Positions 1 through 64,000 of a DNA stretch of 64,000 bases are shown here, one piece after another. Each line of letters begins with the position of its first letter. Positions within the stretch are counted from its first letter, which is position 1. The position numbers and the translations under genes were made by a program. Under the pieces are notes generated by a model that had not been told where the DNA came from, did not search any database, and was given only the letters and a program-made list of their open reading frames with translations. Location of the stretch: positions 1-64,000 of the IMG/VR virus record IMGVR_UViG_3300048924_000191. One strand, 5' to 3'.

Positions 1-217
1 TAGAAGATCGTATCGATGTCCCGAGCGGCATACAGCTTTTGGAACTCAGCGTCATCGATGACGCCGTTGGTGAGCTCGTGAAAATTGTTGTCGACGTGTC
101 GATCCCGATAGGCATCAGAATTAACCAGCAGCTCAGCGGCTTCGCCGCTGAGCTGTCGGATTGTGCCGTAGACGGTATCGAGGAGCATGTCGACAAAGAC
201 AAGTCCTCGTTGTTTCA

Positions 218-739
218 TCAGTCATCTCCAGCAGGAGGTGGAAGCTTCGGAGGAGTCAGCGCCCGCACCTTGTTGACGACATCAGTCATCGACAACAGAT
301 ACAGGAACATTGCCCAGGGGTTTGCCCGCATCATCTTGGCGTACGCCTGAGGCTCTGCCACGAACTGCGAAACTTCCCGGTTGACTTCTTTCGACCCCTT
401 CATCCAAGCGATCGTCTGCGCAAGGTACTCGACGAACTTGTCCGGGTAGTTCTGCGCAGGCGGTGCCAGGTGAGGCCAGAGCCTGAACATCATTTCACCC
501 GTCATCGCAATGATGAGGTCGATCCCATCCTCCCCGTGGTCGATGCGCAGGCTGTCCCAAAGCGCCGACAATGCCGTATCCGAGTGCAGTACCAAACGCC
601 ACCTGACGTTGTACTTGACCTCGAGCATCAACTTGAGGATTTGGGTCTGTCTCTCGTCGTGGTTGACGAAACGCAGGACGATACCTTCGCAGATATCAAC
701 GACCTGCGCTGCGTCGGAGATTGTCAGGTTTTGCGTCAT
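218..739 (-). CDS. hypothetical protein
   Basis: 173-aa ORF co-oriented with and overlapping the 3' end of the vRNAP subunit gene; no recognisable motif. Confidence 0.7.
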   Translation of the reverse strand: MTQNLTISDAAQVVDICEGIVLRFVNHDERQTQILKLMLEVKYNVRWRLVLHSDTALSALWDSLRIDHGEDGIDLIIAMTGEMMFRLWPHLAPPAQNYPDKFVEYLAQTIAWMKGSKEVNREVSQFVAEPQAYAKMMRANPWAMFLYLLSMTDVVNKVRALTPPKLPPPAGDD

Positions 740-1451
740 CTGGCACCACCGTGTTCTTGTCCAGGTTGTTGCCGATCAGCATGCAGTTCAGGTACACCGC
801 CATGGACAGTGTCGACTTACGCATACCCAGACCTTCGAGGTCCTTGAGTGAGACGCTACCGTTTTCGATCAGCTGTCGCCGATACTCACGATAGGCTTCG
901 GCGTTACCACCGCGCACACCCACAAACTCCGTGACGGTGTTGTCCAAACGCCGTCCCAGCAGAGAAGACATCTCAACCGACGAGATACGACTACCTTTGG
1001 AAAGGCTGGTCGGCTGGTCAGTCAAGTCATCCACTCGCTGGTTGTGCGAAGGGATGGAACTCTTCTTCATCTGGGTCTGCGCCTGACGACGAACCGGCAG
1101 GTCATAGACCGGATAGAAGTGCGGCGTCACGTATTCCTCGCCAGTAGCACCGTCCGTCATGATGAGGCGGTGTTCCAACTGCCGGCCCAGCTTCTTCACC
1201 AGGCGATAGTTGTTGGCGATCGAGACGCGCTTGCCGCTCATGTTCGGCACGATGATCGGGATGAAGTGACGTCGGGTGATTTCTTCAGGCGTGATTGCAG
1301 GACCTAAGCCCCGCACCCATTCCTCGAACATCGTATCCGACATCCCTGCAAACTGATCCTTAAGCAACTTCACGTTACTGTCATCGCCAGGGACGACTTC
1401 GGCAACGTAGGAGAGGATGAACTCCTCCACCTTCTTGCGCTTGGCATTCAT
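696..1451 (-). CDS. virion RNA polymerase beta-subunit C-terminal fragment (phiKZ gp149-like)
   Basis: DDLTDQPTSLSKGSRISSVEMSSL resembles the RpoB C-terminal 'VTQQPLGG..GGQRFGEMEVWAL' block; size and position near UvsX fit the phiKZ split RNAP; start moved to ATG 1451 (MNAKRKK) behind a GGAG RBS. Confidence 0.8.
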   Translation of the reverse strand: MNAKRKKVEEFILSYVAEVVPGDDSNVKLLKDQFAGMSDTMFEEWVRGLGPAITPEEITRRHFIPIIVPNMSGKRVSIANNYRLVKKLGRQLEHRLIMTDGATGEEYVTPHFYPVYDLPVRRQAQTQMKKSSIPSHNQRVDDLTDQPTSLSKGSRISSVEMSSLLGRRLDNTVTEFVGVRGGNAEAYREYRRQLIENGSVSLKDLEGLGMRKSTLSMAVYLNCMLIGNNLDKNTVVPDDAKPDNLRRSAGR

Positions 1452-1456
1452 AGCGA

Positions 1457-1744
1457 TCACTCCGGAGGGAGATTGAACCGCACCAGGGTTGGTAGTACGT
1501 GAGACTTGAAGTACTTCAACCACATCCCTGGCGCAATGTCGTCGCGCAGGCAGCCACGTTCGTCCTGTGTCGGAAGCTTGGACTCAGCCAAGATCAACCG
1601 AAAGTGTTTATTGAGCGCTTTGATAGAGCCCTCATCGGACGTGCACTGCTTTCGGTCGAATTGTCTGGCAAAGCGATCTGCCAGTTCCGGTCGTTTGTCG
1701 CGCAGAGCGTCTTCGACGTCCTGCACCAGAGAGGTAGTTGCCAT
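1457..1744 (-). CDS. hypothetical protein
   Basis: 95-aa ORF tightly packed between uvsX and the vRNAP gene, AAGGA RBS. Confidence 0.7.
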   Translation of the reverse strand: MATTSLVQDVEDALRDKRPELADRFARQFDRKQCTSDEGSIKALNKHFRLILAESKLPTQDERGCLRDDIAPGMWLKYFKSHVLPTLVRFNLPPE

Positions 1745-1756
1745 GGTTGCGGTTCC

Positions 1757-3223
1757 TTATTTCTTCGGTTCACTCCCTTGAGGCTCGGCCTCAGGCAGTT
1801 CCATTTGCTTGCGGGTTTTCGGATACCAATACGGGTGATACTTACCAACACGCATCAGCAGCAAGTCCATTGTGGAGAGATATGGGATATCCTTACCCTC
1901 TTCGACTGACATGCCCCAGAACCGGGTACTCAACAACAAGTCCCAGTCGTAGCCCAGCTTCTTGATATCTTCATACAACTGGGTAGGTTCACACACCAGA
2001 TCGAAGTCGAAATCGGTCCAGTAAGTGAACATCCAGTACATGTCGACCAAGATGCGTGCTGCAAGCACCATAGAGTAATTATCGCGGAAGGTCTGACGAA
2101 TCGTGTTGCGATTGACCTTCAAGTGCGGGGTCAGGGCCAAGGCATAGTTGGTGTTGTCACCAACCAGACCAAAGCGCCCAGCGTTTTCTTTCAGGAAGTC
2201 GAAGTTCGACATTTCTGGAGACAGGCCGTTCTTCTGAGAAACGACCATCGGCAGAGGTACACCGGAGATACCGAACTTGCCGCGTTGGTTGATCAGAGTC
2301 AGACGGATGAGGTCGATACCCTGGTCATCACCGTCGCCACGGGCGTACGGATATTGCGGCTTCTTGTCGACCATCATGGGTTCCATGGAGGTCACGACAT
2401 AACAGTTACCGGTGTGGAACGAGAGGTTTTCAGGCACTCGCTTGAGCTTGACATCGCCCTTCAAATGCTTGAGAACCTTGACGGTCGGTTTATGCGGATC
2501 GAGCTGATACGCTTGACCTACGTGTGCCGTACCGCAGAAGTAGATGCCGTACTTGGCGGTCAGGTCAGGAAGTTGTTCAACGATCTGACTCTTACCGCTG
2601 TTGACGCGCATTGCCAACATGTTCAGCTCTTTGGTACCGACTTCACCTTCGTCGAGCATCTGAGTGGCGTTCTCAGCCTTGAGGCCGGACAGCGAGTCCC
2701 AGAACTCGATCATCGGTGTCCAGTACTTGTACGGCTTACCGGTGGAGGTGTCGATGATCTCAAGGTCGATCTTCTTCTCATCCTTCTCACGCCCTTTGGC
2801 GAATTCCTTGAGAAGGTTGGTGACCTTGGTACCGTCGTAGTCAACCGACGAGGTGAAGAACAGACGACCTTCCGACATGAGGTTCTCAGGCACCTTCATG
2901 TTGGCCAGCTTGATGTGCATGGCCAGACGGGTCAGACGTTCAACACGTTCGTGGACCATGGTGGTCTCGGTATCGTGAACGTGCATCTGAGATTTTGGGA
3001 AGGCCCGCAGGACAGCAGCAGCCGATGCGGCAGCCAGTGCGGACTTGAACATGTTCGGCAGTGCAGCAATTACCCAGAACAGCGCGTATCCGCCGTTGAG
3101 GACGTGTTGACCCTTGTGGCCGATAACCCAGCTACCGGCTGAGATGTCGAGAATGGTACCCGTGTTAGGCATCGGATAGAAGGGGGCGGCCTTCTTCTTG
3201 TAAATGTCAGCGAACGTTGCCAT
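1757..3223 (-). CDS. uvsX: RecA/UvsX-like recombinase (phiKZ gp152-like)
   Basis: PNTGTILD motif before a variant Walker A (ALPNMFKS), HDTETT catalytic Glu, Walker B-like EFWDSL; 488 aa. Confidence 0.8.
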   Translation of the reverse strand: MATFADIYKKKAAPFYPMPNTGTILDISAGSWVIGHKGQHVLNGGYALFWVIAALPNMFKSALAAASAAAVLRAFPKSQMHVHDTETTMVHERVERLTRLAMHIKLANMKVPENLMSEGRLFFTSSVDYDGTKVTNLLKEFAKGREKDEKKIDLEIIDTSTGKPYKYWTPMIEFWDSLSGLKAENATQMLDEGEVGTKELNMLAMRVNSGKSQIVEQLPDLTAKYGIYFCGTAHVGQAYQLDPHKPTVKVLKHLKGDVKLKRVPENLSFHTGNCYVVTSMEPMMVDKKPQYPYARGDGDDQGIDLIRLTLINQRGKFGISGVPLPMVVSQKNGLSPEMSNFDFLKENAGRFGLVGDNTNYALALTPHLKVNRNTIRQTFRDNYSMVLAARILVDMYWMFTYWTDFDFDLVCEPTQLYEDIKKLGYDWDLLLSTRFWGMSVEEGKDIPYLSTMDLLLMRVGKYHPYWYPKTRKQMELPEAEPQGSEPKK

Positions 3224-3294
3224 GTGTTTGAATTCCCCGGGGGTGCGGTTAAGTGATCCACAGAATAAGGACCGTCAGTAAAATAATAGTCTGG

Positions 3295-3298
3295 TATG
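3295..3298 (+). promoter_or_regulatory. candidate late promoter (TATG)
   Basis: TATG after AT-rich AAAATAATA, upstream of a structural-type gene; TATG is the phiKZ late promoter core but only a 4-mer. Confidence 0.35.
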
Positions 3299-3331
3299 AC
3301 TAAACACCATCTTCTTGGGATATCGTCCGTT

Positions 3332-4219
3332 ATGTCGAACTTCAATGAACTGTACAAACAGGTCTCGCAAGAGCACCTCTCTAAACTCGATGAGATCATC
3401 GCTCTGGGTTCTTCGGTATCGAACGAATCGAAGGCGTTGGCGTTCATCGACTCCACCAAATCCAAGTTCTTCGATTACGTCCAGCGCGTACATCACTTCC
3501 TCCAGTCGCTGAGCTTTGGCAACAAAGTGACTGCGCAGATCAACGCTACCGAGATGTTGCAGCGGTACGTGGCTGAGCCGTACAGCGAGAACCGCAAACT
3601 GACCTTCGAAGTCGCTCCAGGCTTTACCGGTAACCTGCCGAACTTCCTCAAGCTGATCGTTCACGACATCCTGCCGGCTGGCGTCGGTATCGAAACCACC
3701 CTCAAGGTGACCGTTACCCGTCTGGCTCAGATCCTGAACGAACCTGACCGCATGAAGGCTCAGTCCGGCATCCGTGATCTGGAGCAACACCTGACGCTGG
3801 TGAGCTCCGACAAGCTGGATGAAGTCAAGAGCTACTTCAAGGACGGTAGCAAGTCTCAGGCCAAGGTCAGCGACGTCATGGGTCGTAACGCCGACATGAC
3901 TGAAGTCTACCGACTGACCAACGTCTGGAACGAGACGCTTGGCAAGATCGACTTCAAGCGTGCTCAGGATCTGGTAACCCGTATCGGCGATCTGAGCGGT
4001 CACCTGAACAAGCTGCTGAACGAGGACGAAGGCGACAAGCCAGAAGTCTCGGGTCTCTCGGCTGGTCAGATGTCTGATCTGTTCTACCGTCTGGGCGTGA
4101 CCGTCACCGCGTGCAGTGTGCTGATCGAAATGGCTCGTCAACACTCCGAAGCCATGCAGCGCAACGTCGACAGCATCCTCGGTCAACTGCCGAAGAAGAA
4201 AGACGACGCAGCAGCATAA
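3332..4219 (+). CDS. putative virion structural protein (phiKZ gp153 position)
   Basis: helical ~295-aa ORF with strong codon bias, divergent from uvsX; start could also be 3296. Confidence 0.6.
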   Translation: MSNFNELYKQVSQEHLSKLDEIIALGSSVSNESKALAFIDSTKSKFFDYVQRVHHFLQSLSFGNKVTAQINATEMLQRYVAEPYSENRKLTFEVAPGFTGNLPNFLKLIVHDILPAGVGIETTLKVTVTRLAQILNEPDRMKAQSGIRDLEQHLTLVSSDKLDEVKSYFKDGSKSQAKVSDVMGRNADMTEVYRLTNVWNETLGKIDFKRAQDLVTRIGDLSGHLNKLLNEDEGDKPEVSGLSAGQMSDLFYRLGVTVTACSVLIEMARQHSEAMQRNVDSILGQLPKKKDDAAA

Positions 4220-4227
4220 AGCAAAAC

Positions 4228-4260
4228 CATAGTGGCGTGGGCATTGCCCACGCCACTATG
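4228..4260. terminator. perfect 15-bp hairpin between convergent genes
   Basis: CATAGTGGCGTGGGC-att-GCCCACGCCACTATG, followed by CCGT; member of the TATG-flanked hairpin family. Confidence 0.75.
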
Positions 4261-4271
4261 CCGTCCGCAGC

Positions 4272-4682
4272 TTAGTGCCGGCGCACGCTTTCGAACACAG
4301 CTTGCATGTCTTGACGTAACGCTCGGCCATCACCGTATTTCATCCAGCGAGGTACTTCGTTCAGCACTTCCATTGCCAGGGCAGACATCGACGCATTACC
4401 CGCCTTGTACCTGGCGAACATGCCCGGCAGATCCAGTTTTCCCCAGATCATGTTCGAGCAGGCTGCCGGGAACCGCAATGCGCGATTGTCCTGAACCAGA
4501 TGGAACCGTTGGTTCACCTCGTCCAGTTCAGCCCGAGTAGGGTCCTTAACGCCCCGGAGTCGGAAGTATAACGAAGCGACGAACATCATCCGCTTCAAAC
4601 GACCAGCTGCCGATTCCGGGACATCAACACTCTCGGGGTGTCCCGTCTGGGCAATGACGGACACTTGCTTACCAGTACTCAT
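4272..4682 (-). CDS. hypothetical protein
   Basis: 136 aa from ATG 4682 (MSTGKQV), which avoids overlap with the RNase H gene. Confidence 0.6.
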   Translation of the reverse strand: MSTGKQVSVIAQTGHPESVDVPESAAGRLKRMMFVASLYFRLRGVKDPTRAELDEVNQRFHLVQDNRALRFPAACSNMIWGKLDLPGMFARYKAGNASMSALAMEVLNEVPRWMKYGDGRALRQDMQAVFESVRRH

Positions 4683-4710
4683 AGAGAAATCCTCTACGGC
4701 TAGTGAGTGG

Positions 4711-6186
4711 CTACCCGATCTGACGATAGTACAGATTTGCTTCAGTCCTGGCCCATAACCCAATTTCGCCAGTCGTCAGCTCTACCAGTGTGGCGTATCT
4801 CCCCACTAACTCCGACTCTCTCCACGTCACGACCTTAACGGACTTGACTTCTTCAGAGATAGCCGCCAGCTGGTTCCTTGTGAGAATATCACCACCAAAG
4901 ATCAGGCGTACGTTTCCGATGAACGGTTTAGGTTCATCGCCCGAGACTTCCAGATTAAACTCGACGTCAATGTCGAGATACTTCACGATCTGTGTGTACT
5001 TCGGTTTGAGCTTAAGGGTTTGTTTCTTCCCTTGGGCCTCATACAGTAAGTCCGTCAGATCTGTAATCCGGTGGCTCGAGTCAGCCCCCAATACCTTGTC
5101 GAGATGCCTCGACAGACTTTCCCACATCGCCACTTGACGGAAGCCGAGACCTAAAGGCTTCTGCTCAGTCATGATGATGTTGTCCTTCGCATCCGTGATG
5201 TCCAGACGCTTCTTGTGAGACACCAAGAAGGTGGGTCCGTATTCCGTCAGGTCTTGATACGTCTTCGGCGAGAAGATGGCGTCGAGGTGACCCAAGACCA
5301 ACTTGCCGTGTTTCAATGGATCTCGATCGTAGGCTGCTACCCGCAGCTTCTCAAGTACAGGCTCCGGCTCCGGTACGTACACCACCCCCAGGAAGTTATC
5401 GGCATACGGCTTACCGGCCAGATCGTCTTCCTTGTCCTTACCGCCATGACAGCCGACGTAGTAGATGTGGGACCCATCCTCACGGACGTGGTTCTCGTCG
5501 CCTGTGTAGAAGTACCACCGAGGTGCCTGCAAGATGCGAGGACACTGACTGGCAGTCTTCCAATACCCTTGCGCTTCCTTGACGGTCGTGAAGATCCGAG
5601 CGTCTCGGTTACGACCCAACACCTTACCGCGAGTCGCCAACGCGTCTGCTTTGGAGTTACCCGGATCGCCCGAATGCCCCTTGACGTGGTTGATGGTCAA
5701 TGACTCCATCGATTCCATCAAGCCGTCGTACAGCTCTTTGGTTTCTTCCCACGTCTTGCGATACTTAACCGGCTCACCTCGAGGCGTCATCCAGTTACGC
5801 TTCAGCCATTTCTCGAGCCATTCGGTAGTACCCTGGATTGCAAACTTCGAATCCGACCGAATGAGTACATGAGTGATCTGAGGATTTTCCTTCAACCACT
5901 TGAGAGCATGGATCAGAGCGATCACTTCTACTTCGTTGTTACTGCCCCAATCACGACCGCCACCGAGGATATCGACGTACTGTGCGATCGTGACTTTGTT
6001 ACCGACGTTGTCTTCGAAGATATAACCCTTGTCCGACGGTATCGCTTTAGGATTGCCGGTACCACGTTTGGGCTCTTCGTCAAAATAGGTGTATCCGTGG
6101 ACTCCCCAACCGCCGATCCTCTTCTCGAGATCAAAACCACCATCGGCGTAGAGAATGGCTTTGGTAGCCACTGGTTGTTCGGACAT
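4711..6186 (-). CDS. rnhA: ribonuclease HI with long C-terminal extension (phiKZ gp155-like)
   Basis: YADGG, SNNEVE, RSDSKF, WLKRNW, HVKGHSGDPGNSKADALA: complete RNase HI catalytic set. Confidence 0.93.
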   Translation of the reverse strand: MSEQPVATKAILYADGGFDLEKRIGGWGVHGYTYFDEEPKRGTGNPKAIPSDKGYIFEDNVGNKVTIAQYVDILGGGRDWGSNNEVEVIALIHALKWLKENPQITHVLIRSDSKFAIQGTTEWLEKWLKRNWMTPRGEPVKYRKTWEETKELYDGLMESMESLTINHVKGHSGDPGNSKADALATRGKVLGRNRDARIFTTVKEAQGYWKTASQCPRILQAPRWYFYTGDENHVREDGSHIYYVGCHGGKDKEDDLAGKPYADNFLGVVYVPEPEPVLEKLRVAAYDRDPLKHGKLVLGHLDAIFSPKTYQDLTEYGPTFLVSHKKRLDITDAKDNIIMTEQKPLGLGFRQVAMWESLSRHLDKVLGADSSHRITDLTDLLYEAQGKKQTLKLKPKYTQIVKYLDIDVEFNLEVSGDEPKPFIGNVRLIFGGDILTRNQLAAISEEVKSVKVVTWRESELVGRYATLVELTTGEIGLWARTEANLYYRQIG

Positions 6187-6240
6187 TGCGAATTCCCTTC
6201 TAACTCGTTCTAGACCATTGCGAGGTTTTGTAGCTTTTGA

Positions 6241-6639
6241 CTATTCGCCTTGGGCTTGGGTACATTTGAAACGAGTCAGTAGGACGCCGAGCTCACCGCG
6301 TAGTTCGCCGACATGTTCGGCTAGGGCGTTGGCGATGGCTTCTTTGTCGTTCTCCCCGAACTTAGACAGATCGGGTAGGGCCGGATACTTGTAGCGCTCG
6401 ATCTCTTCTTTGGTCAACGGCTTGCATTTGTTACTGTCGACCTTGTTGATCGTCTTCTCAAACTCCTTGGCTGAAGCTAATCGTTTGCGCTGCTTGACCA
6501 TCTCTTCCTGAGACATCGACACGTTGATGTTGATGTTGGGTGTCAGTGGTGCACACGACCCCATCGCAAGGCTCACGATGAGTAACAGCGGGAGTTGGAG
6601 AAGTGGACGTCTTGCGACCGCTCTGTGGTTTATGATCAT
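6241..6639 (-). CDS. lipoprotein, candidate o-spanin
   Basis: basic N-terminus, hydrophobic stretch and lipobox-like LAMGS-C; directly downstream of a TM coiled-coil gene. Confidence 0.55.
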   Translation of the reverse strand: MIINHRAVARRPLLQLPLLLIVSLAMGSCAPLTPNININVSMSQEEMVKQRKRLASAKEFEKTINKVDSNKCKPLTKEEIERYKYPALPDLSKFGENDKEAIANALAEHVGELRGELGVLLTRFKCTQAQGE

Positions 6640-6654
6640 GGCTCGTGGGTCCGA

Positions 6655-7095
6655 CTATTCGAAGGTCTTGAACCGAAGTTCGATTTGTGAACGTAAGCTC
6701 TGTGGCTGCTTCTTTTTCTTCGGCGCAGTCTTTGGCTGCACTACAGGCTCTGGGGGTTGTGGAAGATGATGTTCACTAGGACCTTCGGGACTTGGAGGAC
6801 CCAATCGCAGTTCGCGCAGTTCCTCCTCCAGTTTTGCTACCCTATCCTTGAGGTCCTGGTTGCTCTCCAATAAATGACTGTTGGTCAACTTCAAGCCGTC
6901 GTTGGCTCTAGCAGACTCGGTGGCAATTTCGGAAACGTGTGCGACCAAAATGAATAGGAAGAACACGCAGCCGGCTAAGATGGTTGCGACTTTATTTTCG
7001 AGCAGAAGCTCGCGCAACAACCGGTCTTTTAAAAGAATCTCCTTAAGAAAAGGTAGGAGAGACTTCAATACGAGAAGTACAGTAGAAGATCCCAC
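6655..7095 (-). CDS. membrane-anchored coiled-coil protein, candidate i-spanin
   Basis: TM helix ILAGCVFFLFILVA, heptad coiled coil, Pro-rich linker; GTG start with GAGG RBS. Confidence 0.55.
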   Translation of the reverse strand: MGSSTVLLVLKSLLPFLKEILLKDRLLRELLLENKVATILAGCVFFLFILVAHVSEIATESARANDGLKLTNSHLLESNQDLKDRVAKLEEELRELRLGPPSPEGPSEHHLPQPPEPVVQPKTAPKKKKQPQSLRSQIELRFKTFE

Positions 7096-7120
7096 CTCGT
7101 CATCCTCTTTGACGTCTTGA

Positions 7121-7177
7121 AAAATACTATGATTTTAGCCTATCCATTGTAACTTATTACATAGGTCCGCAGTCATA
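7121..7177. promoter_or_regulatory. divergent AT-rich promoter region with TATG motifs on both strands
   Basis: AAAATACTATG (TATG 7128-7131, +); CATA at 7160 and 7174 (TATG on -). Confidence 0.35.
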
Positions 7178-7191
7178 TATTTCACGCCGAG

Positions 7192-8514
7192 GTGCGTAAC
7201 GTGAAAATCTTTAAGGGCTTTGCTCAGATCGGTCCACTGACCGACAACGCTCCAAAGGTCGTGGCATCGGTGGGCGAACTGTCCACTCGTAGCCGTACCT
7301 TCGCTCGTGATCTTACCGAACACACTCACGGGGACTTCCTCGGCGAGATGTTGGTCGGTTTCTCCCACCGTACCGACGATACGCCAGATCGGATCTCTGA
7401 CGCTGATGCGTACAAAGTCCTGAAGGCGATCAACTGGGTCTACAACCAGGCACGTCTGTCGAAGTTCACCGAGAACCAGGTTGACTTCCAACAGCAGTTC
7501 ATTGCTGCGATGGGCGCTGAGTACGACTTGATCGGCTCTGGCTCGATGATTGCTTTCGGCAATTACTGGGCGCCTGAGTTCATCGAGATTGCTCCGTTCG
7601 AGCAGTCGGGTGAATTCCGTTGGAAGGTGTGGTTCGCTAACGAGTCGTTTGAGAACCAGTACGACGAGTTCCTGATCCTGGTGATTCCACCGATCGAAGA
7701 ACTCGATCGTTTCTTCGACGACTACAACGACGTCAAAGAGATGATTGCTAACGTCGAGCAGAGCGACATGTTCGACCGCTTGCGAATTGCTGTGGGTGAT
7801 TATCCACAGACTACGCAGCGCAACGATGTGTTCACTTGGCAAGACCGTAACGACAAGACCCTGAAGGTGGATACCAACTGGGTGACTGCGCACTACGGCC
7901 TGGCTGGCGACAACCTCGACGCCGTCAAGGAAGCGATCCGCGATTACATCATGGATCACACCACCCACACTCGGGATGAGTGGGCGGAGATCTTCCCCGA
8001 TATTTTTACTTCGACCGAGTTTATCATCACCCCACTCTGGAACGATTATGCGATCCCTAACCAGGTCAGGGAGACTGGGGTCTACTCGGGGAATATACCT
8101 TTCCAGAAGGCAATGGCACTGTGTCATCGCACTTGTAAAGGGGTTAGGTATACCGACCTGCACATCGACACCGTCATCAGCGGCATCGTGACCACGCACA
8201 AATCTGCGTCTGCTGCAATCGTCGGTGGTCCTGAGAACCGTGATGGCATCGACATGTTCTACGAGCGCTATCCGGACTACATCGGCGTACCGCCGCTGCA
8301 CCCTGACTTCATGCGCATGTCGGAAGAAACCCGCAACTTCGTCTACATGCTGTCGAAGATGTTGCTTGAGGCTGAAGAGATGACACTGAACTCTGGTGTC
8401 CCTCAAGGCTTCAACCGCGTGGTGCGTGATGGTGTGGTCTACATCGCCAAGTCGTACAAGAAGTTCCTCTACCTTGTGGTGACGAAGTACAGCGTTGAAC
8501 AACTGGAGGCCTAA
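7192..8514 (+). CDS. putative virion structural protein (phiKZ gp157 position)
   Basis: 440-aa ORF with strong codon bias; synteny with the phiKZ gp155-158 block; start may be GTG 7201. Confidence 0.6.
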   Translation: MRNVKIFKGFAQIGPLTDNAPKVVASVGELSTRSRTFARDLTEHTHGDFLGEMLVGFSHRTDDTPDRISDADAYKVLKAINWVYNQARLSKFTENQVDFQQQFIAAMGAEYDLIGSGSMIAFGNYWAPEFIEIAPFEQSGEFRWKVWFANESFENQYDEFLILVIPPIEELDRFFDDYNDVKEMIANVEQSDMFDRLRIAVGDYPQTTQRNDVFTWQDRNDKTLKVDTNWVTAHYGLAGDNLDAVKEAIRDYIMDHTTHTRDEWAEIFPDIFTSTEFIITPLWNDYAIPNQVRETGVYSGNIPFQKAMALCHRTCKGVRYTDLHIDTVISGIVTTHKSASAAIVGGPENRDGIDMFYERYPDYIGVPPLHPDFMRMSEETRNFVYMLSKMLLEAEEMTLNSGVPQGFNRVVRDGVVYIAKSYKKFLYLVVTKYSVEQLEA

Positions 8515-8516
8515 AC

Positions 8517-9155
8517 ATGGCCAGAGTCACACCACCAATGAACTCAGTAGGACTCTTCATCCTACGAGCTCCTTACCGGGCTACGGCTACGGTTGCCTAC
8601 AAGGTAGATGCACACCGGAACTTCAAGGACATCATTGATCAGAAGATCGATCCGATGGATTTGGTGTACCGGCCTGTAGGGCTTGACGAAACGGCGTATG
8701 CATCTGACCAAGCAGCTGGGGCGGTTATCGTCACGCTGACGTCAGCTACTGAAGCGGCGATCCATGTACCGGACACGTACATCGAGTCGTATCCGGACAT
8801 GGGTGTGGTACCGCACAGTTGGGTGGTGGTATCGGCCAGCTGTGGAATGCTGCCTGACATGTACGACACCACTGCGTTGCAACAAGCGGTGAGTGACGCC
8901 ATCTCAGAGCACGTCGGTGTTCCTGCGCAGGTGTTCGTAGCCAGAGCACCGGTGACCTCAGCGATCACACAAGAACAGTACGTCCAAGACTTGAATGCAC
9001 GTAACGCTGCAATCAAGAACCGGACTTCAGTCTACGCAGAGAACCTGCGGTTGATCAACGATCTGGCAAACAGTCGTGCGAACGAAGCAGCCTTGATGGA
9101 ACTCGTCGAGCAGTTGCAAGCGCGCATCGAAGAGCTGGAAGGCACTCCTCCGTAA
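8517..9155 (+). CDS. hypothetical protein with C-terminal coiled coil
   Basis: 212 aa, GGAGG RBS, coupled to the upstream gene. Confidence 0.75.
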   Translation: MARVTPPMNSVGLFILRAPYRATATVAYKVDAHRNFKDIIDQKIDPMDLVYRPVGLDETAYASDQAAGAVIVTLTSATEAAIHVPDTYIESYPDMGVVPHSWVVVSASCGMLPDMYDTTALQQAVSDAISEHVGVPAQVFVARAPVTSAITQEQYVQDLNARNAAIKNRTSVYAENLRLINDLANSRANEAALMELVEQLQARIEELEGTPP

Positions 9156-9162
9156 AGTAAGG

Positions 9163-9196
9163 GCATACAGCCGGGGCGAGTGCCCCGGCTGTATGC
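9163..9196. terminator. perfect 15-bp hairpin between convergent genes
   Basis: GCATACAGCCGGGGC-gagt-GCCCCGGCTGTATGC. Confidence 0.75.
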
Positions 9197-9200
9197 TGTC

Positions 9201-9398
9201 TCAGTAGAGATACCACTTCATTTCGCGAACAAACGAATACCACCCAGCTCCTGCTAAGAGTCCTGTCATGACGGCGAGGGCTAAGTGCTCCCACCACGTC
9301 GGGATGATCAATAACGCAGACCACCGCAACAACAAGATCGACAGGTAAGAAGCGGCAATCCACATCGAGTAGTAGATGGCAGCGTGAGTCAGGTCCAT
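9201..9398 (-). CDS. small two-TM membrane protein
   Basis: 65 aa from ATG 9398 with GGAGGT RBS; two hydrophobic segments. Confidence 0.55.
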   Translation of the reverse strand: MDLTHAAIYYSMWIAASYLSILLLRWSALLIIPTWWEHLALAVMTGLLAGAGWYSFVREMKWYLY

Positions 9399-9411
9399 GC
9401 AACCTCCAAGA

Positions 9412-9594
9412 TCAAATACCAAGCCACGCGGTTAACCCATACTTGATGGCGATATCCTCGAAAGTCCACGCGCAACCAACCGCTACAAATGCCGACAGGT
9501 AGAACCGACACAACCAGTCGTTGGGTTTGCACATCGATGGGACTACGAAGAACCAACCAAAGGCCAAGAACATAGTGATCAATGCAAACTTCAT
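9412..9594 (-). CDS. small two-TM membrane protein
   Basis: 60 aa, ATGA overlap with the sbcC stop, hydrophobic. Confidence 0.55.
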   Translation of the reverse strand: MKFALITMFLAFGWFFVVPSMCKPNDWLCRFYLSAFVAVGCAWTFEDIAIKYGLTAWLGI

Positions 9595-12029
9595 GAGAAC
9601 TCCACATGTTGATTGTAGGTGTGCGGAAAGTTGATATTGCGGTCATCGAGGATGATGATCTCAGCACCCGGGAACGCAGTCTGCCCATCTAAGCTGTGAC
9701 TGATGATCAACACTTGCGAGAAGCGAGGATTGTCAATCAGGCTCTTCAGGAACGGAATCAGGTTCTGTCGGTGAGCGGCGTCGAACGTACCACCGAGCTC
9801 ATCGATCCACAGTGGGTAGTCAGTCAGGTCCATGCATTCATAGCCAGTCAGACGCATCGACTGATTGACGATGTCCTTTACGCTGGTACTACCTGCACTG
9901 ATATCTGGACGTGGCGTATCCCCAACGATCATCGGGAACTTGTAGTCAACTTCCGTCTCACCCGGTTCCCCAGCTTCGATGTGAAGTGAGTAACCCCAGA
10001 CCGATTCGATCACGTTGTTTGCACAACCCAGAATACGACCCAGTTGGTTCTGGATGTGTTCTGCGATCAGACCGTTTTTCGGAGACATGGCCGCAACCAG
10101 ACCGTCGTAACCTTCCTGCCGAACGAGCGCCTGCTTGAGTTTGTTCTCCAAGTCCTTAGCCAAGGTCTCGTAGGTTTCATTCTCATTGAGTGCAGCTTCA
10201 TGGATACCCAAGGTGACTTTCGTCTTCCTGATGAGTTCCATGATGGCGTGGTCACCTTGCAGGTTCATGTAGTCGATCAGTTTACCGCGCAGTGATTCGT
10301 ACGCACGTTCACAGTCTTCGACCTTACGTTCCCACTCAACCATCTTGAAGTAAGCTGTCTCGATACGAGCCTTGCGACGCTTCGCATCTCCAACTCGAGC
10401 GAACAACAAGTTGTACTCAGCCAATGCAGCATCGTAGTCAGCAAACGCACCTGCCAACTCACCAGCCTCAAGCTTCATGTTACGCAGCGCATTCTCGAGT
10501 GTGGTGATGTTACTTTCCAAACGTTGACGTTTAGCCGCTACGGTGACGTCGCCTTCGTAGATAGCAAACTTCGACAGAATCTCTTTGCCGAGGTCTTTCC
10601 ACCCGAACCGATCGAAGAACGAGAACAGACCACTGTACGTGCTGCTGTAACGATCCCTGAACTCATCCAGACGACGATACGCATTCAAGACAGCTACCAT
10701 GTCGCTCAGCTCTTCTTCGAGCTTACGCACTCGCATGGACTCGCTCTCTGCCAGCGCCTCGCCCTGATTGATCCGAGCTTGCAGTGCTTCCAACTCACCC
10801 GGCTTGATGCCTGGCTTGAAGCGACTGTGGCAATCAGGACATTCCACTTCTTCGCACTTGTGGATGTAGTCAGCATTCTGCTTGAGCGACTCAAGCAAAC
10901 CGACAATCTTGCCAAGACGGATCTCAGCCTGATGGATGGTTTCTTGCTTAGACGTAGCATCGGCTTCTGCTGGTTTCTCAGACGGAAGATCGGCGATAAT
11001 CCACCGAAGATCGTTTGCGATCTGAGAGGCAGGGATCAACAGCGACTCATGGATACCCGTACGCAATGTAGGTACCTCTGAGAGCTCCTCTCGCAGCCGT
11101 GCTAGCTCGTTCTCGATCGTCTCAGGGGAGACTTCGGTCAGAGCCGCTGCACGCCCTTTACGCTGCTCGCAGTCGGTCAGTCGTTGAGCACGTACATTGA
11201 GCTCGCCTTGCAGGGTATTGAGTTGAGCCTCAGCATCGGCCTTGAACTGAATCAGCTGATCCATACCCAAAGCCCCTTCAGTCTTCGGATACTCACAATC
11301 GAGGAACATGGCGATACTGTCGATGGTCCTTTCCAGATCCGACAACAGCTCGAACGGGTCACGCTCATCGGCATTGGACTTGGGTTCCATCATGAGCATG
11401 TCGAGGGTATCGTGCAGCTCTTTGGCTTTTGCTCGCATTGAAGCGATATCGTCAGGGTCCATCATCCGACGTTTAGCTTCAGCCAGCTCACTACGCAGAT
11501 ACTCGACAATCTTGTCGGTAGCGTTAGCCTGACGCTTGTAGTGGTTGTAGCGATCGAAAGCGTAGGTGAAGTCTTGCTCGCTGAACTTAGCGATCCAGTG
11601 CTGACGACGTTTGGCTTCCATCGCAGTGAACCGCGACTTCTCCTGACCGGTCAAGAACGCGTGCAGATCACGATCGTAACCACCAAGATACTGTTTGATC
11701 AGCTCCAACTGAACGGTGATGGTACCACCGCGGTTAAGGTTCTCCCCACCGTCGACGCTGAAGGTATAACGGTTCTTGTCACCGTACTCAGCAGTCTCGT
11801 GATAGTGACGGCCTTTGTGGTGGAACTTGACCGACCAGAAACCCGGCTTATCAAAGTTGTGAGGATCTGGTGGGATAGGAGAGAAACCCAACTCCAGCAG
11901 ACTGCTCTTACCGCTACTGTTAGTGCCCAGCACCATTTGAACCCGAGAGGTAGGACGAATAACAACTCGTTCCTTACCGTTAAGCGCTGTACGGTTACAA
12001 CGCTCAAGAATAATTTCTTCGTAAAACAC
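9591..12029 (-). CDS. sbcC: SbcC/Rad50-like SMC ATPase (phiKZ gp165-like)
   Basis: Walker A GTNSSGKSS, long coiled coils, CPDC zinc hook, signature ISAGS, Walker B/D-loop LWIDELGGTFD, H-loop IISH. Confidence 0.92.
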   Translation of the reverse strand: MFYEEIILERCNRTALNGKERVVIRPTSRVQMVLGTNSSGKSSLLELGFSPIPPDPHNFDKPGFWSVKFHHKGRHYHETAEYGDKNRYTFSVDGGENLNRGGTITVQLELIKQYLGGYDRDLHAFLTGQEKSRFTAMEAKRRQHWIAKFSEQDFTYAFDRYNHYKRQANATDKIVEYLRSELAEAKRRMMDPDDIASMRAKAKELHDTLDMLMMEPKSNADERDPFELLSDLERTIDSIAMFLDCEYPKTEGALGMDQLIQFKADAEAQLNTLQGELNVRAQRLTDCEQRKGRAAALTEVSPETIENELARLREELSEVPTLRTGIHESLLIPASQIANDLRWIIADLPSEKPAEADATSKQETIHQAEIRLGKIVGLLESLKQNADYIHKCEEVECPDCHSRFKPGIKPGELEALQARINQGEALAESESMRVRKLEEELSDMVAVLNAYRRLDEFRDRYSSTYSGLFSFFDRFGWKDLGKEILSKFAIYEGDVTVAAKRQRLESNITTLENALRNMKLEAGELAGAFADYDAALAEYNLLFARVGDAKRRKARIETAYFKMVEWERKVEDCERAYESLRGKLIDYMNLQGDHAIMELIRKTKVTLGIHEAALNENETYETLAKDLENKLKQALVRQEGYDGLVAAMSPKNGLIAEHIQNQLGRILGCANNVIESVWGYSLHIEAGEPGETEVDYKFPMIVGDTPRPDISAGSTSVKDIVNQSMRLTGYECMDLTDYPLWIDELGGTFDAAHRQNLIPFLKSLIDNPRFSQVLIISHSLDGQTAFPGAEIIILDDRNINFPHTYNQHVEFS

Positions 12030-12095
12030 GATGCTTCTCCGTGAGAGCCCTGTACTATATGAAGTTTCATTAACAAATAACCGAGGGAGATCCTG

Positions 12096-12968
12096 ATGGA
12101 CGCATCGGTGTTCAAGAAAGTGGCTATCGGGGTTGTTGCTGAAAACATCGAGGTGAAGTCGGGGACTGCCATCAACAACACCGTACGTGTGACACCCACA
12201 GAGTGGTTGTCGATGCGCGATGGTGAGTTGGCTAACAACCCTACCCCCATGACCTACAAGTCGCAGGACGCGCAGGGTGTGGAGACTCAGGGTGGGTTCA
12301 TCACCAACAACACGATCCCGTGCGAATGGTTACCTGCCGGCGCTAACCGGTTGACACCTCCAACGGTACGACGCGGTATGCGGGTGGAGCTATTCCAGAC
12401 TGCGGACGAGGCAAAGTACTACTGGCGTTACCTGGGTCTCGACGATCACTTGATGAAACTCGAAACCATCATCTTCGGTATCTCGGCTAACACCACCGAG
12501 CAGAAGCCTGGTGAGAAGATGCCGCTTGACCCCAAGAGCATGTATTGGTTCGAGATGTCCAGTCATTCGAAGAAGGTTGCGCTGCAGACATCTAAGGTCA
12601 GTGGTGAGTTCTGCTCGTACGAAATGTTCTTCGATCTGGCGGGCGGTGAGTTCAGTGTTAACGATGACCTCGGTAACTGGATGCTCCTGAACAGTAAGAA
12701 CCACCTGATTCATCTTCAGAACCAGGATGGTACCTTCGTCAAGTTAGACAAGAAGAATATCGAGATGTTCGCCCCACAGGACATCAATGCCAAGGCAACG
12801 CAGAACGTCAACGTTGAAGCGGGGAAAGATGTCAACATCAAGGCAGGTACCAACATCAATGCCAAGGCTGGCACTCAAGCCATGGTAGATGGTGGTGGTA
12901 GTGTGCTGACGCTACAAGGCGGCGGTACTACGCTCAAAACTCCACAGTTCGATATCACGACGGGGTAA
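12096..12968 (+). CDS. baseplate central spike, gp5/VgrG-like beta-helix (phiKZ gp164-like)
   Basis: OB-fold-like N-terminus (PPTVRRGMRVELF); C-terminal 8-residue beta-helix repeats INAKATQN/VNVEAGKD/VNIKAGTN/INAKAGTQ; followed by a PAAR gene. Confidence 0.8.
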   Translation: MDASVFKKVAIGVVAENIEVKSGTAINNTVRVTPTEWLSMRDGELANNPTPMTYKSQDAQGVETQGGFITNNTIPCEWLPAGANRLTPPTVRRGMRVELFQTADEAKYYWRYLGLDDHLMKLETIIFGISANTTEQKPGEKMPLDPKSMYWFEMSSHSKKVALQTSKVSGEFCSYEMFFDLAGGEFSVNDDLGNWMLLNSKNHLIHLQNQDGTFVKLDKKNIEMFAPQDINAKATQNVNVEAGKDVNIKAGTNINAKAGTQAMVDGGGSVLTLQGGGTTLKTPQFDITTG

Positions 12969-12973
12969 TCGAA

Positions 12974-13243
12974 ATGTCTCTTCCAGTCTCGCTTGTCGGT
13001 ATGTCTCAAGCCGGTGGTGTGATCATGGGTCCTGGTGCAGTGCAGGTGCGCGTCAATGGTCTCCCAATATCGTTAGTCGGTGATGACGTCGCCAGTCACG
13101 GGCCGGGCATTCACCAAGGTCCAAAGATGGTTCAAGGCTCAGCCATGTTCCGTATCAACGGGATAGCGGTTGTCAGAACCACCAGTCTGGCGTCCTGTGG
13201 GCACGACGCAAACGGTTTCCCTAACGTTACCGTAGCGATATAG
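12974..13243 (+). CDS. PAAR-like spike tip protein
   Basis: 89 aa; three PAAR-like repeats (PVSLVG, PISLVGD, AVVRTT) with His/Cys metal ligands H..H..CGH. Confidence 0.85.
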   Translation: MSLPVSLVGMSQAGGVIMGPGAVQVRVNGLPISLVGDDVASHGPGIHQGPKMVQGSAMFRINGIAVVRTTSLASCGHDANGFPNVTVAI

Positions 13244-13249
13244 CCGCGA

Positions 13250-13281
13250 CATACAGCCGGGGCCAGTGCCCCGGCTGTATG
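13250..13281. terminator. 14-bp hairpin between convergent genes
   Basis: CATACAGCCGGGGC-cagt-GCCCCGGCTGTATG, arms identical to those at 9164 and 62298. Confidence 0.75.
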
Positions 13282-13284
13282 CTG

Positions 13285-14559
13285 TCATTGCTCGATGTAC
13301 TCCGTCCCCATCTCCAACAGATACGCACTGGCGTAGAAGGTCGGGAAGCTCGACTCTCTCGCCGAGTTGACGTAGTTGTCTTCCTTTGCGTAAGGTCGAG
13401 TGTCGTGCGCCCAACGGTTAACCAGGTTCTTGTCGATCGAGATCACGAATTCACCATGGTCATCGTACGACACGTACTCTGGCAGAAAACCGTTCTCCAG
13501 CTGAAGCGGATACTTCGGTTGAGCGTGGTAGGTGTAGCGTCCAGCCAGACCGGTTTGCTCCAAGCCAATACGATCGCAGAAGAAGTTCTCGGCCTCAAGG
13601 AGGATGATGAACGACTGAGGGAGCTTGAGGATCGCACGTACCGCAGCATCGGAGTTGACGCGGTTCATGTCCATTGCGTCACCATGGATGCTCGGCGTAT
13701 CCAGGTGTTCTTCCACAGACGACATGTCGATGAACGGCTTGACGTTGTAGAACATGTCCATCAGTGGCAGCTTCCACCACTCGAGCATTATGTCGTGATC
13801 GCCCCGCACCGAATACTTCTCGTTGTTGAAGTGCAGGATACCCATCATCGAGATCAGCACGACTTTATCAGTCAGGTCGATGTCAGGCATGCTGAGCAGG
13901 ACACCACGACGCAACGGGTAATCGTTGTTCATGCTGTCTTTACCGATCGGACGAATCATCTCGTCAGTGATCGGATGGAAACTCATCTTGCCGACAGAAA
14001 GGAAGCTGTGCAGACCCAGCTGATTGCGGTTGGCGTAATGGATACTGCGTCCACCGCCTTTGATGACCACGCCTCTCGACGAATAGTCTGTGATATGGCA
14101 AAGGCCATTTACGGTGAACAGACCGTGTTCGTACAACTCTTTGTAGTCGCAACCTTCACGGGTAACGCGCAGGTCAGTGAGTTCTGCATCGAGCAGCAGG
14201 TTACCGTCACCGGACCATGGGTGGACTTTCTGTACATCGTACTTGGCAACCAGCAGGTCGCGATACTTCACCACACCGGCAGTGGCTTTGACGACGGTTT
14301 CGGAGATCGGTAGTGTCTTGTTGCCGTTGGCTTCCAACCATGCATCGACAGTCGTCGATGGATTGAGTTTGAAGATGATGTCGCTGACATCAGCCAGGTT
14401 CAGACTGACCTCGGTGGCGAACACGGGGTTCGACAGGATCAGGTGCACCACAGCGTAGTCGGTAAGCAATTCACGCAGTGGGGCGTGGTTGACTTGCGTC
14501 TCGATCAGCCGCTGATTCACGCCATAGCGGCGCACTAACGCTCGTTCGCACGTATACAT
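13285..14559 (-). CDS. putative virion structural protein
   Basis: 424-aa ORF, GAGGTG RBS, structural-module context. Confidence 0.6.
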   Translation of the reverse strand: MYTCERALVRRYGVNQRLIETQVNHAPLRELLTDYAVVHLILSNPVFATEVSLNLADVSDIIFKLNPSTTVDAWLEANGNKTLPISETVVKATAGVVKYRDLLVAKYDVQKVHPWSGDGNLLLDAELTDLRVTREGCDYKELYEHGLFTVNGLCHITDYSSRGVVIKGGGRSIHYANRNQLGLHSFLSVGKMSFHPITDEMIRPIGKDSMNNDYPLRRGVLLSMPDIDLTDKVVLISMMGILHFNNEKYSVRGDHDIMLEWWKLPLMDMFYNVKPFIDMSSVEEHLDTPSIHGDAMDMNRVNSDAAVRAILKLPQSFIILLEAENFFCDRIGLEQTGLAGRYTYHAQPKYPLQLENGFLPEYVSYDDHGEFVISIDKNLVNRWAHDTRPYAKEDNYVNSARESSFPTFYASAYLLEMGTEYIEQ

Positions 14560-14574
14560 CCCAGCACCTCGTTG

Positions 14575-14620
14575 GAAAATGATATGCTCGGCGTCCTAGA
14601 CGCCCAGTCTCATATTTTTA
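14575..14620. promoter_or_regulatory. crossing divergent late-type promoters
   Basis: AAAATGATATG (+, TATG 14583-14586) and AAAAATATG (-, 14611-14614) between divergent structural genes. Confidence 0.35.
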
Positions 14621-14633
14621 GTGGAGTCTTGTA

Positions 14634-16016
14634 ATGACTGACCCAATCCTCGAATACCTGTACCCGGAGGACATCACGGGTGCGGCCACAACCAACAAGG
14701 TAGGGCCGGAAAAACAAACGCTGAACCCGCCTGAAGAAGAGCTGGATTTCCACTGGATCATTCCGAAGGCAACCCCGTTCTTCCGCGACACCATGAAGCT
14801 GTTCGACGTTGCGACCGGTCGTGAGCTGATCCGCGGTACGGATTGGGCACCAGGTCACAAGTTCAACTCCGCTTCGTACGAACTCCAAGGCATCAAAGGT
14901 GGCGTGTACGGCTCCATCTTGTTCTACGACAAGACCCGTGGTGGTCAAGTCGAGTTGCGCGAATACCAGACCCTCGGCGGTAACTGGACGCTCAACGAAA
15001 CCAAGATCCTGGAGATGCTCGACGCCAAGGCTATCGACCCTCGTTTCGTTACCTACGAGGAAGTCAATGGCAAGCCGGAAGTCTTCCCGCCGATCGAACA
15101 CAACCACCCGGCAGATGACCTCACCGGGATGCGTGAGCAAGTGGAGGCCACCTACGACATCGCCGCTGCGATCCGTCAGCGCACTGAAGACTGGTTGGCT
15201 AACCCACCGATCCTGATGTCGCAATACTTCACCAAGGACGAAATCACTGTCCGTGAGATGGAGTCTCGAGAAACGGCGTACCAGTACACCGACATGCCGG
15301 CACTGGCTTTGCCTTTCCCAGAAACCAACACCAGCGGTGGCAGTCACGTAGCGACTTCCCTCGGTCTGGCTGAAACAGGTACTGGCGGTACGCTGCGCGT
15401 CGCTGCGGGGCTGAACATCAGTGTTGGTCAACAGATCAACGGTTTGGCTCGTTGCCGTACTCGTCAGTTCACCACGACGTTGTGGAACAGCCAGAGCCTC
15501 GAGACCAACTCGACGTACTATCTCCGGGCTACGGTCAGCGATATCGGCAGTCTGCTGCTCTACACTCAGAAGGGCGCAGACAACAACCCGATTCCGAGTA
15601 CCCTGAAAGGTACTCCGAACGCACAAACCGGTGGAGGCTTCGACAGTACGCAGCTCGACATGCTGTTGGCCAAGGTCGTTACTGGCGCCGTGGGTAGCGT
15701 TCCAGTTGTGACCAACCTCGCTAACGCCAAGGACCTGCTGACGGCCGTCACAGCGACTGGTGCGGCTACTGTCGATGGGGCCAACGCGGCTACCTATAGC
15801 GCAACCTTCGCACTGAACTGGGGTCGTAAGTACAACGATCACAGCATCTACGCGGTGGTCATTCAGAACAACTCAACGGTGCTGGTCGATGGTGGCGCTA
15901 ACTACGGTCGGACTGTTGTAGGCGATCGTTATTCCGTGACGGTGGGTGTCTCGACCAACTGGCAGCAGCCGCCATCGAGTCCAACTGGCACTATCACCGC
16001 TACCTTCCGCGGCTAA
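14634..16016 (+). CDS. tail/baseplate fibre-type virion protein
   Basis: N-terminal YPxD..G...NKV domain and H-x-H motif shared with the next gene; Thr/Gly-rich beta C-terminus. Confidence 0.6.
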   Translation: MTDPILEYLYPEDITGAATTNKVGPEKQTLNPPEEELDFHWIIPKATPFFRDTMKLFDVATGRELIRGTDWAPGHKFNSASYELQGIKGGVYGSILFYDKTRGGQVELREYQTLGGNWTLNETKILEMLDAKAIDPRFVTYEEVNGKPEVFPPIEHNHPADDLTGMREQVEATYDIAAAIRQRTEDWLANPPILMSQYFTKDEITVREMESRETAYQYTDMPALALPFPETNTSGGSHVATSLGLAETGTGGTLRVAAGLNISVGQQINGLARCRTRQFTTTLWNSQSLETNSTYYLRATVSDIGSLLLYTQKGADNNPIPSTLKGTPNAQTGGGFDSTQLDMLLAKVVTGAVGSVPVVTNLANAKDLLTAVTATGAATVDGANAATYSATFALNWGRKYNDHSIYAVVIQNNSTVLVDGGANYGRTVVGDRYSVTVGVSTNWQQPPSSPTGTITATFRG

Positions 16017-16031
16017 TAAAGGCGAGTCGAA

Positions 16032-16679
16032 ATGTCTGACATTATCTTCAAGTACCCGCTCGACCTGGCCTTGGATGGGATCTACAATCCCAATAACAAG
16101 GTCAAGGATGAAGAGCACACCATCGGCAACACTCGTGCGCGACTGTTCGCCGCTGACTACGGACCGTTCTACGGCACTACGGTGGCGATGCGCGATGCCG
16201 TCACGGGTTACGAGCTCAAAGACGGGGATTACCGTCTCCTGCATCCGTACCGTGAAGCGCGGGAACGTACTGGTCAGGCTGTCTACGCTGCCGTACAAAT
16301 CCTCAACGCTGACGTGGGGCCGAAGATCCTCTTCACTGCACAGATGGTCGGTGGTGAGTTCTCCTTCTCCACCTACGCCATCAAGCAGGCAATCACTGAA
16401 CTGCTGGCTGACGACCGCCCTATCTATTACGGCGATCTGGTCGGTATCCCATCGCAGTTCGTTCCTGCGCCGCACCTACACAGCGCCTATGACCTCTACG
16501 GCATGAAGGCGATTGTAGAAGCGACCTACGATGTGGCAGCGGCGGTCCGCGAAGGTGACCTGGCTTCTCGTCAACTACTCCTACAGCAGGTCGGCAGTAA
16601 GTTTGATGCGATCGATCAGTTCTGCATGGGTATCTCGGATCAGTTCCGAATCGCTGCGAATGAACTGGCTCTGCTGTAA
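16032..16679 (+). CDS. virion protein, paralogue of the 14634 N-terminal domain
   Basis: FVPAPHLHSAYDLYGMKAIVEATYDVAAAVR aligns with FPPIEHNHPADDLTGMREQVEATYDIAAAIR. Confidence 0.65.
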   Translation: MSDIIFKYPLDLALDGIYNPNNKVKDEEHTIGNTRARLFAADYGPFYGTTVAMRDAVTGYELKDGDYRLLHPYREARERTGQAVYAAVQILNADVGPKILFTAQMVGGEFSFSTYAIKQAITELLADDRPIYYGDLVGIPSQFVPAPHLHSAYDLYGMKAIVEATYDVAAAVREGDLASRQLLLQQVGSKFDAIDQFCMGISDQFRIAANELALL

Positions 16680-16701
16680 CCCTTAAAGGAAAATATCCGT
16701 C

Positions 16702-19635
16702 ATGTCGAAACCCTCCAGTACGATTATCGCAGAGGCTCTTGCGGAACTCGGCGGTGAGATGAGGCACTTCAAAGAAGAGCTGATCCTCGCCCTCGACAAA
16801 CCCACCGACTTTGCGGACTATGCTTTCTCGGCTGACACGCTGGAGGGCAAGACCCCTGCACAGATTCAGCAATTGCTGCTGGATGAAGTCACCAAACACA
16901 CCAGTAAGCTCGGTGTAAACGTCCACGGTATCAACGGCAATCAGGTCGGTAGTTACACCGGCCAAGAGTTCGAAGATCGACTGGACATGCTGATGGATAC
17001 TGAATCCGGCGTTCCGTTGGACTTCTACGGTGACCGTGAGTTCCTTCCGCCGTCAATTACCGGTTCCTTCGAGTCAGGCAGTAACACCACCCCTTGGGGT
17101 ATGGTGGCGATGATGTTGGAAGACAACGGTACGCTGATGGTATTGCGTACCGGTACGGACGGCGACACGGCGGGCTTGTTCTACTCGTATCTGCGCAATG
17201 CTCAGACCGAGACGGACATTGGCAACATCATCATGTCGAACGTACAGTACGAACCAGCCTTCATTCCCGCCGGCATGAAGTGCTTTGCGATCGTCCACGG
17301 TAGTCAGGACATTATCGTGGGTATTGTGGTCGACAAGGTGACCTTGGCCCGCACGGGTTACTTCGTCTCCGTCACGAACAACACGATGGACCACACCAAG
17401 CACACCGGAGTGTTCGTTCCTAACGGTTCGATCTTTGACGTCAAGTTTCACCAGACGTGGTCCTCGTCGATGGTCGGTGGTGTGACTGGCTACATCAAGA
17501 ACGGATGGTGCTATTTCCTCTGCAACCTCGATGTAGTCAATCAGTTCGGCTGGCGTGTGTGGAGAATCCCGGTAGCCAATCTGATCGCCGGTGTTTGGGG
17601 TGGTGTCGAGCAGGTTACTGGCTGGACGATCAACCGTGGGGGCGCCGGTGTGGTTTCGAGAAGCGACCTTGTCCTGTTCGACAACGTTCAGGACGCGTTT
17701 GCTCAGATTGGTAGTGCGCACATCAATCAGATCCCTGCGGCGGCATCGCCAGGTGTATTCCCGATGGTCCGTGAAGATGGTCGGGTCATCGTGATGCAAC
17801 AGAAATACTGGCAATACATCCCAACCGATCAGCGTGCTCAGCAGCAGGGGTTCGTGGGTTCGTGGACTATTGAGATCCCCGATAACAAAGTCATCGACTG
17901 TGCCAAGTACCACAACCAGAAAGTCGTCAGCACGTATGTCAGCGGTGTCGGTTTCTCCATCGGCGTCTGCCCTGCATGGGTTGGGGATTCCTACAATGCG
18001 TGGATGCGGTATGCCGGTGGTCAGGCTTGCGGTTCTTGGTACACGACCAAGTTCAATCAGATGTGGATGTGGGGGACGACAACTTACTACTCGAGTCGAG
18101 TCCTCTATCGTCTCCCCGGCCCTGATATCAATCAGGACCCGCTGGATTATTTCCAGATGCGGACAGGGGTTGGTCCTGGAGTACAGGGCGTCAACATCTC
18201 CGGGCGTCACGGATCGGCCTTGACCGTTGCCTTCCACTGCATCGGCAACATCGGTGATTTCCAGCTGACTGCGAAGAACTACATCAAACCGCTTGGGAAA
18301 CCATACGGCGACTACGCGGTTCGAGCGTTGATCACAGGTGAACCGACTTATCAGTACTCGTCGGTATCTGGCAAGTACGCGTACCGAGGTTTTGCTCCAA
18401 CTATCCAGCGTTATACCTTCGAAGAGCTCGGCGCTAGTGACATCACGGCAATCGTGATGTTGAACGAAGGACATTCTGGTGCGGAATGGCAAAGTCACGG
18501 GCGTTTCACGAAGAACACCGGTCAGTGGATCAAGGCAGGAAAGATCAATCCCGATCTGACTGTCTCTGGGGCGATCATCACCACTGGCGACTGCATGGAG
18601 TCGATCAACCAACAGATCTACAACGATCTGGTCTCCAAAGGCGTTACGTTCTACGGTGATCGCAACACATCGATGTGCTTTGAGCTGAACGTTCCTCAGA
18701 TGTACACCGATATGCCTCCGTTTGTCTTCGGTACGTATATCTCGGCAGACCAGTCAATCACCAACTTTGTCTACAGTTGTGCAATCACCGTAGGTAATCG
18801 TCAATCGATCAGTGCTGTGGCTATTCAGCCATCGACTCTGGCAAGGGCGATCGGATGGCAGGGCACAGGGCTTTCCGTAACGCCTATGGAAAACTGCGGG
18901 CAAAATGCGATCCGTCGTGTTAATGGTGGTTTTGTGGTTGGTGTGGTTCCGGCAAGTATTATCACCGTGGTCGGTGACGCTGAAACGTCTATCAACCTGT
19001 TGACGTATAACGGCACATGGGCGTTTCGAGGGACACCGGTCTGGAACCACTGGCAGGTTGCTCCGATGGGTTGGATTAACTTCCCTTCCCGTGGGCTGTA
19101 TTGGGGATTGTGCTCGGAGTTCATTCGTGGAGAAATCGACTGCGGGAGTAAACTACTCGGCGTGTTGATGGCAACTACCGACATGAACACCAGGACGATG
19201 GATAACGGTTACCCGTTGTTCCAGGACGGCAACAACTGTATCGTTCTCGTGTCTCAGAAAACGGTATCGGCCTGGACGATCTACTTCTCTGACCCGACAC
19301 CTGCCATGCTGGACGGCACTTATCAAGTCATCGCGAATACGACTTACGAGTTGAACCCCGCGGTCGATGCGAACAAGACGTTTTACATGTGGATCGTTAA
19401 AGTGAATGGCGTGCTGTCGTACCGCGTTATTCCTCAGAGTGCGGCTGCTCCAACCGGTGTGCAAGCTTCTTTGTATCTCGGTTACTTGACGACCACTGGG
19501 GCTGGTATCCAGAAGGTGGTGGCTGAGAAACGTGTAGCTGTCGGCGGTAACGTTCTGGCTCGTGCTTCTCAAGGGTCCGGTATTCCGCTCACCTCCGGTA
19601 CTCCGAACACTTACGGGCGCCTCAACTGGAAATAA
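16702..19635 (+). CDS. tail fibre / receptor-binding protein (phiKZ gp131-family-like)
   Basis: 977 aa, beta-rich; N-terminal LEG..H....NxH motif and C-terminal G-x-x-IP motif shared with the two following genes. Confidence 0.65.
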   Translation: MSKPSSTIIAEALAELGGEMRHFKEELILALDKPTDFADYAFSADTLEGKTPAQIQQLLLDEVTKHTSKLGVNVHGINGNQVGSYTGQEFEDRLDMLMDTESGVPLDFYGDREFLPPSITGSFESGSNTTPWGMVAMMLEDNGTLMVLRTGTDGDTAGLFYSYLRNAQTETDIGNIIMSNVQYEPAFIPAGMKCFAIVHGSQDIIVGIVVDKVTLARTGYFVSVTNNTMDHTKHTGVFVPNGSIFDVKFHQTWSSSMVGGVTGYIKNGWCYFLCNLDVVNQFGWRVWRIPVANLIAGVWGGVEQVTGWTINRGGAGVVSRSDLVLFDNVQDAFAQIGSAHINQIPAAASPGVFPMVREDGRVIVMQQKYWQYIPTDQRAQQQGFVGSWTIEIPDNKVIDCAKYHNQKVVSTYVSGVGFSIGVCPAWVGDSYNAWMRYAGGQACGSWYTTKFNQMWMWGTTTYYSSRVLYRLPGPDINQDPLDYFQMRTGVGPGVQGVNISGRHGSALTVAFHCIGNIGDFQLTAKNYIKPLGKPYGDYAVRALITGEPTYQYSSVSGKYAYRGFAPTIQRYTFEELGASDITAIVMLNEGHSGAEWQSHGRFTKNTGQWIKAGKINPDLTVSGAIITTGDCMESINQQIYNDLVSKGVTFYGDRNTSMCFELNVPQMYTDMPPFVFGTYISADQSITNFVYSCAITVGNRQSISAVAIQPSTLARAIGWQGTGLSVTPMENCGQNAIRRVNGGFVVGVVPASIITVVGDAETSINLLTYNGTWAFRGTPVWNHWQVAPMGWINFPSRGLYWGLCSEFIRGEIDCGSKLLGVLMATTDMNTRTMDNGYPLFQDGNNCIVLVSQKTVSAWTIYFSDPTPAMLDGTYQVIANTTYELNPAVDANKTFYMWIVKVNGVLSYRVIPQSAAAPTGVQASLYLGYLTTTGAGIQKVVAEKRVAVGGNVLARASQGSGIPLTSGTPNTYGRLNWK

Positions 19636-19637
19636 CC

Positions 19638-20324
19638 ATGACGATCGAAGACCTGCTCTTGTATTGCAAGGTGCGCTTTGGGGAATACAAAGCCCAGATC
19701 TTCCGACTCATCAAATCGAAAGCAGGTCGAGTCCTCCACGCGGGGGACTCCGACAAGCTCGAAGGGTTGAGTTTGGCAGACCTCATCGCCATCATGCGTG
19801 GCGAAGTCAATACGCACGAAAACAACCACAACCTCCCTCACGGGGAAACACTCGCTCAATTGGGCGGGATCACGAAAGCTACGTTCGACCAAAGGGCGGC
19901 TAACTACTTCCCTAAGGACGGAGTGCCGATCAGCAAGCTGCCTGCTCCAACGGCCTTGCCGATCAGTGGGTCATCCATCACGGTCAACGCCTCGAACATT
20001 GTGTATTGTGGTCGTAAGGTCGCAGTACCTGCTCAGGCGTTGGCATTGAGTGGAACGGTGCGACAGTACATCAAGATCACGATGTCCGGACAACCTCCAG
20101 CCTACGGGATTCAGTACACGCTGAGTACCAACCCAGGCGAGGATATCCGCAACATGATTGTTGGGTGGGTTGACTATTCCAACGGATCGTACGTCCCGAC
20201 GTTCTTCGGATCGACAAGGATCGGTTATGCAGTGATCAGCACCACGCCTCGCGGCTTGGGTATCCCGACCTCGGCTGGTTCGCAAGCTGCGCCTAGTTCG
20301 ACCAACCCTGGCTGGTATTCGTAA
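19638..20324 (+). CDS. tail fibre-associated paralogue
   Basis: SDKLEG..HENNHNLPHG and C-terminal RIG...GLGIPTSAG. Confidence 0.6.
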   Translation: MTIEDLLLYCKVRFGEYKAQIFRLIKSKAGRVLHAGDSDKLEGLSLADLIAIMRGEVNTHENNHNLPHGETLAQLGGITKATFDQRAANYFPKDGVPISKLPAPTALPISGSSITVNASNIVYCGRKVAVPAQALALSGTVRQYIKITMSGQPPAYGIQYTLSTNPGEDIRNMIVGWVDYSNGSYVPTFFGSTRIGYAVISTTPRGLGIPTSAGSQAAPSSTNPGWYS

Positions 20325-20334
20325 GGAGGGTCAC

Positions 20335-21078
20335 ATGGCTGGTCCAAAAACAGCGTTAGCGCTATTTCGGAAGGTTACGTTTGCAGCGTACCACTTCCAA
20401 ATCAAGCGTGTCTTGAAAGAACGCGTCAGGAAACTCGCTACGAGGTCTGGTGATACGACCCTCCTCTTACCCAACTGGAGTGTCTTTGAGTTGCTGAAGG
20501 TCGCTAGAGCGGCTCTGGCAGCACACATCGCCAGGCGAGACAACCCTCACCAGGAAACGATGCGCTCGATCGGCTCGTATACCGACGCTGACATCGTCGC
20601 TAAGTTGTCGAAGAAGGTCCCGAACTCCATTGTCCCGGTCTCCTCGTACGGGGTGTTGGATTTCATGACCGACGCTGAAGTCGCAGCGGCGTGGGTACCG
20701 TCAGGGTTCACGCTGACCTGCAACCGGTCGATGAGGGCTATCCTTTCAGGTACGCCTTACGTCCTGCCGGCTGCTACCATCAACCTCTACACGGTCGATG
20801 CAAACCCTGCGAACAAAACGTTCAACATTTACTTAAGAGCGCAGTTCGGGTTGATCCGGTACGAGTGCCGGGCAGATACACCACCCGAATCGGTGTCGAT
20901 TATGTTCTTGGGTTCGATCACGACTAACGGAGCGGGTATCGTCAGTAAGTCGTTCTCGACCGTCTACAGACTCGACACATTCCGCCTCAGCCTGCAACCG
21001 GTCGGTTCTGCCATCCCTGTGGCGAGCGGACCTATCGATGCTCCAGCCAAGTTCCCTGCTAGCTGGAATCCCCTTTAA
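20335..21078 (+). CDS. tail fibre-associated paralogue
   Basis: HIARRDNPHQ motif and C-terminal RLD...GSAIPVASG; AAGGAGG RBS. Confidence 0.6.
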   Translation: MAGPKTALALFRKVTFAAYHFQIKRVLKERVRKLATRSGDTTLLLPNWSVFELLKVARAALAAHIARRDNPHQETMRSIGSYTDADIVAKLSKKVPNSIVPVSSYGVLDFMTDAEVAAAWVPSGFTLTCNRSMRAILSGTPYVLPAATINLYTVDANPANKTFNIYLRAQFGLIRYECRADTPPESVSIMFLGSITTNGAGIVSKSFSTVYRLDTFRLSLQPVGSAIPVASGPIDAPAKFPASWNPL

Positions 21079-21090
21079 GGAAGCCTTACG

Positions 21091-21723
21091 ATGAAACAGC
21101 CTGTCCCAGAAGCACCCACTAACGTCCAGCACTCCAACCCGTACAACGACATCAGTCGCGGACTGTTCGTTATCCGCAACCCAGAGTCGTCGATCAAACT
21201 CGCTCGAGTGCATGCCGCTACCTGGGTGACCAAAGGACCGGCTGCTGGTATCGGTCATCTGCAGTTCCAGCTGATGGGTTATACCGCTCAGCCTACGACT
21301 GCAGAGGAATACGCAAACGGCGTTCTGCTGGATGCGCCAGACGGTACCAAGTGGTTCGACTGCCTTACCCGAGGACTGGTCACCAAACCGATCATGGCCG
21401 AGTATTGGGCCATCAACATCTTCTACGCTCACTACATCAACGTAGACGCGGAGAAGCTTTCTCAGGAAGAGATCGACAACGCCAACACACAGGCCGCTGT
21501 GTTTACCGCTACCATGGGTAAACCTTACGATCTGAAGGCCATCGATTTCCAAGTGTCGTTCCAAGCTGTCGGGGGTCAACCGATCTCCCGCATCAGCATG
21601 GCACTTGGGATCGACTATGAACTCAATGGCGCAGCCGAGCACATGGATATCGGCGATTTCCCAACAGTGGACTTCGACCCTGTGCGCTTTGCTGGTTTGA
21701 CAATCAGGAATCAACGGGAGTAA
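21091..21723 (+). CDS. hypothetical protein
   Basis: 210 aa, AAGGA RBS, in operon before the endolysin. Confidence 0.7.
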   Translation: MKQPVPEAPTNVQHSNPYNDISRGLFVIRNPESSIKLARVHAATWVTKGPAAGIGHLQFQLMGYTAQPTTAEEYANGVLLDAPDGTKWFDCLTRGLVTKPIMAEYWAINIFYAHYINVDAEKLSQEEIDNANTQAAVFTATMGKPYDLKAIDFQVSFQAVGGQPISRISMALGIDYELNGAAEHMDIGDFPTVDFDPVRFAGLTIRNQRE

Positions 21724-21726
21724 GTC

Positions 21727-22413
21727 ATGGCTACCAAGCCTGATGCAAGCGTTAAAAAGACCCAGGAGATGTTGAACAGTCTGGGCTTCAACTGCGGTAC
21801 GCCTGATGGGCTGTGGGGACCCAAGTCCCTCGGTGCGTACACGTCCCTCCTCAACGCCACAATCGATCCGTCCAAACCTCTTGGGGTACGGCGTGTCGGT
21901 TGGGGGCAGAAGTTCTCCGCACCTGCACTGACTCGTCTGGCGCAAATGGTCAAAGATCTGCGTTGCGAACCAGTGTCCATCAGTACCTTCATGGGCTGTA
22001 TGGCGTGGGAGACTGGTCGTAGTCTCAGCCCTGCGGAGAAGAACAAGATCTCCGGAGCTACGGGCCTGATCCAGTTCATGGAACCTACCGCCAAAGGCCT
22101 GGGTACCAGTCAAGCTGCGCTCGCGAAGATGAGCGTACTCGAACAACTGGAATACGTCTACCTGCACTTCAAGCCGTTCGCCGGTAAGCTGAAGAACGAT
22201 GGTGACGTTTACATGACCATCCTCCTGCCTCGTGCCGTCGGTAAAGCTGACGACTACGTGCTGTGGGACAAGTCTAACTATCCAACCGCGTTCTCGCAGA
22301 ACAAAGGTCTGGATCTGAACGACGATGGTCTGATCACCCGTACTGAGTGCATGCACAAGGTGCGTAACCTGATCGTCGAAGGCTTCCTGCCGAACAACGT
22401 TCTGGTCTGCTAA
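21727..22413 (+). CDS. modular endolysin: PG-binding domain plus lytic transglycosylase (phiKZ gp144-like architecture)
   Basis: VKKTQEMLNSLGF..DGLWGPKS peptidoglycan-binding motif; catalytic WETG and SGATGLIQFM SLT motif; C-terminal EF-hand-like DLNDDGLITRTE. Confidence 0.88.
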   Translation: MATKPDASVKKTQEMLNSLGFNCGTPDGLWGPKSLGAYTSLLNATIDPSKPLGVRRVGWGQKFSAPALTRLAQMVKDLRCEPVSISTFMGCMAWETGRSLSPAEKNKISGATGLIQFMEPTAKGLGTSQAALAKMSVLEQLEYVYLHFKPFAGKLKNDGDVYMTILLPRAVGKADDYVLWDKSNYPTAFSQNKGLDLNDDGLITRTECMHKVRNLIVEGFLPNNVLVC

Positions 22414-22429
22414 GCAAAAAAAAAGAAGA

Positions 22430-22462
22430 CATACAGCCCGGGCATTGTGCCCGGGCTGTATG
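22430..22462. terminator. 15-bp hairpin between convergent genes
   Basis: CATACAGCCCGGGCA-ttg-TGCCCGGGCTGTATG with an upstream A9 tract (U-tract on -). Confidence 0.78.
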
Positions 22463-22484
22463 CTGTTCGCCACCCGTTGAGATT

Positions 22485-23207
22485 TTAGACCGTGGTGTCA
22501 CACTTCCCTTCGCCGAGCACGGCAACCTTGCGCACCAACTCAGCCATGACTTCAGGGGTCTTGGCCAGATAGTCGAGTTCGACATGATCCAGGCGCAATG
22601 CACCGATCTGAATGTCGCGACGATAGGAAGTAATAACCACTTCGATCTCGACGATCTTGACGTTGACACTGCGGTTGATGTTCATCCATCCGCGTTCTTT
22701 GTCGACGTCCAGGTGAAGAGCGACCTCCTCGTTGTCGATACCCAGCTGTACCGAACAGCGCATTGCCCGCTGACACGCCGTCGATTCGACGAATTCCAGA
22801 GAGGAGTTGGTAGTCAGCATAACGCCACTGTTCGATGCTATCTTGACGTTCTTGAGTGTTGCGTTACGCACGTATTCGCCGAAAGCAATCTCGCCATCAG
22901 CGGGTGGGGAAAGGAGGGCAAACAGATTGACGCCAAACTTTCGTTCATCCTGAACCTCTCCAGAAATACACAGCGCATCGAGGTCCAGAGCGATGGTTTC
23001 GAACCGAGTGTTCATCGGTATCTCAGCCGGCTTCCAGTCGACCATTGCTTGTTTGAGATCGTTCAACCCTTTGACATAATCGTAGTGGTCGAAGTTATAA
23101 CCAGTAGTAGCGAGTGCGTGTTTGAGAATTTCCTCAACACGTTCCTTGGACACTTCTACTTGTTTATCCCCAAAAGAGAGGATGGCGTTAGGACGAGTTT
23201 CGTACAT
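22485..23207 (-). CDS. hypothetical protein
   Basis: start moved to ATG 23207 (MYETRP) behind an AGGTGA RBS. Confidence 0.65.
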   Translation of the reverse strand: MYETRPNAILSFGDKQVEVSKERVEEILKHALATTGYNFDHYDYVKGLNDLKQAMVDWKPAEIPMNTRFETIALDLDALCISGEVQDERKFGVNLFALLSPPADGEIAFGEYVRNATLKNVKIASNSGVMLTTNSSLEFVESTACQRAMRCSVQLGIDNEEVALHLDVDKERGWMNINRSVNVKIVEIEVVITSYRRDIQIGALRLDHVELDYLAKTPEVMAELVRKVAVLGEGKCDTTV

Positions 23208-23469
23208 GTGTAAATCACCTTGTAGAGAATGATTGTTTACTTGCATGAAAGAGGTATTTTAATTAAGTAATTACCTTTCATTGATTTGCAGCATAAAGAC
23301 CCTCCCCTACCCCTGGCGGAGTAAAGCACTGGAGAAGTTCGCATCGTTACACTCGCTCACGTTTCTGGACCGTCAACTTCGCTTCGCTACGTTTCCTAAA
23401 GAATAAGGAAGAAGGCGTGTTACAAAAGATTCGATTACTTATTAACTGTTTACGGCATAAAGAAACCAA

Positions 23470-23495
23470 GACTACCTGGCCGAAACCAGGTAGTC
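23470..23495 (-). terminator. terminator hairpin of the portal gene
   Basis: GACTACCTGG-n6-CCAGGTAGTC followed on - by TTGGTTTCTTTATGCCGT. Confidence 0.65.
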
Positions 23496-23507
23496 GAGGT
23501 AATCACG

Positions 23508-26438
23508 TCAAACTTTAGGAGGTGTGGTATCGATACCAAGATCGAGGTCAGGAACCCCGGTATCGTCATCTTCCTTCTGAGTACCTTCGTCAGCTTGCTC
23601 CTGCTGCTGATCTTGATCGGCGTTAGCCGTGCTGTCATCGTCTTCCTTCTGAGCTTGAGTATCCTCTTCCTGAGGACCATCTTGATCAGTGGTATCCAGA
23701 ATGACATCGTCGTCTTGCTGAACGTTGTCGTCTGGTTGGTCGTTATCTCCAGGCTGAGTATCTGCCGGAGCTTCCTGACCGAAGGTTTCGTCACTGTCCA
23801 GAGGCTGGGCTTCAGCAATCGCCCGAGCCTTCTCATCCATATTTGCAACCGACTCGTTGCGAGTCTTACGACGGATGGCGTCTTTAGCAGCCCGCTTACT
23901 GTATTCAGCGAATGCAGCGTTCAGACCCTCTACGTGAGCTGCCATCTCTTCGTTCAGTTCCATCAGCGGCTTACCATCTTCGCCACTACCGAACACGTCC
24001 ATCTCACGGAACAGACCACGAGTACGCAAGAACTCACGCAACTTGACGCCTTTCCAAGCAGCGATCATCGACGGCAATGCTTCCCGCTGGATCTGGGTAG
24101 CGTAACCATCGAGGTATTCGTCCTTGACAAAGGCCGCGATGATCTTGTCGAGGAACTGATCGTACTTGTCGTAAATCTCCATGTGCTTCTCGAGGTTGTC
24201 GATATCAGGCGCAGGGAGTGTTACGGTGAGGTTGTTGATGAACTCTTGCAGGTAGACCTCATGGTCACCTTCGAAGTCTTCTGGCAACCACTTCTTGTTC
24301 TCCTCAATGATAGCCAACAGGTCATCGATGAGGATACCGTCGTTCATGGTCGAGATCCGAACGTAGTCGGTGAGCATCGGGTTGGTCTGACGCTGAACCA
24401 TCATCACCCGCTTAAGCAGCAGCAGGTTGTTGTTCACGGCCGTGGTCGCAAACTCAGGCTGGTTCATGTTGTCCACCATCTCTGGCGTCACGCTGAACAC
24501 GCGACATACGTCATCGCGAGCCTGATTGAGGGTGTCGGTATCGATAGCCACTTGCTGCGATTCACGCGGCTGGATAGACGTCTTGATTTCCGGGAAGCGA
24601 GGGTTACCCGACACCGACACGGAGTAGGACGTCATTTGCAGCGCTTCAGCAATACCCTGAGGACTGTTGATCGCCATCGGCAATTGGTTGAACGCCAGTG
24701 CCATTGCCTCGTTGACCAGGTAACCCACGGTCTCGGTAGGGTTCTTGTCGCTAGGGTCCAGCTCGATCACGATATCCTTCCCAGGAATCGCGTTGTTGAT
24801 CGAACCCATGACGTGTGCCACCATCAGGTTTGCACGCATAGCGCACAGGCCTTTGGCGTCTTCGAGTATGGATTTACCCACGCCATACTCGTTGAAGTCG
24901 TACGCCATGTAAACCATCATCTCGGCCGGTACATACAGCAGAGTGGTTTGTTGGTTCTTGAGCGTACGGGCAAGCATCAGCTTGTCGATATGCTCAGTAC
25001 GACCCAACTCGAATTGCCCACCCATCGCACCCGACTTCAGACGCGACATGAGGTCACGCTCGATCACGTCACCGCACAGCTGAGCCATCCGGTCAATCGC
25101 GATGTCAGAGGCGTTGGCAATACCACCGTTGATCGCACCAGCTGCCATGTTCAGCAACTCACCAGCGATCTGGTTACCAGAACCTACCTGCTCGCCACCA
25201 CCCAACATCCCACGACGTACATCGTCGTAGTAGTCAAGGGTTTTGACCGACGCCACTGGGAAGCCGTTACCGTCTTGGATCACCCAGTAGCCGATGTGGT
25301 TCTTACGGTCACCTGGGATACAAACAGGGATAACCGCTTGAGTCGGCAAGTGATACTTCAGTGGGTGACCTACGGTGTGGCCGCCGGACTGTTTGAGCGT
25401 TGGGAGCACTTCCATGCGGGAGCGCTTCGGCTGCTGAGGTTTGCGGAAGAACCGACTGTAGATCTGGTTGTCGGTGAGACCTTTCTTCTGCTTCTTCGAG
25501 TAGCCAGGCGACGTTTCCAACTGAGGATTCTTATCGTCCTTGTTGTTCTTGTCGTCATCCTGCGAAGACTCCGCTTCACGACGCAACCGGTCACGACGGC
25601 GGGATTCGAGCGTCAGTTCGCCGTAAGCGGTCTGCATCATCCGCTCACGCTTGAGTTCCTGTACGGCAGGAGCGCGTAGGGAAGCCAAGTTATCTGTTAC
25701 GCGGAACGGCAATGGTACGGTCTTCTTGACCTTACCTTCAGTGCTGATTTCAGCCTTGATGGTATGGTAATCGGCCATGTCCTGGAAACTGATCCGGGTT
25801 TTGGCCGACTCGAAACTCGCGTAATCGGTACCACCCGCCGTGGCGACTCGCAGGCCGAGCACGCCCTTAGGCCGGAACCAGCCATTCCACCATTCCCCGT
25901 CGTAGTTTGCCACCGACTCCATACTGGCGTCGTTGTTCGAACCGTTAACCATACGGTCGAGTGCAGCCTCTGGGATGATGAGGATTGGGTGAGCGCCGTG
26001 CAGAATCAACGCTTCGTCGATCCACTCGTGTAGCTTGTTGGGGGTCTGCTCTTCGTCAATGAAGTGCTCTTTGAGACGATCGGTCATCAAACCCGTCAGT
26101 TGACTATCCGTGCCCGTTACCTTGCCATCGAAGATGAGCGTGGTGGTGACCAAGTCACCCGGTGCGCAGATTGCACTGACAAGGATGTCTCGCGGCAGGT
26201 TAAGGTCCGGCATCACCTTGAAGATGTTGGCGATGTCAGACACGTCCCGCAAGTTGCGACGGAAGACGTCGGCTAGAGCCTGAACGTCAATCGATCGACC
26301 GCTACCGTTGTTATTGTTCGTCCTGGCAGCCGGCCCGGTGCGGTCCATGACCAGACGCTGCACGAGACGATTGTCGGCCTCACTACCTTTCTTGAATGGC
26401 TCGGCCCGACTTGGGAGCCTCGAATCATTATCGGCCAT
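23508..26438 (-). CDS. portal protein (phiKZ gp129-like)
   Basis: 976 aa; portal-like blocks (YGVGKSILE, FSVTPEMVD, EFATTAV), S-x-E maturation-type motifs, acidic C-terminal tail; divergent from a gp128-like gene. Confidence 0.75.
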   Translation of the reverse strand: MADNDSRLPSRAEPFKKGSEADNRLVQRLVMDRTGPAARTNNNNGSGRSIDVQALADVFRRNLRDVSDIANIFKVMPDLNLPRDILVSAICAPGDLVTTTLIFDGKVTGTDSQLTGLMTDRLKEHFIDEEQTPNKLHEWIDEALILHGAHPILIIPEAALDRMVNGSNNDASMESVANYDGEWWNGWFRPKGVLGLRVATAGGTDYASFESAKTRISFQDMADYHTIKAEISTEGKVKKTVPLPFRVTDNLASLRAPAVQELKRERMMQTAYGELTLESRRRDRLRREAESSQDDDKNNKDDKNPQLETSPGYSKKQKKGLTDNQIYSRFFRKPQQPKRSRMEVLPTLKQSGGHTVGHPLKYHLPTQAVIPVCIPGDRKNHIGYWVIQDGNGFPVASVKTLDYYDDVRRGMLGGGEQVGSGNQIAGELLNMAAGAINGGIANASDIAIDRMAQLCGDVIERDLMSRLKSGAMGGQFELGRTEHIDKLMLARTLKNQQTTLLYVPAEMMVYMAYDFNEYGVGKSILEDAKGLCAMRANLMVAHVMGSINNAIPGKDIVIELDPSDKNPTETVGYLVNEAMALAFNQLPMAINSPQGIAEALQMTSYSVSVSGNPRFPEIKTSIQPRESQQVAIDTDTLNQARDDVCRVFSVTPEMVDNMNQPEFATTAVNNNLLLLKRVMMVQRQTNPMLTDYVRISTMNDGILIDDLLAIIEENKKWLPEDFEGDHEVYLQEFINNLTVTLPAPDIDNLEKHMEIYDKYDQFLDKIIAAFVKDEYLDGYATQIQREALPSMIAAWKGVKLREFLRTRGLFREMDVFGSGEDGKPLMELNEEMAAHVEGLNAAFAEYSKRAAKDAIRRKTRNESVANMDEKARAIAEAQPLDSDETFGQEAPADTQPGDNDQPDDNVQQDDDVILDTTDQDGPQEEDTQAQKEDDDSTANADQDQQQEQADEGTQKEDDDTGVPDLDLGIDTTPPKV

Positions 26439-26469
26439 CTACACCTCTCCTGTACAGATCGGGGTCGCT

Positions 26470-28698
26470 ATGAATGCGTACTATAAGCTTTATTTGGACA
26501 GCGTCTTCAGACTGGCAACATCGCTAGTTCTCAAGAGCTCGATTACAGCCGACCGAATGAACAGTCGGTTGAAAACTCTTGGGTTCGATGTGAACCCTGA
26601 CGATCCTGCCAGTTGGAAGTACTACCGTAACCTTGCCGGCCTGTACCACACGGCCGACACGATGATGACCGTAACCTCGCTGGACACTCGCGAGATCATC
26701 GACTTCACCATCGAGAATCTGAAGGTACACCGGGCTACTCGCCGGGAGTACAAGTTCGGGTCGGACTACTACAAGGCCTTGCTCAAACGCTACCCAGATC
26801 AGTCAATCCTGATCGGGGGCATCATCGGCCCAATCGACACCGCGACGGCTATTGCGTCGAAAGATCATAACATCTTGTCTTACGACATGGCGTTGGTCGA
26901 ATCGAACGAACAGCAGTTGATTCCCGGTATCCAGCGCTACATCGACCTGATGTTCGTACGCTGGCACAACGCCGACTACAACCTGTTCGAGCCGTTCTAC
27001 TACACAATGATGTTGGCGGGTCTTGCAGGTCAGCTGGTTCCTGAGATACTCAACCTGCGTAAGCTGGCTACCAAGACCGATCAGGCGCATAGCTATCACA
27101 TCAGGCAATACCTGATGAGCTTCAGTCCGGTGGGTCGTGAGTTCGACTTCCTGACTCAGAAGCAGAAGCTGTATCTGTATCGGAACATCCGTTACCTGAA
27201 TCTGAACATCGGACGTCAGGAGATTCTGGATGAACTGACGCAGAAGATCCTGACCGATCGCGGTTTCTCGCTGGCTAAGTACATGATCGAGCACAACTAC
27301 GGCAAGATGCCGATCGATGCTCTTGATCCTGAGATCCGGTTGAATCGCATTACCGTCAACGGTATCGAGCCTGCGTTCGGCAGTAACTCCAAGACCGTGG
27401 CTGAAATGCTCGACATGGAACTGCCGCTGGCTAGGGACAACCCACTGCACTGGGAAGAAGCACTGGCAGACACCACTTGGAAGATGACCAACTCCTTGTG
27501 GAACAAGTTGCCAACCAAGGTGCTTGAGTCGAACGTCGTTGACCTGACTGACGCAGAACCGTTTACGTTGACGGAGGTGCTCCTTAACCACTGGATCTAC
27601 CTATCGCATTTCAACTACTTCAAGTCCGTCATCACGTTCACCAACCCTGCGAACGGCGATAAGTACAACCTGTCGGTGAAGGATGCCTTCATCTTCTATC
27701 TGTACGCCTACAACGCTTCTAACGCTATCAAGCTGAAGAAGGTCCCGACCATCAGTGCTAACCGTGTTCGCCGGATTCCTCCTGCGACCTGGAACGAGCT
27801 GCGGGGCATGGCAGACAAGAAGAAGGTGCCGGACTACTACGTCGACAAGATCATCGACGATCAGGTACCGATCATTCCCTACATCTCCACGGAAGCCTTC
27901 CGTGAAGCGTGTGTGGACATCCACAAGATCATGTTGGCCCATCGTGAGATGCGCTTCTACAACGGCGACTACATCGCTGAAGGTCAGTTGCACACGATCA
28001 TAGATCGTTGCTACATGGACATCCGCATCGATCTGGGTGAGAACGCGTACTACCAAGACTGGTTGGATGAGAAGGGGATTGACACCTCGGCAATGGGACG
28101 GCTGGAATACAGCCTAATCGCCGCTGAGATCTTCAAGACAGCCACCGGTGGGGATCTGGGCAACCAGACCACTACCCGTCAAGTGCACGCTGCCATGATC
28201 CGCATCATGCGCACGCTGTCCCCTTACTCCGTGCAGTTTATTGCACAGATCAACGACAGTCCGATCAAGATCATCGACGGGAAGTTCCCGACGCTTACGA
28301 TCCCACACATGAAGAGCTACTCGCACATTGATGTCGAGTTGGTGATTCCGGTCATTCAGGACATGAATGCTCGTGAGCACACGTACCACCACGTACCGGT
28401 TCCGGTGCCTCTGATGGGTGTGCGAATCACCGAAGAGAAGGCTCGGATGTTCGTGCCGGTCGAAGCGTTGATCAAGGTCAAGGCTACCACCACCAAGTAC
28501 ATGCCTACCGAAATCGCAGCGCCTAAGGTGTTTCTGCGAGACCCTGAGGTTGTGGACATCTCCACACTTGAATGGGACGGTGTGGTTGGGTACGAAGCCA
28601 TTCCACCGAAAGATTTGTCGGAGATGTTTACCGACAATCAATTGAGTGGGTATGAACAACTGACGGAATCTCGCCGACAATCGTTGCTGAGGGCCTGA
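26470..28698 (+). CDS. virion structural protein (phiKZ gp128-like, probably baseplate-associated)
   Basis: WKYYxNLAG motif; true start ATG 26470 (MNAYYK); ends in the array-type motif LSEMFTDNQLSGY. Confidence 0.65.
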   Translation: MNAYYKLYLDSVFRLATSLVLKSSITADRMNSRLKTLGFDVNPDDPASWKYYRNLAGLYHTADTMMTVTSLDTREIIDFTIENLKVHRATRREYKFGSDYYKALLKRYPDQSILIGGIIGPIDTATAIASKDHNILSYDMALVESNEQQLIPGIQRYIDLMFVRWHNADYNLFEPFYYTMMLAGLAGQLVPEILNLRKLATKTDQAHSYHIRQYLMSFSPVGREFDFLTQKQKLYLYRNIRYLNLNIGRQEILDELTQKILTDRGFSLAKYMIEHNYGKMPIDALDPEIRLNRITVNGIEPAFGSNSKTVAEMLDMELPLARDNPLHWEEALADTTWKMTNSLWNKLPTKVLESNVVDLTDAEPFTLTEVLLNHWIYLSHFNYFKSVITFTNPANGDKYNLSVKDAFIFYLYAYNASNAIKLKKVPTISANRVRRIPPATWNELRGMADKKKVPDYYVDKIIDDQVPIIPYISTEAFREACVDIHKIMLAHREMRFYNGDYIAEGQLHTIIDRCYMDIRIDLGENAYYQDWLDEKGIDTSAMGRLEYSLIAAEIFKTATGGDLGNQTTTRQVHAAMIRIMRTLSPYSVQFIAQINDSPIKIIDGKFPTLTIPHMKSYSHIDVELVIPVIQDMNAREHTYHHVPVPVPLMGVRITEEKARMFVPVEALIKVKATTTKYMPTEIAAPKVFLRDPEVVDISTLEWDGVVGYEAIPPKDLSEMFTDNQLSGYEQLTESRRQSLLRA

Positions 28699-28709
28699 GG
28701 ACAAGAACG

Positions 28710-29666
28710 ATGATTGCACCAGAGATCTTATTCAGGATGCATCCTGAAGATGCCGTCAGAGCCATGATTGGTGAGAAGGTAAAGCGTCCCATGAAGGCCG
28801 ACTACCTGAGGCTTGGTAAACCCAAGTCCTTGGGTGGTCTTCGTACCTCGGTGGAAGTGACGTTGGACCGCAGTAGAGCACCGGTGGAGTTGTGGGATCG
28901 GGAAGGGTCATACTTCTTCGAATACGATCGTACCGACATCGGTCAGTTCCTTCAAAGCACTAACAGAACCCTCAAAACGGCACTGCCTGTGGATGTGGTG
29001 AATATCCTGACGGCTATCCTGTCGCCGTTTGCTATCCCAGTGGATGAGCAGGACGTTGTACCTGCCGTCTTCCTCACGCTGGGACAAGCTGACATCAATG
29101 CTAACGACGATTCGTATCGTTGGGTAGGCGACACCACAGCTACGTTGATTGCGCGTGTCATCGAGCTTTCTACGCTGCTTAAGGTTGCTCGTCTGATCGT
29201 ACCGTTCGACAGGAACTACAAGTCGTCCACCGTCAAGGACAGTATCGCTTTGCAGTTGAGTATGGCGAACGCTACGGCGCTGGATGTACCGATCACTGCG
29301 GCGATGTTTGCTCTGTCTACTCCAGTGGTAAATGGATCGACCACGTCCGAGGATAACACCAAGGTAGATCTGACCTTCAACGGTCTACCCTACTCAGGCA
29401 CGGTCAGCGTCACGTACCAACGTCGTTCGTTTGGTAATACGTTCCGCAAGCCGGTCCAGCTTTCTGGCACACAACTGTCTAATAAACAGCAGCTTGCCAC
29501 CAAGCTTTCCGTCCAAATGGGATGTGAGATCCTCGCTGCGGACATCCGCAATGAGGTATTCCCTGCCCAATCTGTGGGGTCCGTACAGGACATCCCCGTC
29601 ACGTTTGACGACAGTTCGCTGGCTTATGTTGGCACTGTTCTGGTCAAGTACCGAAGAACTTCTTGA
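28710..29666 (+). CDS. virion structural protein with two copies of the array 'A' domain
   Basis: two repeats of ..G..F.Y.R....F / D[VI]..../ S..[WY]VG pattern. Confidence 0.6.
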   Translation: MIAPEILFRMHPEDAVRAMIGEKVKRPMKADYLRLGKPKSLGGLRTSVEVTLDRSRAPVELWDREGSYFFEYDRTDIGQFLQSTNRTLKTALPVDVVNILTAILSPFAIPVDEQDVVPAVFLTLGQADINANDDSYRWVGDTTATLIARVIELSTLLKVARLIVPFDRNYKSSTVKDSIALQLSMANATALDVPITAAMFALSTPVVNGSTTSEDNTKVDLTFNGLPYSGTVSVTYQRRSFGNTFRKPVQLSGTQLSNKQQLATKLSVQMGCEILAADIRNEVFPAQSVGSVQDIPVTFDDSSLAYVGTVLVKYRRTS

Positions 29667-29687
29667 GTTCGTTACGGATAAACAACC

Positions 29688-30266
29688 ATGTCTGACACGC
29701 TACGGTTATTGAAGTTCGACCCTGCCGTGGCATTGCTGATCATGGCCAACAACCACCTCAACATCAGGTTGCGTTCAGAGTTTGCGACGGTGGGTTCGCC
29801 CATCGTCAAGGACGATAACGGCCTGACCGAAGTCACGATTGCCACACGGGAATCGATTGACGAGGGTATTCGACGAGACTACACAGGTTCGATCCAATAT
29901 GTCTTCAAGCGTATTCACGTCGCTGACATCTTCTCGAATCTGGTACTCGACCTCACACCGCCAATCACGGTCAATGGGGTCTTGAGAAACATGTCGCTTG
30001 CGACTGGTCTTGTGATATCCCCAGATGACTTCGAGAACGCGTTGGTTGAGGGCAGTAGCTTTGTCCTCAAGGCCAAATCCGAATCACTGCGGTGGTTTGG
30101 TGAAACGACAGTAATGCTGAACGAGCCAGGCGTATCGATACAACTGGCCGAGGCATTCCCCAACAACGTTCTGGATGGTCTCGTACCGCCCGTATTCGAA
30201 GGACCGTTGAGTTTGAAGAAGGCGTCTGTCTTTACCAAACTTGCCGGGTTCAGCGCAGAAGGGTAA
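29688..30266 (+). CDS. virion structural protein, array 'A' domain
   Basis: YTGSIQYVFKR, SLRWFG, C-terminal LAEAFPNNVLDGL. Confidence 0.6.
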   Translation: MSDTLRLLKFDPAVALLIMANNHLNIRLRSEFATVGSPIVKDDNGLTEVTIATRESIDEGIRRDYTGSIQYVFKRIHVADIFSNLVLDLTPPITVNGVLRNMSLATGLVISPDDFENALVEGSSFVLKAKSESLRWFGETTVMLNEPGVSIQLAEAFPNNVLDGLVPPVFEGPLSLKKASVFTKLAGFSAEG

Positions 30267-30288
30267 GTGCGAGGCAGAGGGATGCGCG

Positions 30289-31332
30289 ATGCACCAAAGC
30301 AATGTGGCGAAGCTTGATCGCTTCAACAAGAAATCGAAGGAGTTGCTGGTCGACTTCATCAACGCCAAAAACAACCGAGGGTTGACGTCGGACCAGTTGG
30401 TCTTCGGCAAACCAAAGTTGGTGTCAGGCGACGGACTCTCCGAAGTCGATGTAAGCTTCGACGAGTCCACGGGATGGCCACACGATCAAAAGCGGCCTCT
30501 CGGGTATTATCGGATCAACCTTGAAGTGCTCATCGGCAATCAACCGCTGACGGTGCACGTCTTGGAAGACGGTGACGATGTGCTCCTCAAAGCCATCCAC
30601 GAACAGTACGGTCTGCTCTTGGAGAAGGAGTTGGTTACCATCCAGCTCGTTACCAGGAGTTTGCCAGACAGCTCTCCTCAGGACCAACTGAGTGGTTTCG
30701 AAGGAGAGGACGCGGAAGAAGAACCCACGGAGCCTGAAGTTCCTCCTTACCTGGATAACCGCAACTACCGCTTGACCTTCAAGGACGATCACTTGATCTT
30801 CTTTGGTGGACTGAGCGTGCAGACTCGCCGGTCAATCCAAGGTCTGGGTGGTACGATCGATTCACTCCTGGACCTGCGTGAGTATTACTCAGACGGGAAG
30901 TTCGATCTGCCGAAAGTCGATCTGGTGTTCCCAAGAGGTGAACTCTACGTCGATGAGACTGCGTACCCTGATTACGAGGACCGCAAAGCGACCAACGCGT
31001 ACCTGTACGAACTCAAGGCCGACTCCTTCATCCTTGACCAGGATGTCCTTCATTTGATCTTACAACGTCTCACCGGCGATGTTTGGGTCTCGAAAGATGA
31101 GAAGGGTCTGGACTTCAACCTGTTCGGTAGCAAAGTACTCTACAACGGGTTCGTCAAAGTCGACTACGGTCTGGAGCGTGGTTCCTACAACTATGTACTT
31201 GCCGTCGAGCTGGGCGTCAAGTGTGCGAACCTCACCGGCGTCGTCAAGATCGGTTATCAGTTCTCGAGCAGCAAGGTTCCTGGGAACATCTACCAGAACC
31301 AGGCTTCCGTTCTCCCTCTCTTCCCAAGGTAA
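30289..31332 (+). CDS. virion structural protein, 'A' plus second domain
   Basis: LVDFINAKN..LVFGKP..YYRINL; C-terminal FNLFGSKVLYNG..YNYVL domain like array members. Confidence 0.6.
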   Translation: MHQSNVAKLDRFNKKSKELLVDFINAKNNRGLTSDQLVFGKPKLVSGDGLSEVDVSFDESTGWPHDQKRPLGYYRINLEVLIGNQPLTVHVLEDGDDVLLKAIHEQYGLLLEKELVTIQLVTRSLPDSSPQDQLSGFEGEDAEEEPTEPEVPPYLDNRNYRLTFKDDHLIFFGGLSVQTRRSIQGLGGTIDSLLDLREYYSDGKFDLPKVDLVFPRGELYVDETAYPDYEDRKATNAYLYELKADSFILDQDVLHLILQRLTGDVWVSKDEKGLDFNLFGSKVLYNGFVKVDYGLERGSYNYVLAVELGVKCANLTGVVKIGYQFSSSKVPGNIYQNQASVLPLFPR

Positions 31333-31344
31333 GGATTCAGCCCC

Positions 31345-32235
31345 ATGAACCCGATTCAGGTAACGGCCTACGGCCTCAAAGCCATCATCCGTCTGCTGCT
31401 CGGCCACACCCCCGATGCCGACCCAAAGTCCACCGTCAACGAACGTCTGGACATCCTCGGCACCGCACGGCCGACCAACAACGAGAAGGTACGCCTTGGC
31501 GTACTGATCGCAGGTAACAAAGGCCACCGCTACGTCCCAGGTGAGGAAGGTATTGCACTGACCTCCATCCAAGACCACACGGCAACCAACGCATCGCTCT
31601 ACGGGCCGATGCCTCTCTGCGTACGCTCTGTGGACGATGACTTGTCCAAAGAGATGCGCGACAAGTACTGCCTGCGTAAAGAAAACACGCTCAACGGTCT
31701 GCCGGTGTACGAGTATTACGGCATGTGGGTCGACATCGATCCTGAAGACGTCAACGTGATCATGCGCAAGATCACTCGCGAACCTAACCAGCCGCCAGTC
31801 ATCGAGATCTTCCATCCGGATACCGAAGACCTGTACCCGACGCCGATCGCTCTCCCGACCACTGGTGCGGTGACTACCACCGACGTTTCCATCAGTTGCA
31901 GTGCGGTACTCACGGTTACCATGCCGGAGAACATCCTCGAAGAGTTCATCAACTCTGCGAAGCTGAAGTACAACGGTGACGAACGTTACGCCGTACTGTC
32001 TGAGTTTGCACTCTGCCTGAGCGCACAACGCACCGTGTCGATCAACACCACCAGCGGCCAAGCCAACTTCCTGGAATCGATCGGCACCCAGATCTACAAC
32101 TTCGCGATGGACCACAAGGCCGTCTACTACAACACTCAGGAACTGACTATCGATTTCGACATCGGTAACCAGATCCCGCTGCTGGGTACTCAGTCCATCC
32201 CGACCATGCAAACGATCGGTGTGACTGTCCCCTAA
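31345..32235 (+). CDS. hypothetical protein (probably virion-associated)
   Basis: 296 aa, AAGGA RBS, strong codon bias. Confidence 0.7.
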   Translation: MNPIQVTAYGLKAIIRLLLGHTPDADPKSTVNERLDILGTARPTNNEKVRLGVLIAGNKGHRYVPGEEGIALTSIQDHTATNASLYGPMPLCVRSVDDDLSKEMRDKYCLRKENTLNGLPVYEYYGMWVDIDPEDVNVIMRKITREPNQPPVIEIFHPDTEDLYPTPIALPTTGAVTTTDVSISCSAVLTVTMPENILEEFINSAKLKYNGDERYAVLSEFALCLSAQRTVSINTTSGQANFLESIGTQIYNFAMDHKAVYYNTQELTIDFDIGNQIPLLGTQSIPTMQTIGVTVP

Positions 32236-32247
32236 TAGCCAAGGGGA

Positions 32248-32886
32248 ATGAAGATGCGAGAGTTAAGCGACGAAGACTGGACCATGCGGTACGTGGGTAT
32301 CGACAACGGTACCAACACCGTGGGATACGTGACGTTGGATGGAGATCTTCGTACTGGCGTAGGTACTGTTTCTCGAGCGGAGTGTTTGGTCGCAGAGAAG
32401 ACAGCGTACGATCGGTACGAGGGCCTTGCCAATAATCGTGGACAACCCGCTGCCAGGATGCGCGTTATCAAGGACTTCACTTACGAGTACATCGATGATG
32501 AAGACCCTGACGAAGTTGGCGCCGAATCTCCATTCTCGCATCTTCATGCACATTCGTTTGCGTCACTGACGACTTCGATGAATGTGTTGGATGATGCGGT
32601 GTGGCGGTACCGCCCAGCCCTGCCGTTTGAAAAGGTACCACCCGGTCGTGCCAAGAGAGCCGTCTGCCCGGAAGGACAGTACTCGAACAAAAAGGAAGAC
32701 ATTCGTAAGTTCATTCTAGCGAACCCAAACATCGTAGCCGGCGAAGGCATCGATCTGGAATCACTGTCTGAACACGAGATAGACGCCATAGCTGTAGCGT
32801 GGTATCTTTTCATGCGGACGCTTACCGTCATGCGTATGTCTGTTGCCGCAAATAACATGAGCGCCAAAAAGCGTTCACGTAAATGA
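32248..32886 (+). CDS. ruvC: RuvC-like Holliday junction resolvase
   Basis: YVGIDNGTNTVG, GAESPF (Glu), P..AKRAV, K.DI, HEIDAIAVA. Confidence 0.85.
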   Translation: MKMRELSDEDWTMRYVGIDNGTNTVGYVTLDGDLRTGVGTVSRAECLVAEKTAYDRYEGLANNRGQPAARMRVIKDFTYEYIDDEDPDEVGAESPFSHLHAHSFASLTTSMNVLDDAVWRYRPALPFEKVPPGRAKRAVCPEGQYSNKKEDIRKFILANPNIVAGEGIDLESLSEHEIDAIAVAWYLFMRTLTVMRMSVAANNMSAKKRSRK

Positions 32887-32907
32887 ATGGAAGAATCCGG
32901 GGGTTCT

Positions 32908-33318
32908 ATGAACGTGAAATCTGCTATCGGTCTGATGGCGAGGAACCCGGCGGTGGACTTTCCGTGGCAGCCGGCCCTGATCAATCTGATCAATGGTTTT
33001 GTTCCCGCGGATCGTCAGTTGGACCCACTCACCGCAGAGGCGAAGGAAGTTCAGGAAGCCATCGGCTCGATGGACGCCTCGCTGCAGGAGATGGTCTATA
33101 ATTCTAACTTGGATTCGGTCAATGTAATCGATCCTGTGCCAGCACCAGTCGCTGTGATTAAAAATAGCCGTTCTAACCTCCTGCTGTTGTTTGCCTTCAC
33201 GTTGTGCGCTTGCGCACTGATGATGGTGTGGAAGGTAGGTGACGGAGCGACCGGAGCCGATGTAGTTGAGATTCTGAAGCTGATTCTGAGTGTCGTTACT
33301 GACCAGCCTGCGACTTGA
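32908..33318 (+). CDS. membrane protein
   Basis: C-terminal TM LLLLFAFTLCACALMMVW plus an amphipathic helix; start 32887 or 32908. Confidence 0.6.
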   Translation: MNVKSAIGLMARNPAVDFPWQPALINLINGFVPADRQLDPLTAEAKEVQEAIGSMDASLQEMVYNSNLDSVNVIDPVPAPVAVIKNSRSNLLLLFAFTLCACALMMVWKVGDGATGADVVEILKLILSVVTDQPAT

Positions 33319-33326
33319 CCTGAAAG

Positions 33327-33362
33327 GCATACAGCCGGTGGCGCAAGCCACCGGCTGTATGC
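33327..33362. terminator. 16-bp hairpin with GNRA loop between convergent genes
   Basis: GCATACAGCCGGTGGC-gcaa-GCCACCGGCTGTATGC. Confidence 0.78.
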
Positions 33363-33369
33363 TGTCTCT

Positions 33370-33660
33370 TTATGTTGCAGGGTCTGCGTAGAAAGATCCG
33401 AAGAACTCTCGCTGAAGAACATCCTGAGCGTCTCGACATTTCATCGCATCGTAAAACCAAGAACTATCACCCCAGTCCATGTGTCCGATAGTCCCCACAT
33501 TGAAGTAAGGTTTACCGACGTAGAACAGGATCTTCTCTTCCTTGATCTTCGCTTGCTGCTCAGCCCACCACGTTTCCTTGTAGATGGGCTTGACCACCTC
33601 ATTTCGCGACATGTTGCCATGCAGCATCCGAAGAGCGGTGGTGAGACTTCCCCTAAACAT
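33370..33660 (-). CDS. small protein with EF-Tu G1-like peptide
   Basis: KPYFNVGTIGHMDWG versus EF-Tu KPHVNVGTIGHVDHG; 8-nt stop/start overlap with the upstream ORF. Confidence 0.6.
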   Translation of the reverse strand: MFRGSLTTALRMLHGNMSRNEVVKPIYKETWWAEQQAKIKEEKILFYVGKPYFNVGTIGHMDWGDSSWFYDAMKCRDAQDVLQREFFGSFYADPAT

Positions 33661-33835
33661 AGCGCAGAGGACGAATCGGGTCGTTGGCAGCGCGCTGTTT
33701 CACCAGCCAGTACTTGAGGATCTGGAGCGTAGATCGGGACTTCCCACAGTTACGACCACCGTGAACTATCGGGATTCGATTACCAGCCAGTTGGTGGATG
33801 GTCAGCTGCAGGATGGGCGCCTTGAGATTAAACAT
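33653..33835 (-). CDS. 60-aa protein with an isolated Walker A-like motif
   Basis: IVHGGRNCGKS; coupled to both neighbours by the same ATGTTTA(A/G) overlap. Confidence 0.55.
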   Translation of the reverse strand: MFNLKAPILQLTIHQLAGNRIPIVHGGRNCGKSRSTLQILKYWLVKQRAANDPIRPLRYV

Positions 33836-34472
33836 AGACGTTCTCCGTGCGGAAGTACTTCTCGTACAGCTCCGCGATCTTTTCCTTAGGACCGGTACCG
33901 TCCGCCTTCATTTCCGGCGAGATGATAATCACCTCATCGTGAGTGAACGGAACCGGGAAGTTCTTGACGTCAGGACGTGGATCGTCAGGATTCAGTTCGA
34001 TATCGACCTTAGCCCATGGAACGATCTTGCCTTCCTTGTTCAGGAACAGGTCGACTTCCCACTTGAACTCGATACCATTCTCGAACGAACCTGGAATGAT
34101 GAACCGAGTCTTGATCAGGCCTTGATCGGCCATCAACTTGAACTGCTCCAGCTGTTCCTCGCGAGAAGGGTCCGGTACCTCGACTTTGCCCTTATCACCG
34201 GCATTGGTCTTGGTACAGAACTCGTACTCGACGCGGTCATCTGGATGGATGGTCTTACGAACGCGCAGGGAGCCGTCTGAGGCGTTTTTAGGAGTCTTGG
34301 GTACGTAGATACCCCATTGCTCCTGACCCTCGTGGGAGACGGCCATGGACTTGATCTGCTCGACATCAAAACCCTTCAAGTAGACTTCGAGTTCGTACTC
34401 GAGATTCTTACTTTCGAATTCTGCAGTCGGTTCGTTGAACGCCAGCTGGTCAATCAGACACGGTTTGAACAT
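33828..34472 (-). CDS. CYTH / triphosphate tunnel metalloenzyme-like protein
   Basis: EYELE, LRVRK, KTRF, WEVDLF, KVDIEL motifs. Confidence 0.78.
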   Translation of the reverse strand: MFKPCLIDQLAFNEPTAEFESKNLEYELEVYLKGFDVEQIKSMAVSHEGQEQWGIYVPKTPKNASDGSLRVRKTIHPDDRVEYEFCTKTNAGDKGKVEVPDPSREEQLEQFKLMADQGLIKTRFIIPGSFENGIEFKWEVDLFLNKEGKIVPWAKVDIELNPDDPRPDVKNFPVPFTHDEVIIISPEMKADGTGPKEKIAELYEKYFRTENVYV

Positions 34473-34493
34473 GGGTAAAGTCCTCAGGACGAC

Positions 34494-34524
34494 AAAAAAA
34501 ATACGTCACCTTATTAGGGTGACG
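34494..34524 (-). terminator. intrinsic terminator
   Basis: CGTCACC-n7-GGTGACG followed on - by TATTTTTTTT. Confidence 0.75.
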
Positions 34525-34635
34525 CCGCAGACTCTCAGAAGAGAGCCCACGGGTCGTCCATCTATTCCAAGTTGGTTACTGGGATTACTCCCATCGATAT
34601 CGGTTTGGTAAGTGGGACTCCCTGACGAGACGCCC

Positions 34636-36600
34636 TTACTTGATCACACTGAGGACAAAGTTCTCAATGCGGTTCGAGAAAGGCGTAACCTCGATCAGGT
34701 AGTTGTCCGAAGTCGACAGGAGCACGCGCGCGTTCACCGAACCGGGGAGGCTGCGGCTGAGCGCTTCGAAGATCTTGCGGATGGATTGCGACAGGTTGCG
34801 CTGCTGCGCCATGGTCACGGAGAGACCCGTGTCTTGCACGTTGGCGGAGAGCACGTTGGAGAGACCCAGCTCGTCCAGAGAACCATCGACCGAGATCACT
34901 TCCAGGAAGTCCAGGAACACAACCGACGGCAGGTCGGCAGCGCCTTCGTGCAGATCACCCACGGTGTCAGCAACGTCTTCCTTGGAAGCATAGGCGCAGG
35001 CCATGCTGGTGATGTAGCGGCTGCGATCGCCGAGAAGAGAGGCGAATTCCGCACTACGGCGTTGGGCAATTACGCCCAGCAGCTGCTCGAAGTTCTTGGC
35101 GAAGTTCATCTGCTTGACGGACGCGAACTGGAACTGGTACTTCAGCGAGCGCAGAACCATTTCGGTGAAACGCTCGTTCAGCTTGTTCCAGATGGATTCG
35201 TTGAACTGAGGACGCAGGTCGTTCATGAGCTTTGCCGCTGCAACCAGAGAAGGCGCTGCAGCTACCTGATCAATCAGGTCCATCTGCGACCAGTCACTGG
35301 CGTTCATCGGCGTACGCATGTAACCCAGGAAGACGTCGACTTCTTTCTTGTCGGCCAGCATGCGAGCACGACCGGCGAAGGTTGCAGTGACGATACTGTC
35401 GACAGGACGACCTTCGGTCAGCTGTGGGATTACCGCGACGATTTCATCCAGCTTGTCAACCAGGTTGACGGACTTGGCAGGAGCAGCCGACGGTGCGTCG
35501 ACGTGGTCCAGCGTGTCGCCAGTGCTGCGGGCAGCTTTCAGGCTGACTGCGGCGGAGCGGCGTTCTGGGTTTTCTTCGCCACGAGCATCGCGGACTTCTT
35601 GGTTCAGATAGCTGTTTTCTTTGGTCACGTCTTCCAACTCCTCTCGTACATTTCCATCTGCGTCCTTCACGTAGTACTTCACATAAAGGTTAAGATCATG
35701 CCAGGACGGAATAAAGCCGGCATTATCGTCATCGTCCGATGCATGGGTACTGGTGATCTCCCACTTGCTGCGGTGAGCCACTACCCAGTGTTCGCCTGCC
35801 ACCCAGAACTCCCCGAATGGGTCGGCCTTGGTGAAGTCAGGTCCTTCTACCCGGTGCTTCTTCTGATGCACCAAGCTTTCGACCGAGTCCGGATGAGGGC
35901 GTTCATCAGAACTACGATCGCGGTCACGCTCACGTTCCCGCTCAACAGGACGCTCTTCGCGTTCTGGTTTGCGGTTATCGTCAGAGTCACCGTTGAAGCC
36001 ATCTTCCAGCTGAGTGATCAGCGACCACGGATCGGAATCATCCGCATCGGAAGTGCGACGTTTGGAATCACGGCTCTTGCGCTCGCCACGGCTACCGCTG
36101 CCGTAGTCATCACTGCTACGGTCACCACGGCGATCACCGCGGTCACGGCTACCACGACGGCTGCCACCACCGTAATCGTCACGACGATCGTCATCGCGGT
36201 CGTCTTCATCACGACGACGGCGATTCCCACGAGACGGACGGCAGACTTCGAGGAAACGCTCCTCGGCATCTTTCATCTGATCGTAGGTACGGTTGGACAG
36301 TTCATCAGCCAGTTTACGGTCGGCCAGAATGACCGACGCAAAGTGACCATCGACGATGTCTGCAATCGCATCTTCCAGGGCTTCGGCATCAGACTTGCGG
36401 TCGTCAGCGTACTTGCGGAAGATCTCACGCTCAGAGTCTGCGATCACATCGATGAGCTCATTGAAAGCAGCGCATCGCCAACCACGGTCGGACATCATCT
36501 TGTAGTACGCGTCTCGAAGATCCGAGTCTCGCGCTTTGTCCTTGATATACCTGGTAGCCTCGTCATACGCGGCATCCCAGAATTTGTTTTCTCGACTCAT
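34636..36600 (-). CDS. hypothetical protein with R/D/S/G low-complexity region (gene downstream of nvRNAP subunit)
   Basis: 654 aa, GGAG RBS, strong codon bias. Confidence 0.75.
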   Translation of the reverse strand: MSRENKFWDAAYDEATRYIKDKARDSDLRDAYYKMMSDRGWRCAAFNELIDVIADSEREIFRKYADDRKSDAEALEDAIADIVDGHFASVILADRKLADELSNRTYDQMKDAEERFLEVCRPSRGNRRRRDEDDRDDDRRDDYGGGSRRGSRDRGDRRGDRSSDDYGSGSRGERKSRDSKRRTSDADDSDPWSLITQLEDGFNGDSDDNRKPEREERPVERERERDRDRSSDERPHPDSVESLVHQKKHRVEGPDFTKADPFGEFWVAGEHWVVAHRSKWEITSTHASDDDDNAGFIPSWHDLNLYVKYYVKDADGNVREELEDVTKENSYLNQEVRDARGEENPERRSAAVSLKAARSTGDTLDHVDAPSAAPAKSVNLVDKLDEIVAVIPQLTEGRPVDSIVTATFAGRARMLADKKEVDVFLGYMRTPMNASDWSQMDLIDQVAAAPSLVAAAKLMNDLRPQFNESIWNKLNERFTEMVLRSLKYQFQFASVKQMNFAKNFEQLLGVIAQRRSAEFASLLGDRSRYITSMACAYASKEDVADTVGDLHEGAADLPSVVFLDFLEVISVDGSLDELGLSNVLSANVQDTGLSVTMAQQRNLSQSIRKIFEALSRSLPGSVNARVLLSTSDNYLIEVTPFSNRIENFVLSVIK

Positions 36601-36625
36601 TTATTGCTCCAACCACAAGGGATGT

Positions 36626-38314
36626 TTAGTGACGCCGTATCGCCTCATCGATGTGCTCAACCACCGCAGCCATCGATTCCTTCTTCCGGATTGTAAAATT
36701 CGCATCCAGATCCATCGTCATGTTTGCGGTATTCTTCGCCAGCGGGCCGTTCTTCGGCAGCAGCGTGTGGTTACCGGTTTCCATAGACGACGAGTGAAGG
36801 TGAGACTGGGGATCGTTCACGTTGATGTTTTGCGGCTTACGCTGACCGGAGGTCTGCGATTGCATCACCAACCGACTGACGATCTTCGGAATGAGGTTAT
36901 CGCCCGGCGTGGACACGCTGGACATGAACGGCTTGATAGACGTTTTCCTCAAATCGAATATCTTGGTCGGCATGAAGTATTTGCCGAGGATCTTGTTGAA
37001 GTCATCGACTCCGTGCTTACGCTTACGGTTGTTGATGATCTCGAACAGACACAAGAAGATCTGCTCAAAGATATCCCGCAGGACATAAGGGGCGGTCACG
37101 AGCCGTTTCCCATACATCGATCCGATGTCGCGACTCCCGTTCTCAAGCATCTCGCTCATGTGTTGCAGAACGTAGACGAAGAGTTCGTAGAGATCTTCAA
37201 TAACCAACGCTTCTTCCTCGAACAGCATGCGTTGTGCTTCCATGTCGATATAATCATCGAGGTTCGACAGGTGGGTTTCCATGTTCTCAACCAGCTTGGC
37301 AGGACCGAGCTGATCACCAGCCAGAACATAACCCAACCACAGCAGCCACAGCCAAGTACCACCGAGTTCTTCGATGTCGGTGCGCTCTGGGAAGTGGTCC
37401 ACGATGTAGAAGAACGACGCCACGAAGGTTTGCACCAGCGGCGTGAACTGCGCACGTGGGATCACCAAAGCAATTGGCGAGCGGATGGTGGAGTACGCGA
37501 CTTTCGTCTTGAGCGTAGACGGCTTGACGCCATCAGACTCAAAGACGCAATACTTCTTGAGGTCTGGAGGATTGGCCTTGAGTTCATCGACCGTTGTGAT
37601 AGTGACATCACAGCGACCGAAGCGCTTGAAGGTTTCCTTCATTCCGTACTTCGCGAACAGGTAGTGCGGCAGCGTCGTCACGACGCGACCCAGAGCGATG
37701 GTGTCGCTCTTACCGGTCCGGTTGTTGATACCCCCGCGGTTATGAACCCAGGTATAGGCGATGTCCGTAGACAGCTGCTCCCCGGTTTCAAAAGGCTTTT
37801 CAGCCCCATAGTCGCGGTCCATCGTGACGGTACCGATCTCGTACCGGAAAGTGATAGGAGCTCGGTTTGTCCTGATGAACACCGAGTCCGGTCCAATGGA
37901 GAAGCACGGGTCTGTAGCAACCGGGCTCATTGAGAACTCCTTCCCCAGAATCCTGAAGAGGTTTCCCCGCCGTGGAGCGGGGAGGTAGAAGTATCTCGGG
38001 TACAACATTTTCCCATTGAACGCGAACTGGTATTTCACCAGGTATACGTCACTGACGGCTAGATCACTGGTCGGGACGCTGCGGTCGCCCCTCGACATCA
38101 CTGTAGCCATTACCCGGACTGCCTCCAATGGATGGCAGCGATACGACCCAATAAACTCGAAGCCTTCCGGGTAACTCTTCTCGGCACAGCGAATGCGTTG
38201 GTCGACCAGCTCTTTTGCATTGAGCAAGCTTTTACAAGCCAGCCCATCGACGATGTCCATGTTGAACTTGGGCATGTCTTCCTGCATCTCGAGATCTAAC
38301 TCAATGTCTGGCAT
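36626..38314 (-). CDS. non-virion RNA polymerase beta-subunit N-terminal fragment (phiKZ gp123-like)
   Basis: RpoB-like YFYLP....NLFRILGKEFSMSPV, D.GSMYGKRL, HLHSS; 562 aa; position two genes downstream of the capsid gene. Confidence 0.8.
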   Translation of the reverse strand: MPDIELDLEMQEDMPKFNMDIVDGLACKSLLNAKELVDQRIRCAEKSYPEGFEFIGSYRCHPLEAVRVMATVMSRGDRSVPTSDLAVSDVYLVKYQFAFNGKMLYPRYFYLPAPRRGNLFRILGKEFSMSPVATDPCFSIGPDSVFIRTNRAPITFRYEIGTVTMDRDYGAEKPFETGEQLSTDIAYTWVHNRGGINNRTGKSDTIALGRVVTTLPHYLFAKYGMKETFKRFGRCDVTITTVDELKANPPDLKKYCVFESDGVKPSTLKTKVAYSTIRSPIALVIPRAQFTPLVQTFVASFFYIVDHFPERTDIEELGGTWLWLLWLGYVLAGDQLGPAKLVENMETHLSNLDDYIDMEAQRMLFEEEALVIEDLYELFVYVLQHMSEMLENGSRDIGSMYGKRLVTAPYVLRDIFEQIFLCLFEIINNRKRKHGVDDFNKILGKYFMPTKIFDLRKTSIKPFMSSVSTPGDNLIPKIVSRLVMQSQTSGQRKPQNINVNDPQSHLHSSSMETGNHTLLPKNGPLAKNTANMTMDLDANFTIRKKESMAAVVEHIDEAIRRH

Positions 38315-38321
38315 GACGAAC

Positions 38322-39428
38322 CTATGTTGGTTTCAGTTTGTTAATGAACCCGATGACCCCAACGACGGCAGCCATCATTCCGCCCACCAGTTTTATCCAG
38401 TCGGCCAAGTTTCGGGTATTCTCTTTGACCTGCTCCTCTTGGAACCGTCTTCGAGTCACCTCTTCTTTGTACTCGCGGAATTCTTTCTCCCGGACGTGCT
38501 CCTCCCGAGTTACAGTTTCCCGCATTTGCAACTCATCAATCTTCTGCCGATGAACTGTCTCCGCCAGCTCTCGTTTCAGCAGTGTCTCACGATCACCTTC
38601 GATCACAGCGTCCTCAGCTGTCTTACACAGACGGAAAAGAGTATCCGCTGTTTCGAAGTCGTAATGTTTGTGACACATGTCTTTGGTATCAGTCCGCGCA
38701 TTGATGGCGCTTACTGGGTTACGGCACACCAGGTGCACACCCGACGGCATAGTCGGGTCCCGTTCTATCGGAACGGGATAAACCTCGCCCCCGAGGAACA
38801 GATACCGGTCAGATCGATGTTGGACAGGACTGTTGTCTACAGCCTTGAGAGAAAACACAAGCGTTTTGTTGCTGATGTGCGGCACCGCTCCACGGAAAGA
38901 TCGCTTGACCGCTTCCGTTGGACCGAAGGGATGTTCTACGCGCTTGTCCCGATTGCCATCCGGAACTAACTGTAAGTCCAACTCCTCCAGATAAACGATA
39001 CCACCCAGTGCCTCCAGTGCTCCCCACTTCAGAGATACCAGCACAGTAACGGTGACGTGCCCGAGCTTACTGCCGTTCGAGAACATCTTCACCTGATCGT
39101 CGAAAGCCAACATGATCTCACGAACGACCTTACTGTTGCTCAGGATGTTATCCCGTATCTCATCTGTGATTGTGCGAAGATCCTTGATCGGAACCCGCCA
39201 TTCCAGTTCTACGTCGAATCGCTCGCTACTTCCGTGGCTTACCGGCTGGCCCGGCAAGTACGTATTGACACCTAGGCGAGTCTTATGCCAAATCCCCGTT
39301 GTCGTACGATTGAAACACCTCATACGGAAATCCGTAGAGGCGATTGTGTCGTCGATCACTCTGCTACATTTCAGCGTCTCAACACTGCATACGTCGAGCA
39401 CGGAAACTTGGCGACCTTTCGACTCCAT
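38322..39428 (-). CDS. hypothetical protein with C-terminal coiled coil and TM anchor
   Basis: 368 aa, GGGGAG RBS, C-terminal LVGGMMAAVVGVIGF. Confidence 0.75.
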   Translation of the reverse strand: MESKGRQVSVLDVCSVETLKCSRVIDDTIASTDFRMRCFNRTTTGIWHKTRLGVNTYLPGQPVSHGSSERFDVELEWRVPIKDLRTITDEIRDNILSNSKVVREIMLAFDDQVKMFSNGSKLGHVTVTVLVSLKWGALEALGGIVYLEELDLQLVPDGNRDKRVEHPFGPTEAVKRSFRGAVPHISNKTLVFSLKAVDNSPVQHRSDRYLFLGGEVYPVPIERDPTMPSGVHLVCRNPVSAINARTDTKDMCHKHYDFETADTLFRLCKTAEDAVIEGDRETLLKRELAETVHRQKIDELQMRETVTREEHVREKEFREYKEEVTRRRFQEEQVKENTRNLADWIKLVGGMMAAVVGVIGFINKLKPT

Positions 39429-39494
39429 AGTTTAGAACTCCCCTGTAGGAATTTACCGATCGAATCGCTCCATTTTTATTTCCCACTTACCGAT

Positions 39495-39515
39495 TTAGTA
39501 ATGTACTACTGTAAA
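39495..39515 (-). promoter_or_regulatory. candidate early (virion RNAP) promoter
   Basis: - strand TTTACAGTAGTACATTACTAA, one mismatch to the phiKZ early core TATATTAC; upstream of the nvRNAP-subunit operon. Confidence 0.55.
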
Positions 39516-39544
39516 TCGTTTGTTCTAAAAGAGCATAAAGGGCA

Positions 39545-39576
39545 TAGAGCAGGTGGGCGCAAGCCCACCTGCTCTA
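39545..39576 (-). terminator. 14-bp hairpin after the major capsid gene
   Basis: TAGAGCAGGTGGGC-gcaa-GCCCACCTGCTCTA, followed on - by TGCCCTTTATGCTCTTTT. Confidence 0.75.
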
Positions 39577-39616
39577 CTATCACCTAATTGCTAGATGACT
39601 CCTCAACCCTTGCGAG

Positions 39617-41884
39617 TTAAGGCTGACCGCCGGTACCAGTACCGTCGTCTACACCGTTACCACCGGTGCCACCAGTCCCGCCACCAGTGCCCCCAGTGCC
39701 ACCACCGGTGCCACTTCCGTCAGCTTCGGTGACGGTTGCCGCGACACGAAAAGGCATGGTTTCTTCCAGCAGTTCGTCCACGCCGAGCACGTTGAACTTC
39801 ACGATGATCGGCAGCAGGAAGTAGTGTTGGAAGCGCGGCTGTACGACCGCTTCAACACGCGGGGTGTTGTCACGGGTAACAGTCATGCTGGAAACCAGCG
39901 ACGGAGTCAGGAGCATCACGCCCGAAGACAGGATGTCGATACCGTCGACGTCACGGGACAGCGACATGTACAGCGTGTCGGCCAGACGCGCATCGACGTC
40001 GGCTTCCAGCTGGTACGGCAGGTCCGCACCCAGGGTACGGCTGTCGCCGGTGATGGTGAGGAAGCGTTTGATCTTCTGCGAGGTTGCGCAGATGAACTTC
40101 CACTTGTTGGTGATCTCACCACCGTCCAGGAACCGGCAGGCGTTTTCGTAGTTGGTACGCTGCAGGATGTCGAAGGCAACCGAACGCATGGCGTTGGTCA
40201 GAACCTCGATACCGTTTTCCACGTTGGCAACGGTTTCTTGCGACTGAGTATCGTCCTTCAGGTTGATATTCAGTTCCTGGCAGTAGGCGTTGACCAGGTG
40301 ACGGCCGATACCTTCGATTGCCAGAGCGTTGATTTCGAAGTCGCCCTTGGTCAGGTCGCCACGCAGGCCGCCGTTCGACAGACGCATCAGACGCTCGTGG
40401 TAGGCTTGCAGCACGCCGACCGCTTCGTTGTTGATGTAGTTGCCGACCGCGAAGACCAGGTGATCCATGATGGTCTGGTCACGCTCTTCGCCGACTGGGT
40501 ACGGTACGAAGAACGGTGCGCGGGTACGGGTCATCAGGCGCTCGCCGACCGGACGGACGTTGAGCATCAGACCCAGGTGACGGTGGTTGGTGTTGGTCAG
40601 ACGAGCGTCTGGCCACCAGCCGGCCACGGCGATATCTTCGAAACCGGTAACGATCGACTGACCAACGGTGCCGGCCAGAGGAATCACGTCGCCTGCTTCG
40701 TTGACGATCGACATCACTTCAACGATACCTGGGTTCACCGAGATACCGCCACGTTCAACGTCGACCTTACCGTTCAGGGTGGTCTTCAGACGAACGGTGT
40801 ACTTGCCTGCAGTGATGATGTCCCAGACACCGCCAGTCAGCGCGTTACCGTTGGCGTCCTTGGTGTCCTTGTCCACGAACAGGGAGGTCAGGTCGAAGTT
40901 CAGCTTCAGCGCACGGCCGCCTTGTTCAGCGGTTTTCAGCCAGCGGCTGTATGGCAGACCCAGGGTGTCGAAACGCAGCGCAGCGCCGCCCAGCGACAGG
41001 ATGATCCAGGCCACACCGATGTTGCGGTCCAGAGCTTCGGTGTAGTCGGCCTGACCGGCACGGCTCACGGTGTCCAGGTTGCCCAGGCCGAAGAGGTTGA
41101 TCTCTTTCTGCACCAGCAGCGCCGAAGTGGTAACGGTACGCTTGCCGACAGTGTGCGGGAACGGAGTCACCAGGCTGGTCGGAACGAACATCGCCTTGGT
41201 GGCGTCGTTGTAGGTCGGCAGGATCGCGGTGCTGTTGTCGTTCAGCACGGTGTAGTCGATCGAGGAGTCGATCACACGGCGGAAACCGAAGTCCGAAGGA
41301 GTACCGTCGGTAGCGTGACGCACCAGGTTCTCAACGAACAGGTTCGGAACCATGATGTCCACACCGCCCTGATCCGGAGACAGAGCCACGGTACGGAAGA
41401 ACATTTCCATGGCCGCGCCTTGACGGGCGATCTTGTAGTTCAGGCCGATCGAGACGTTCAGGAACTCGTTCAGGTTCTGGTTGTCGAAGGATTCGGTGGA
41501 GTAGACGGAGTCGTACTCGCGACCTTCCAGCGAAGCCATGCCGATGCCGTCGCCCAGCTTGCCGATACCTTCACCCTTTTGAGCGTGCAGGTAGGCTTTC
41601 GGATCGGCGGCAAATGCGGCGATCAGAGAAGCGGCGGTCATGCCGACAGGGTTCAGGTACCCTTCTTTGTTTTCCATCGAAGGCTCGAGGACCTTCTTCA
41701 GGTTGCCAGCGATCTGGTTGAGATCGATGTCGGCCCACTTGACCGAACCGCCACCAACGCCTTCGATAACCTGTTTGCTCTCGGTCGAATAACCGCTGCC
41801 GTTGAACAGGTGGTCTTTCAGCGTCGCAGCGCTGGCAATGCCGGCGGATTCGCGAAACGCGGACTTGAGTTTCAATACGCTCAT
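39617..41884 (-). CDS. major capsid protein (phiKZ gp120-like)
   Basis: 755 aa from ATG 41884 with GGAG RBS; very strong codon bias; several S-x-E propeptide motifs (STE, SME, SLE, STESF); QPRFQH..LPII C-terminal block; synteny with dnaB. Confidence 0.85.
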   Translation of the reverse strand: MSVLKLKSAFRESAGIASAATLKDHLFNGSGYSTESKQVIEGVGGGSVKWADIDLNQIAGNLKKVLEPSMENKEGYLNPVGMTAASLIAAFAADPKAYLHAQKGEGIGKLGDGIGMASLEGREYDSVYSTESFDNQNLNEFLNVSIGLNYKIARQGAAMEMFFRTVALSPDQGGVDIMVPNLFVENLVRHATDGTPSDFGFRRVIDSSIDYTVLNDNSTAILPTYNDATKAMFVPTSLVTPFPHTVGKRTVTTSALLVQKEINLFGLGNLDTVSRAGQADYTEALDRNIGVAWIILSLGGAALRFDTLGLPYSRWLKTAEQGGRALKLNFDLTSLFVDKDTKDANGNALTGGVWDIITAGKYTVRLKTTLNGKVDVERGGISVNPGIVEVMSIVNEAGDVIPLAGTVGQSIVTGFEDIAVAGWWPDARLTNTNHRHLGLMLNVRPVGERLMTRTRAPFFVPYPVGEERDQTIMDHLVFAVGNYINNEAVGVLQAYHERLMRLSNGGLRGDLTKGDFEINALAIEGIGRHLVNAYCQELNINLKDDTQSQETVANVENGIEVLTNAMRSVAFDILQRTNYENACRFLDGGEITNKWKFICATSQKIKRFLTITGDSRTLGADLPYQLEADVDARLADTLYMSLSRDVDGIDILSSGVMLLTPSLVSSMTVTRDNTPRVEAVVQPRFQHYFLLPIIVKFNVLGVDELLEETMPFRVAATVTEADGSGTGGGTGGTGGGTGGTGGNGVDDGTGTGGQP

Positions 41885-42048
41885 GTGTTGCTCCAAATAG
41901 CTATTTGGTAGAATTATCAAAGCTTTGATTTTGGGATTGACGCCCACCCGGTATTAGTCGACTAGCACCGGCAACCCCGCGTCCCTCTGAGCGTTAATTC
42001 GATCACCGTAAAAAATTACGGTATTCGCCATAACATCATATCGGCGAA

Positions 42049-42624
42049 TCACACATCCTTCGAATTATTGTTACCGTCCGAAGGTTCGCCACCACCATCT
42101 GGAGTAATGACCGGTGGCTGTACCAGACGATGCAGGTTTTCGTCAGCCGTGTTGATGTGGTCATTATTTACAGAAAGTAGATATCGTTTGAACGAGTCCG
42201 AATCGAACGCCTGAGCCCGACCCCGATAGGTATCGAGCGCTACCAAAAGTTCTTTGGTCAGATCCTTCGCTTCGGCATCCCCACCCTTCTCGAGGATGAA
42301 GATCCCACCACGACCATCGTCATGTACTTCGAAGTGCGCCAGGTGGAAGTGTGGTACAGCTTTGTTCTCAGGGTTTTGTCCGAAGAGTGCGAATACCGCA
42401 TCTTCCTCAGAATATTGTCCTTCGATGTCCGCAGCAGGGAAGGTAAAGTCCTTTACCCGCATCAATTCGAACTTGGTACGAAGGAGATTGTTGGCCAACT
42501 TGTAGAGCTTCACATCTTGTTTCGATACTATGCTCTCGAGATTGGCGAGACTCGAATTATAGTGGCTGATAACAGAACCCAGCCACTTTGGAACGAACCT
42601 GATTTCCAGCGGGTTGTTCATCAC
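42049..42624 (-). CDS. hypothetical/virion protein (phiKZ gp119 position)
   Basis: 191-aa ORF between the capsid and helicase genes. Confidence 0.6.
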   Translation of the reverse strand: MMNNPLEIRFVPKWLGSVISHYNSSLANLESIVSKQDVKLYKLANNLLRTKFELMRVKDFTFPAADIEGQYSEEDAVFALFGQNPENKAVPHFHLAHFEVHDDGRGGIFILEKGGDAEAKDLTKELLVALDTYRGRAQAFDSDSFKRYLLSVNNDHINTADENLHRLVQPPVITPDGGGEPSDGNNNSKDV

Positions 42625-42670
42625 AGATTCCCCACAAATTAATGATTGCCTGACGTGAGGCAGTGAAGAA

Positions 42671-44215
42671 ATGGAAGTAAAGCTTCGTTTAGCTAAAGCG
42701 ATTGGTCTTGCATACTACGCTAGCCATAGTCAGAACGGCCCGCATGATTCGACAGCCAATCTGATCGAAAAGATCCTGAACCACCTCAAGCTCCCCGAGG
42801 ATAAAGGGACAGAGCGAGAACGCTCGTCACTAATTAAAGCACGCAGCATTGTTGTCTGGATGAAGTCGCGCGGCTTCGAACAGCCGTTCGATCTGAACGA
42901 CCTGATGACCAGACTCCGGGCGGCCTCGGGTGAGGATGATCGCCTATATGATCTATTTAGCCGCAGCCTCCTGCTGGTCGATGACCCGGATGCGGCACGC
43001 GATAAAGTTCGTGACATCTCTTCGGAAATGCATGAGTTCATCGCAGTTGAAGAATTCGAAAACCTACTGCGTCGTGCTTCACGTCAGCTCGGGTTTGACC
43101 GTGAGAAGATCGAGGATGTTCGCTCCTTCCGTGAAGAGCTGATCCTCAAACTTCAAGCATTGCCGTTTGAGAACCGCGCTGGTGCTGGTAGTGCATTCCG
43201 TTGTCTGGACATTACCAACCTTGAGAGCGTGGCTGACGTCTTCCACAAGGCGCAGTTGGCTGTAGATCCACGGGCTATCCTCAAGCTGGCTTATAAAGCA
43301 CTGAACCGGATGACCGGCTCTCAGGGCGGTGCCCGTCGCGGTGAGTATTCCAACGTATCGGCATTACCTGGTCAGAACAAGACAGGTAACCTGCTCGACA
43401 CGTTTGTGGCGATGAACATCTTCAACGAACCCGTCCTGTTCGATGAAACGAAGAAGCCGCTCAACATCTACGTCACCATCGAAGACAAGCTCGAACTCGT
43501 CATGGAGAAGCTGTACGTTCTTCTGATGCAGCACGAGTTTGGTTTGCCGGTTGTAGTCAACGCAGTCTCTCCAGCAGAGATGGCCGAGTACGTCCACCGC
43601 CGTCTGTCCAAGAACGGTCACCATGTTCGAATCATGGAACTGCCGGGCGGTACTTCGTCTGACGCATTCCTTGACGAGATGCGTGCGTTCCAGGACCAAG
43701 GCTTTGAGATCATTTCGATTGGTCTTGACTACACCAACCTGATCGGTAAGCAGGGTATTCCTGCACAGGTAGCGGGTGACGAGACTCAGCTGTTGGTCCG
43801 TAAGGTCCGTAGCTGGACTTCGCCTAACGACATCTATACCTACTCAGCCCACCAGCTTTCGACCGATGCCAAGACGCTGGCTCGTCAGTTCCCTGACGAT
43901 TACCTCAAGCGTCTGCAAGGTAAAGGTTACTACGAAGGCTGTAAGAAGTTGGACACTGAGTTCGACTACGAGTACATGGTTGCCAAGACCAAACACGGTG
44001 GCGAGTGGTGGCAAGAGTTCAACTGGTGTAAACACCGTAAGGTAGGCACCACGCTCGAGCAGGACAAGTACTTCGCAATGAAGTTCCAAGAGTACCCAAT
44101 GCTCGGCTTGAAGTACGACCAAGACTTGGAAGTGGATCTGTCCTACTCCAAAGTCGGTGGTCGAAACAACGTGAGTCAGGGCGGGTATGACTTCGCAAAC
44201 TTTGATGACGATTGA
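42671..44215 (+). CDS. dnaB: DnaB-like replicative helicase (phiKZ gp118-like)
   Basis: variant Walker A ALPGQNKT, VTIED, GLDYTNL, AHQLS, CKHR SF4 motifs. Confidence 0.85.
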   Translation: MEVKLRLAKAIGLAYYASHSQNGPHDSTANLIEKILNHLKLPEDKGTERERSSLIKARSIVVWMKSRGFEQPFDLNDLMTRLRAASGEDDRLYDLFSRSLLLVDDPDAARDKVRDISSEMHEFIAVEEFENLLRRASRQLGFDREKIEDVRSFREELILKLQALPFENRAGAGSAFRCLDITNLESVADVFHKAQLAVDPRAILKLAYKALNRMTGSQGGARRGEYSNVSALPGQNKTGNLLDTFVAMNIFNEPVLFDETKKPLNIYVTIEDKLELVMEKLYVLLMQHEFGLPVVVNAVSPAEMAEYVHRRLSKNGHHVRIMELPGGTSSDAFLDEMRAFQDQGFEIISIGLDYTNLIGKQGIPAQVAGDETQLLVRKVRSWTSPNDIYTYSAHQLSTDAKTLARQFPDDYLKRLQGKGYYEGCKKLDTEFDYEYMVAKTKHGGEWWQEFNWCKHRKVGTTLEQDKYFAMKFQEYPMLGLKYDQDLEVDLSYSKVGGRNNVSQGGYDFANFDDD

Positions 44216-44230
44216 TCGGCAGAAGTAAAC

Positions 44231-44275
44231 AAAAAAAAAAGAAAGCGAGAGGAGTGGGCTTGCGCCCACTCCTCT
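44231..44275. terminator. bidirectional terminator
   Basis: AGAGGAGTGGGC-ttgc-GCCCACTCCTCT; A10 upstream (U-tract on -), TATGCCGT downstream on +. Confidence 0.8.
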
Positions 44276-44281
44276 ATGCCG

Positions 44282-45073
44282 TCACTCGTTCGAGTCAGAG
44301 CGAGACATAGCTTTCGATATCAATCCAGGTTCCAGGTTGTTCCCGGGATGCCCGGACTCATCACCGAGCGACTTACGTCGTTCTTCGAAGACTTGTTGGC
44401 AATACCGTTCTGCGGTAGCGGTAGCGGCCTGATGTCCGTTAGATCCCTCCACTATAACTGCCTTCAACCCGCTAGCCAGACGTGCGGCTTCTTCTGGTTC
44501 GATGAGTTTACCGGTAGTCATGTCGTATCCGTATCCCAACTCGAGCGCTACCTCGAGAGGAACCTCTTGGGTTTTCGGATAGGTATCGGCAACGTCGATA
44601 TCGCTGACGAGCTCGGTGAGACGAGTACCCAGATAAGGTTCCTTTATCGGCGTCGGATCTATGTCAAACGATTGACCGCGAAGTTGACACAGGCGAAGAT
44701 CTTCAGGAAGCGCCAGAATCGGATCGAGCTTATAACGCCCCATGCCGAGATATATCGCACCGTTGTGGAAACTGCGATCCAGCGTCATGTCGACGTAACC
44801 TTGTTCACAGTCCTGATTCAAGCCACGACTACGGGCGATGAAGAGCAGGATGTCCCGAACCATACTCACCGCAGTCGCGCGAGTCCGTTTGGCCTGGTCT
44901 CGCATGTCCTGCTTCAGATCACGCGCAATTAGAGTAATCTCCAGCGTTGCTTTCAGGAGATGTCTGGCGTGATCCTCTAGGAGGGCGAAGAACAGTTCTG
45001 GAGGACCTTCAACCAGCTGTTCTTTCTGGGCATGTAGAATCAAACTCATTGTGTCGTTTGCGTTACGAGTCAT
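44282..45073 (-). CDS. hypothetical protein
   Basis: 263 aa, AAGGA RBS. Confidence 0.7.
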   Translation of the reverse strand: MTRNANDTMSLILHAQKEQLVEGPPELFFALLEDHARHLLKATLEITLIARDLKQDMRDQAKRTRATAVSMVRDILLFIARSRGLNQDCEQGYVDMTLDRSFHNGAIYLGMGRYKLDPILALPEDLRLCQLRGQSFDIDPTPIKEPYLGTRLTELVSDIDVADTYPKTQEVPLEVALELGYGYDMTTGKLIEPEEAARLASGLKAVIVEGSNGHQAATATAERYCQQVFEERRKSLGDESGHPGNNLEPGLISKAMSRSDSNE

Positions 45074-45083
45074 GCTGATATCC

Positions 45084-45926
45084 TTACGCCGCTTTCGGCC
45101 AGAGAAGAGGGTTGATCACATCGATGTCGAGGATCTCGAACAAGCGACATGCGAACGGAGCGATCTGATACGAGAATTCGAATCCGGACCGACGGATGAA
45201 CTCGTGGAGATCCGTCAGCCTGCCGCAGGCTTGAATCACCTCAGGTGTCATCTGGCCGAAGTGACTCAGACGAAGATCGACGGCCTTGGTGAACAACTCT
45301 TGCGCCTCAACCACCAGAGCGTAGAAGAACGCTTCACGCTCTTCAGGTAACCCAGAAGCCGGGAGGTAATTTTCAGGAACATCGAACTTGGCGATGAACG
45401 TCTGGAAGTCCGAGATCTTTGCGTCTACCACCTTGACTGACTGACCGATCGCGCGGTATTCGTCAGGGTTGGTGTGGGCCATGGTTCCCAGCGTGCGGCG
45501 GATGCGCACCAACTCACCCAACTCTCGATAGATGAAGTTCCAGAACCGCAACGTCTCATCGACAGGTCTGGTAGTGTACTCCGACAGAGTCGCTACCTTG
45601 TCCCAGGGCAATTGACGTTCGAGCTTTCTGCCGGTTAGGCGTTCGAGGCTGTCTGGATCGCCCAACAGCTGACGGCGGATCAAACCGGTATGGAAACGAG
45701 GTCTCACTGGTTCGGCGCTGGCGATGGCGCTGGACATGACCTGCTCGATTTCGGCAGACGTTGCTTTGGCATACTCTAATCCGGAAACGATTCGTTCTGG
45801 ATCGAGACCGCGTTCCGCCGCTAGGTCGAGATAAAGACCTGCGCGCCGATGGATGAGCGTACTGTTGACCAATTTGGCCAGACGTTCGACTTGTTCCGGC
45901 ATTACGCGAATGGCGCGTTTCTTCAT
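45084..45926 (-). CDS. hypothetical protein
   Basis: start moved to ATG 45926 (MKKRAIR) behind AAGGA. Confidence 0.7.
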   Translation of the reverse strand: MKKRAIRVMPEQVERLAKLVNSTLIHRRAGLYLDLAAERGLDPERIVSGLEYAKATSAEIEQVMSSAIASAEPVRPRFHTGLIRRQLLGDPDSLERLTGRKLERQLPWDKVATLSEYTTRPVDETLRFWNFIYRELGELVRIRRTLGTMAHTNPDEYRAIGQSVKVVDAKISDFQTFIAKFDVPENYLPASGLPEEREAFFYALVVEAQELFTKAVDLRLSHFGQMTPEVIQACGRLTDLHEFIRRSGFEFSYQIAPFACRLFEILDIDVINPLLWPKAA

Positions 45927-45936
45927 GATTCGTTCC

Positions 45937-46131
45937 TTAGTCTTTACAGACTGTGTATGGGACTTCGACATTGATGACGATAGCCCCGCGTTTGAGTTCG
46001 GTCGCCTGAATACAACCAGGCGATTTGGCAGATTGATCTTGAGCGATGAGCGTGACTAACAACCCCACCGAGAACAGCGCGGACAGGGCCCAGATCGCGG
46101 CTTCCTGCCCGTCGATTTCCTTACGAAACAT
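45937..46131 (-). CDS. small membrane/secreted protein
   Basis: 64 aa, one TM helix, two Cys. Confidence 0.5.
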   Translation of the reverse strand: MFRKEIDGQEAAIWALSALFSVGLLVTLIAQDQSAKSPGCIQATELKRGAIVINVEVPYTVCKD

Positions 46132-46282
46132 ACCCACCCCTCGTAGCAATGTAGTAGAGCATGCCGACAACGGCCGATACGAGGATTATCGCAATGCTGA
46201 TATCCCGCACGGTCAGATAGAACTCTTGGCGCTTACGCTTCTGTTCTATCTCGTCAAGCTGTTTCTCAAGATCTGCACTCAT
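46121..46282 (-). CDS. 53-aa single-TM protein (not in ORF track)
   Basis: MSADLEKQLDEIEQKRKRQEFYLTVRDISIAIILVSAVVGMLYYIATRGGYVS; ATGA overlap with the upstream stop; fills the gap exactly. Confidence 0.55.
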   Translation of the reverse strand: MSADLEKQLDEIEQKRKRQEFYLTVRDISIAIILVSAVVGMLYYIATRGGYVS

Positions 46283-46788
46283 GCACGAGCTCCCAGAAGA
46301 GGTTCAAGTACCCCAGCTTTCACTTCGGCGAAATCGAGTTTGAGCTGGGTACGTATCTCGACCATGGTGTCACGGTCGTATTTGTACAGGTCCAGCCATT
46401 CTTTAACGCAGCCGTCGTTGAACGCCTTGGCGTGCTTCTCGTCAGTGAAGAACCGACGAGTATGCGAGACAGGGTCCCACACCACGTACAGGTCGTTGAC
46501 GACCCGAGGAGTGTAACCTTTACGCACCCGCGGCAGCAGACGACGGTGGAGCAGGAAGTTCAGCGACAGCTCACGAGCCAGGCTCGCTTGCTCCAGCGCG
46601 GTTTGTGCACCGACAGTCTTGATTGGAAAGTAAGCTTGTGCCCACTCCCCCTTGCTGTCAACCACAGTGGCAACCCAACGACGACGAGGGAAGTCGTAAT
46701 GCACGCCAGTAGGTGGGGTGAGTACACGAGTTACGCCACCTTCAACAGCGACGACTTTACCGGTTTGCAATTTCCAAATCTGAGCCAT
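46279..46788 (-). CDS. AP2-domain DNA-binding protein
   Basis: TGVHYDFPRRRWVATV...AYFPIKTVGAQTALEQASLAR fits the AP2 pattern GV.....RW.A....F....G...A...A..R. Confidence 0.65.
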   Translation of the reverse strand: MAQIWKLQTGKVVAVEGGVTRVLTPPTGVHYDFPRRRWVATVVDSKGEWAQAYFPIKTVGAQTALEQASLARELSLNFLLHRRLLPRVRKGYTPRVVNDLYVVWDPVSHTRRFFTDEKHAKAFNDGCVKEWLDLYKYDRDTMVEIRTQLKLDFAEVKAGVLEPLLGARA

Positions 46789-46837
46789 TTAGTTTGTCCT
46801 CCCGGACGATAAGTGAACCAAATACAACTAACGAGGA

Positions 46838-47146
46838 TTACCAGCCGCGGTGGCGTTGTGCCAGAGCTGGGTTGAAACGACGCGCTTGCGTGACCGCTAC
46901 GTGAGGGCCGAACAGTTGCGTGTAAATCTCTTCATCTTCGCACAGACGGCGAATGCACTGCTCGAACTCCTGACAGAAGCCAGGAGCCGGTTTGTACGGC
47001 AGGTAACCGAAGACACGGATCTTGGTCCGAGACCCATCTTCAAAGATGATGGGTACGGTACCAGCCCGGTGACTATTCTCCGGCAGCACCTCGTCGATCG
47101 CGCCGAGAGTCAGTGGAGCGCCGAGTACCCTTACGTTGACGACCAT
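46838..47146 (-). CDS. hypothetical protein
   Basis: 102 aa from ATG 47146 with a GAGGTGA RBS; overlaps the upstream ORF by 74 nt. Confidence 0.5.
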   Translation of the reverse strand: MVVNVRVLGAPLTLGAIDEVLPENSHRAGTVPIIFEDGSRTKIRVFGYLPYKPAPGFCQEFEQCIRRLCEDEEIYTQLFGPHVAVTQARRFNPALAQRHRGW

Positions 47147-47537
47147 GTTTATCACCTCTTTCCAAATTGGCTTGTATTTGCTCGAACTCATCCGGGTCGG
47201 TATGTGGTTCATCGAGCACATCACGAATACGTTGCAGTTCTTCTTCAAACTCAGCGACTTGATCGGTCATGTCGGTAGAGTTCTGTTCTACCTTCACACG
47301 CACCTCAGCAATACGCTCTTCAGCAGCAGCCATCCGAACGTCATGCGCTTCAGCCGCTGCAGACATTTCCTGAGCGGCGGTGACGATCAGATCGCTGTTC
47401 TCAGTTTGAAGTTCCTTGGTCTTAGCCTTTGCTTCACGCAGAGCTTTAAAGCTCTTAGCGGCGCGGAATGCGGTGTAGAGCCCAGCAACGGAAAGGCCTA
47501 CACAAGCCGTAATACGAATAGCAGCAGAAATGTTCAT
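47073..47537 (-). CDS. N-terminally anchored coiled-coil protein
   Basis: N-terminal hydrophobic helix, long coiled coil, GGAGG RBS. Confidence 0.65.
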   Translation of the reverse strand: MNISAAIRITACVGLSVAGLYTAFRAAKSFKALREAKAKTKELQTENSDLIVTAAQEMSAAAEAHDVRMAAAEERIAEVRVKVEQNSTDMTDQVAEFEEELQRIRDVLDEPHTDPDEFEQIQANLERGDKHGRQRKGTRRSTDSRRDRRGAAGE

Positions 47538-47574
47538 TGCGTTGTCCTCCCGGACGATGTTCGCAGAAATTAAA

Positions 47575-48081
47575 TCAATTAACGAGCAGCTTCCCGAATT
47601 TCGTCAGGGATTCTTCGAGCTCACTGCTATCGAGGTTGCGGTCAATTGTTTCGCACAACCCAACGATCGGTGCGCCAAGCGTAATGAGCTTGGTGAGGAT
47701 AACGCTGATGGTGTCAGCGATATCGGGTGGGACATGATAGTACCCACCACGCAGGTGTATCTCACCATTGTTGAAGATCACGATCGCCCCATGTCCGCCG
47801 ACGATAAATAGGCCTTGAAGACCTCGGTCGTCGATGAAAGCCATCTTCGCTCCGAGACGATCTTCCCGATCCTGCACAAAGACTTTAACGCCGTTGGTGA
47901 CGTACTGCACCATCGTCAAGTTATCGCCGAGGAAGAAGTACGACTTGGCGATAACGAACGCAGCCCGGAACGACGGTCCCCATTCTCCAGGACTCTTCAT
48001 GGCAGCGATCATCGCGCTGCGCACACCTACGTTGTTGAGCACTTCGTTCGCTTGCTGCAACTGCTGAGCAAATTTATCCAC
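47575..48081 (-). CDS. hypothetical protein
   Basis: GTG start with AGGAGGT RBS, 168 aa. Confidence 0.7.
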   Translation of the reverse strand: MDKFAQQLQQANEVLNNVGVRSAMIAAMKSPGEWGPSFRAAFVIAKSYFFLGDNLTMVQYVTNGVKVFVQDREDRLGAKMAFIDDRGLQGLFIVGGHGAIVIFNNGEIHLRGGYYHVPPDIADTISVILTKLITLGAPIVGLCETIDRNLDSSELEESLTKFGKLLVN

Positions 48082-48137
48082 GTTGACCTCCTAGGTCGGT
48101 GTGAGATCCGTAAGGATCGGTTTAATGGTTCGGTCTG

Positions 48138-48156
48138 AGTATGTACGATTATAAAT
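48138..48156 (-). promoter_or_regulatory. candidate early promoter
   Basis: - strand ATTTATAATCGTACATACT; same TTTA-n6-TACAT spacing as the 39495-39515 element; heads the leftward accessory operon. Confidence 0.45.
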
Positions 48157-48229
48157 AAGTTAAATGAACTAATCTGAAGAGGTCGTATTCGACCCATTAG
48201 AATCCATTAACCCGGACAAGAGGTCAGAT

Positions 48230-48742
48230 ATGACCGAGAAGCAGATTCTGCTCGACCACTTGGTTTTGAAGAACAAAGCTGTACTCGACCAATATAAAGT
48301 CACGCTGCGTACTTCCGACCTTGACTTCAGTGACCCAGAAGCAGGTAACTGGGAGAGCGGTGACAATACTCGAATCATCGCCACCATGCGTCCCTCGAGG
48401 AAGGTGACAGGTAGCAATATCTATTACTACTCCAGGAACGACATGCAAGCCGCTTTTGCGGCGATTGGTTATGAAGAGGTACCGTGCGCCATCGAAGGTA
48501 CTCCAGACGTCGGTAAGGTCCTCTCAGAGCTTGCCAGGCACTACAACTTCCAGTTCGACCCGAACCACGTCCTCGATGTTCAACAAGTCGATGACCAGTT
48601 CTCGTTTGGTGTAAGTTCTAAGTGTTTGCTCTGGATCGGCACGCTCACCGTGAAGATCGTAGAAGGGTACGGAATCCCTCTCGATGTGGCGTTTCCCAAC
48701 AACGTTCTGGATGGATTCATACCGCCAGAGTTCGTGGGGTAA
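48230..48742 (+). CDS. virion array protein, domain A
   Basis: FSDP..NT..G...YYSR; LLWIG; LDVAFPNNVLDGF. Confidence 0.7.
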   Translation: MTEKQILLDHLVLKNKAVLDQYKVTLRTSDLDFSDPEAGNWESGDNTRIIATMRPSRKVTGSNIYYYSRNDMQAAFAAIGYEEVPCAIEGTPDVGKVLSELARHYNFQFDPNHVLDVQQVDDQFSFGVSSKCLLWIGTLTVKIVEGYGIPLDVAFPNNVLDGFIPPEFVG

Positions 48743-48751
48743 ATTCTATGT
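48741..48751 (+). promoter_or_regulatory. candidate late promoter AAATTCTATGT
   Basis: identical 11-mer at 49315-49325 and similar AATCCTATGT upstream of the 62870 gene; contains TATG. Confidence 0.45.
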
Positions 48752-48778
48752 CCCTTTTATCAAGCAGAGAACCAGGTT

Positions 48779-49315
48779 ATGGCCACTGATTACACCCTTG
48801 ACGAAGACAGTGTCGTCATCGATTTGATCCGCACGCAGAACCCTGGCCAGGTCCTCACGTCCAGCCTGGTGACGTTCGGCTTCCCCAACGTAAACGTCCC
48901 AAGTCAGCAGTTCCCTCACGATACGCTGATTGTTGCGACGGCAATACCTGGACGCCGATATTCAGGGAGTCAGTCTTTCAACTACAACCGGGTGCCGATT
49001 GCTGAGTTCGTTGACCCCCGACTCCCCAACCAGACCACGTTCGTTATCGCTAATGAACGTACGCTGGCGGACCTGTTGCCTGTGATCAATGAGCGGTACG
49101 ACATCCGTCTGACTGCTGACAAGATCATCAACCATTCGATCCCCAATTTCCAGGATCAGGGAATTGCAGAGTTTGAGGTGGAGCTCGAAATCGCCCCGAA
49201 CTCGAAAGTGTACAAGGACGCAATGGTGATCAAGCTTGTTCCTGAGCTGATCCCGCTGTCGGCTGTTATCAAGAATCGCCAACTCGATGGCCTTACTTAC
49301 CAGCCTCCCGCCTGA
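48779..49315 (+). CDS. virion array protein, domain A
   Basis: FGFP..YSGSQSFNYNR; LADLLPVIN; LDGLTYQPPA. Confidence 0.7.
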   Translation: MATDYTLDEDSVVIDLIRTQNPGQVLTSSLVTFGFPNVNVPSQQFPHDTLIVATAIPGRRYSGSQSFNYNRVPIAEFVDPRLPNQTTFVIANERTLADLLPVINERYDIRLTADKIINHSIPNFQDQGIAEFEVELEIAPNSKVYKDAMVIKLVPELIPLSAVIKNRQLDGLTYQPPA

Positions 49316-49325
49316 AATTCTATGT
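49315..49325 (+). promoter_or_regulatory. candidate late promoter AAATTCTATGT
   Basis: repeat of the 48741 motif, upstream of a strongly codon-biased gene that has its own terminator. Confidence 0.45.
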
Positions 49326-49372
49326 GACGTCTGTGACTCACTTACCCCACCTTCAACAAGAGAACGGTCCCC

Positions 49373-49918
49373 ATGGCTGACAATCTTACCTTAGAATCGA
49401 AGAAGGTTCTTTGCGACATGATCAACCGCAACAACGTGGAGTCCGGCTCCTCGTTGACGCCTGAGTTGGTGGATTTCGGTATCCCCTCTCAGTCGAACGA
49501 TGCGAAGAATACCGACATCACCGTTATTGCAAAATCCGGCTCTGGTTACACCGGTCAGGAAGTCATCAACTACAACCGCCTGCACCTGACCACCGAAATC
49601 GGTAACCCGTACGTGGCCTCGGCGGTTGGTCGTAACCTGATCTTCCCGATCGGTGAAGCGCTCAAGATCGCAGACATCGTTCCGGCCATCAACGCTCGTC
49701 TGGCCATCAACCTGCAAGCGGCTGACTTCACCGACGGCGATCTGCCTGAGTTCACCGGCACGCCGAACGAGATCCTGGACGTCCAGCTGTTGGTAAAGGC
49801 TGACTCGCTCTGCTACCGCGGCAGCTTGACCTTCCAACTCAAGGCCGAAGACATCCTGCTGTCGACCGTCATCGTGAACAAAGTGATGGATGGCCTGACC
49901 TACCAGCCTCCTGCTTGA
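49373..49918 (+). CDS. virion array protein, domain A (probably abundant subunit)
   Basis: FGIP..YTGQEVINYNR; SLCYRG; MDGLTYQPPA. Confidence 0.72.
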   Translation: MADNLTLESKKVLCDMINRNNVESGSSLTPELVDFGIPSQSNDAKNTDITVIAKSGSGYTGQEVINYNRLHLTTEIGNPYVASAVGRNLIFPIGEALKIADIVPAINARLAINLQAADFTDGDLPEFTGTPNEILDVQLLVKADSLCYRGSLTFQLKAEDILLSTVIVNKVMDGLTYQPPA

Positions 49919-49946
49919 TTTCACCCCGATCAGACATAAAGCACAC

Positions 49947-49979
49947 AGACGAGGGGTGGGTTAACCCCACCCCTCGTCT
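49947..49979 (+). terminator. 14-bp hairpin (terminator or processing site)
   Basis: AGACGAGGGGTGGG-ttaac-CCCACCCCTCGTCT. Confidence 0.6.
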
Positions 49980-50005
49980 ATTCTGCCCGATCTAGGAGAC
50001 GCAAC

Positions 50006-50803
50006 ATGTTTCTACTACCTGGCGGAGCGGAGAAAGCTCTGACTGATGCCATTCACGCAGCCAACCCGCTCGCCGGTGACGTGCATGTCGATGACCTGTA
50101 CTTCGGCCTGATCACCAAATCGGCTGACCAGTCGGGTGCTGTAGAAGTACCTGTAGTGGCGATGTACAACAGCGACTTCGAAGGCTACATCCGCTTCAAA
50201 TACGACCGTCTCGATCTGGGGCGTGCGTACCAGGGGATCAAACCTCAAGTCAAGCGTGTGGGTTATCCTACACTCTATCGACTGTTACCCATCATCAACG
50301 AAACGCTGGGTCTGTCACTGACTGAGCGTGACGTGGTCGACGTGGCCATTACCTGGTTGGGTGAGAACGAGCAGGTGAACATCCCTATCGTCTCCAAACC
50401 TGACTCGCTGGGTTACGAGGGACAGTTCCTTGTTGAATACACTCGGGTACGTCCGGAGTTGGCTTCGATTGCCAACCGAATCCTCGATGTGTTGAAACAT
50501 CCGTTGGACCCGAAGTTGGGACAACGTTCGATGTCGATGAACACTTGGGGGATCGACTTCACTGACGATCAAGCGTCCCTGTTGACTAACGCAGGTGCTT
50601 GGCGTTATCCCGATCAAGTACGCAAGGTGATGGAAGGTCATGGGTTCTTCAACTGGCCTCAAGCACCTTGGTACTCCCTGATCGTTTCGGCTACGTCGGA
50701 TATCCCCACTGCCAACAAGGAATACACGCACGTTATCATTCAACCGAACGTGTCGTACCCGAATCACATTGGCGACGCTTACTTCCACTATAACCGGTCA
50801 TAA
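50006..50803 (+). CDS. virion array protein, domain A plus HYN domain
   Basis: FKYDRLDL; SLGYEG; ends YFHYN. Confidence 0.7.
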   Translation: MFLLPGGAEKALTDAIHAANPLAGDVHVDDLYFGLITKSADQSGAVEVPVVAMYNSDFEGYIRFKYDRLDLGRAYQGIKPQVKRVGYPTLYRLLPIINETLGLSLTERDVVDVAITWLGENEQVNIPIVSKPDSLGYEGQFLVEYTRVRPELASIANRILDVLKHPLDPKLGQRSMSMNTWGIDFTDDQASLLTNAGAWRYPDQVRKVMEGHGFFNWPQAPWYSLIVSATSDIPTANKEYTHVIIQPNVSYPNHIGDAYFHYNRS

Positions 50804-50815
50804 AGAGGGCTCGAT

Positions 50816-51649
50816 ATGAGCTTGTACCCTGATCCGCTAGAAGCCGTGGTAGAGTCCATCGAGACTCTCAACCCTGGCGTACAGCTGGCCGTAAACGAAT
50901 ACAACTTCGATCCTTCGATGGCGATTCCGGAAGAGGCTTCGGGTGTCAACACCCAGATCCATATCTCGGCCAAAGGTGCATCCACTCCATACGCCGGCGC
51001 TGTGGACATCAAACACATCCGCCTCAAGCTGTCTGACCTGACTACGCTGATCCCGTCAGAGATTGCCGTGAGTGGTATCACTACTACTCTTGATCTGGCG
51101 TTGGCGATCAACAAGTTCTACGGCACCAACTTCACCACTGCGGATATCGTGACCAGCGATGCTGAGTTGGTAGATGGCGCTGGCGATGTCACCCTGGTAG
51201 CTAAGGCCACTTCGCGTGGCTGGATCGGCCAGGTAACGTTCCATGTGACGAAGGGACGGATTCCTCTCACCGACGTCATTACTGTGACGCGTTTGCCCGG
51301 ACTCAACTACCCAGACCCGTACGAAGCCAAGCCTTTCGGTATTGCGTATACCTACTGGCGCGATTACTCCCTACAGCACGCTATCCTGGACGTTCTCCAG
51401 ACAGGTGCACAAGGAGACCTCGAAGCGGTCAAAGACGCCATGGTCAACACCACAGGCGATGCCTGGGTCACTACCGGCTCTAGCCGTTACTCTCTCGAGG
51501 GTGCGGAGATCCTTTACGTCGGCGATACCGCGGGCTATCCAGAGTTCAATCAGAACTACGAGAAAGGCGTCGTGGTTAAATTGAGTGCAGCCTGTCTGGG
51601 TTATTCCGGTCGTCTTTTCCTGCACTACAATCTGCCAGAAGTCCTCTAA
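50816..51649 (+). CDS. virion array protein, domain A plus HYN domain
   Basis: SRGWIG; LTDVITVTRLPGL; LFLHYN. Confidence 0.7.
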   Translation: MSLYPDPLEAVVESIETLNPGVQLAVNEYNFDPSMAIPEEASGVNTQIHISAKGASTPYAGAVDIKHIRLKLSDLTTLIPSEIAVSGITTTLDLALAINKFYGTNFTTADIVTSDAELVDGAGDVTLVAKATSRGWIGQVTFHVTKGRIPLTDVITVTRLPGLNYPDPYEAKPFGIAYTYWRDYSLQHAILDVLQTGAQGDLEAVKDAMVNTTGDAWVTTGSSRYSLEGAEILYVGDTAGYPEFNQNYEKGVVVKLSAACLGYSGRLFLHYNLPEVL

Positions 51650-51657
51650 GGAGATAG

Positions 51658-52440
51658 GTGATGGATAGCGGTGACAAGATCCGCGAGCTTATCAACCTCG
51701 CCAATGACCCTCCGAAGTTATTCACAACGCGTAACCTTCGTCTCGATGTTCCAGTCCCCGATGCGGGTGATGGTTGGAACACCAAGATGGAAGTGGAAGG
51801 TATCCCAGGCCGTGGTTATTACGGCACTGAGGAGATCTACTACAAGCGCATCCCGCTCGAACTGGTAGAACGTTCCACTCCGCTGCGTTCGATCGCTCCA
51901 CTGACGCCACAGCTCGTCCTGGACCTGTTCAACGGTGCTACCGGCCTGTACATCACACTGGAAGATGTCGAACCCTTCACGCCTCCTCAATTGGAGGACG
52001 GTGATTCGGGACAAGTCGACATCGTAGCAGTTCCATTGTCGATGGGCTTTACTGGTACTGCGACGATCCTGCTGGAGTACGGTAAGGCTTGGTTGGATAC
52101 GGTCGTTTCCGTTCGCGTGCTGCCGGTGCTGAAACATCCGATCGTCGTATTGAATCGGATGTCTACAAGGATGTTGACGTGGGGTATGGACTTCACTTCA
52201 CTGCGCGACGCCATCCGGCCTGACAGTAAAGGTGATTACTCCAACTGGGACGCTCTCCAAGCCGCTTGCGTGGAGCTGAACATCCCGACCTGGATGAAGA
52301 ACAAGATCACCGACCAACCGACGTCAGCGGTGCCTGACAGCAACCAACTGTTTGACCGTGTAGTGATTCAGGCAAGCGTATCCAGTGAAGGAATGGATGG
52401 CAAGGTCTACCTGCACTACAACAACCTGGAAGAGGTTTAA
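51658..52440 (+). CDS. virion array protein, domain A plus HYN domain
   Basis: YYGTEEIYYKR; SMGFTG; VYLHYN. Confidence 0.7.
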   Translation: MMDSGDKIRELINLANDPPKLFTTRNLRLDVPVPDAGDGWNTKMEVEGIPGRGYYGTEEIYYKRIPLELVERSTPLRSIAPLTPQLVLDLFNGATGLYITLEDVEPFTPPQLEDGDSGQVDIVAVPLSMGFTGTATILLEYGKAWLDTVVSVRVLPVLKHPIVVLNRMSTRMLTWGMDFTSLRDAIRPDSKGDYSNWDALQAACVELNIPTWMKNKITDQPTSAVPDSNQLFDRVVIQASVSSEGMDGKVYLHYNNLEEV

Positions 52441-52442
52441 CC

Positions 52443-53390
52443 ATGCCACTATTCACCAAGCCGTCTCAAGCCTTGGTTTATGACCTCATCAATGAGGCGA
52501 ACCCGGACCTTCCGATCGTGCTCTCGCCAGCTAACTTTAAGTTGGGTGCCCCAGCCGCTGGTACGGTGCCTGGCCGTCCTGAGCTGAACACGGTAGTAAC
52601 CGGCTCGGCTATCGGTACCGACTACATTGGTCGTAAACCGCTCAACTACCAACGCCTCTCGCTCAACAGCCTGTTCCGTGGGATGGTGGTGCAGATCAAC
52701 AAGTATTCGGCTAACCAGAACTCTGGCTCGTCGGGTGCTATCGTATTCACCCTGTATCAGCTCCTGCCGATCATCAACACGCTGTACGGCATGAACCTCA
52801 CTGAAGACGACGTGACCAACGTCAACATCACGCGGGGTACGGCGCAAGAGAACGGTTTCTACACCTCGACCGTGACCGTGAATGCCAAGGCGACCTCGCT
52901 GGGCTACATCGGTTCGTTCGCACTGAAATGGCGCGGCGCTCCACAAGACCTCGAGTCGATGATCACCGTGACCGATCTCGCTGCTCGTCTGTTCCCAGGC
53001 GGTAACACCTTCGATGGCACTCACCCAGTCGTTGTCAACAACATGGCGTACAACATCGATTGGACGTCGTTCATCGCTACTGCACCGTGGGGTAACTTCC
53101 CAGGTAACCCAGTGGCTGGTAACGATACCCCAGCGTTCGGTAACCGGTTCATCGCAGAACTCAACCGTCTGTACGGTAAGGGTCTGGTGGGTTCGGTCAA
53201 CAACGCGCCTGCATACGCTTACATGGATTGGGGCGGTGTCGTATACGACCTCAGCACTCAAGCCGGTCGAGACGCCTGCCCTCTGGCTAACTCCAAGTAC
53301 TACAACCGTGTGCTGGTCTGGACTATCCCAGATTACGACACCGCGCGTGGTTCGGGTATCGGCCAACACTTCATCCACTTCAACGTCTGA
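52443..53390 (+). CDS. virion array protein, domain A plus HFN domain
   Basis: LVYDLINEAN; YQRLSL; SLGYIG; ANSKYYNRV; FIHFN. Confidence 0.7.
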   Translation: MPLFTKPSQALVYDLINEANPDLPIVLSPANFKLGAPAAGTVPGRPELNTVVTGSAIGTDYIGRKPLNYQRLSLNSLFRGMVVQINKYSANQNSGSSGAIVFTLYQLLPIINTLYGMNLTEDDVTNVNITRGTAQENGFYTSTVTVNAKATSLGYIGSFALKWRGAPQDLESMITVTDLAARLFPGGNTFDGTHPVVVNNMAYNIDWTSFIATAPWGNFPGNPVAGNDTPAFGNRFIAELNRLYGKGLVGSVNNAPAYAYMDWGGVVYDLSTQAGRDACPLANSKYYNRVLVWTIPDYDTARGSGIGQHFIHFNV

Positions 53391-53401
53391 GGATAGACTC
53401 C

Positions 53402-54274
53402 ATGGCGTACATGACTCAGTCACTCCCCGACGTCCTGGCGGCTATCAACGCCGCCAACTCGACGACGTACAAGGTCACCGAAATCGACTTCGGCGCACCT
53501 CAAGCGTTGTCGGGTACGTGGAAGGGGCAAGCAACATCCCGCAACACCGGTATCCGCATCACCGCCAAGGCCGGCAGTCCGTATCAGGGCAAACGCGATC
53601 TGACCTACGATCGACTGAACTTGGGTTCGCTGAATGCAACTAACCTCCCGGGGTTCAAGTGCTCGGCGTACAATGTCACCACCGTCTACACATTGCTGCC
53701 GATGTTGCAGTACTGGACCGGTATCCAGTTCACCACCGACGATCTGGAAGACGCGCCGCTGGTAGACAATGGTGACGATACCCATTCCGTCACTCTGACG
53801 GCCAAGACCACCAGCCTGGGCTGGATCGGTACCGCGCCACTGACCATCACCAAGGGCGCTGCCCCGCTGGATGCGTTGATCACAGTGACCTCGCTGAACG
53901 GTTTGAACTACCCAACCGCCAGTGATCAGGACACTTACGGTGCGATGTACCTGTACCCGTACGATTACACCAACTACTTCAGCACGCTGTCCCCAATCGC
54001 ACCAGGTACCCTCACCAGCACGCAAGCAGATGCCCTCGTGGCCATGCTCCTGGCTACCGACATCGGCGCCGGCAAGGCGCTGTGGGCGAACAACCCTGGT
54101 GCGACGGCGTGGAACCTGGCGAACGCAACGGTGGTCAGCAACGGTCTCAACAACCCGACCCTGCCAACCAACCCATCGTACAAATACGTGATGGGTCTGC
54201 GCCTCGATCCGGCTGTGTTGACTCCTGCGGGTCTGATGTACCTCCACTACAACGATCCATTCGACGCGTCGTAA
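53402..54274 (+). CDS. virion array protein, domain A plus HYN domain
   Basis: YDRLNL; SLGWIG; LDALITVTSLNGL; MYLHYN. Confidence 0.7.
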   Translation: MAYMTQSLPDVLAAINAANSTTYKVTEIDFGAPQALSGTWKGQATSRNTGIRITAKAGSPYQGKRDLTYDRLNLGSLNATNLPGFKCSAYNVTTVYTLLPMLQYWTGIQFTTDDLEDAPLVDNGDDTHSVTLTAKTTSLGWIGTAPLTITKGAAPLDALITVTSLNGLNYPTASDQDTYGAMYLYPYDYTNYFSTLSPIAPGTLTSTQADALVAMLLATDIGAGKALWANNPGATAWNLANATVVSNGLNNPTLPTNPSYKYVMGLRLDPAVLTPAGLMYLHYNDPFDAS

Positions 54275-54281
54275 GGGGTCA

Positions 54282-54309
54282 TAGACGAGCGCCGGTGGGC
54301 GCTCGTCTA
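54282..54309 (+). terminator. 12-bp hairpin at the boundary of two array sub-blocks
   Basis: TAGACGAGCGCC-ggtg-GGCGCTCGTCTA. Confidence 0.55.
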
Positions 54310-54331
54310 CTAACCAATTGGGAGATTATCC

Positions 54332-55357
54332 ATGCTTCGCGCCATCTTCGGTTTCGACCACATCGCAAAGAACGTGAGCGACACGTGGCTGCCAAACTGC
54401 GGTTATGTTTTTAGCAAGACCGCCTCAGGCACCAACCGTGGGGTCATCATTACACCTGACGGATCGTTGGCTGCGACACCCTCTACCGGCAACACGCCGT
54501 ACGTTCAGGTGTTCCACGATCTGTCCAAACACCTGGTTGCGCCTGTTAGCACATTCACCATCGGTATCCGCGCTAAACAGTTGGCGTTAGGCAATAGTGG
54601 TGGTTTCCTATACCTAGCCGCTGAGGCAGTCCCTACCTCGTTCATGTTGCTGTTGAACTTTCAGCAATTGACGAATATCGGCGTTGTGGGTGGCGAGAAC
54701 TATATTGAGATCACATTCGATCTGATAGCAGCTACCGCCACCTACTACATCGACGACGTGTTCTTTACCAGCATCTCCATCAACACGATCTCGTTGGCTA
54801 ACCTAAGAGCCGGCATCGTCCAGGTGGTCTACACGCTGAGCTACCCGGCCAACGTGGCGGGTATCACGGCAGTGCGTGACATCTACCTGACCGACAACTA
54901 TCCAGGTGATGGTTACGTGGGTCGTCTGGGTCCTCGCAAGATATTCCCTGTTACGCTTGACAGCGCCTCAGGAACTGATTGGACCACCAGCGATGGGTCT
55001 GGGCTTCTGACTGCTCTAAACGTCCCTATCGAGACGGCTGGAGCTGCTACCATGACCTCCGGCGTCAGCAAGGCACCACTGGTGGTGGGATTGAACCCAG
55101 GGTCTCTACCAGCGAACGCCAACGTCGATGGCGTATTCGTCATGATGGCCGGTAAGGTAGATCAGGCCGGCGCACTGACAGGTCTCTCGGCAACCAACGG
55201 CGGGAAGACCATTCTCGCTCAGTCGAAGGCGATCGGCACGGCGTTCAAGTACGGCAACCCATTCGGTGTGTTCACCCGCGCCCCTAATGGCAGTCGCTGG
55301 ACTGCTGCTTCCATCGACGCGACCACGCTCTCATTGACTCCAGACGTAGCGAGTTAA
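54332..55357 (+). CDS. virion array protein, family B (lectin/LamG-like beta-sandwich head)
   Basis: MLRAIFGFDH; YIEITFD; RDIY..D..G.LGP; APNG..WT..IDAT. Confidence 0.65.
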   Translation: MLRAIFGFDHIAKNVSDTWLPNCGYVFSKTASGTNRGVIITPDGSLAATPSTGNTPYVQVFHDLSKHLVAPVSTFTIGIRAKQLALGNSGGFLYLAAEAVPTSFMLLLNFQQLTNIGVVGGENYIEITFDLIAATATYYIDDVFFTSISINTISLANLRAGIVQVVYTLSYPANVAGITAVRDIYLTDNYPGDGYVGRLGPRKIFPVTLDSASGTDWTTSDGSGLLTALNVPIETAGAATMTSGVSKAPLVVGLNPGSLPANANVDGVFVMMAGKVDQAGALTGLSATNGGKTILAQSKAIGTAFKYGNPFGVFTRAPNGSRWTAASIDATTLSLTPDVAS

Positions 55358-55360
55358 GCC

Positions 55361-56377
55361 ATGTCATTAACCGTACGGGCAGTGCAAGCTTACGCGCTCG
55401 GTAAACCACTGGCAGCTTCCACGGTTCGGTCGATCACCGCTTATGCGCTGGTTGATACGAACCCGGTGGTTCCTGGTCCACCGGCGCCTACTGATTACAA
55501 GGCCGATCAGATCGACATCTTGTACGATCTGATCGAGAAGAGTAACCCGGGTTTCAAAGCGCAATATCCGAAAGGTACCGTGCAGTTCAGTGCGGTGACG
55601 GCGGTTCCCACGGTACCTGGGGATGGGTACAAGACCGATACGTCGATCTTGGTGTCTCCGGCACCTGGTAGTTCGGCACTGGGTCGTCAGACGGTTCGTT
55701 ATCGCCGTATCGATTTCGGTACCATCTTCAAGCACATGACGCTGACCCTGAACGATTACGTCGCTTCAGGTACGTTGTCAGCGGCGACGTGGAAAGCTTC
55801 GTTTGCCTCGAAGTTTGGGATCAAGATTCCTGCTGCAGACATTGCCAACACGACAGCGCTGACTAGCGGTGTGTTGACCAACATCAACGTGATCGCCACC
55901 AGCTGGTGCTATAAAGGTACTGTGCAGTTGACGTGGACGGTAGGACCTCGTCCTTTCACCTCCATCGTCACGGATGCAAACCGTGCGCTGGTTGGGCGGT
56001 TTTACCCAGGCAATAACAACGACTTCACCACCCCCGGCCGTAAACCGCAGGGTGAGATGTTGGTCTACTGTCAGGACGCCAGTGTTATCTCGTCGTTCCT
56101 GGAAGCGTTCACTAGCGCTTCTGTTCTCGCCTCGTCCCACAGCACAGTTATCAACTTGGTTAACTGGCTGCTGGCTAACACGAAGCGCACGGATTGGAAC
56201 GTCGGTGATTCCTCCTCTGGATCAGGTGGTGTAACCGGACTGACCTGGTATCGGTACACGCTGCCCAATGCCGCTATCCCAGATGCCAACTCCGCCAAGT
56301 ACAACCGTTGTGTCGTCTTGCAAAGCGTGGCCGGTAGTTGGTTCGCTGGCAAGATCATCATCCACTACAACGTGTAG
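55361..56377 (+). CDS. virion array adaptor: two N-terminal strand repeats, domain A, HYN domain
   Basis: TVRAVQAYAL/TVRSITAYAL at 17-aa spacing, Pro linker, YRRIDF, IIHYN. Confidence 0.7.
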   Translation: MSLTVRAVQAYALGKPLAASTVRSITAYALVDTNPVVPGPPAPTDYKADQIDILYDLIEKSNPGFKAQYPKGTVQFSAVTAVPTVPGDGYKTDTSILVSPAPGSSALGRQTVRYRRIDFGTIFKHMTLTLNDYVASGTLSAATWKASFASKFGIKIPAADIANTTALTSGVLTNINVIATSWCYKGTVQLTWTVGPRPFTSIVTDANRALVGRFYPGNNNDFTTPGRKPQGEMLVYCQDASVISSFLEAFTSASVLASSHSTVINLVNWLLANTKRTDWNVGDSSSGSGGVTGLTWYRYTLPNAAIPDANSAKYNRCVVLQSVAGSWFAGKIIIHYNV

Positions 56378-56385
56378 GGTCCGTC

Positions 56386-56880
56386 ATGGGTATTTTCGTA
56401 TCAAGCCAGGCGGACTTGATTGCGATGATCAACGTTGCGAGCGGTGTCAACTTCACCGCTTCCGACTTGGTCTTCGGCAAACCAAGAGCCGCTACCTCCG
56501 CTGAGATCACTCAGTTCGGAAAGAACAGCGCTGTCGCTGTGCGGGCCTCCGATACCACGACGTTGGTGGCCGGATTCACGACCTTCTTCTACGACCGACT
56601 GGATCTGAAGACGCTAGAGCTCTTTGACTTGACCACATGCTTCTGTGCAGACGGACTGGCCAAAGACGCGTGGTTGGGTACCGTCATCGGTTACCTCAAC
56701 GTCCCGTTCACGCCGACACATCTGGTCGAACACAGCTCGACTACGGTGAACGGTAAAGTGAATGTCCAACTGGAAGCCACGACCGATAGCCTGGGTTGGT
56801 TCGGCACAGGGACGTTGGTGTTCGGTGGTTATCCAGATATCTCGACAGCCTTCACTGACAACAAATTGACAGGCTTCTAA
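56386..56880 (+). CDS. virion array protein, domain A only
   Basis: LIAMIN..LVFGKP; FYDRLDL; SLGWFG; ISTAFTDNKLTGF. Confidence 0.7.
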   Translation: MGIFVSSQADLIAMINVASGVNFTASDLVFGKPRAATSAEITQFGKNSAVAVRASDTTTLVAGFTTFFYDRLDLKTLELFDLTTCFCADGLAKDAWLGTVIGYLNVPFTPTHLVEHSSTTVNGKVNVQLEATTDSLGWFGTGTLVFGGYPDISTAFTDNKLTGF

Positions 56881-56895
56881 GCCGAGGAATCGATC

Positions 56896-57273
56896 ATGAA
56901 TGATTGGCCGAACTACCTGATCCGTCAGGACTTCACCGAACCAGGTGAGGTGCTGAGTGTGATCCCGCTGGGCCTACTCAACGAGGCGGATCAGCGACTG
57001 ATGGCCCAAGTGCTGTCTGAGTACGCACCGCAAGTCGATAAAGACAAGTGGAACATGGACGAGCACGGCACGGAATATAGCCTGAATGGCGCTGAGGTCA
57101 TCTACAACGGTCTCAACCATCGCGACCTGCCAACCTTCAGCACGTACAAGTACGCCCTCGGGTTGCGCTTCCCAGAACGTTCTACGGCACCCGTAGGTAC
57201 TATCTTCCTGTGCTGGCATGAGCCGGTGGAGGAAGAGCCAGTTGCTGAAACACCACCTGTGAGTGAGGAGTGA
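56896..57273 (+). CDS. stand-alone HYN-type domain
   Basis: aligns with the C-terminal half of 53402 (NGLN..LPT..YKY..GLR); GAGGA RBS. Confidence 0.65.
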   Translation: MNDWPNYLIRQDFTEPGEVLSVIPLGLLNEADQRLMAQVLSEYAPQVDKDKWNMDEHGTEYSLNGAEVIYNGLNHRDLPTFSTYKYALGLRFPERSTAPVGTIFLCWHEPVEEEPVAETPPVSEE

Positions 57274-57277
57274 TCTC

Positions 57278-58312
57278 ATGCTTCGTGCAATGTACGGTTT
57301 TGATCACTGTGTCAGAACTCCAGCACCTGCCGTTGGTGCTGTGAACAACCCTTCGGTAGGTTTCGGTTACGCCAATGCCACACTGCTGAACCCTACCCTC
57401 ATGGCGGTGGACAGTAACGGTTTTCTTGGCGGTTACTCCTCAGCTCAGAACGTCAACCTGGCGTTCGACATGACGGGTCTGATTCCACCTAACCCGACCA
57501 AGGTCACGTTCGGTTGGCGTGTAAAGACCCTCCAAGTCTACGGCGCTGCTCACGCGATGATCTCGTTCTCGGTCCCAGGTACGCCTAACGATACGACTGC
57601 GTACATCATCCAGATGGCAGCAGCCAACGCCCCGTGGCTGCCAACGGTAGGTAACGAGGTCTACGTCGAGCTGACTTACGACTTCGTGACGTTCACGCCT
57701 ACCCTCACAGTCAACGGCGTCCCTGTGACTGCTACGATCGGTAGCGCTCCTAACACCGCTCAGAAGGCTGCGTTCGTGTCGGGTGCCTGGACGATCAACT
57801 TCACGCTCGCCAACACCGTGAACGCCCGTTATGCCTACCGCGACATCTACATCGTCGATGCGGTGGCGGGTGACGGCATGGTGGGTCCGCTCGGTCCTCA
57901 GAAGCTGTTTCCAATCACCTTGGACGCCGCAGCAGGGGCTGGCTGGACACCTTCGTCTGGTACGCTGTTGGATGTGTTGAACGCTGCCTTGCCAGCTAAC
58001 CCAACTGCCACTTCGCCAAGCGACAAGACTCCATTGGTCACCAGCCTTAAGACCAGTGCTCCTGAAGGTAGTCGTGTCACTGCGGTGAGTCTGTCGTTGT
58101 CGGGGACCAGTAGTGGTGACGGGGCATCGACCAGTAAGGTTGAGATCACCCAAAACAGTCAGAGCTTCTCACCGAAGTTTCCCGTCGTGGCGAAGACTAC
58201 CACCTACGGTGCGCCAATCGGGATCTTCCCGAAAGCGCCTGATGGCACCTCGTGGGATCTGGCAAAAATCGATGCGACCACCCTCAAGCTGACCCCTGAC
58301 ACCGCCGCCTGA
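57278..58312 (+). CDS. virion array protein, family B
   Basis: MLRAMYGFDH from ATG 57278 behind GAGGAG; YVELTYD; RDIYIVD; GPLGP; APDG..W..IDAT. Confidence 0.65.
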   Translation: MLRAMYGFDHCVRTPAPAVGAVNNPSVGFGYANATLLNPTLMAVDSNGFLGGYSSAQNVNLAFDMTGLIPPNPTKVTFGWRVKTLQVYGAAHAMISFSVPGTPNDTTAYIIQMAAANAPWLPTVGNEVYVELTYDFVTFTPTLTVNGVPVTATIGSAPNTAQKAAFVSGAWTINFTLANTVNARYAYRDIYIVDAVAGDGMVGPLGPQKLFPITLDAAAGAGWTPSSGTLLDVLNAALPANPTATSPSDKTPLVTSLKTSAPEGSRVTAVSLSLSGTSSGDGASTSKVEITQNSQSFSPKFPVVAKTTTYGAPIGIFPKAPDGTSWDLAKIDATTLKLTPDTAA

Positions 58313-58329
58313 TTCGAGGATTTATCATC

Positions 58330-59298
58330 ATGGCAGTTAGAGCAATTATCGGGTTCGACCACCTGCCGCAGAACGACACGAGCTGGATTAACTACGCCAG
58401 CCACGACATGACGCGCGCCGCAGACTTGTCGGCCCAAAACACCATCGTCAACGGATGGCTGGTCAGTAACGCTACTGCATCGGGCGCTGAGCGCGTAACC
58501 ATTCCTCTCGACAAATACCTGGTCGCTCCGGTAGCCAAGATCTGGTTCGGTATCCGCTGCCGTTCTACTCTCAACGCGCGTGGCGGTGCAGGCATCATCT
58601 ACCTGAACGGCACCTACGTGTTGTTGGATACGTTGATCGGCGTCACGGGTACTACCACGTACCTTGAGTTCTCCTACGACGTTGCCAGTGGTGCTGTAGA
58701 ACGTTGGATCAATGGCGTCAAACAGGCTAACGGTACCAGTCCTGGTGCAGGTCTGCGTAACCTCACGTTCGGCTTGGAAGCCAAGGGTAGTCTCAACGGT
58801 CGATACGACTGGCGTGATATCTACGTCGTCGATGATCAGGGAGCTGCACAAGGTTTGCCGGTAGGTCCTCTTGGCGCTCAGGTGACTTACCCCATCACTT
58901 TGGATGCGGCTTCGGCTTCGGACTGGACCACCACTCCGAGTGGTGCCACCCTGCTCGAAGCGTTGAACGAGCCTGGTGCGGTCCCTACGGCTAAAATCGC
59001 AACGTCGGCTTCCAACGCTCCTCTGACGGTGAGTCTCAAGTCCTCAATGCCTGCGGGTGTCGTGGTCAATGCCATCGAACTCATGGGCGGTGGTCGTTCG
59101 ACCACGACCAGTACGGCGAAAGTCGCGGCGAAGATCTCGACGGGCGGTACGGATGTTGCAGGTCTGACGCCCGTTGCGCCGATCACCAACTATGCGTACA
59201 GTCTTGGGTTCGGTGTGTTCCACAAGGCTCCGAATGGCACCCCGTGGACCAATACCAACATCGACGCTACGGATCTTGTCCTGACGCCTGATGTTTAA
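58330..59298 (+). CDS. virion array protein, family B
   Basis: MAVRAIIGFDH; YLEFSYD; RDIYVVD; GPLG; APNG..WT..IDAT. Confidence 0.65.
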   Translation: MAVRAIIGFDHLPQNDTSWINYASHDMTRAADLSAQNTIVNGWLVSNATASGAERVTIPLDKYLVAPVAKIWFGIRCRSTLNARGGAGIIYLNGTYVLLDTLIGVTGTTTYLEFSYDVASGAVERWINGVKQANGTSPGAGLRNLTFGLEAKGSLNGRYDWRDIYVVDDQGAAQGLPVGPLGAQVTYPITLDAASASDWTTTPSGATLLEALNEPGAVPTAKIATSASNAPLTVSLKSSMPAGVVVNAIELMGGGRSTTTSTAKVAAKISTGGTDVAGLTPVAPITNYAYSLGFGVFHKAPNGTPWTNTNIDATDLVLTPDV

Positions 59299-59309
59299 GG
59301 GGATTCTCC

Positions 59310-59981
59310 ATGCCAGTCAATATTGCAAACATCCAAGGCTACGCATTGACGCGCCTAGCCTCGCCGGTGAACATCGCCAACATTCAGGGTTACGTGCTGG
59401 CTAACCCACCTGCGCCCGTCCAACTGCGAGACATCCGTGGTTACGTGATGGTGACTGCGCCAGCGCCCGTTCAGTTGCGGACCATCAATGGCTACGCCAT
59501 GGTCCCGTTCCAGGACTTGCCGAAAGGTAAGACGGCAGCAGTGGCATTGATGGACATGATCCTCGTTCGGTTGAAGAGTGCCCGTCCAGCCTCGCACTTC
59601 AATTTGGGTGCTGTGGAGCTCGGTACCGAGACCGACTACAACGCCAAGGTGAAGTTGACACCGAATGCGGTAGCCTTATTGTCAGGGGAGATGTACTTCC
59701 ACTACAACCGGATTTATCTGTCACGGATGCCGAGTCTGAGTTCGATCGTGATCGGGAGCGCGGCTAACACCCACGCCCTGATTCCAGCGATCAACACTCT
59801 CACCGGCATGCAACTCACCACGAACGACATCGTGAATGAGGACATTCCAGCAGGGTACGTGGAAGTCACTCTGACTGCAGCGGCTACCAGTTATCTGTTC
59901 ATTCCAGGGACTCAGTGCCAAGTGGGTAACACACCGTCGCTGGCAGCTCAGTTCAAAACTGACACGATCCTCTGGTCGTAA
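59310..59981 (+). CDS. virion array adaptor: four N-terminal strand repeats plus domain A
   Basis: four 17-aa repeats PV[NQ][IL]..I.GY; FHYNRIYL; THALIPAIN. Confidence 0.7.
   Translation: MPVNIANIQGYALTRLASPVNIANIQGYVLANPPAPVQLRDIRGYVMVTAPAPVQLRTINGYAMVPFQDLPKGKTAAVALMDMILVRLKSARPASHFNLGAVELGTETDYNAKVKLTPNAVALLSGEMYFHYNRIYLSRMPSLSSIVIGSAANTHALIPAINTLTGMQLTTNDIVNEDIPAGYVEVTLTAAATSYLFIPGTQCQVGNTPSLAAQFKTDTILWS
59313..59510 (+). repeat. 4 x 51-nt coding tandem repeat in two sub-types
   Basis: PVNIANIQGY x2, then PVQLR[DT]I[RN]GY x2. Confidence 0.85.
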
Positions 59982-59994
59982 GGAAAAACAAACC

Positions 59995-61086
59995 ATGAAG
60001 ATTCATGCGATGTACGGTTTGGACCTGCCGACCACGAACGCGACAGGCAACGGCAGTAACGTACTTATCACTCGGCTGCCAAACGGGCCGTGGCAGTCGA
60101 TGTCGACAAACAGCGAAACCAATTTCAGTATCCAGGTTTGGACGGATGGATGGCTGAGAATGGGGATCGGTGCCGGAGCTCCGAACTTTGGCAACTATCG
60201 ATTCCGCGCCGTAGCTGACATCAAGGAAATGATCCCAGTCGTTACACCAACCTCGAACTTGTACTTTGGCGTTCGGGTAAAGGCCGGTACCGGATACACC
60301 GGCAGTACTGTGGTGACGTTGTCTTCCGCGGTAGACATCAATAACCTGGTCAACCTGTTCCAGATCACGGATCTGCCCGGTTACGTGATCGATAAGTCGT
60401 ACTACGTAGAGTTTAACTTGAACTTTGCGAACAACACTATCGATCGCCGTGTCGATGGTAAACCACTGGCGCAGATGGCCATGCCTGCTTGGATGGCCAC
60501 CGCAGTATCTGCGTCGCCTGGCGGTACCAGCGTTTATGTGGGTATCGGTGCCAGCTTCTCGTACAGTATCAGTCAGGGCCAAACCCACTACTTCTGGTGG
60601 CGTGATTTCTACTGCGTCGAGTGGGAGGCTGGGGAACTCGCTCAGTTTCTGGGTCCTCAGGTGGTGGAAAAGGTACCTGTCGATACAGTGGCGGCTACTG
60701 CCTGGACTGCTAGTACTGGCACTGCGACTTCGGTCTTGAAGACGGGGTACAGTAACCCATCCACTGCCATCGGCGCTCCAACCCTCACCACCGACGATGC
60801 GATGACGCCGGGTAGTATCACCTACAACCCCACCAACATTCCAGTGAATGCCGTTCTCAACGGTATCCTCGTGAAGGGACGCTCAGCAGTGAGTGTAAAT
60901 GCCACGGGCAACTTGGGCGTCTCCGCTACGGTCGGTGGGGTGGAGTCTTCGGATGCCAACGTAGCGATGGTAGCTGCGCAGACGTTCTACGACCGGATGT
61001 TGTTCCTCACTAAAACCCCAGGCGGGCTACCATGGACTCAGCCAGCGTTGGCGGGCCTTACCGTCAAAGCCAAACCGAAGGTGTAA
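59995..61086 (+). CDS. virion array protein, family B (divergent)
   Basis: MKIHAMYGLD; YYVEFNL; WRDFY; FLGPQ; TPGG.PWT. Confidence 0.62.
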   Translation: MKIHAMYGLDLPTTNATGNGSNVLITRLPNGPWQSMSTNSETNFSIQVWTDGWLRMGIGAGAPNFGNYRFRAVADIKEMIPVVTPTSNLYFGVRVKAGTGYTGSTVVTLSSAVDINNLVNLFQITDLPGYVIDKSYYVEFNLNFANNTIDRRVDGKPLAQMAMPAWMATAVSASPGGTSVYVGIGASFSYSISQGQTHYFWWRDFYCVEWEAGELAQFLGPQVVEKVPVDTVAATAWTASTGTATSVLKTGYSNPSTAIGAPTLTTDDAMTPGSITYNPTNIPVNAVLNGILVKGRSAVSVNATGNLGVSATVGGVESSDANVAMVAAQTFYDRMLFLTKTPGGLPWTQPALAGLTVKAKPKV

Positions 61087-61089
61087 TCC

Positions 61090-62292
61090 ATGGCTAACCC
61101 TAAATTCGTACTTCGATCGCTTGACGTGTTTGCGATGTACGGCGTGAATAATCTTCCGCCGTTTGGTACCCCTGGTCCTGCTGCGATTCTTACAGCGATC
61201 AACAAGGAGCAGGGCATCACACTCACCTCAGCACAGGTCACGGTTGGTGCGCCTGTAGCAACGACAGGCGACACGTTGTTCAATACCTCGGTGACACTGA
61301 CATCAATCCCTAACAAGGGGTTTAAAGGGACGTTCACGGCTCGATACAACCGAGTCAGTGGCAGTCTGTCAGCGGTGTTGAACAACCTCACCATTCCCGG
61401 TGATGGAGCTTTCACGGTAGGTACCACTCACGACCTTATCCCTCTGATCAACACAGCCACGGGCTTGACGTTGGTTACTGGAGACATCGTGAATGAGGCC
61501 ATTCCGGTTGGGACAAACTCGGTCGATCTGAAAGCTGCTTCCACGAGTTACTTCTTCCTGCCTGGGTCGACCTTCAAGGTTTACGCAGGTGAGATCGCAG
61601 GTGAGCCGTGGATGTTGTTCGACGTGAACTCGTTGACTGACGTCAAGACCACAGGTTCGACGGGTACGCTGGCAAGTGCAGCGCAGGACAACACGTACTT
61701 GATTGATGGGGAACCTACCCTGAAGATCACCGGTACGGGTTCCCTGACGATCAACCTCGGTCAGTTGTTTGATTCGAGTATTCCTGAATGGACGCTGGAA
61801 TGGTCGAGTCGTTTGAACACGACCACCACAGGCTACGCTAACCTGCTCCGTCTTGGCAGTGCGACGGCGTACCAGCTGGTGCAACGGACTTCCGATTCTG
61901 GTTTCGGTCTGAGGATACAGCAAGGTATCGACTTCTCGACACAAGCCGGTGCATGGAACTTCCCGTTCGGCAGCGTTGCGAAGAACGGCGTGCTGACTCG
62001 TTACGCCGCTCAGAAGAAGAATGGTCTCATCACCATGTTTGTGGACGGTAAAGCTACCAACATGGCCAATGGTACCGGTTCGACCTACAACAGTAAATCG
62101 TTTTCCGCAGGCGCCGGTGTTGCAGCGTGTGACCGGATTACCCTGGGACTTCTGGCGCAAAACATCAGTCATGTTCGTCTCAGTAAGTTCGCTCGGTATC
62201 CGATCGACTACACGCCGAAACCGTTCAAGTCTGCTCCAACGCTTGCGCAAGCTGCACCGAACACCGATCTCTCTGGATTCGATCCAGCATAA
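61090..62292 (+). CDS. virion array adaptor with inserted LamG/ConA-like domain
   Basis: one N-terminal strand (VLRSLDVFAM), domain A, then WTLEW..ITMFVDG..ISHVRLSKFARY LamG-like block, terminal LAQAAPNTDLSGF. Confidence 0.7.
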   Translation: MANPKFVLRSLDVFAMYGVNNLPPFGTPGPAAILTAINKEQGITLTSAQVTVGAPVATTGDTLFNTSVTLTSIPNKGFKGTFTARYNRVSGSLSAVLNNLTIPGDGAFTVGTTHDLIPLINTATGLTLVTGDIVNEAIPVGTNSVDLKAASTSYFFLPGSTFKVYAGEIAGEPWMLFDVNSLTDVKTTGSTGTLASAAQDNTYLIDGEPTLKITGTGSLTINLGQLFDSSIPEWTLEWSSRLNTTTTGYANLLRLGSATAYQLVQRTSDSGFGLRIQQGIDFSTQAGAWNFPFGSVAKNGVLTRYAAQKKNGLITMFVDGKATNMANGTGSTYNSKSFSAGAGVAACDRITLGLLAQNISHVRLSKFARYPIDYTPKPFKSAPTLAQAAPNTDLSGFDPA

Positions 62293-62297
62293 AGCAG

Positions 62298-62330
62298 CAT
62301 ACAGCCGGGGCGCAATGCCCCGGCTGTATG
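62298..62330. terminator. 14-bp hairpin between convergent genes
   Basis: CATACAGCCGGGGC-gcaat-GCCCCGGCTGTATG. Confidence 0.78.
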
Positions 62331-62345
62331 TCGTTGCCGTAAGGA

Positions 62346-62870
62346 TTAAGCCTCGGCGTCGAAACCACTCAGGTCAGTGGTAGTCGCCGCTTCATCCAAA
62401 GGGACGTCAGCGTCCGGGATGTCCAGGACGGCGGCGTAGGTGCCGGTGTACAGCAAGCTGGACACGTTGGCGACCACGTCGGCCGAACCCGGGGTATCTT
62501 CGTTCACTGGGCGAACGATGTTCGACAGAGTGAATTCGGATTCCAGCAGACCCAGAGCGGTAGCGATCTTGGTCTTGACCTGTGGGTCGGTGTCGGAAGC
62601 TGCGATCACCACCGGAATATCTTTGGCGGCAGCGATTGCCTGGCCGGAAGCCAGAGCCAGACGGGTGTAGGAGAAAGTCTGCGAACCAGAGAAACCCTGG
62701 TTGGCGATTGCGGTGAAGGTCACCGAGGTGTTACGACCGCCAGTACCGGCAGCGGCCGAAGGCGCACCGACGGTAACTTTGGCCAGAGTGGCGTTCAGAC
62801 CGGCGTTCGCACTGTTGACCAGTGCCAGGACGTTCTCCTGAGCCGTGATGGACGGGTTGATCTTTGCCAT
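62346..62870 (-). CDS. virion array protein, domain A (inverted, own promoter)
   Basis: 174 aa from ATG 62870 (MAKINP); FSGSQTFSYTR; SLLYTG; LDEAATTTDLSGF. Confidence 0.72.
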   Translation of the reverse strand: MAKINPSITAQENVLALVNSANAGLNATLAKVTVGAPSAAAGTGGRNTSVTFTAIANQGFSGSQTFSYTRLALASGQAIAAAKDIPVVIAASDTDPQVKTKIATALGLLESEFTLSNIVRPVNEDTPGSADVVANVSSLLYTGTYAAVLDIPDADVPLDEAATTTDLSGFDAEA

Positions 62871-62930
62871 GGTATCGATCTCTCGAAAAGTAGCGAGGGA
62901 TTTCGCTACATAGGATTCACGGCATAGAGC

Positions 62931-62958
62931 CCACCTGAGGGCGCAAACCCTCAGGTGG
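62931..62958 (-). terminator. 11-bp hairpin after the Tad1-fusion gene
   Basis: CCACCTGAGGG-n6-CCCTCAGGTGG followed on - by GCTCTATGCCGT. Confidence 0.65.
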
Positions 62959-62964
62959 TGAAGA

Positions 62965-63978
62965 TTACTCTTCTTGCTTAACGCCCAGCAGACCAGCCTG
63001 CTGGCGACGCAGAGCGCGAGACTTGAGCGCTTCCATGGCCTGATACATACCGGCCAGAGCAACGTCATTCTCTTCGCAGTGCATCTCGCCTTGGTTGAAG
63101 TGCTCCAGGCGATGGATCTGTACAGCCAGCAGACTTTCGAAGGTCACGCCGGTGTGGCCGATCTGGTCAACTGGACCGGACTGGAATTGAATCAGGTTGC
63201 CGGTCTGAGGACGGATACCGCCAACGCCTTCAGTGGCGAAACCGTTGATCAGGTAGAAGTCGTACGAGTCAGGGAAGTCGGTAGGAACCATCCGACGGAC
63301 CTGGATGCTGGTATCGATACCCTCGACCTTGTGGGTCGTGATCGGCGCATCTTCCGAGAACTTCGGTGCAGGCTTACCTTCAGCCGGGAAGTCGAACAGA
63401 GTCGACAGCTCATGCTGGAAGCCGTTGGTGTGGTCAGCGATATAAACCGGCACACCGCCCTTACCTGCGTGTTCGACCATCCAGACGTTATCGATCAGGA
63501 TTTCGAACTTGTCGCCGTAGGTGTCGGTGGCGAACTTCACCAGACCGGCCTTGAGCGTTTCCAGCAGCGCAGGACGATCGAAGTCGGCCTTCAGGTCAGC
63601 TTCGGTAACCAGACGAGTCACTTCGGTTTGAAACGCAGCGAAGAATTCTTTCTCTTGCGCTTTCTCACGCTCTACGAACTCAGGGTCCAGGCGTGGATCG
63701 GCCGGTGCCGGGATGTGGTCGTAGCGCTCGGTGTCTTCGATCTCCGCTTGACTGCGGAACCAGATCGGACTATCAACGCTTACGGCAGTGCCAGCAGCAG
63801 CGTAACCGTAGGCCAGTTCACCGGTAGCTTCCAGTCTGACGAATTCATCCGGGGTGATCTGGATGAAGTACTCGACGCCAGTCTTGCGATGACGAACCTT
63901 GTCGCCGCGCGAGTACTTGCTGAGCTTCACAGGAGCTTGTGGTTCCTGGGTTTGTTCTTGCGGTTGGGCTTGTTCCAT
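62965..63978 (-). CDS. tad1: multidomain anti-defence protein with C-terminal Tad1-like sponge domain
   Basis: IQFQSGPVDQIGHTGVTFESLLAVQIHRLEHFNQGEMHCEENDVAL...AMEALKSRALRRQQAGLLG matches the Tad1 pattern FQxGP..G.NGV..E.L....RL..F....C.EN..A....A...L..R...R...G..G; N-terminal DUF1653/SH3-like domain. Confidence 0.8.
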   Translation of the reverse strand: MEQAQPQEQTQEPQAPVKLSKYSRGDKVRHRKTGVEYFIQITPDEFVRLEATGELAYGYAAAGTAVSVDSPIWFRSQAEIEDTERYDHIPAPADPRLDPEFVEREKAQEKEFFAAFQTEVTRLVTEADLKADFDRPALLETLKAGLVKFATDTYGDKFEILIDNVWMVEHAGKGGVPVYIADHTNGFQHELSTLFDFPAEGKPAPKFSEDAPITTHKVEGIDTSIQVRRMVPTDFPDSYDFYLINGFATEGVGGIRPQTGNLIQFQSGPVDQIGHTGVTFESLLAVQIHRLEHFNQGEMHCEENDVALAGMYQAMEALKSRALRRQQAGLLGVKQEE

Positions 63979-64000
63979 GGGAACGATTTCCTTTGGTGGA

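What the first reader, a model, noticed from the sequence alone, without database searches (positions are those of the whole stretch)
62965..63978. Tad1-like immune-signal sponge fused to two additional domains in a nucleus-forming jumbo phage
Seen: the last ~110 aa (about 62965-63320) carry the Tad1 signature, including FQxGP, RL..F, C-x-EN and terminal R...R...G..G. They are preceded by a DUF1653/SH3-like domain (GDKVRHRKTGVEY..RLEATGELAYGY..IWFRSQAEIED) and a ~100-aa unknown middle domain. Established: characterised Tad1 proteins are small single-domain oligomers that sequester Thoeris gcADPR and CBASS cyclic oligonucleotides; the phage nucleus shields DNA but not against diffusible signals. 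Inference: fused partners of anti-defence domains are good candidates for new inhibitors. Deviations from the usual pattern (GHTG for GVNG, CEEN for CREN, LLG for VEG) may shift ligand specificity.
Basis: partly seen in the sequence, partly recalled or inferred. Interest (0 to 1): 0.82.

Follow-up and report, generated by a model that had tools for sequence, protein, structure and literature searches.

The report
Tad1 immune-signal sponge with extra domains
A rhizosphere giant phage related to ΦKZ encodes a 337-residue protein whose last third is a genuine Tad1-type sponge for bacterial immune signals, joined to two extra domains. Tad1 with an added N-terminal part is already known from phage ΦKZ, so this is a new variant, not a new kind of system.

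Summary
Residues ~206-337 are a Tad1 domain. A profile matches ΦKZ gp184 (4e-45), CmTad1 (1.8e-17) and CbTad1 (3e-12). The 20 best Foldseek matches of the AlphaFold model are all Tad1. The gcADPR/cyclic-dinucleotide pocket is kept (F294, N304, R321, R325). The cyclic-trinucleotide site is not (E302, A309), as in most relatives sampled. Residues ~20-90 are a DUF1653-like small barrel from a family of about 190 cluster representatives. Residues ~95-205 occur only in this six-member family, with a weak gp25-like fold resemblance.

The extension here is not homologous to that one.

The phage is ΦKZ-like (gp123 RNA polymerase subunit, ΦKZ-type capsid protein). No nucleus-shell gene was found in the window. 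The gene lies beside virion genes, and conserved TATG motifs, the ΦKZ late-promoter signature, precede its transcription unit.

My best reading is a virion-delivered sponge (about 0.45). A second inhibitor domain is not excluded.

The parts
62965..63978 (-). Whole ORF, 337 aa plus stop codon: a three-domain Tad1 fusion protein (P0001)
   Evidence: ORF list. Identical protein found on 10 contigs. Four full-length homologues at 46-51% identity and one at 37%.
63916..63978 (-). Residues 1-21: Q/E/P-rich leader with lower model confidence; M1 E2 Q3 A4 Q7 are invariant in the five close homologues
   Evidence: Alignment A1. Mean pLDDT 63-79 for the first 20 residues.
63709..63915 (-). Residues ~22-90: DUF1653-like small beta-barrel domain
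   Evidence: N-terminal profile search: 196 cluster representatives, almost all matching profile positions 19-90, mostly 70-90-aa stand-alone proteins. Atlas structure search: 8 of 10 rows are DUF1653 clusters, TM 0.56-0.65. Pfam gives only a marginal hit, in 1 of 32 members.
63364..63696 (-). Residues ~95-205: family-specific alpha/beta domain (helices 99-127 and 135-154, then four strands). Conserved E159, W166, G172-K173-G174-G175, H183 and S192
   Evidence: Found only in P0001-P0007. Model of the domain alone has pLDDT 90.9. No significant PDB match; the best is the gp25-like 2ia7 at E 0.03. The Atlas lists gp25/GP46 baseplate clusters at TM 0.57-0.61. Conserved residues from A1 and A9.
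62968..63363 (-). Residues ~206-337: Tad1 (Acb2/Tad1 hairpin, PF24729) sponge domain, four strands plus two helices
63004..63099 (-). Pocket residues. F294 (63097-63099), N304 (63067-63069), R321 (63016-63018) and R325 (63004-63006) correspond to CbTad1 F82/N92/R109/R113. E302 (63073-63075) and A309 stand in place of the cyclic-trinucleotide residues R90/T97
   Evidence: Residue-by-residue HMMER alignment to CbTad1 and CmTad1. Residue roles from preprint 10.1101/2023.11.15.567273. Family-wide frequencies.
62931..62958 (-). Perfect 11-bp GC-rich hairpin (CCACCTGAGGG-TTTGCG-CCCTCAGGTGG) 7 nt after the stop codon; no T-run follows
   Evidence: Sequence. A hairpin occupies the same place in relatives L011 and L012.
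62906..62926 (-). Two TATG motifs (62923-62926 and 62909-62912, the second within ATCCTATGTAG) between the hairpin and the next gene: a candidate ΦKZ-type late promoter
   Evidence: Conserved TATG..TATGtagtgaa in four diverged relatives. The same 11-mer heads the transcription unit that holds the Tad1 gene (L001 9087-9097). TATG is the ΦKZ late promoter consensus (PMC4666361).
62346..62870 (-). Downstream gene on the same strand: 174-aa DUF7941 protein, matching 'virion structural protein' families. It is the first of a large paralogue array
   Evidence: Pfam PF25613, E 5.7e-18. PHROG 1037, E 6.7e-19. Synteny conserved in four relatives.

Best explanation
The protein is a Tad1-family sponge. 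Its C-terminal domain should sequester TIR-derived gcADPR (Thoeris signal), and possibly cyclic dinucleotides, in the conserved pocket at the Tad1 dimer interface. It should not bind cyclic trinucleotides, because the arginine and threonine that hold them, and most hexamer-contact residues, are replaced.

The two N-terminal domains are a DUF1653-like barrel and a family-specific alpha/beta domain with a weak gp25-like resemblance. They are most likely not inhibitors. I propose they incorporate the sponge into the virion, so that it enters the next host cell with the DNA, before any phage gene is expressed. This would be the same solution as ΦKZ gp184/Tad1, reached with a non-homologous extension.

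Shown here: the Tad1 homology, fold and pocket residues; the ΦKZ-like lineage; the conserved position next to virion genes; the conserved TATG motifs. Inferred: ligand binding, late expression, packaging and delivery.

Confidence is about 0.85 for the sponge part. The value given below is for the whole statement including virion delivery.
For: Tad1 homology and fold.

Pocket residues: N304, R321 and R325 are conserved in all six family members (R325 in 5 of 6) and in 124-126 of 126 relatives. Their roles come from mutagenesis and structures.

Precedent for virion-borne Tad1 in ΦKZ-like phages:
- gp184 sits in the capsid vertex complex and is cleaved by the head protease.
- gp184 is called Tad1 and reported as injected.
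- 201phi2-1 gp280 was found in virions by mass spectrometry.
- A Tad1-like protein of phage Eowyn is annotated as structural.

Lineage: gp123 nvRNAP homologue, E 7.5e-50; ΦKZ-type capsid protein.

Context: the order 197-aa P-loop protein, then Tad1 fusion, then DUF7941 virion protein is conserved in four diverged relatives, at the edge of a virion-gene array.

Promoter signature: the unit is headed by a terminator followed by conserved TATG motifs. In the window, TATG precedes 5 of 5 structural genes that have their own upstream region and 0 of 4 DNA-metabolism genes (my Fisher test on these counts gives p about 0.008). TATG is the ΦKZ late promoter.

Middle domain: two independent searches surface gp25-like baseplate folds.
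Against: - The N-terminal 205 aa show no similarity to the ΦKZ-type extension (hhalign probability below 1%).
- They lack its conserved W-x-x-S-L-E-S motif.
- I found no conserved S/A/G-x-E site between the domains by inspecting alignment A1. That this is the head-protease motif is my own recollection.
- Relatives of the DUF1653-like domain are mostly free-standing small proteins or parts of enzymes, not known virion-targeting modules.
- TATG is only four bases, so the promoter argument is suggestive at best.
- The gp25-like matches are below significance (E 0.03).
- There are no proteomic, expression or binding data; no RNA run shown to hold the gene was found.
- I could not read the primary ΦKZ Tad1 paper, so the injection claim comes from secondary citations.
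Confidence: 0.45

Rival explanations
1. Two-in-one inhibitor. The middle domain, alone or with the DUF1653-like domain, is a second ligand-binding or enzymatic anti-defence module, so one polypeptide neutralises two signals or systems.
For: The middle domain folds confidently (pLDDT 90.9). It has a strictly conserved polar cluster: E159, W166, a glycine-rich G-K-G-G loop, H183 and S192. That pattern would suit phosphate or nucleotide binding. The domain has no relatives of known function. Other Tad1 fusions to functional domains exist, such as the cyclophilin fusion in FLC9 gp131.
Against: There is no similarity to any sponge, phosphodiesterase or nucleotide-binding fold. The nearest fold matches are virion baseplate proteins. 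The domain never occurs on its own or with other partners, unlike typical anti-defence modules. The conserved residues could equally serve protein-protein contacts.
Confidence: 0.2
2. A cytoplasmic sponge that is not packaged. The N-terminal domains serve as an oligomerisation, stabilising or localising scaffold (for instance tethering the sponge to a phage or host structure), and the protein acts in the same infection cycle in which it is made.
For: Classical Tad1 proteins act from expression in the infected cell. The hexamer-contact residues of CmTad1 are not conserved here (my mapping), so another oligomerising element could be needed. There is no recognisable protease site or gp184-like extension.
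Against: A late-type promoter signature and the virion-gene neighbourhood. All Tad1 homologues of ΦKZ-like phages with any experimental data are virion proteins.
Confidence: 0.25
3. A purely structural virion protein in which the Tad1 fold has been co-opted as a building block and no longer binds signals.
For: gp184 fills a gap between capsid proteins in the ΦKZ capsid. The middle domain weakly resembles baseplate gp25. The gene lies among virion genes.
Against: The ligand-contacting N, R and R residues are kept in essentially every family member, which implies selection for binding. ΦKZ orf184 is dispensable for growth. The modelled part of gp184 in 8y6v is not among the 50 listed fold matches of the model, which is consistent with the Tad1 domain not being the resolved capsid-bound part.
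Confidence: 0.08

Closest known systems
ΦKZ gp184 (Tad1 of Pseudomonas phage ΦKZ; PDB 8y6v chain I) and its ~190-230-aa relatives (201phi2-1 gp280, PhiPA3, PA1C)
   Same: A Tad1 domain at the C-terminus of a longer protein in a ΦKZ-like jumbo phage. C-E-E-N in place of C-R-E-N. The same conserved pocket residues. The gene lies in or near virion modules.
   Different: The N-terminal extension is unrelated, twice as long, and made of two well-folded domains instead of an acidic low-complexity stretch. The conserved W..SLES motif is absent. Identity in the Tad1 domain is only about 29%. Virion presence is unproven here.
Stand-alone Tad1 sponges (CbTad1 7uav/7uaw, CmTad1 8kbb, SBSphiJ7 Tad1)
   Same: Same fold (TM 0.64-0.72) and the same gcADPR/cyclic-dinucleotide pocket residues F, N, R, R.
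   Different: Those proteins are 120-140 aa and single-domain. They are hexamers with a cyclic-trinucleotide site (R90/T97 in CbTad1), which is replaced here by E302/A309. The hexamer-contact residues are not conserved here.
Burkholderia phage FLC9 gp131 (annotated as a hypothetical protein)
   Same: 338 aa, from a jumbo phage, with a C-terminal Tad1 domain. It is the best database match to this Tad1 domain (36% over 140 aa).
   Different: Its N-terminal partner is a cyclophilin-type peptidyl-prolyl isomerase (PF00160, E 2.5e-44), unrelated to the partners here.
DUF1653 (PF07866) small domains
   Same: Predicted fold and size of residues ~20-90. Like DUF1653, the domain occurs free-standing and fused to diverse enzymes.
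   Different: The sequence does not reach the Pfam model. It belongs to a separate family with its own consensus (H-x-K-x-G..Y, TP-x-D, RLEAT-x-EPAY-x-Y, W-x-R-x-Q-x-EMEDGRF).

Membership tests
Tad1 (Thoeris anti-defence 1; Acb2/Tad1 hairpin PF24729) | Significant sequence similarity to characterised Tad1 proteins | tested here: met
   phmmer: CmTad1 1.4e-6. Profile: CmTad1 1.8e-17, CbTad1 2.9e-12, gp184 4.2e-45. PHROG 2428, E 2.5e-18. PF24729 is recorded for close homologues. The Pfam model itself does not reach threshold on this protein.
Tad1 (Thoeris anti-defence 1; Acb2/Tad1 hairpin PF24729) | Fold: N-terminal antiparallel sheet followed by two long C-terminal helices | tested here: met
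   The model has strands 207-213, 226-232, 241-245 and 260-265, then helices 280-294 and 302-327. The top 20 Foldseek PDB matches are all Tad1. The structure is predicted, not solved.
Tad1 (Thoeris anti-defence 1; Acb2/Tad1 hairpin PF24729) | gcADPR / cyclic-dinucleotide pocket residues (CbTad1 F82, N92, R109, R113) | tested here: met
   They correspond to F294, N304, R321 and R325 in the HMMER alignment. N and both R are near-universal in 126 relatives.
Tad1 (Thoeris anti-defence 1; Acb2/Tad1 hairpin PF24729) | Cyclic-trinucleotide site and hexamer contacts (CbTad1 R90/T97; CmTad1 R88, T95, K96, Q98, E99, M102, W103, K106) | tested here: not met
   E302 and A309 stand at the two binding positions, and none of the eight CmTad1 contact residues is kept (mapping). 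This is a feature of the crystallised clade, not of the whole family: R is found in only 8 of 126 relatives.
Tad1 (Thoeris anti-defence 1; Acb2/Tad1 hairpin PF24729) | Binds and sequesters immune signals; rescues phage from Thoeris or CBASS | not testable with these tools
   Needs ITC or native-gel binding assays and plaque assays.
ΦKZ gp184-type virion-packaged Tad1 | N-terminal extension homologous to gp184, with the conserved W-x-x-S-L-E-S motif | tested here: not met
   No similarity by BLASTP or hhalign. The motif is seen in 16 ΦKZ-type proteins but not in this family.
ΦKZ gp184-type virion-packaged Tad1 | Encoded by a ΦKZ-like phage | tested here: met
   PHIKZ123 nvRNAP homologue, E 7.5e-50. 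Capsid protein in PHROG 3231, with best matches in ΦKZ-like phages. Chimallin was not found in the window.
ΦKZ gp184-type virion-packaged Tad1 | Late expression, presence in virions, cleavage by the head protease, injection | tested here: inconclusive
   Only indirect evidence: conserved TATG motifs head the unit and the neighbours are virion genes. No proteomic or RNA data.
DUF1653 (PF07866), for residues ~20-90 | Match to the Pfam model | tested here: not met
   No hit for the protein or the excised domain. Only 1 of 32 family members hits, at E 0.0075.
DUF1653 (PF07866), for residues ~20-90 | Same small-barrel fold | tested here: met
   Atlas structure search: 8 of 10 rows are DUF1653 clusters, TM 0.56-0.65 over 60-68 residues. 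A DUF1653 protein of phage Ea35-70 appears in BFVD at E 0.16. These compare predicted models with predicted models.

The most novel reading that the evidence does not exclude
The family-specific middle domain (residues ~95-205, with an invariant G-K-G-G loop, His, Ser and Glu) is a previously unknown signal-binding or signal-modifying module. The protein would then be a tandem counter-defence factor that covers a second immune pathway besides Thoeris.
Probability: 0.15. Interest if true: 0.75.

Novelty: new variant of a known kind. Interest (0 to 1): 0.45.

Why it matters
ΦKZ-like phages shield their DNA, but diffusible immune signals still reach host effectors. A sponge that is already present at injection would close that gap.

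If this protein is packaged, then two unrelated N-terminal extensions (ΦKZ gp184 and this one) would have been recruited independently to deliver the same sponge. That would point to a general rule: jumbo phages pre-load counter-defence proteins.

It also gives a compact test case for what targets a protein to the virion in this lineage.

If instead the middle domain binds a ligand, it would be a new sponge fold.

Either way, the pocket mapping predicts a Tad1 clade that binds gcADPR and cyclic dinucleotides but not cyclic trinucleotides. This prediction is directly testable.

Tried and rejected
- Pfam and NCBIfam on the whole protein and on each part: nothing usable.
- Near-identity DNA search against 50,697 phage records: no match. 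The phage is known only from root, rhizosphere and soil metagenomes.
- Looking for the nucleus shell. tblastn with ΦKZ ChmA, PhuZ and several RNA polymerase subunits found nothing in the window. I suspected the 654-aa ORF at 34636-36600, but it gave no PDB or Atlas lead and only matches the DT01 hypothetical gp026.
- The idea that the middle domain is a second, permuted Tad1/Acb2 hairpin: hhalign probability 0.16% and no Tad1 among its fold matches. Rejected.
- The idea that the N-terminal barrel is related to the small beta-rich insert of gp184: hhalign probability 0.14%. Rejected.
- Paralogues of the N-terminal or middle domain elsewhere in the window or in four related loci, which would have suggested a shared packaging tag: none.
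- Synteny with the ΦKZ gp181-187, 201phi2-1 gp278-282 or FLC9 neighbours: none detectable.
- A conserved S/A/G-x-E protease site in the linkers: none found by eye in alignment A1.
- Sigma-70 promoter scan around the gene: no sites.
- RNA evidence: no run shown to be RNA holds the gene, and laying contigs only confirmed presence in independent metagenomes.
- The first mixed alignments for structure prediction misplaced fragments and were discarded.
- The primary paper on ΦKZ Tad1 (PMC12159963) is not held, and its preprint lacks the ΦKZ part.
Full report
**The object.** The window holds an ORF at 62965-63978 on the minus strand that encodes 337 aa. An AAGGAA ribosome-binding sequence lies upstream. 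The same protein (P0001) is found on ten metagenomic contigs. Two of them are about 243 kb long, and they come from root and rhizosphere samples. Only five full-length relatives exist in 5.8 billion clustered proteins and 1.8 billion representatives: four at 46-51% identity and one at 37%.

**C-terminal domain.** Residues ~206-337 belong to the Tad1 family.
- PHROG 2428 matches at 2.5e-18.
- phmmer against PDB sequences gives CmTad1 (8kbb) at 1.4e-6 and ΦKZ gp184 (8y6v chain I) at 1e-6.
- A nine-sequence profile of the domain gives gp184 4.2e-45, CmTad1 1.8e-17 and CbTad1 2.9e-12.
- The Pfam family recorded for its relatives, PF24729, is 'Acb2/Tad1 hairpin domain'.
- An AlphaFold2 model of the whole protein is confident (mean pLDDT 89.3).
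- Its 20 best Foldseek matches in the PDB are all Tad1 chains, with TM 0.64-0.72 normalised by the target. In the viral structure library the best matches are again Tad1-like proteins.

**Ligand sites.** The published work on CbTad1 and CmTad1 names F82, N92, R109 and R113 (CbTad1) as the pocket for gcADPR and 2',3'-cGAMP. It names R90/T97 (CmTad1 R88/T95) as the cyclic-trinucleotide site, which also builds the hexamer (preprint 10.1101/2023.11.15.567273). In the HMMER alignments the pocket residues correspond to F294, N304, R321 and R325. The trinucleotide residues correspond to E302 and A309. None of the eight CmTad1 hexamer-contact residues is kept.

- The N is present in 126 of 126, the first R in 126 and the second R in 124.
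- The position of R90 is E or D in 74 and R in only 8.

The prediction from sequence is a sponge for gcADPR, perhaps also for cyclic dinucleotides, without the trinucleotide site. This is inference; nothing was measured.

**N-terminal 205 residues.** A profile of residues 1-208 was scored against 1.84 billion representatives and found 196 proteins. Beyond the family itself, all listed hits match only positions ~19-90. Most are free-standing proteins of 70-90 aa. Some carry the domain fused to other parts, for example a dihydrofolate reductase.
- Pfam does not recognise this domain in the window protein. Only one of 32 family members touches DUF1653, at E 0.0075.
- By predicted structure, 8 of 10 nearest Atlas clusters are DUF1653 (TM 0.56-0.65).

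Residues ~95-205 have no relatives outside the six-member family.
- Modelled alone, they fold confidently into two long helices and a four-stranded sheet (pLDDT 90.9).
- No PDB structure matches significantly. The best match is 2ia7, a gp25-like protein, at E 0.03. The Atlas independently lists gp25 and GP46 baseplate clusters at TM 0.57-0.61. This is a lead, not a finding.
- The domain carries a conserved polar set: E159, W166, G172-K173-G174-G175, H183 and S192.
- It is not a second Tad1 hairpin (hhalign probability 0.16%).

**What is already known.** The closest solved relative, ΦKZ gp184, is a minor capsid protein of the inner vertex-binding complex. It is cleaved by the head protease gp175, and large parts of it are unresolved (PMC11297242). 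A ΦKZ transposon study and a 2026 review call gp184 'Tad1', citing Li et al. 2024 (Nature 635:719). They describe it as a non-essential protein whose N-terminus is wedged in the capsid and whose C-terminus is freed by the protease and injected. I could not read the primary paper.

- 201phi2-1 gp280, a gp184 homologue, was detected in virions by mass spectrometry according to its GenBank note.
- About half of the Tad1 relatives sampled are 185-260 aa.
- Burkholderia jumbo phage FLC9 gp131 is a cyclophilin-Tad1 fusion of 338 aa.

The premise that characterised Tad1 proteins are single-domain therefore no longer holds. A Tad1 with an N-terminal extension in a ΦKZ-like phage is a known theme.

The extension here is, however, unrelated to the ΦKZ type. 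It also lacks that type's conserved W-x-x-S-L-E-S motif. That motif fits the S/A/G-x-E head-protease consensus as I recall it; this is my own knowledge and was not checked here.

**The phage.**
- The window encodes a 776-aa capsid protein of PHROG 3231. Its best matches are DT01 (34.5%), LucasX, Goslar and RP12.
- It encodes a homologue of PHIKZ123, a subunit of the ΦKZ non-virion RNA polymerase (7ogp chain E, E 7.5e-50). This gene is syntenic with DT01 gp025-gp026.
- DT01 has both ΦKZ-type polymerases (PMC8541153).

The phage is thus ΦKZ-like. No homologue of ΦKZ chimallin or PhuZ was found in these 64 kb. 'Nucleus-forming' is plausible but unproven, because three quarters of the genome lie outside the window.

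**Context and expression.** In four diverged relatives the gene order is conserved. A 197-aa protein with a Walker A motif (GPVGRGKS) comes first. After 3-30 nt comes the Tad1 fusion, then a hairpin, then a 174-aa DUF7941 protein of 'virion structural protein' PHROGs. A convergent array of DUF7941 paralogues follows.

The unit that contains the Tad1 gene begins after a terminator-like hairpin with a T-run. Conserved TATG motifs follow it. The same ATCCTATGTAG 11-mer recurs between the Tad1 gene and the DUF7941 gene. TATG, with the start at G, is the ΦKZ late-promoter consensus recognised by the non-virion polymerase (PMC4666361).

In the window, TATG lies upstream of all five structural genes that have their own upstream region: the capsid protein, a virion protein at 7192, a baseplate protein at 12096, a tail protein at 14634 and DUF7941 at 62870. 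It lies upstream of none of four DNA-metabolism genes: UvsX-like, ribonuclease, SbcC-like and DnaB-like. A one-sided Fisher test that I computed from those counts gives p about 0.008. A four-base motif is weak evidence, but it is conserved in position across relatives and fits the lineage.

**Interpretation.** I am confident that the C-terminal domain is a Tad1-type sponge (about 0.85). For the N-terminal two domains I favour a virion-incorporation role, analogous to gp184 but with a different module. The whole statement gets about 0.45.
- In favour: the precedents, the lineage, the neighbourhood, the late-type promoter signature and the weak baseplate-like fold resemblance.
- Against: the lack of homology to gp184's extension, no recognisable cleavage site, and no proteomic or RNA data.

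**Verdict.** This is a new domain architecture of a known counter-defence family, in a lineage where extended, virion-borne Tad1 is already described. Interest is moderate. The testable points are the predicted ligand spectrum, whether the protein is packaged, and what the orphan middle domain does.

Noticed in passing
L006 3410-4426 (Burkholderia phage FLC9, LC667451.1 135653-136669, gp131): This gene is annotated as a hypothetical protein. It is a fusion of a cyclophilin-type peptidyl-prolyl isomerase (PF00160, E 2.5e-44) with a C-terminal Tad1 domain. It is a second, different Tad1 fusion in a jumbo phage.
   Followed up: partly
L001 9040-9376 (same contig as the window, about 1 kb beyond its end); also L011 5005-5342, L012 5044-5383, L013 1300-1666: The ~320-nt non-coding region upstream of the P-loop gene is 70% identical across four phages whose neighbouring proteins are only 37-51% identical. 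It contains a terminator, a TATG, about 220 nt of conserved blocks, a GC hairpin and a second TATG. RNAalifold finds 58 pairs, 13 with compensatory changes. There is no Rfam match. It could be a small RNA or a structured leader.
   Followed up: partly
window, upstream of 41947(-), 7192(+), 12096(+), 14634(+), 62870(-): TATG, the ΦKZ late-promoter motif, lies 38-93 nt upstream of all five structural genes that have their own upstream region. It is absent upstream of the UvsX-like, ribonuclease, SbcC-like and DnaB-like genes.
   Followed up: partly
window 36626-38314 (-) and 34636-36600 (-): The 562-aa protein that PHROGs call 'polymerase' is a homologue of PHIKZ123, a subunit of the non-virion RNA polymerase (E 7.5e-50). 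The adjacent 654-aa ORF matches only DT01 gp026 (25% identity) and has no other relatives or fold lead.
   Followed up: partly
window ~50000-62870, and L001 11109-21014: There is a large array of DUF7941 (PF25613) paralogues that match 'virion structural protein' PHROGs. Its content differs between relatives: L011 has a kelch-type beta-propeller gene in it, and one run's contig replaces 1439 nt (60811-62251) with 781 other letters. It looks like a variable receptor-binding cassette.
   Followed up: no
window 62295-62335: A ~40-nt stretch in the convergent intergenic region after the gene that ends at 62292 is matched by several otherwise unrelated contigs in four metagenomes, with loose ends on both sides. 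It may be a short repeated element or a shared terminator.
   Followed up: no
L001 9377-9970 (gene immediately upstream of the Tad1 fusion, outside the window): This 197-aa protein has a Walker A motif (GPVGRGKS) and matches PHROG 3787. It lies 3-30 nt upstream of the Tad1 fusion in all four relatives, so the two may be translationally or functionally coupled.
   Followed up: partly
alignment A10 (N-termini of 16 ΦKZ-type Tad1 proteins, e.g. P0155 residues 1-20): ΦKZ-type extended Tad1 proteins share an N-terminal W-(A/L)-x-(S/G)-L-E-(S/D) motif followed by an acidic stretch. The S-L-E fits the head-protease consensus as I recall it, which suggests a conserved processing site near residue 14.
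   Followed up: no
P0041 (249 aa, from the deep search): The DUF1653-like domain family of residues 20-90 also occurs at the C-terminus of a protein whose N-terminal sequence looks like a dihydrofolate reductase (judged by eye, not scanned), and at the end of other multi-domain proteins. It is a mobile small domain of unknown role.
   Followed up: no
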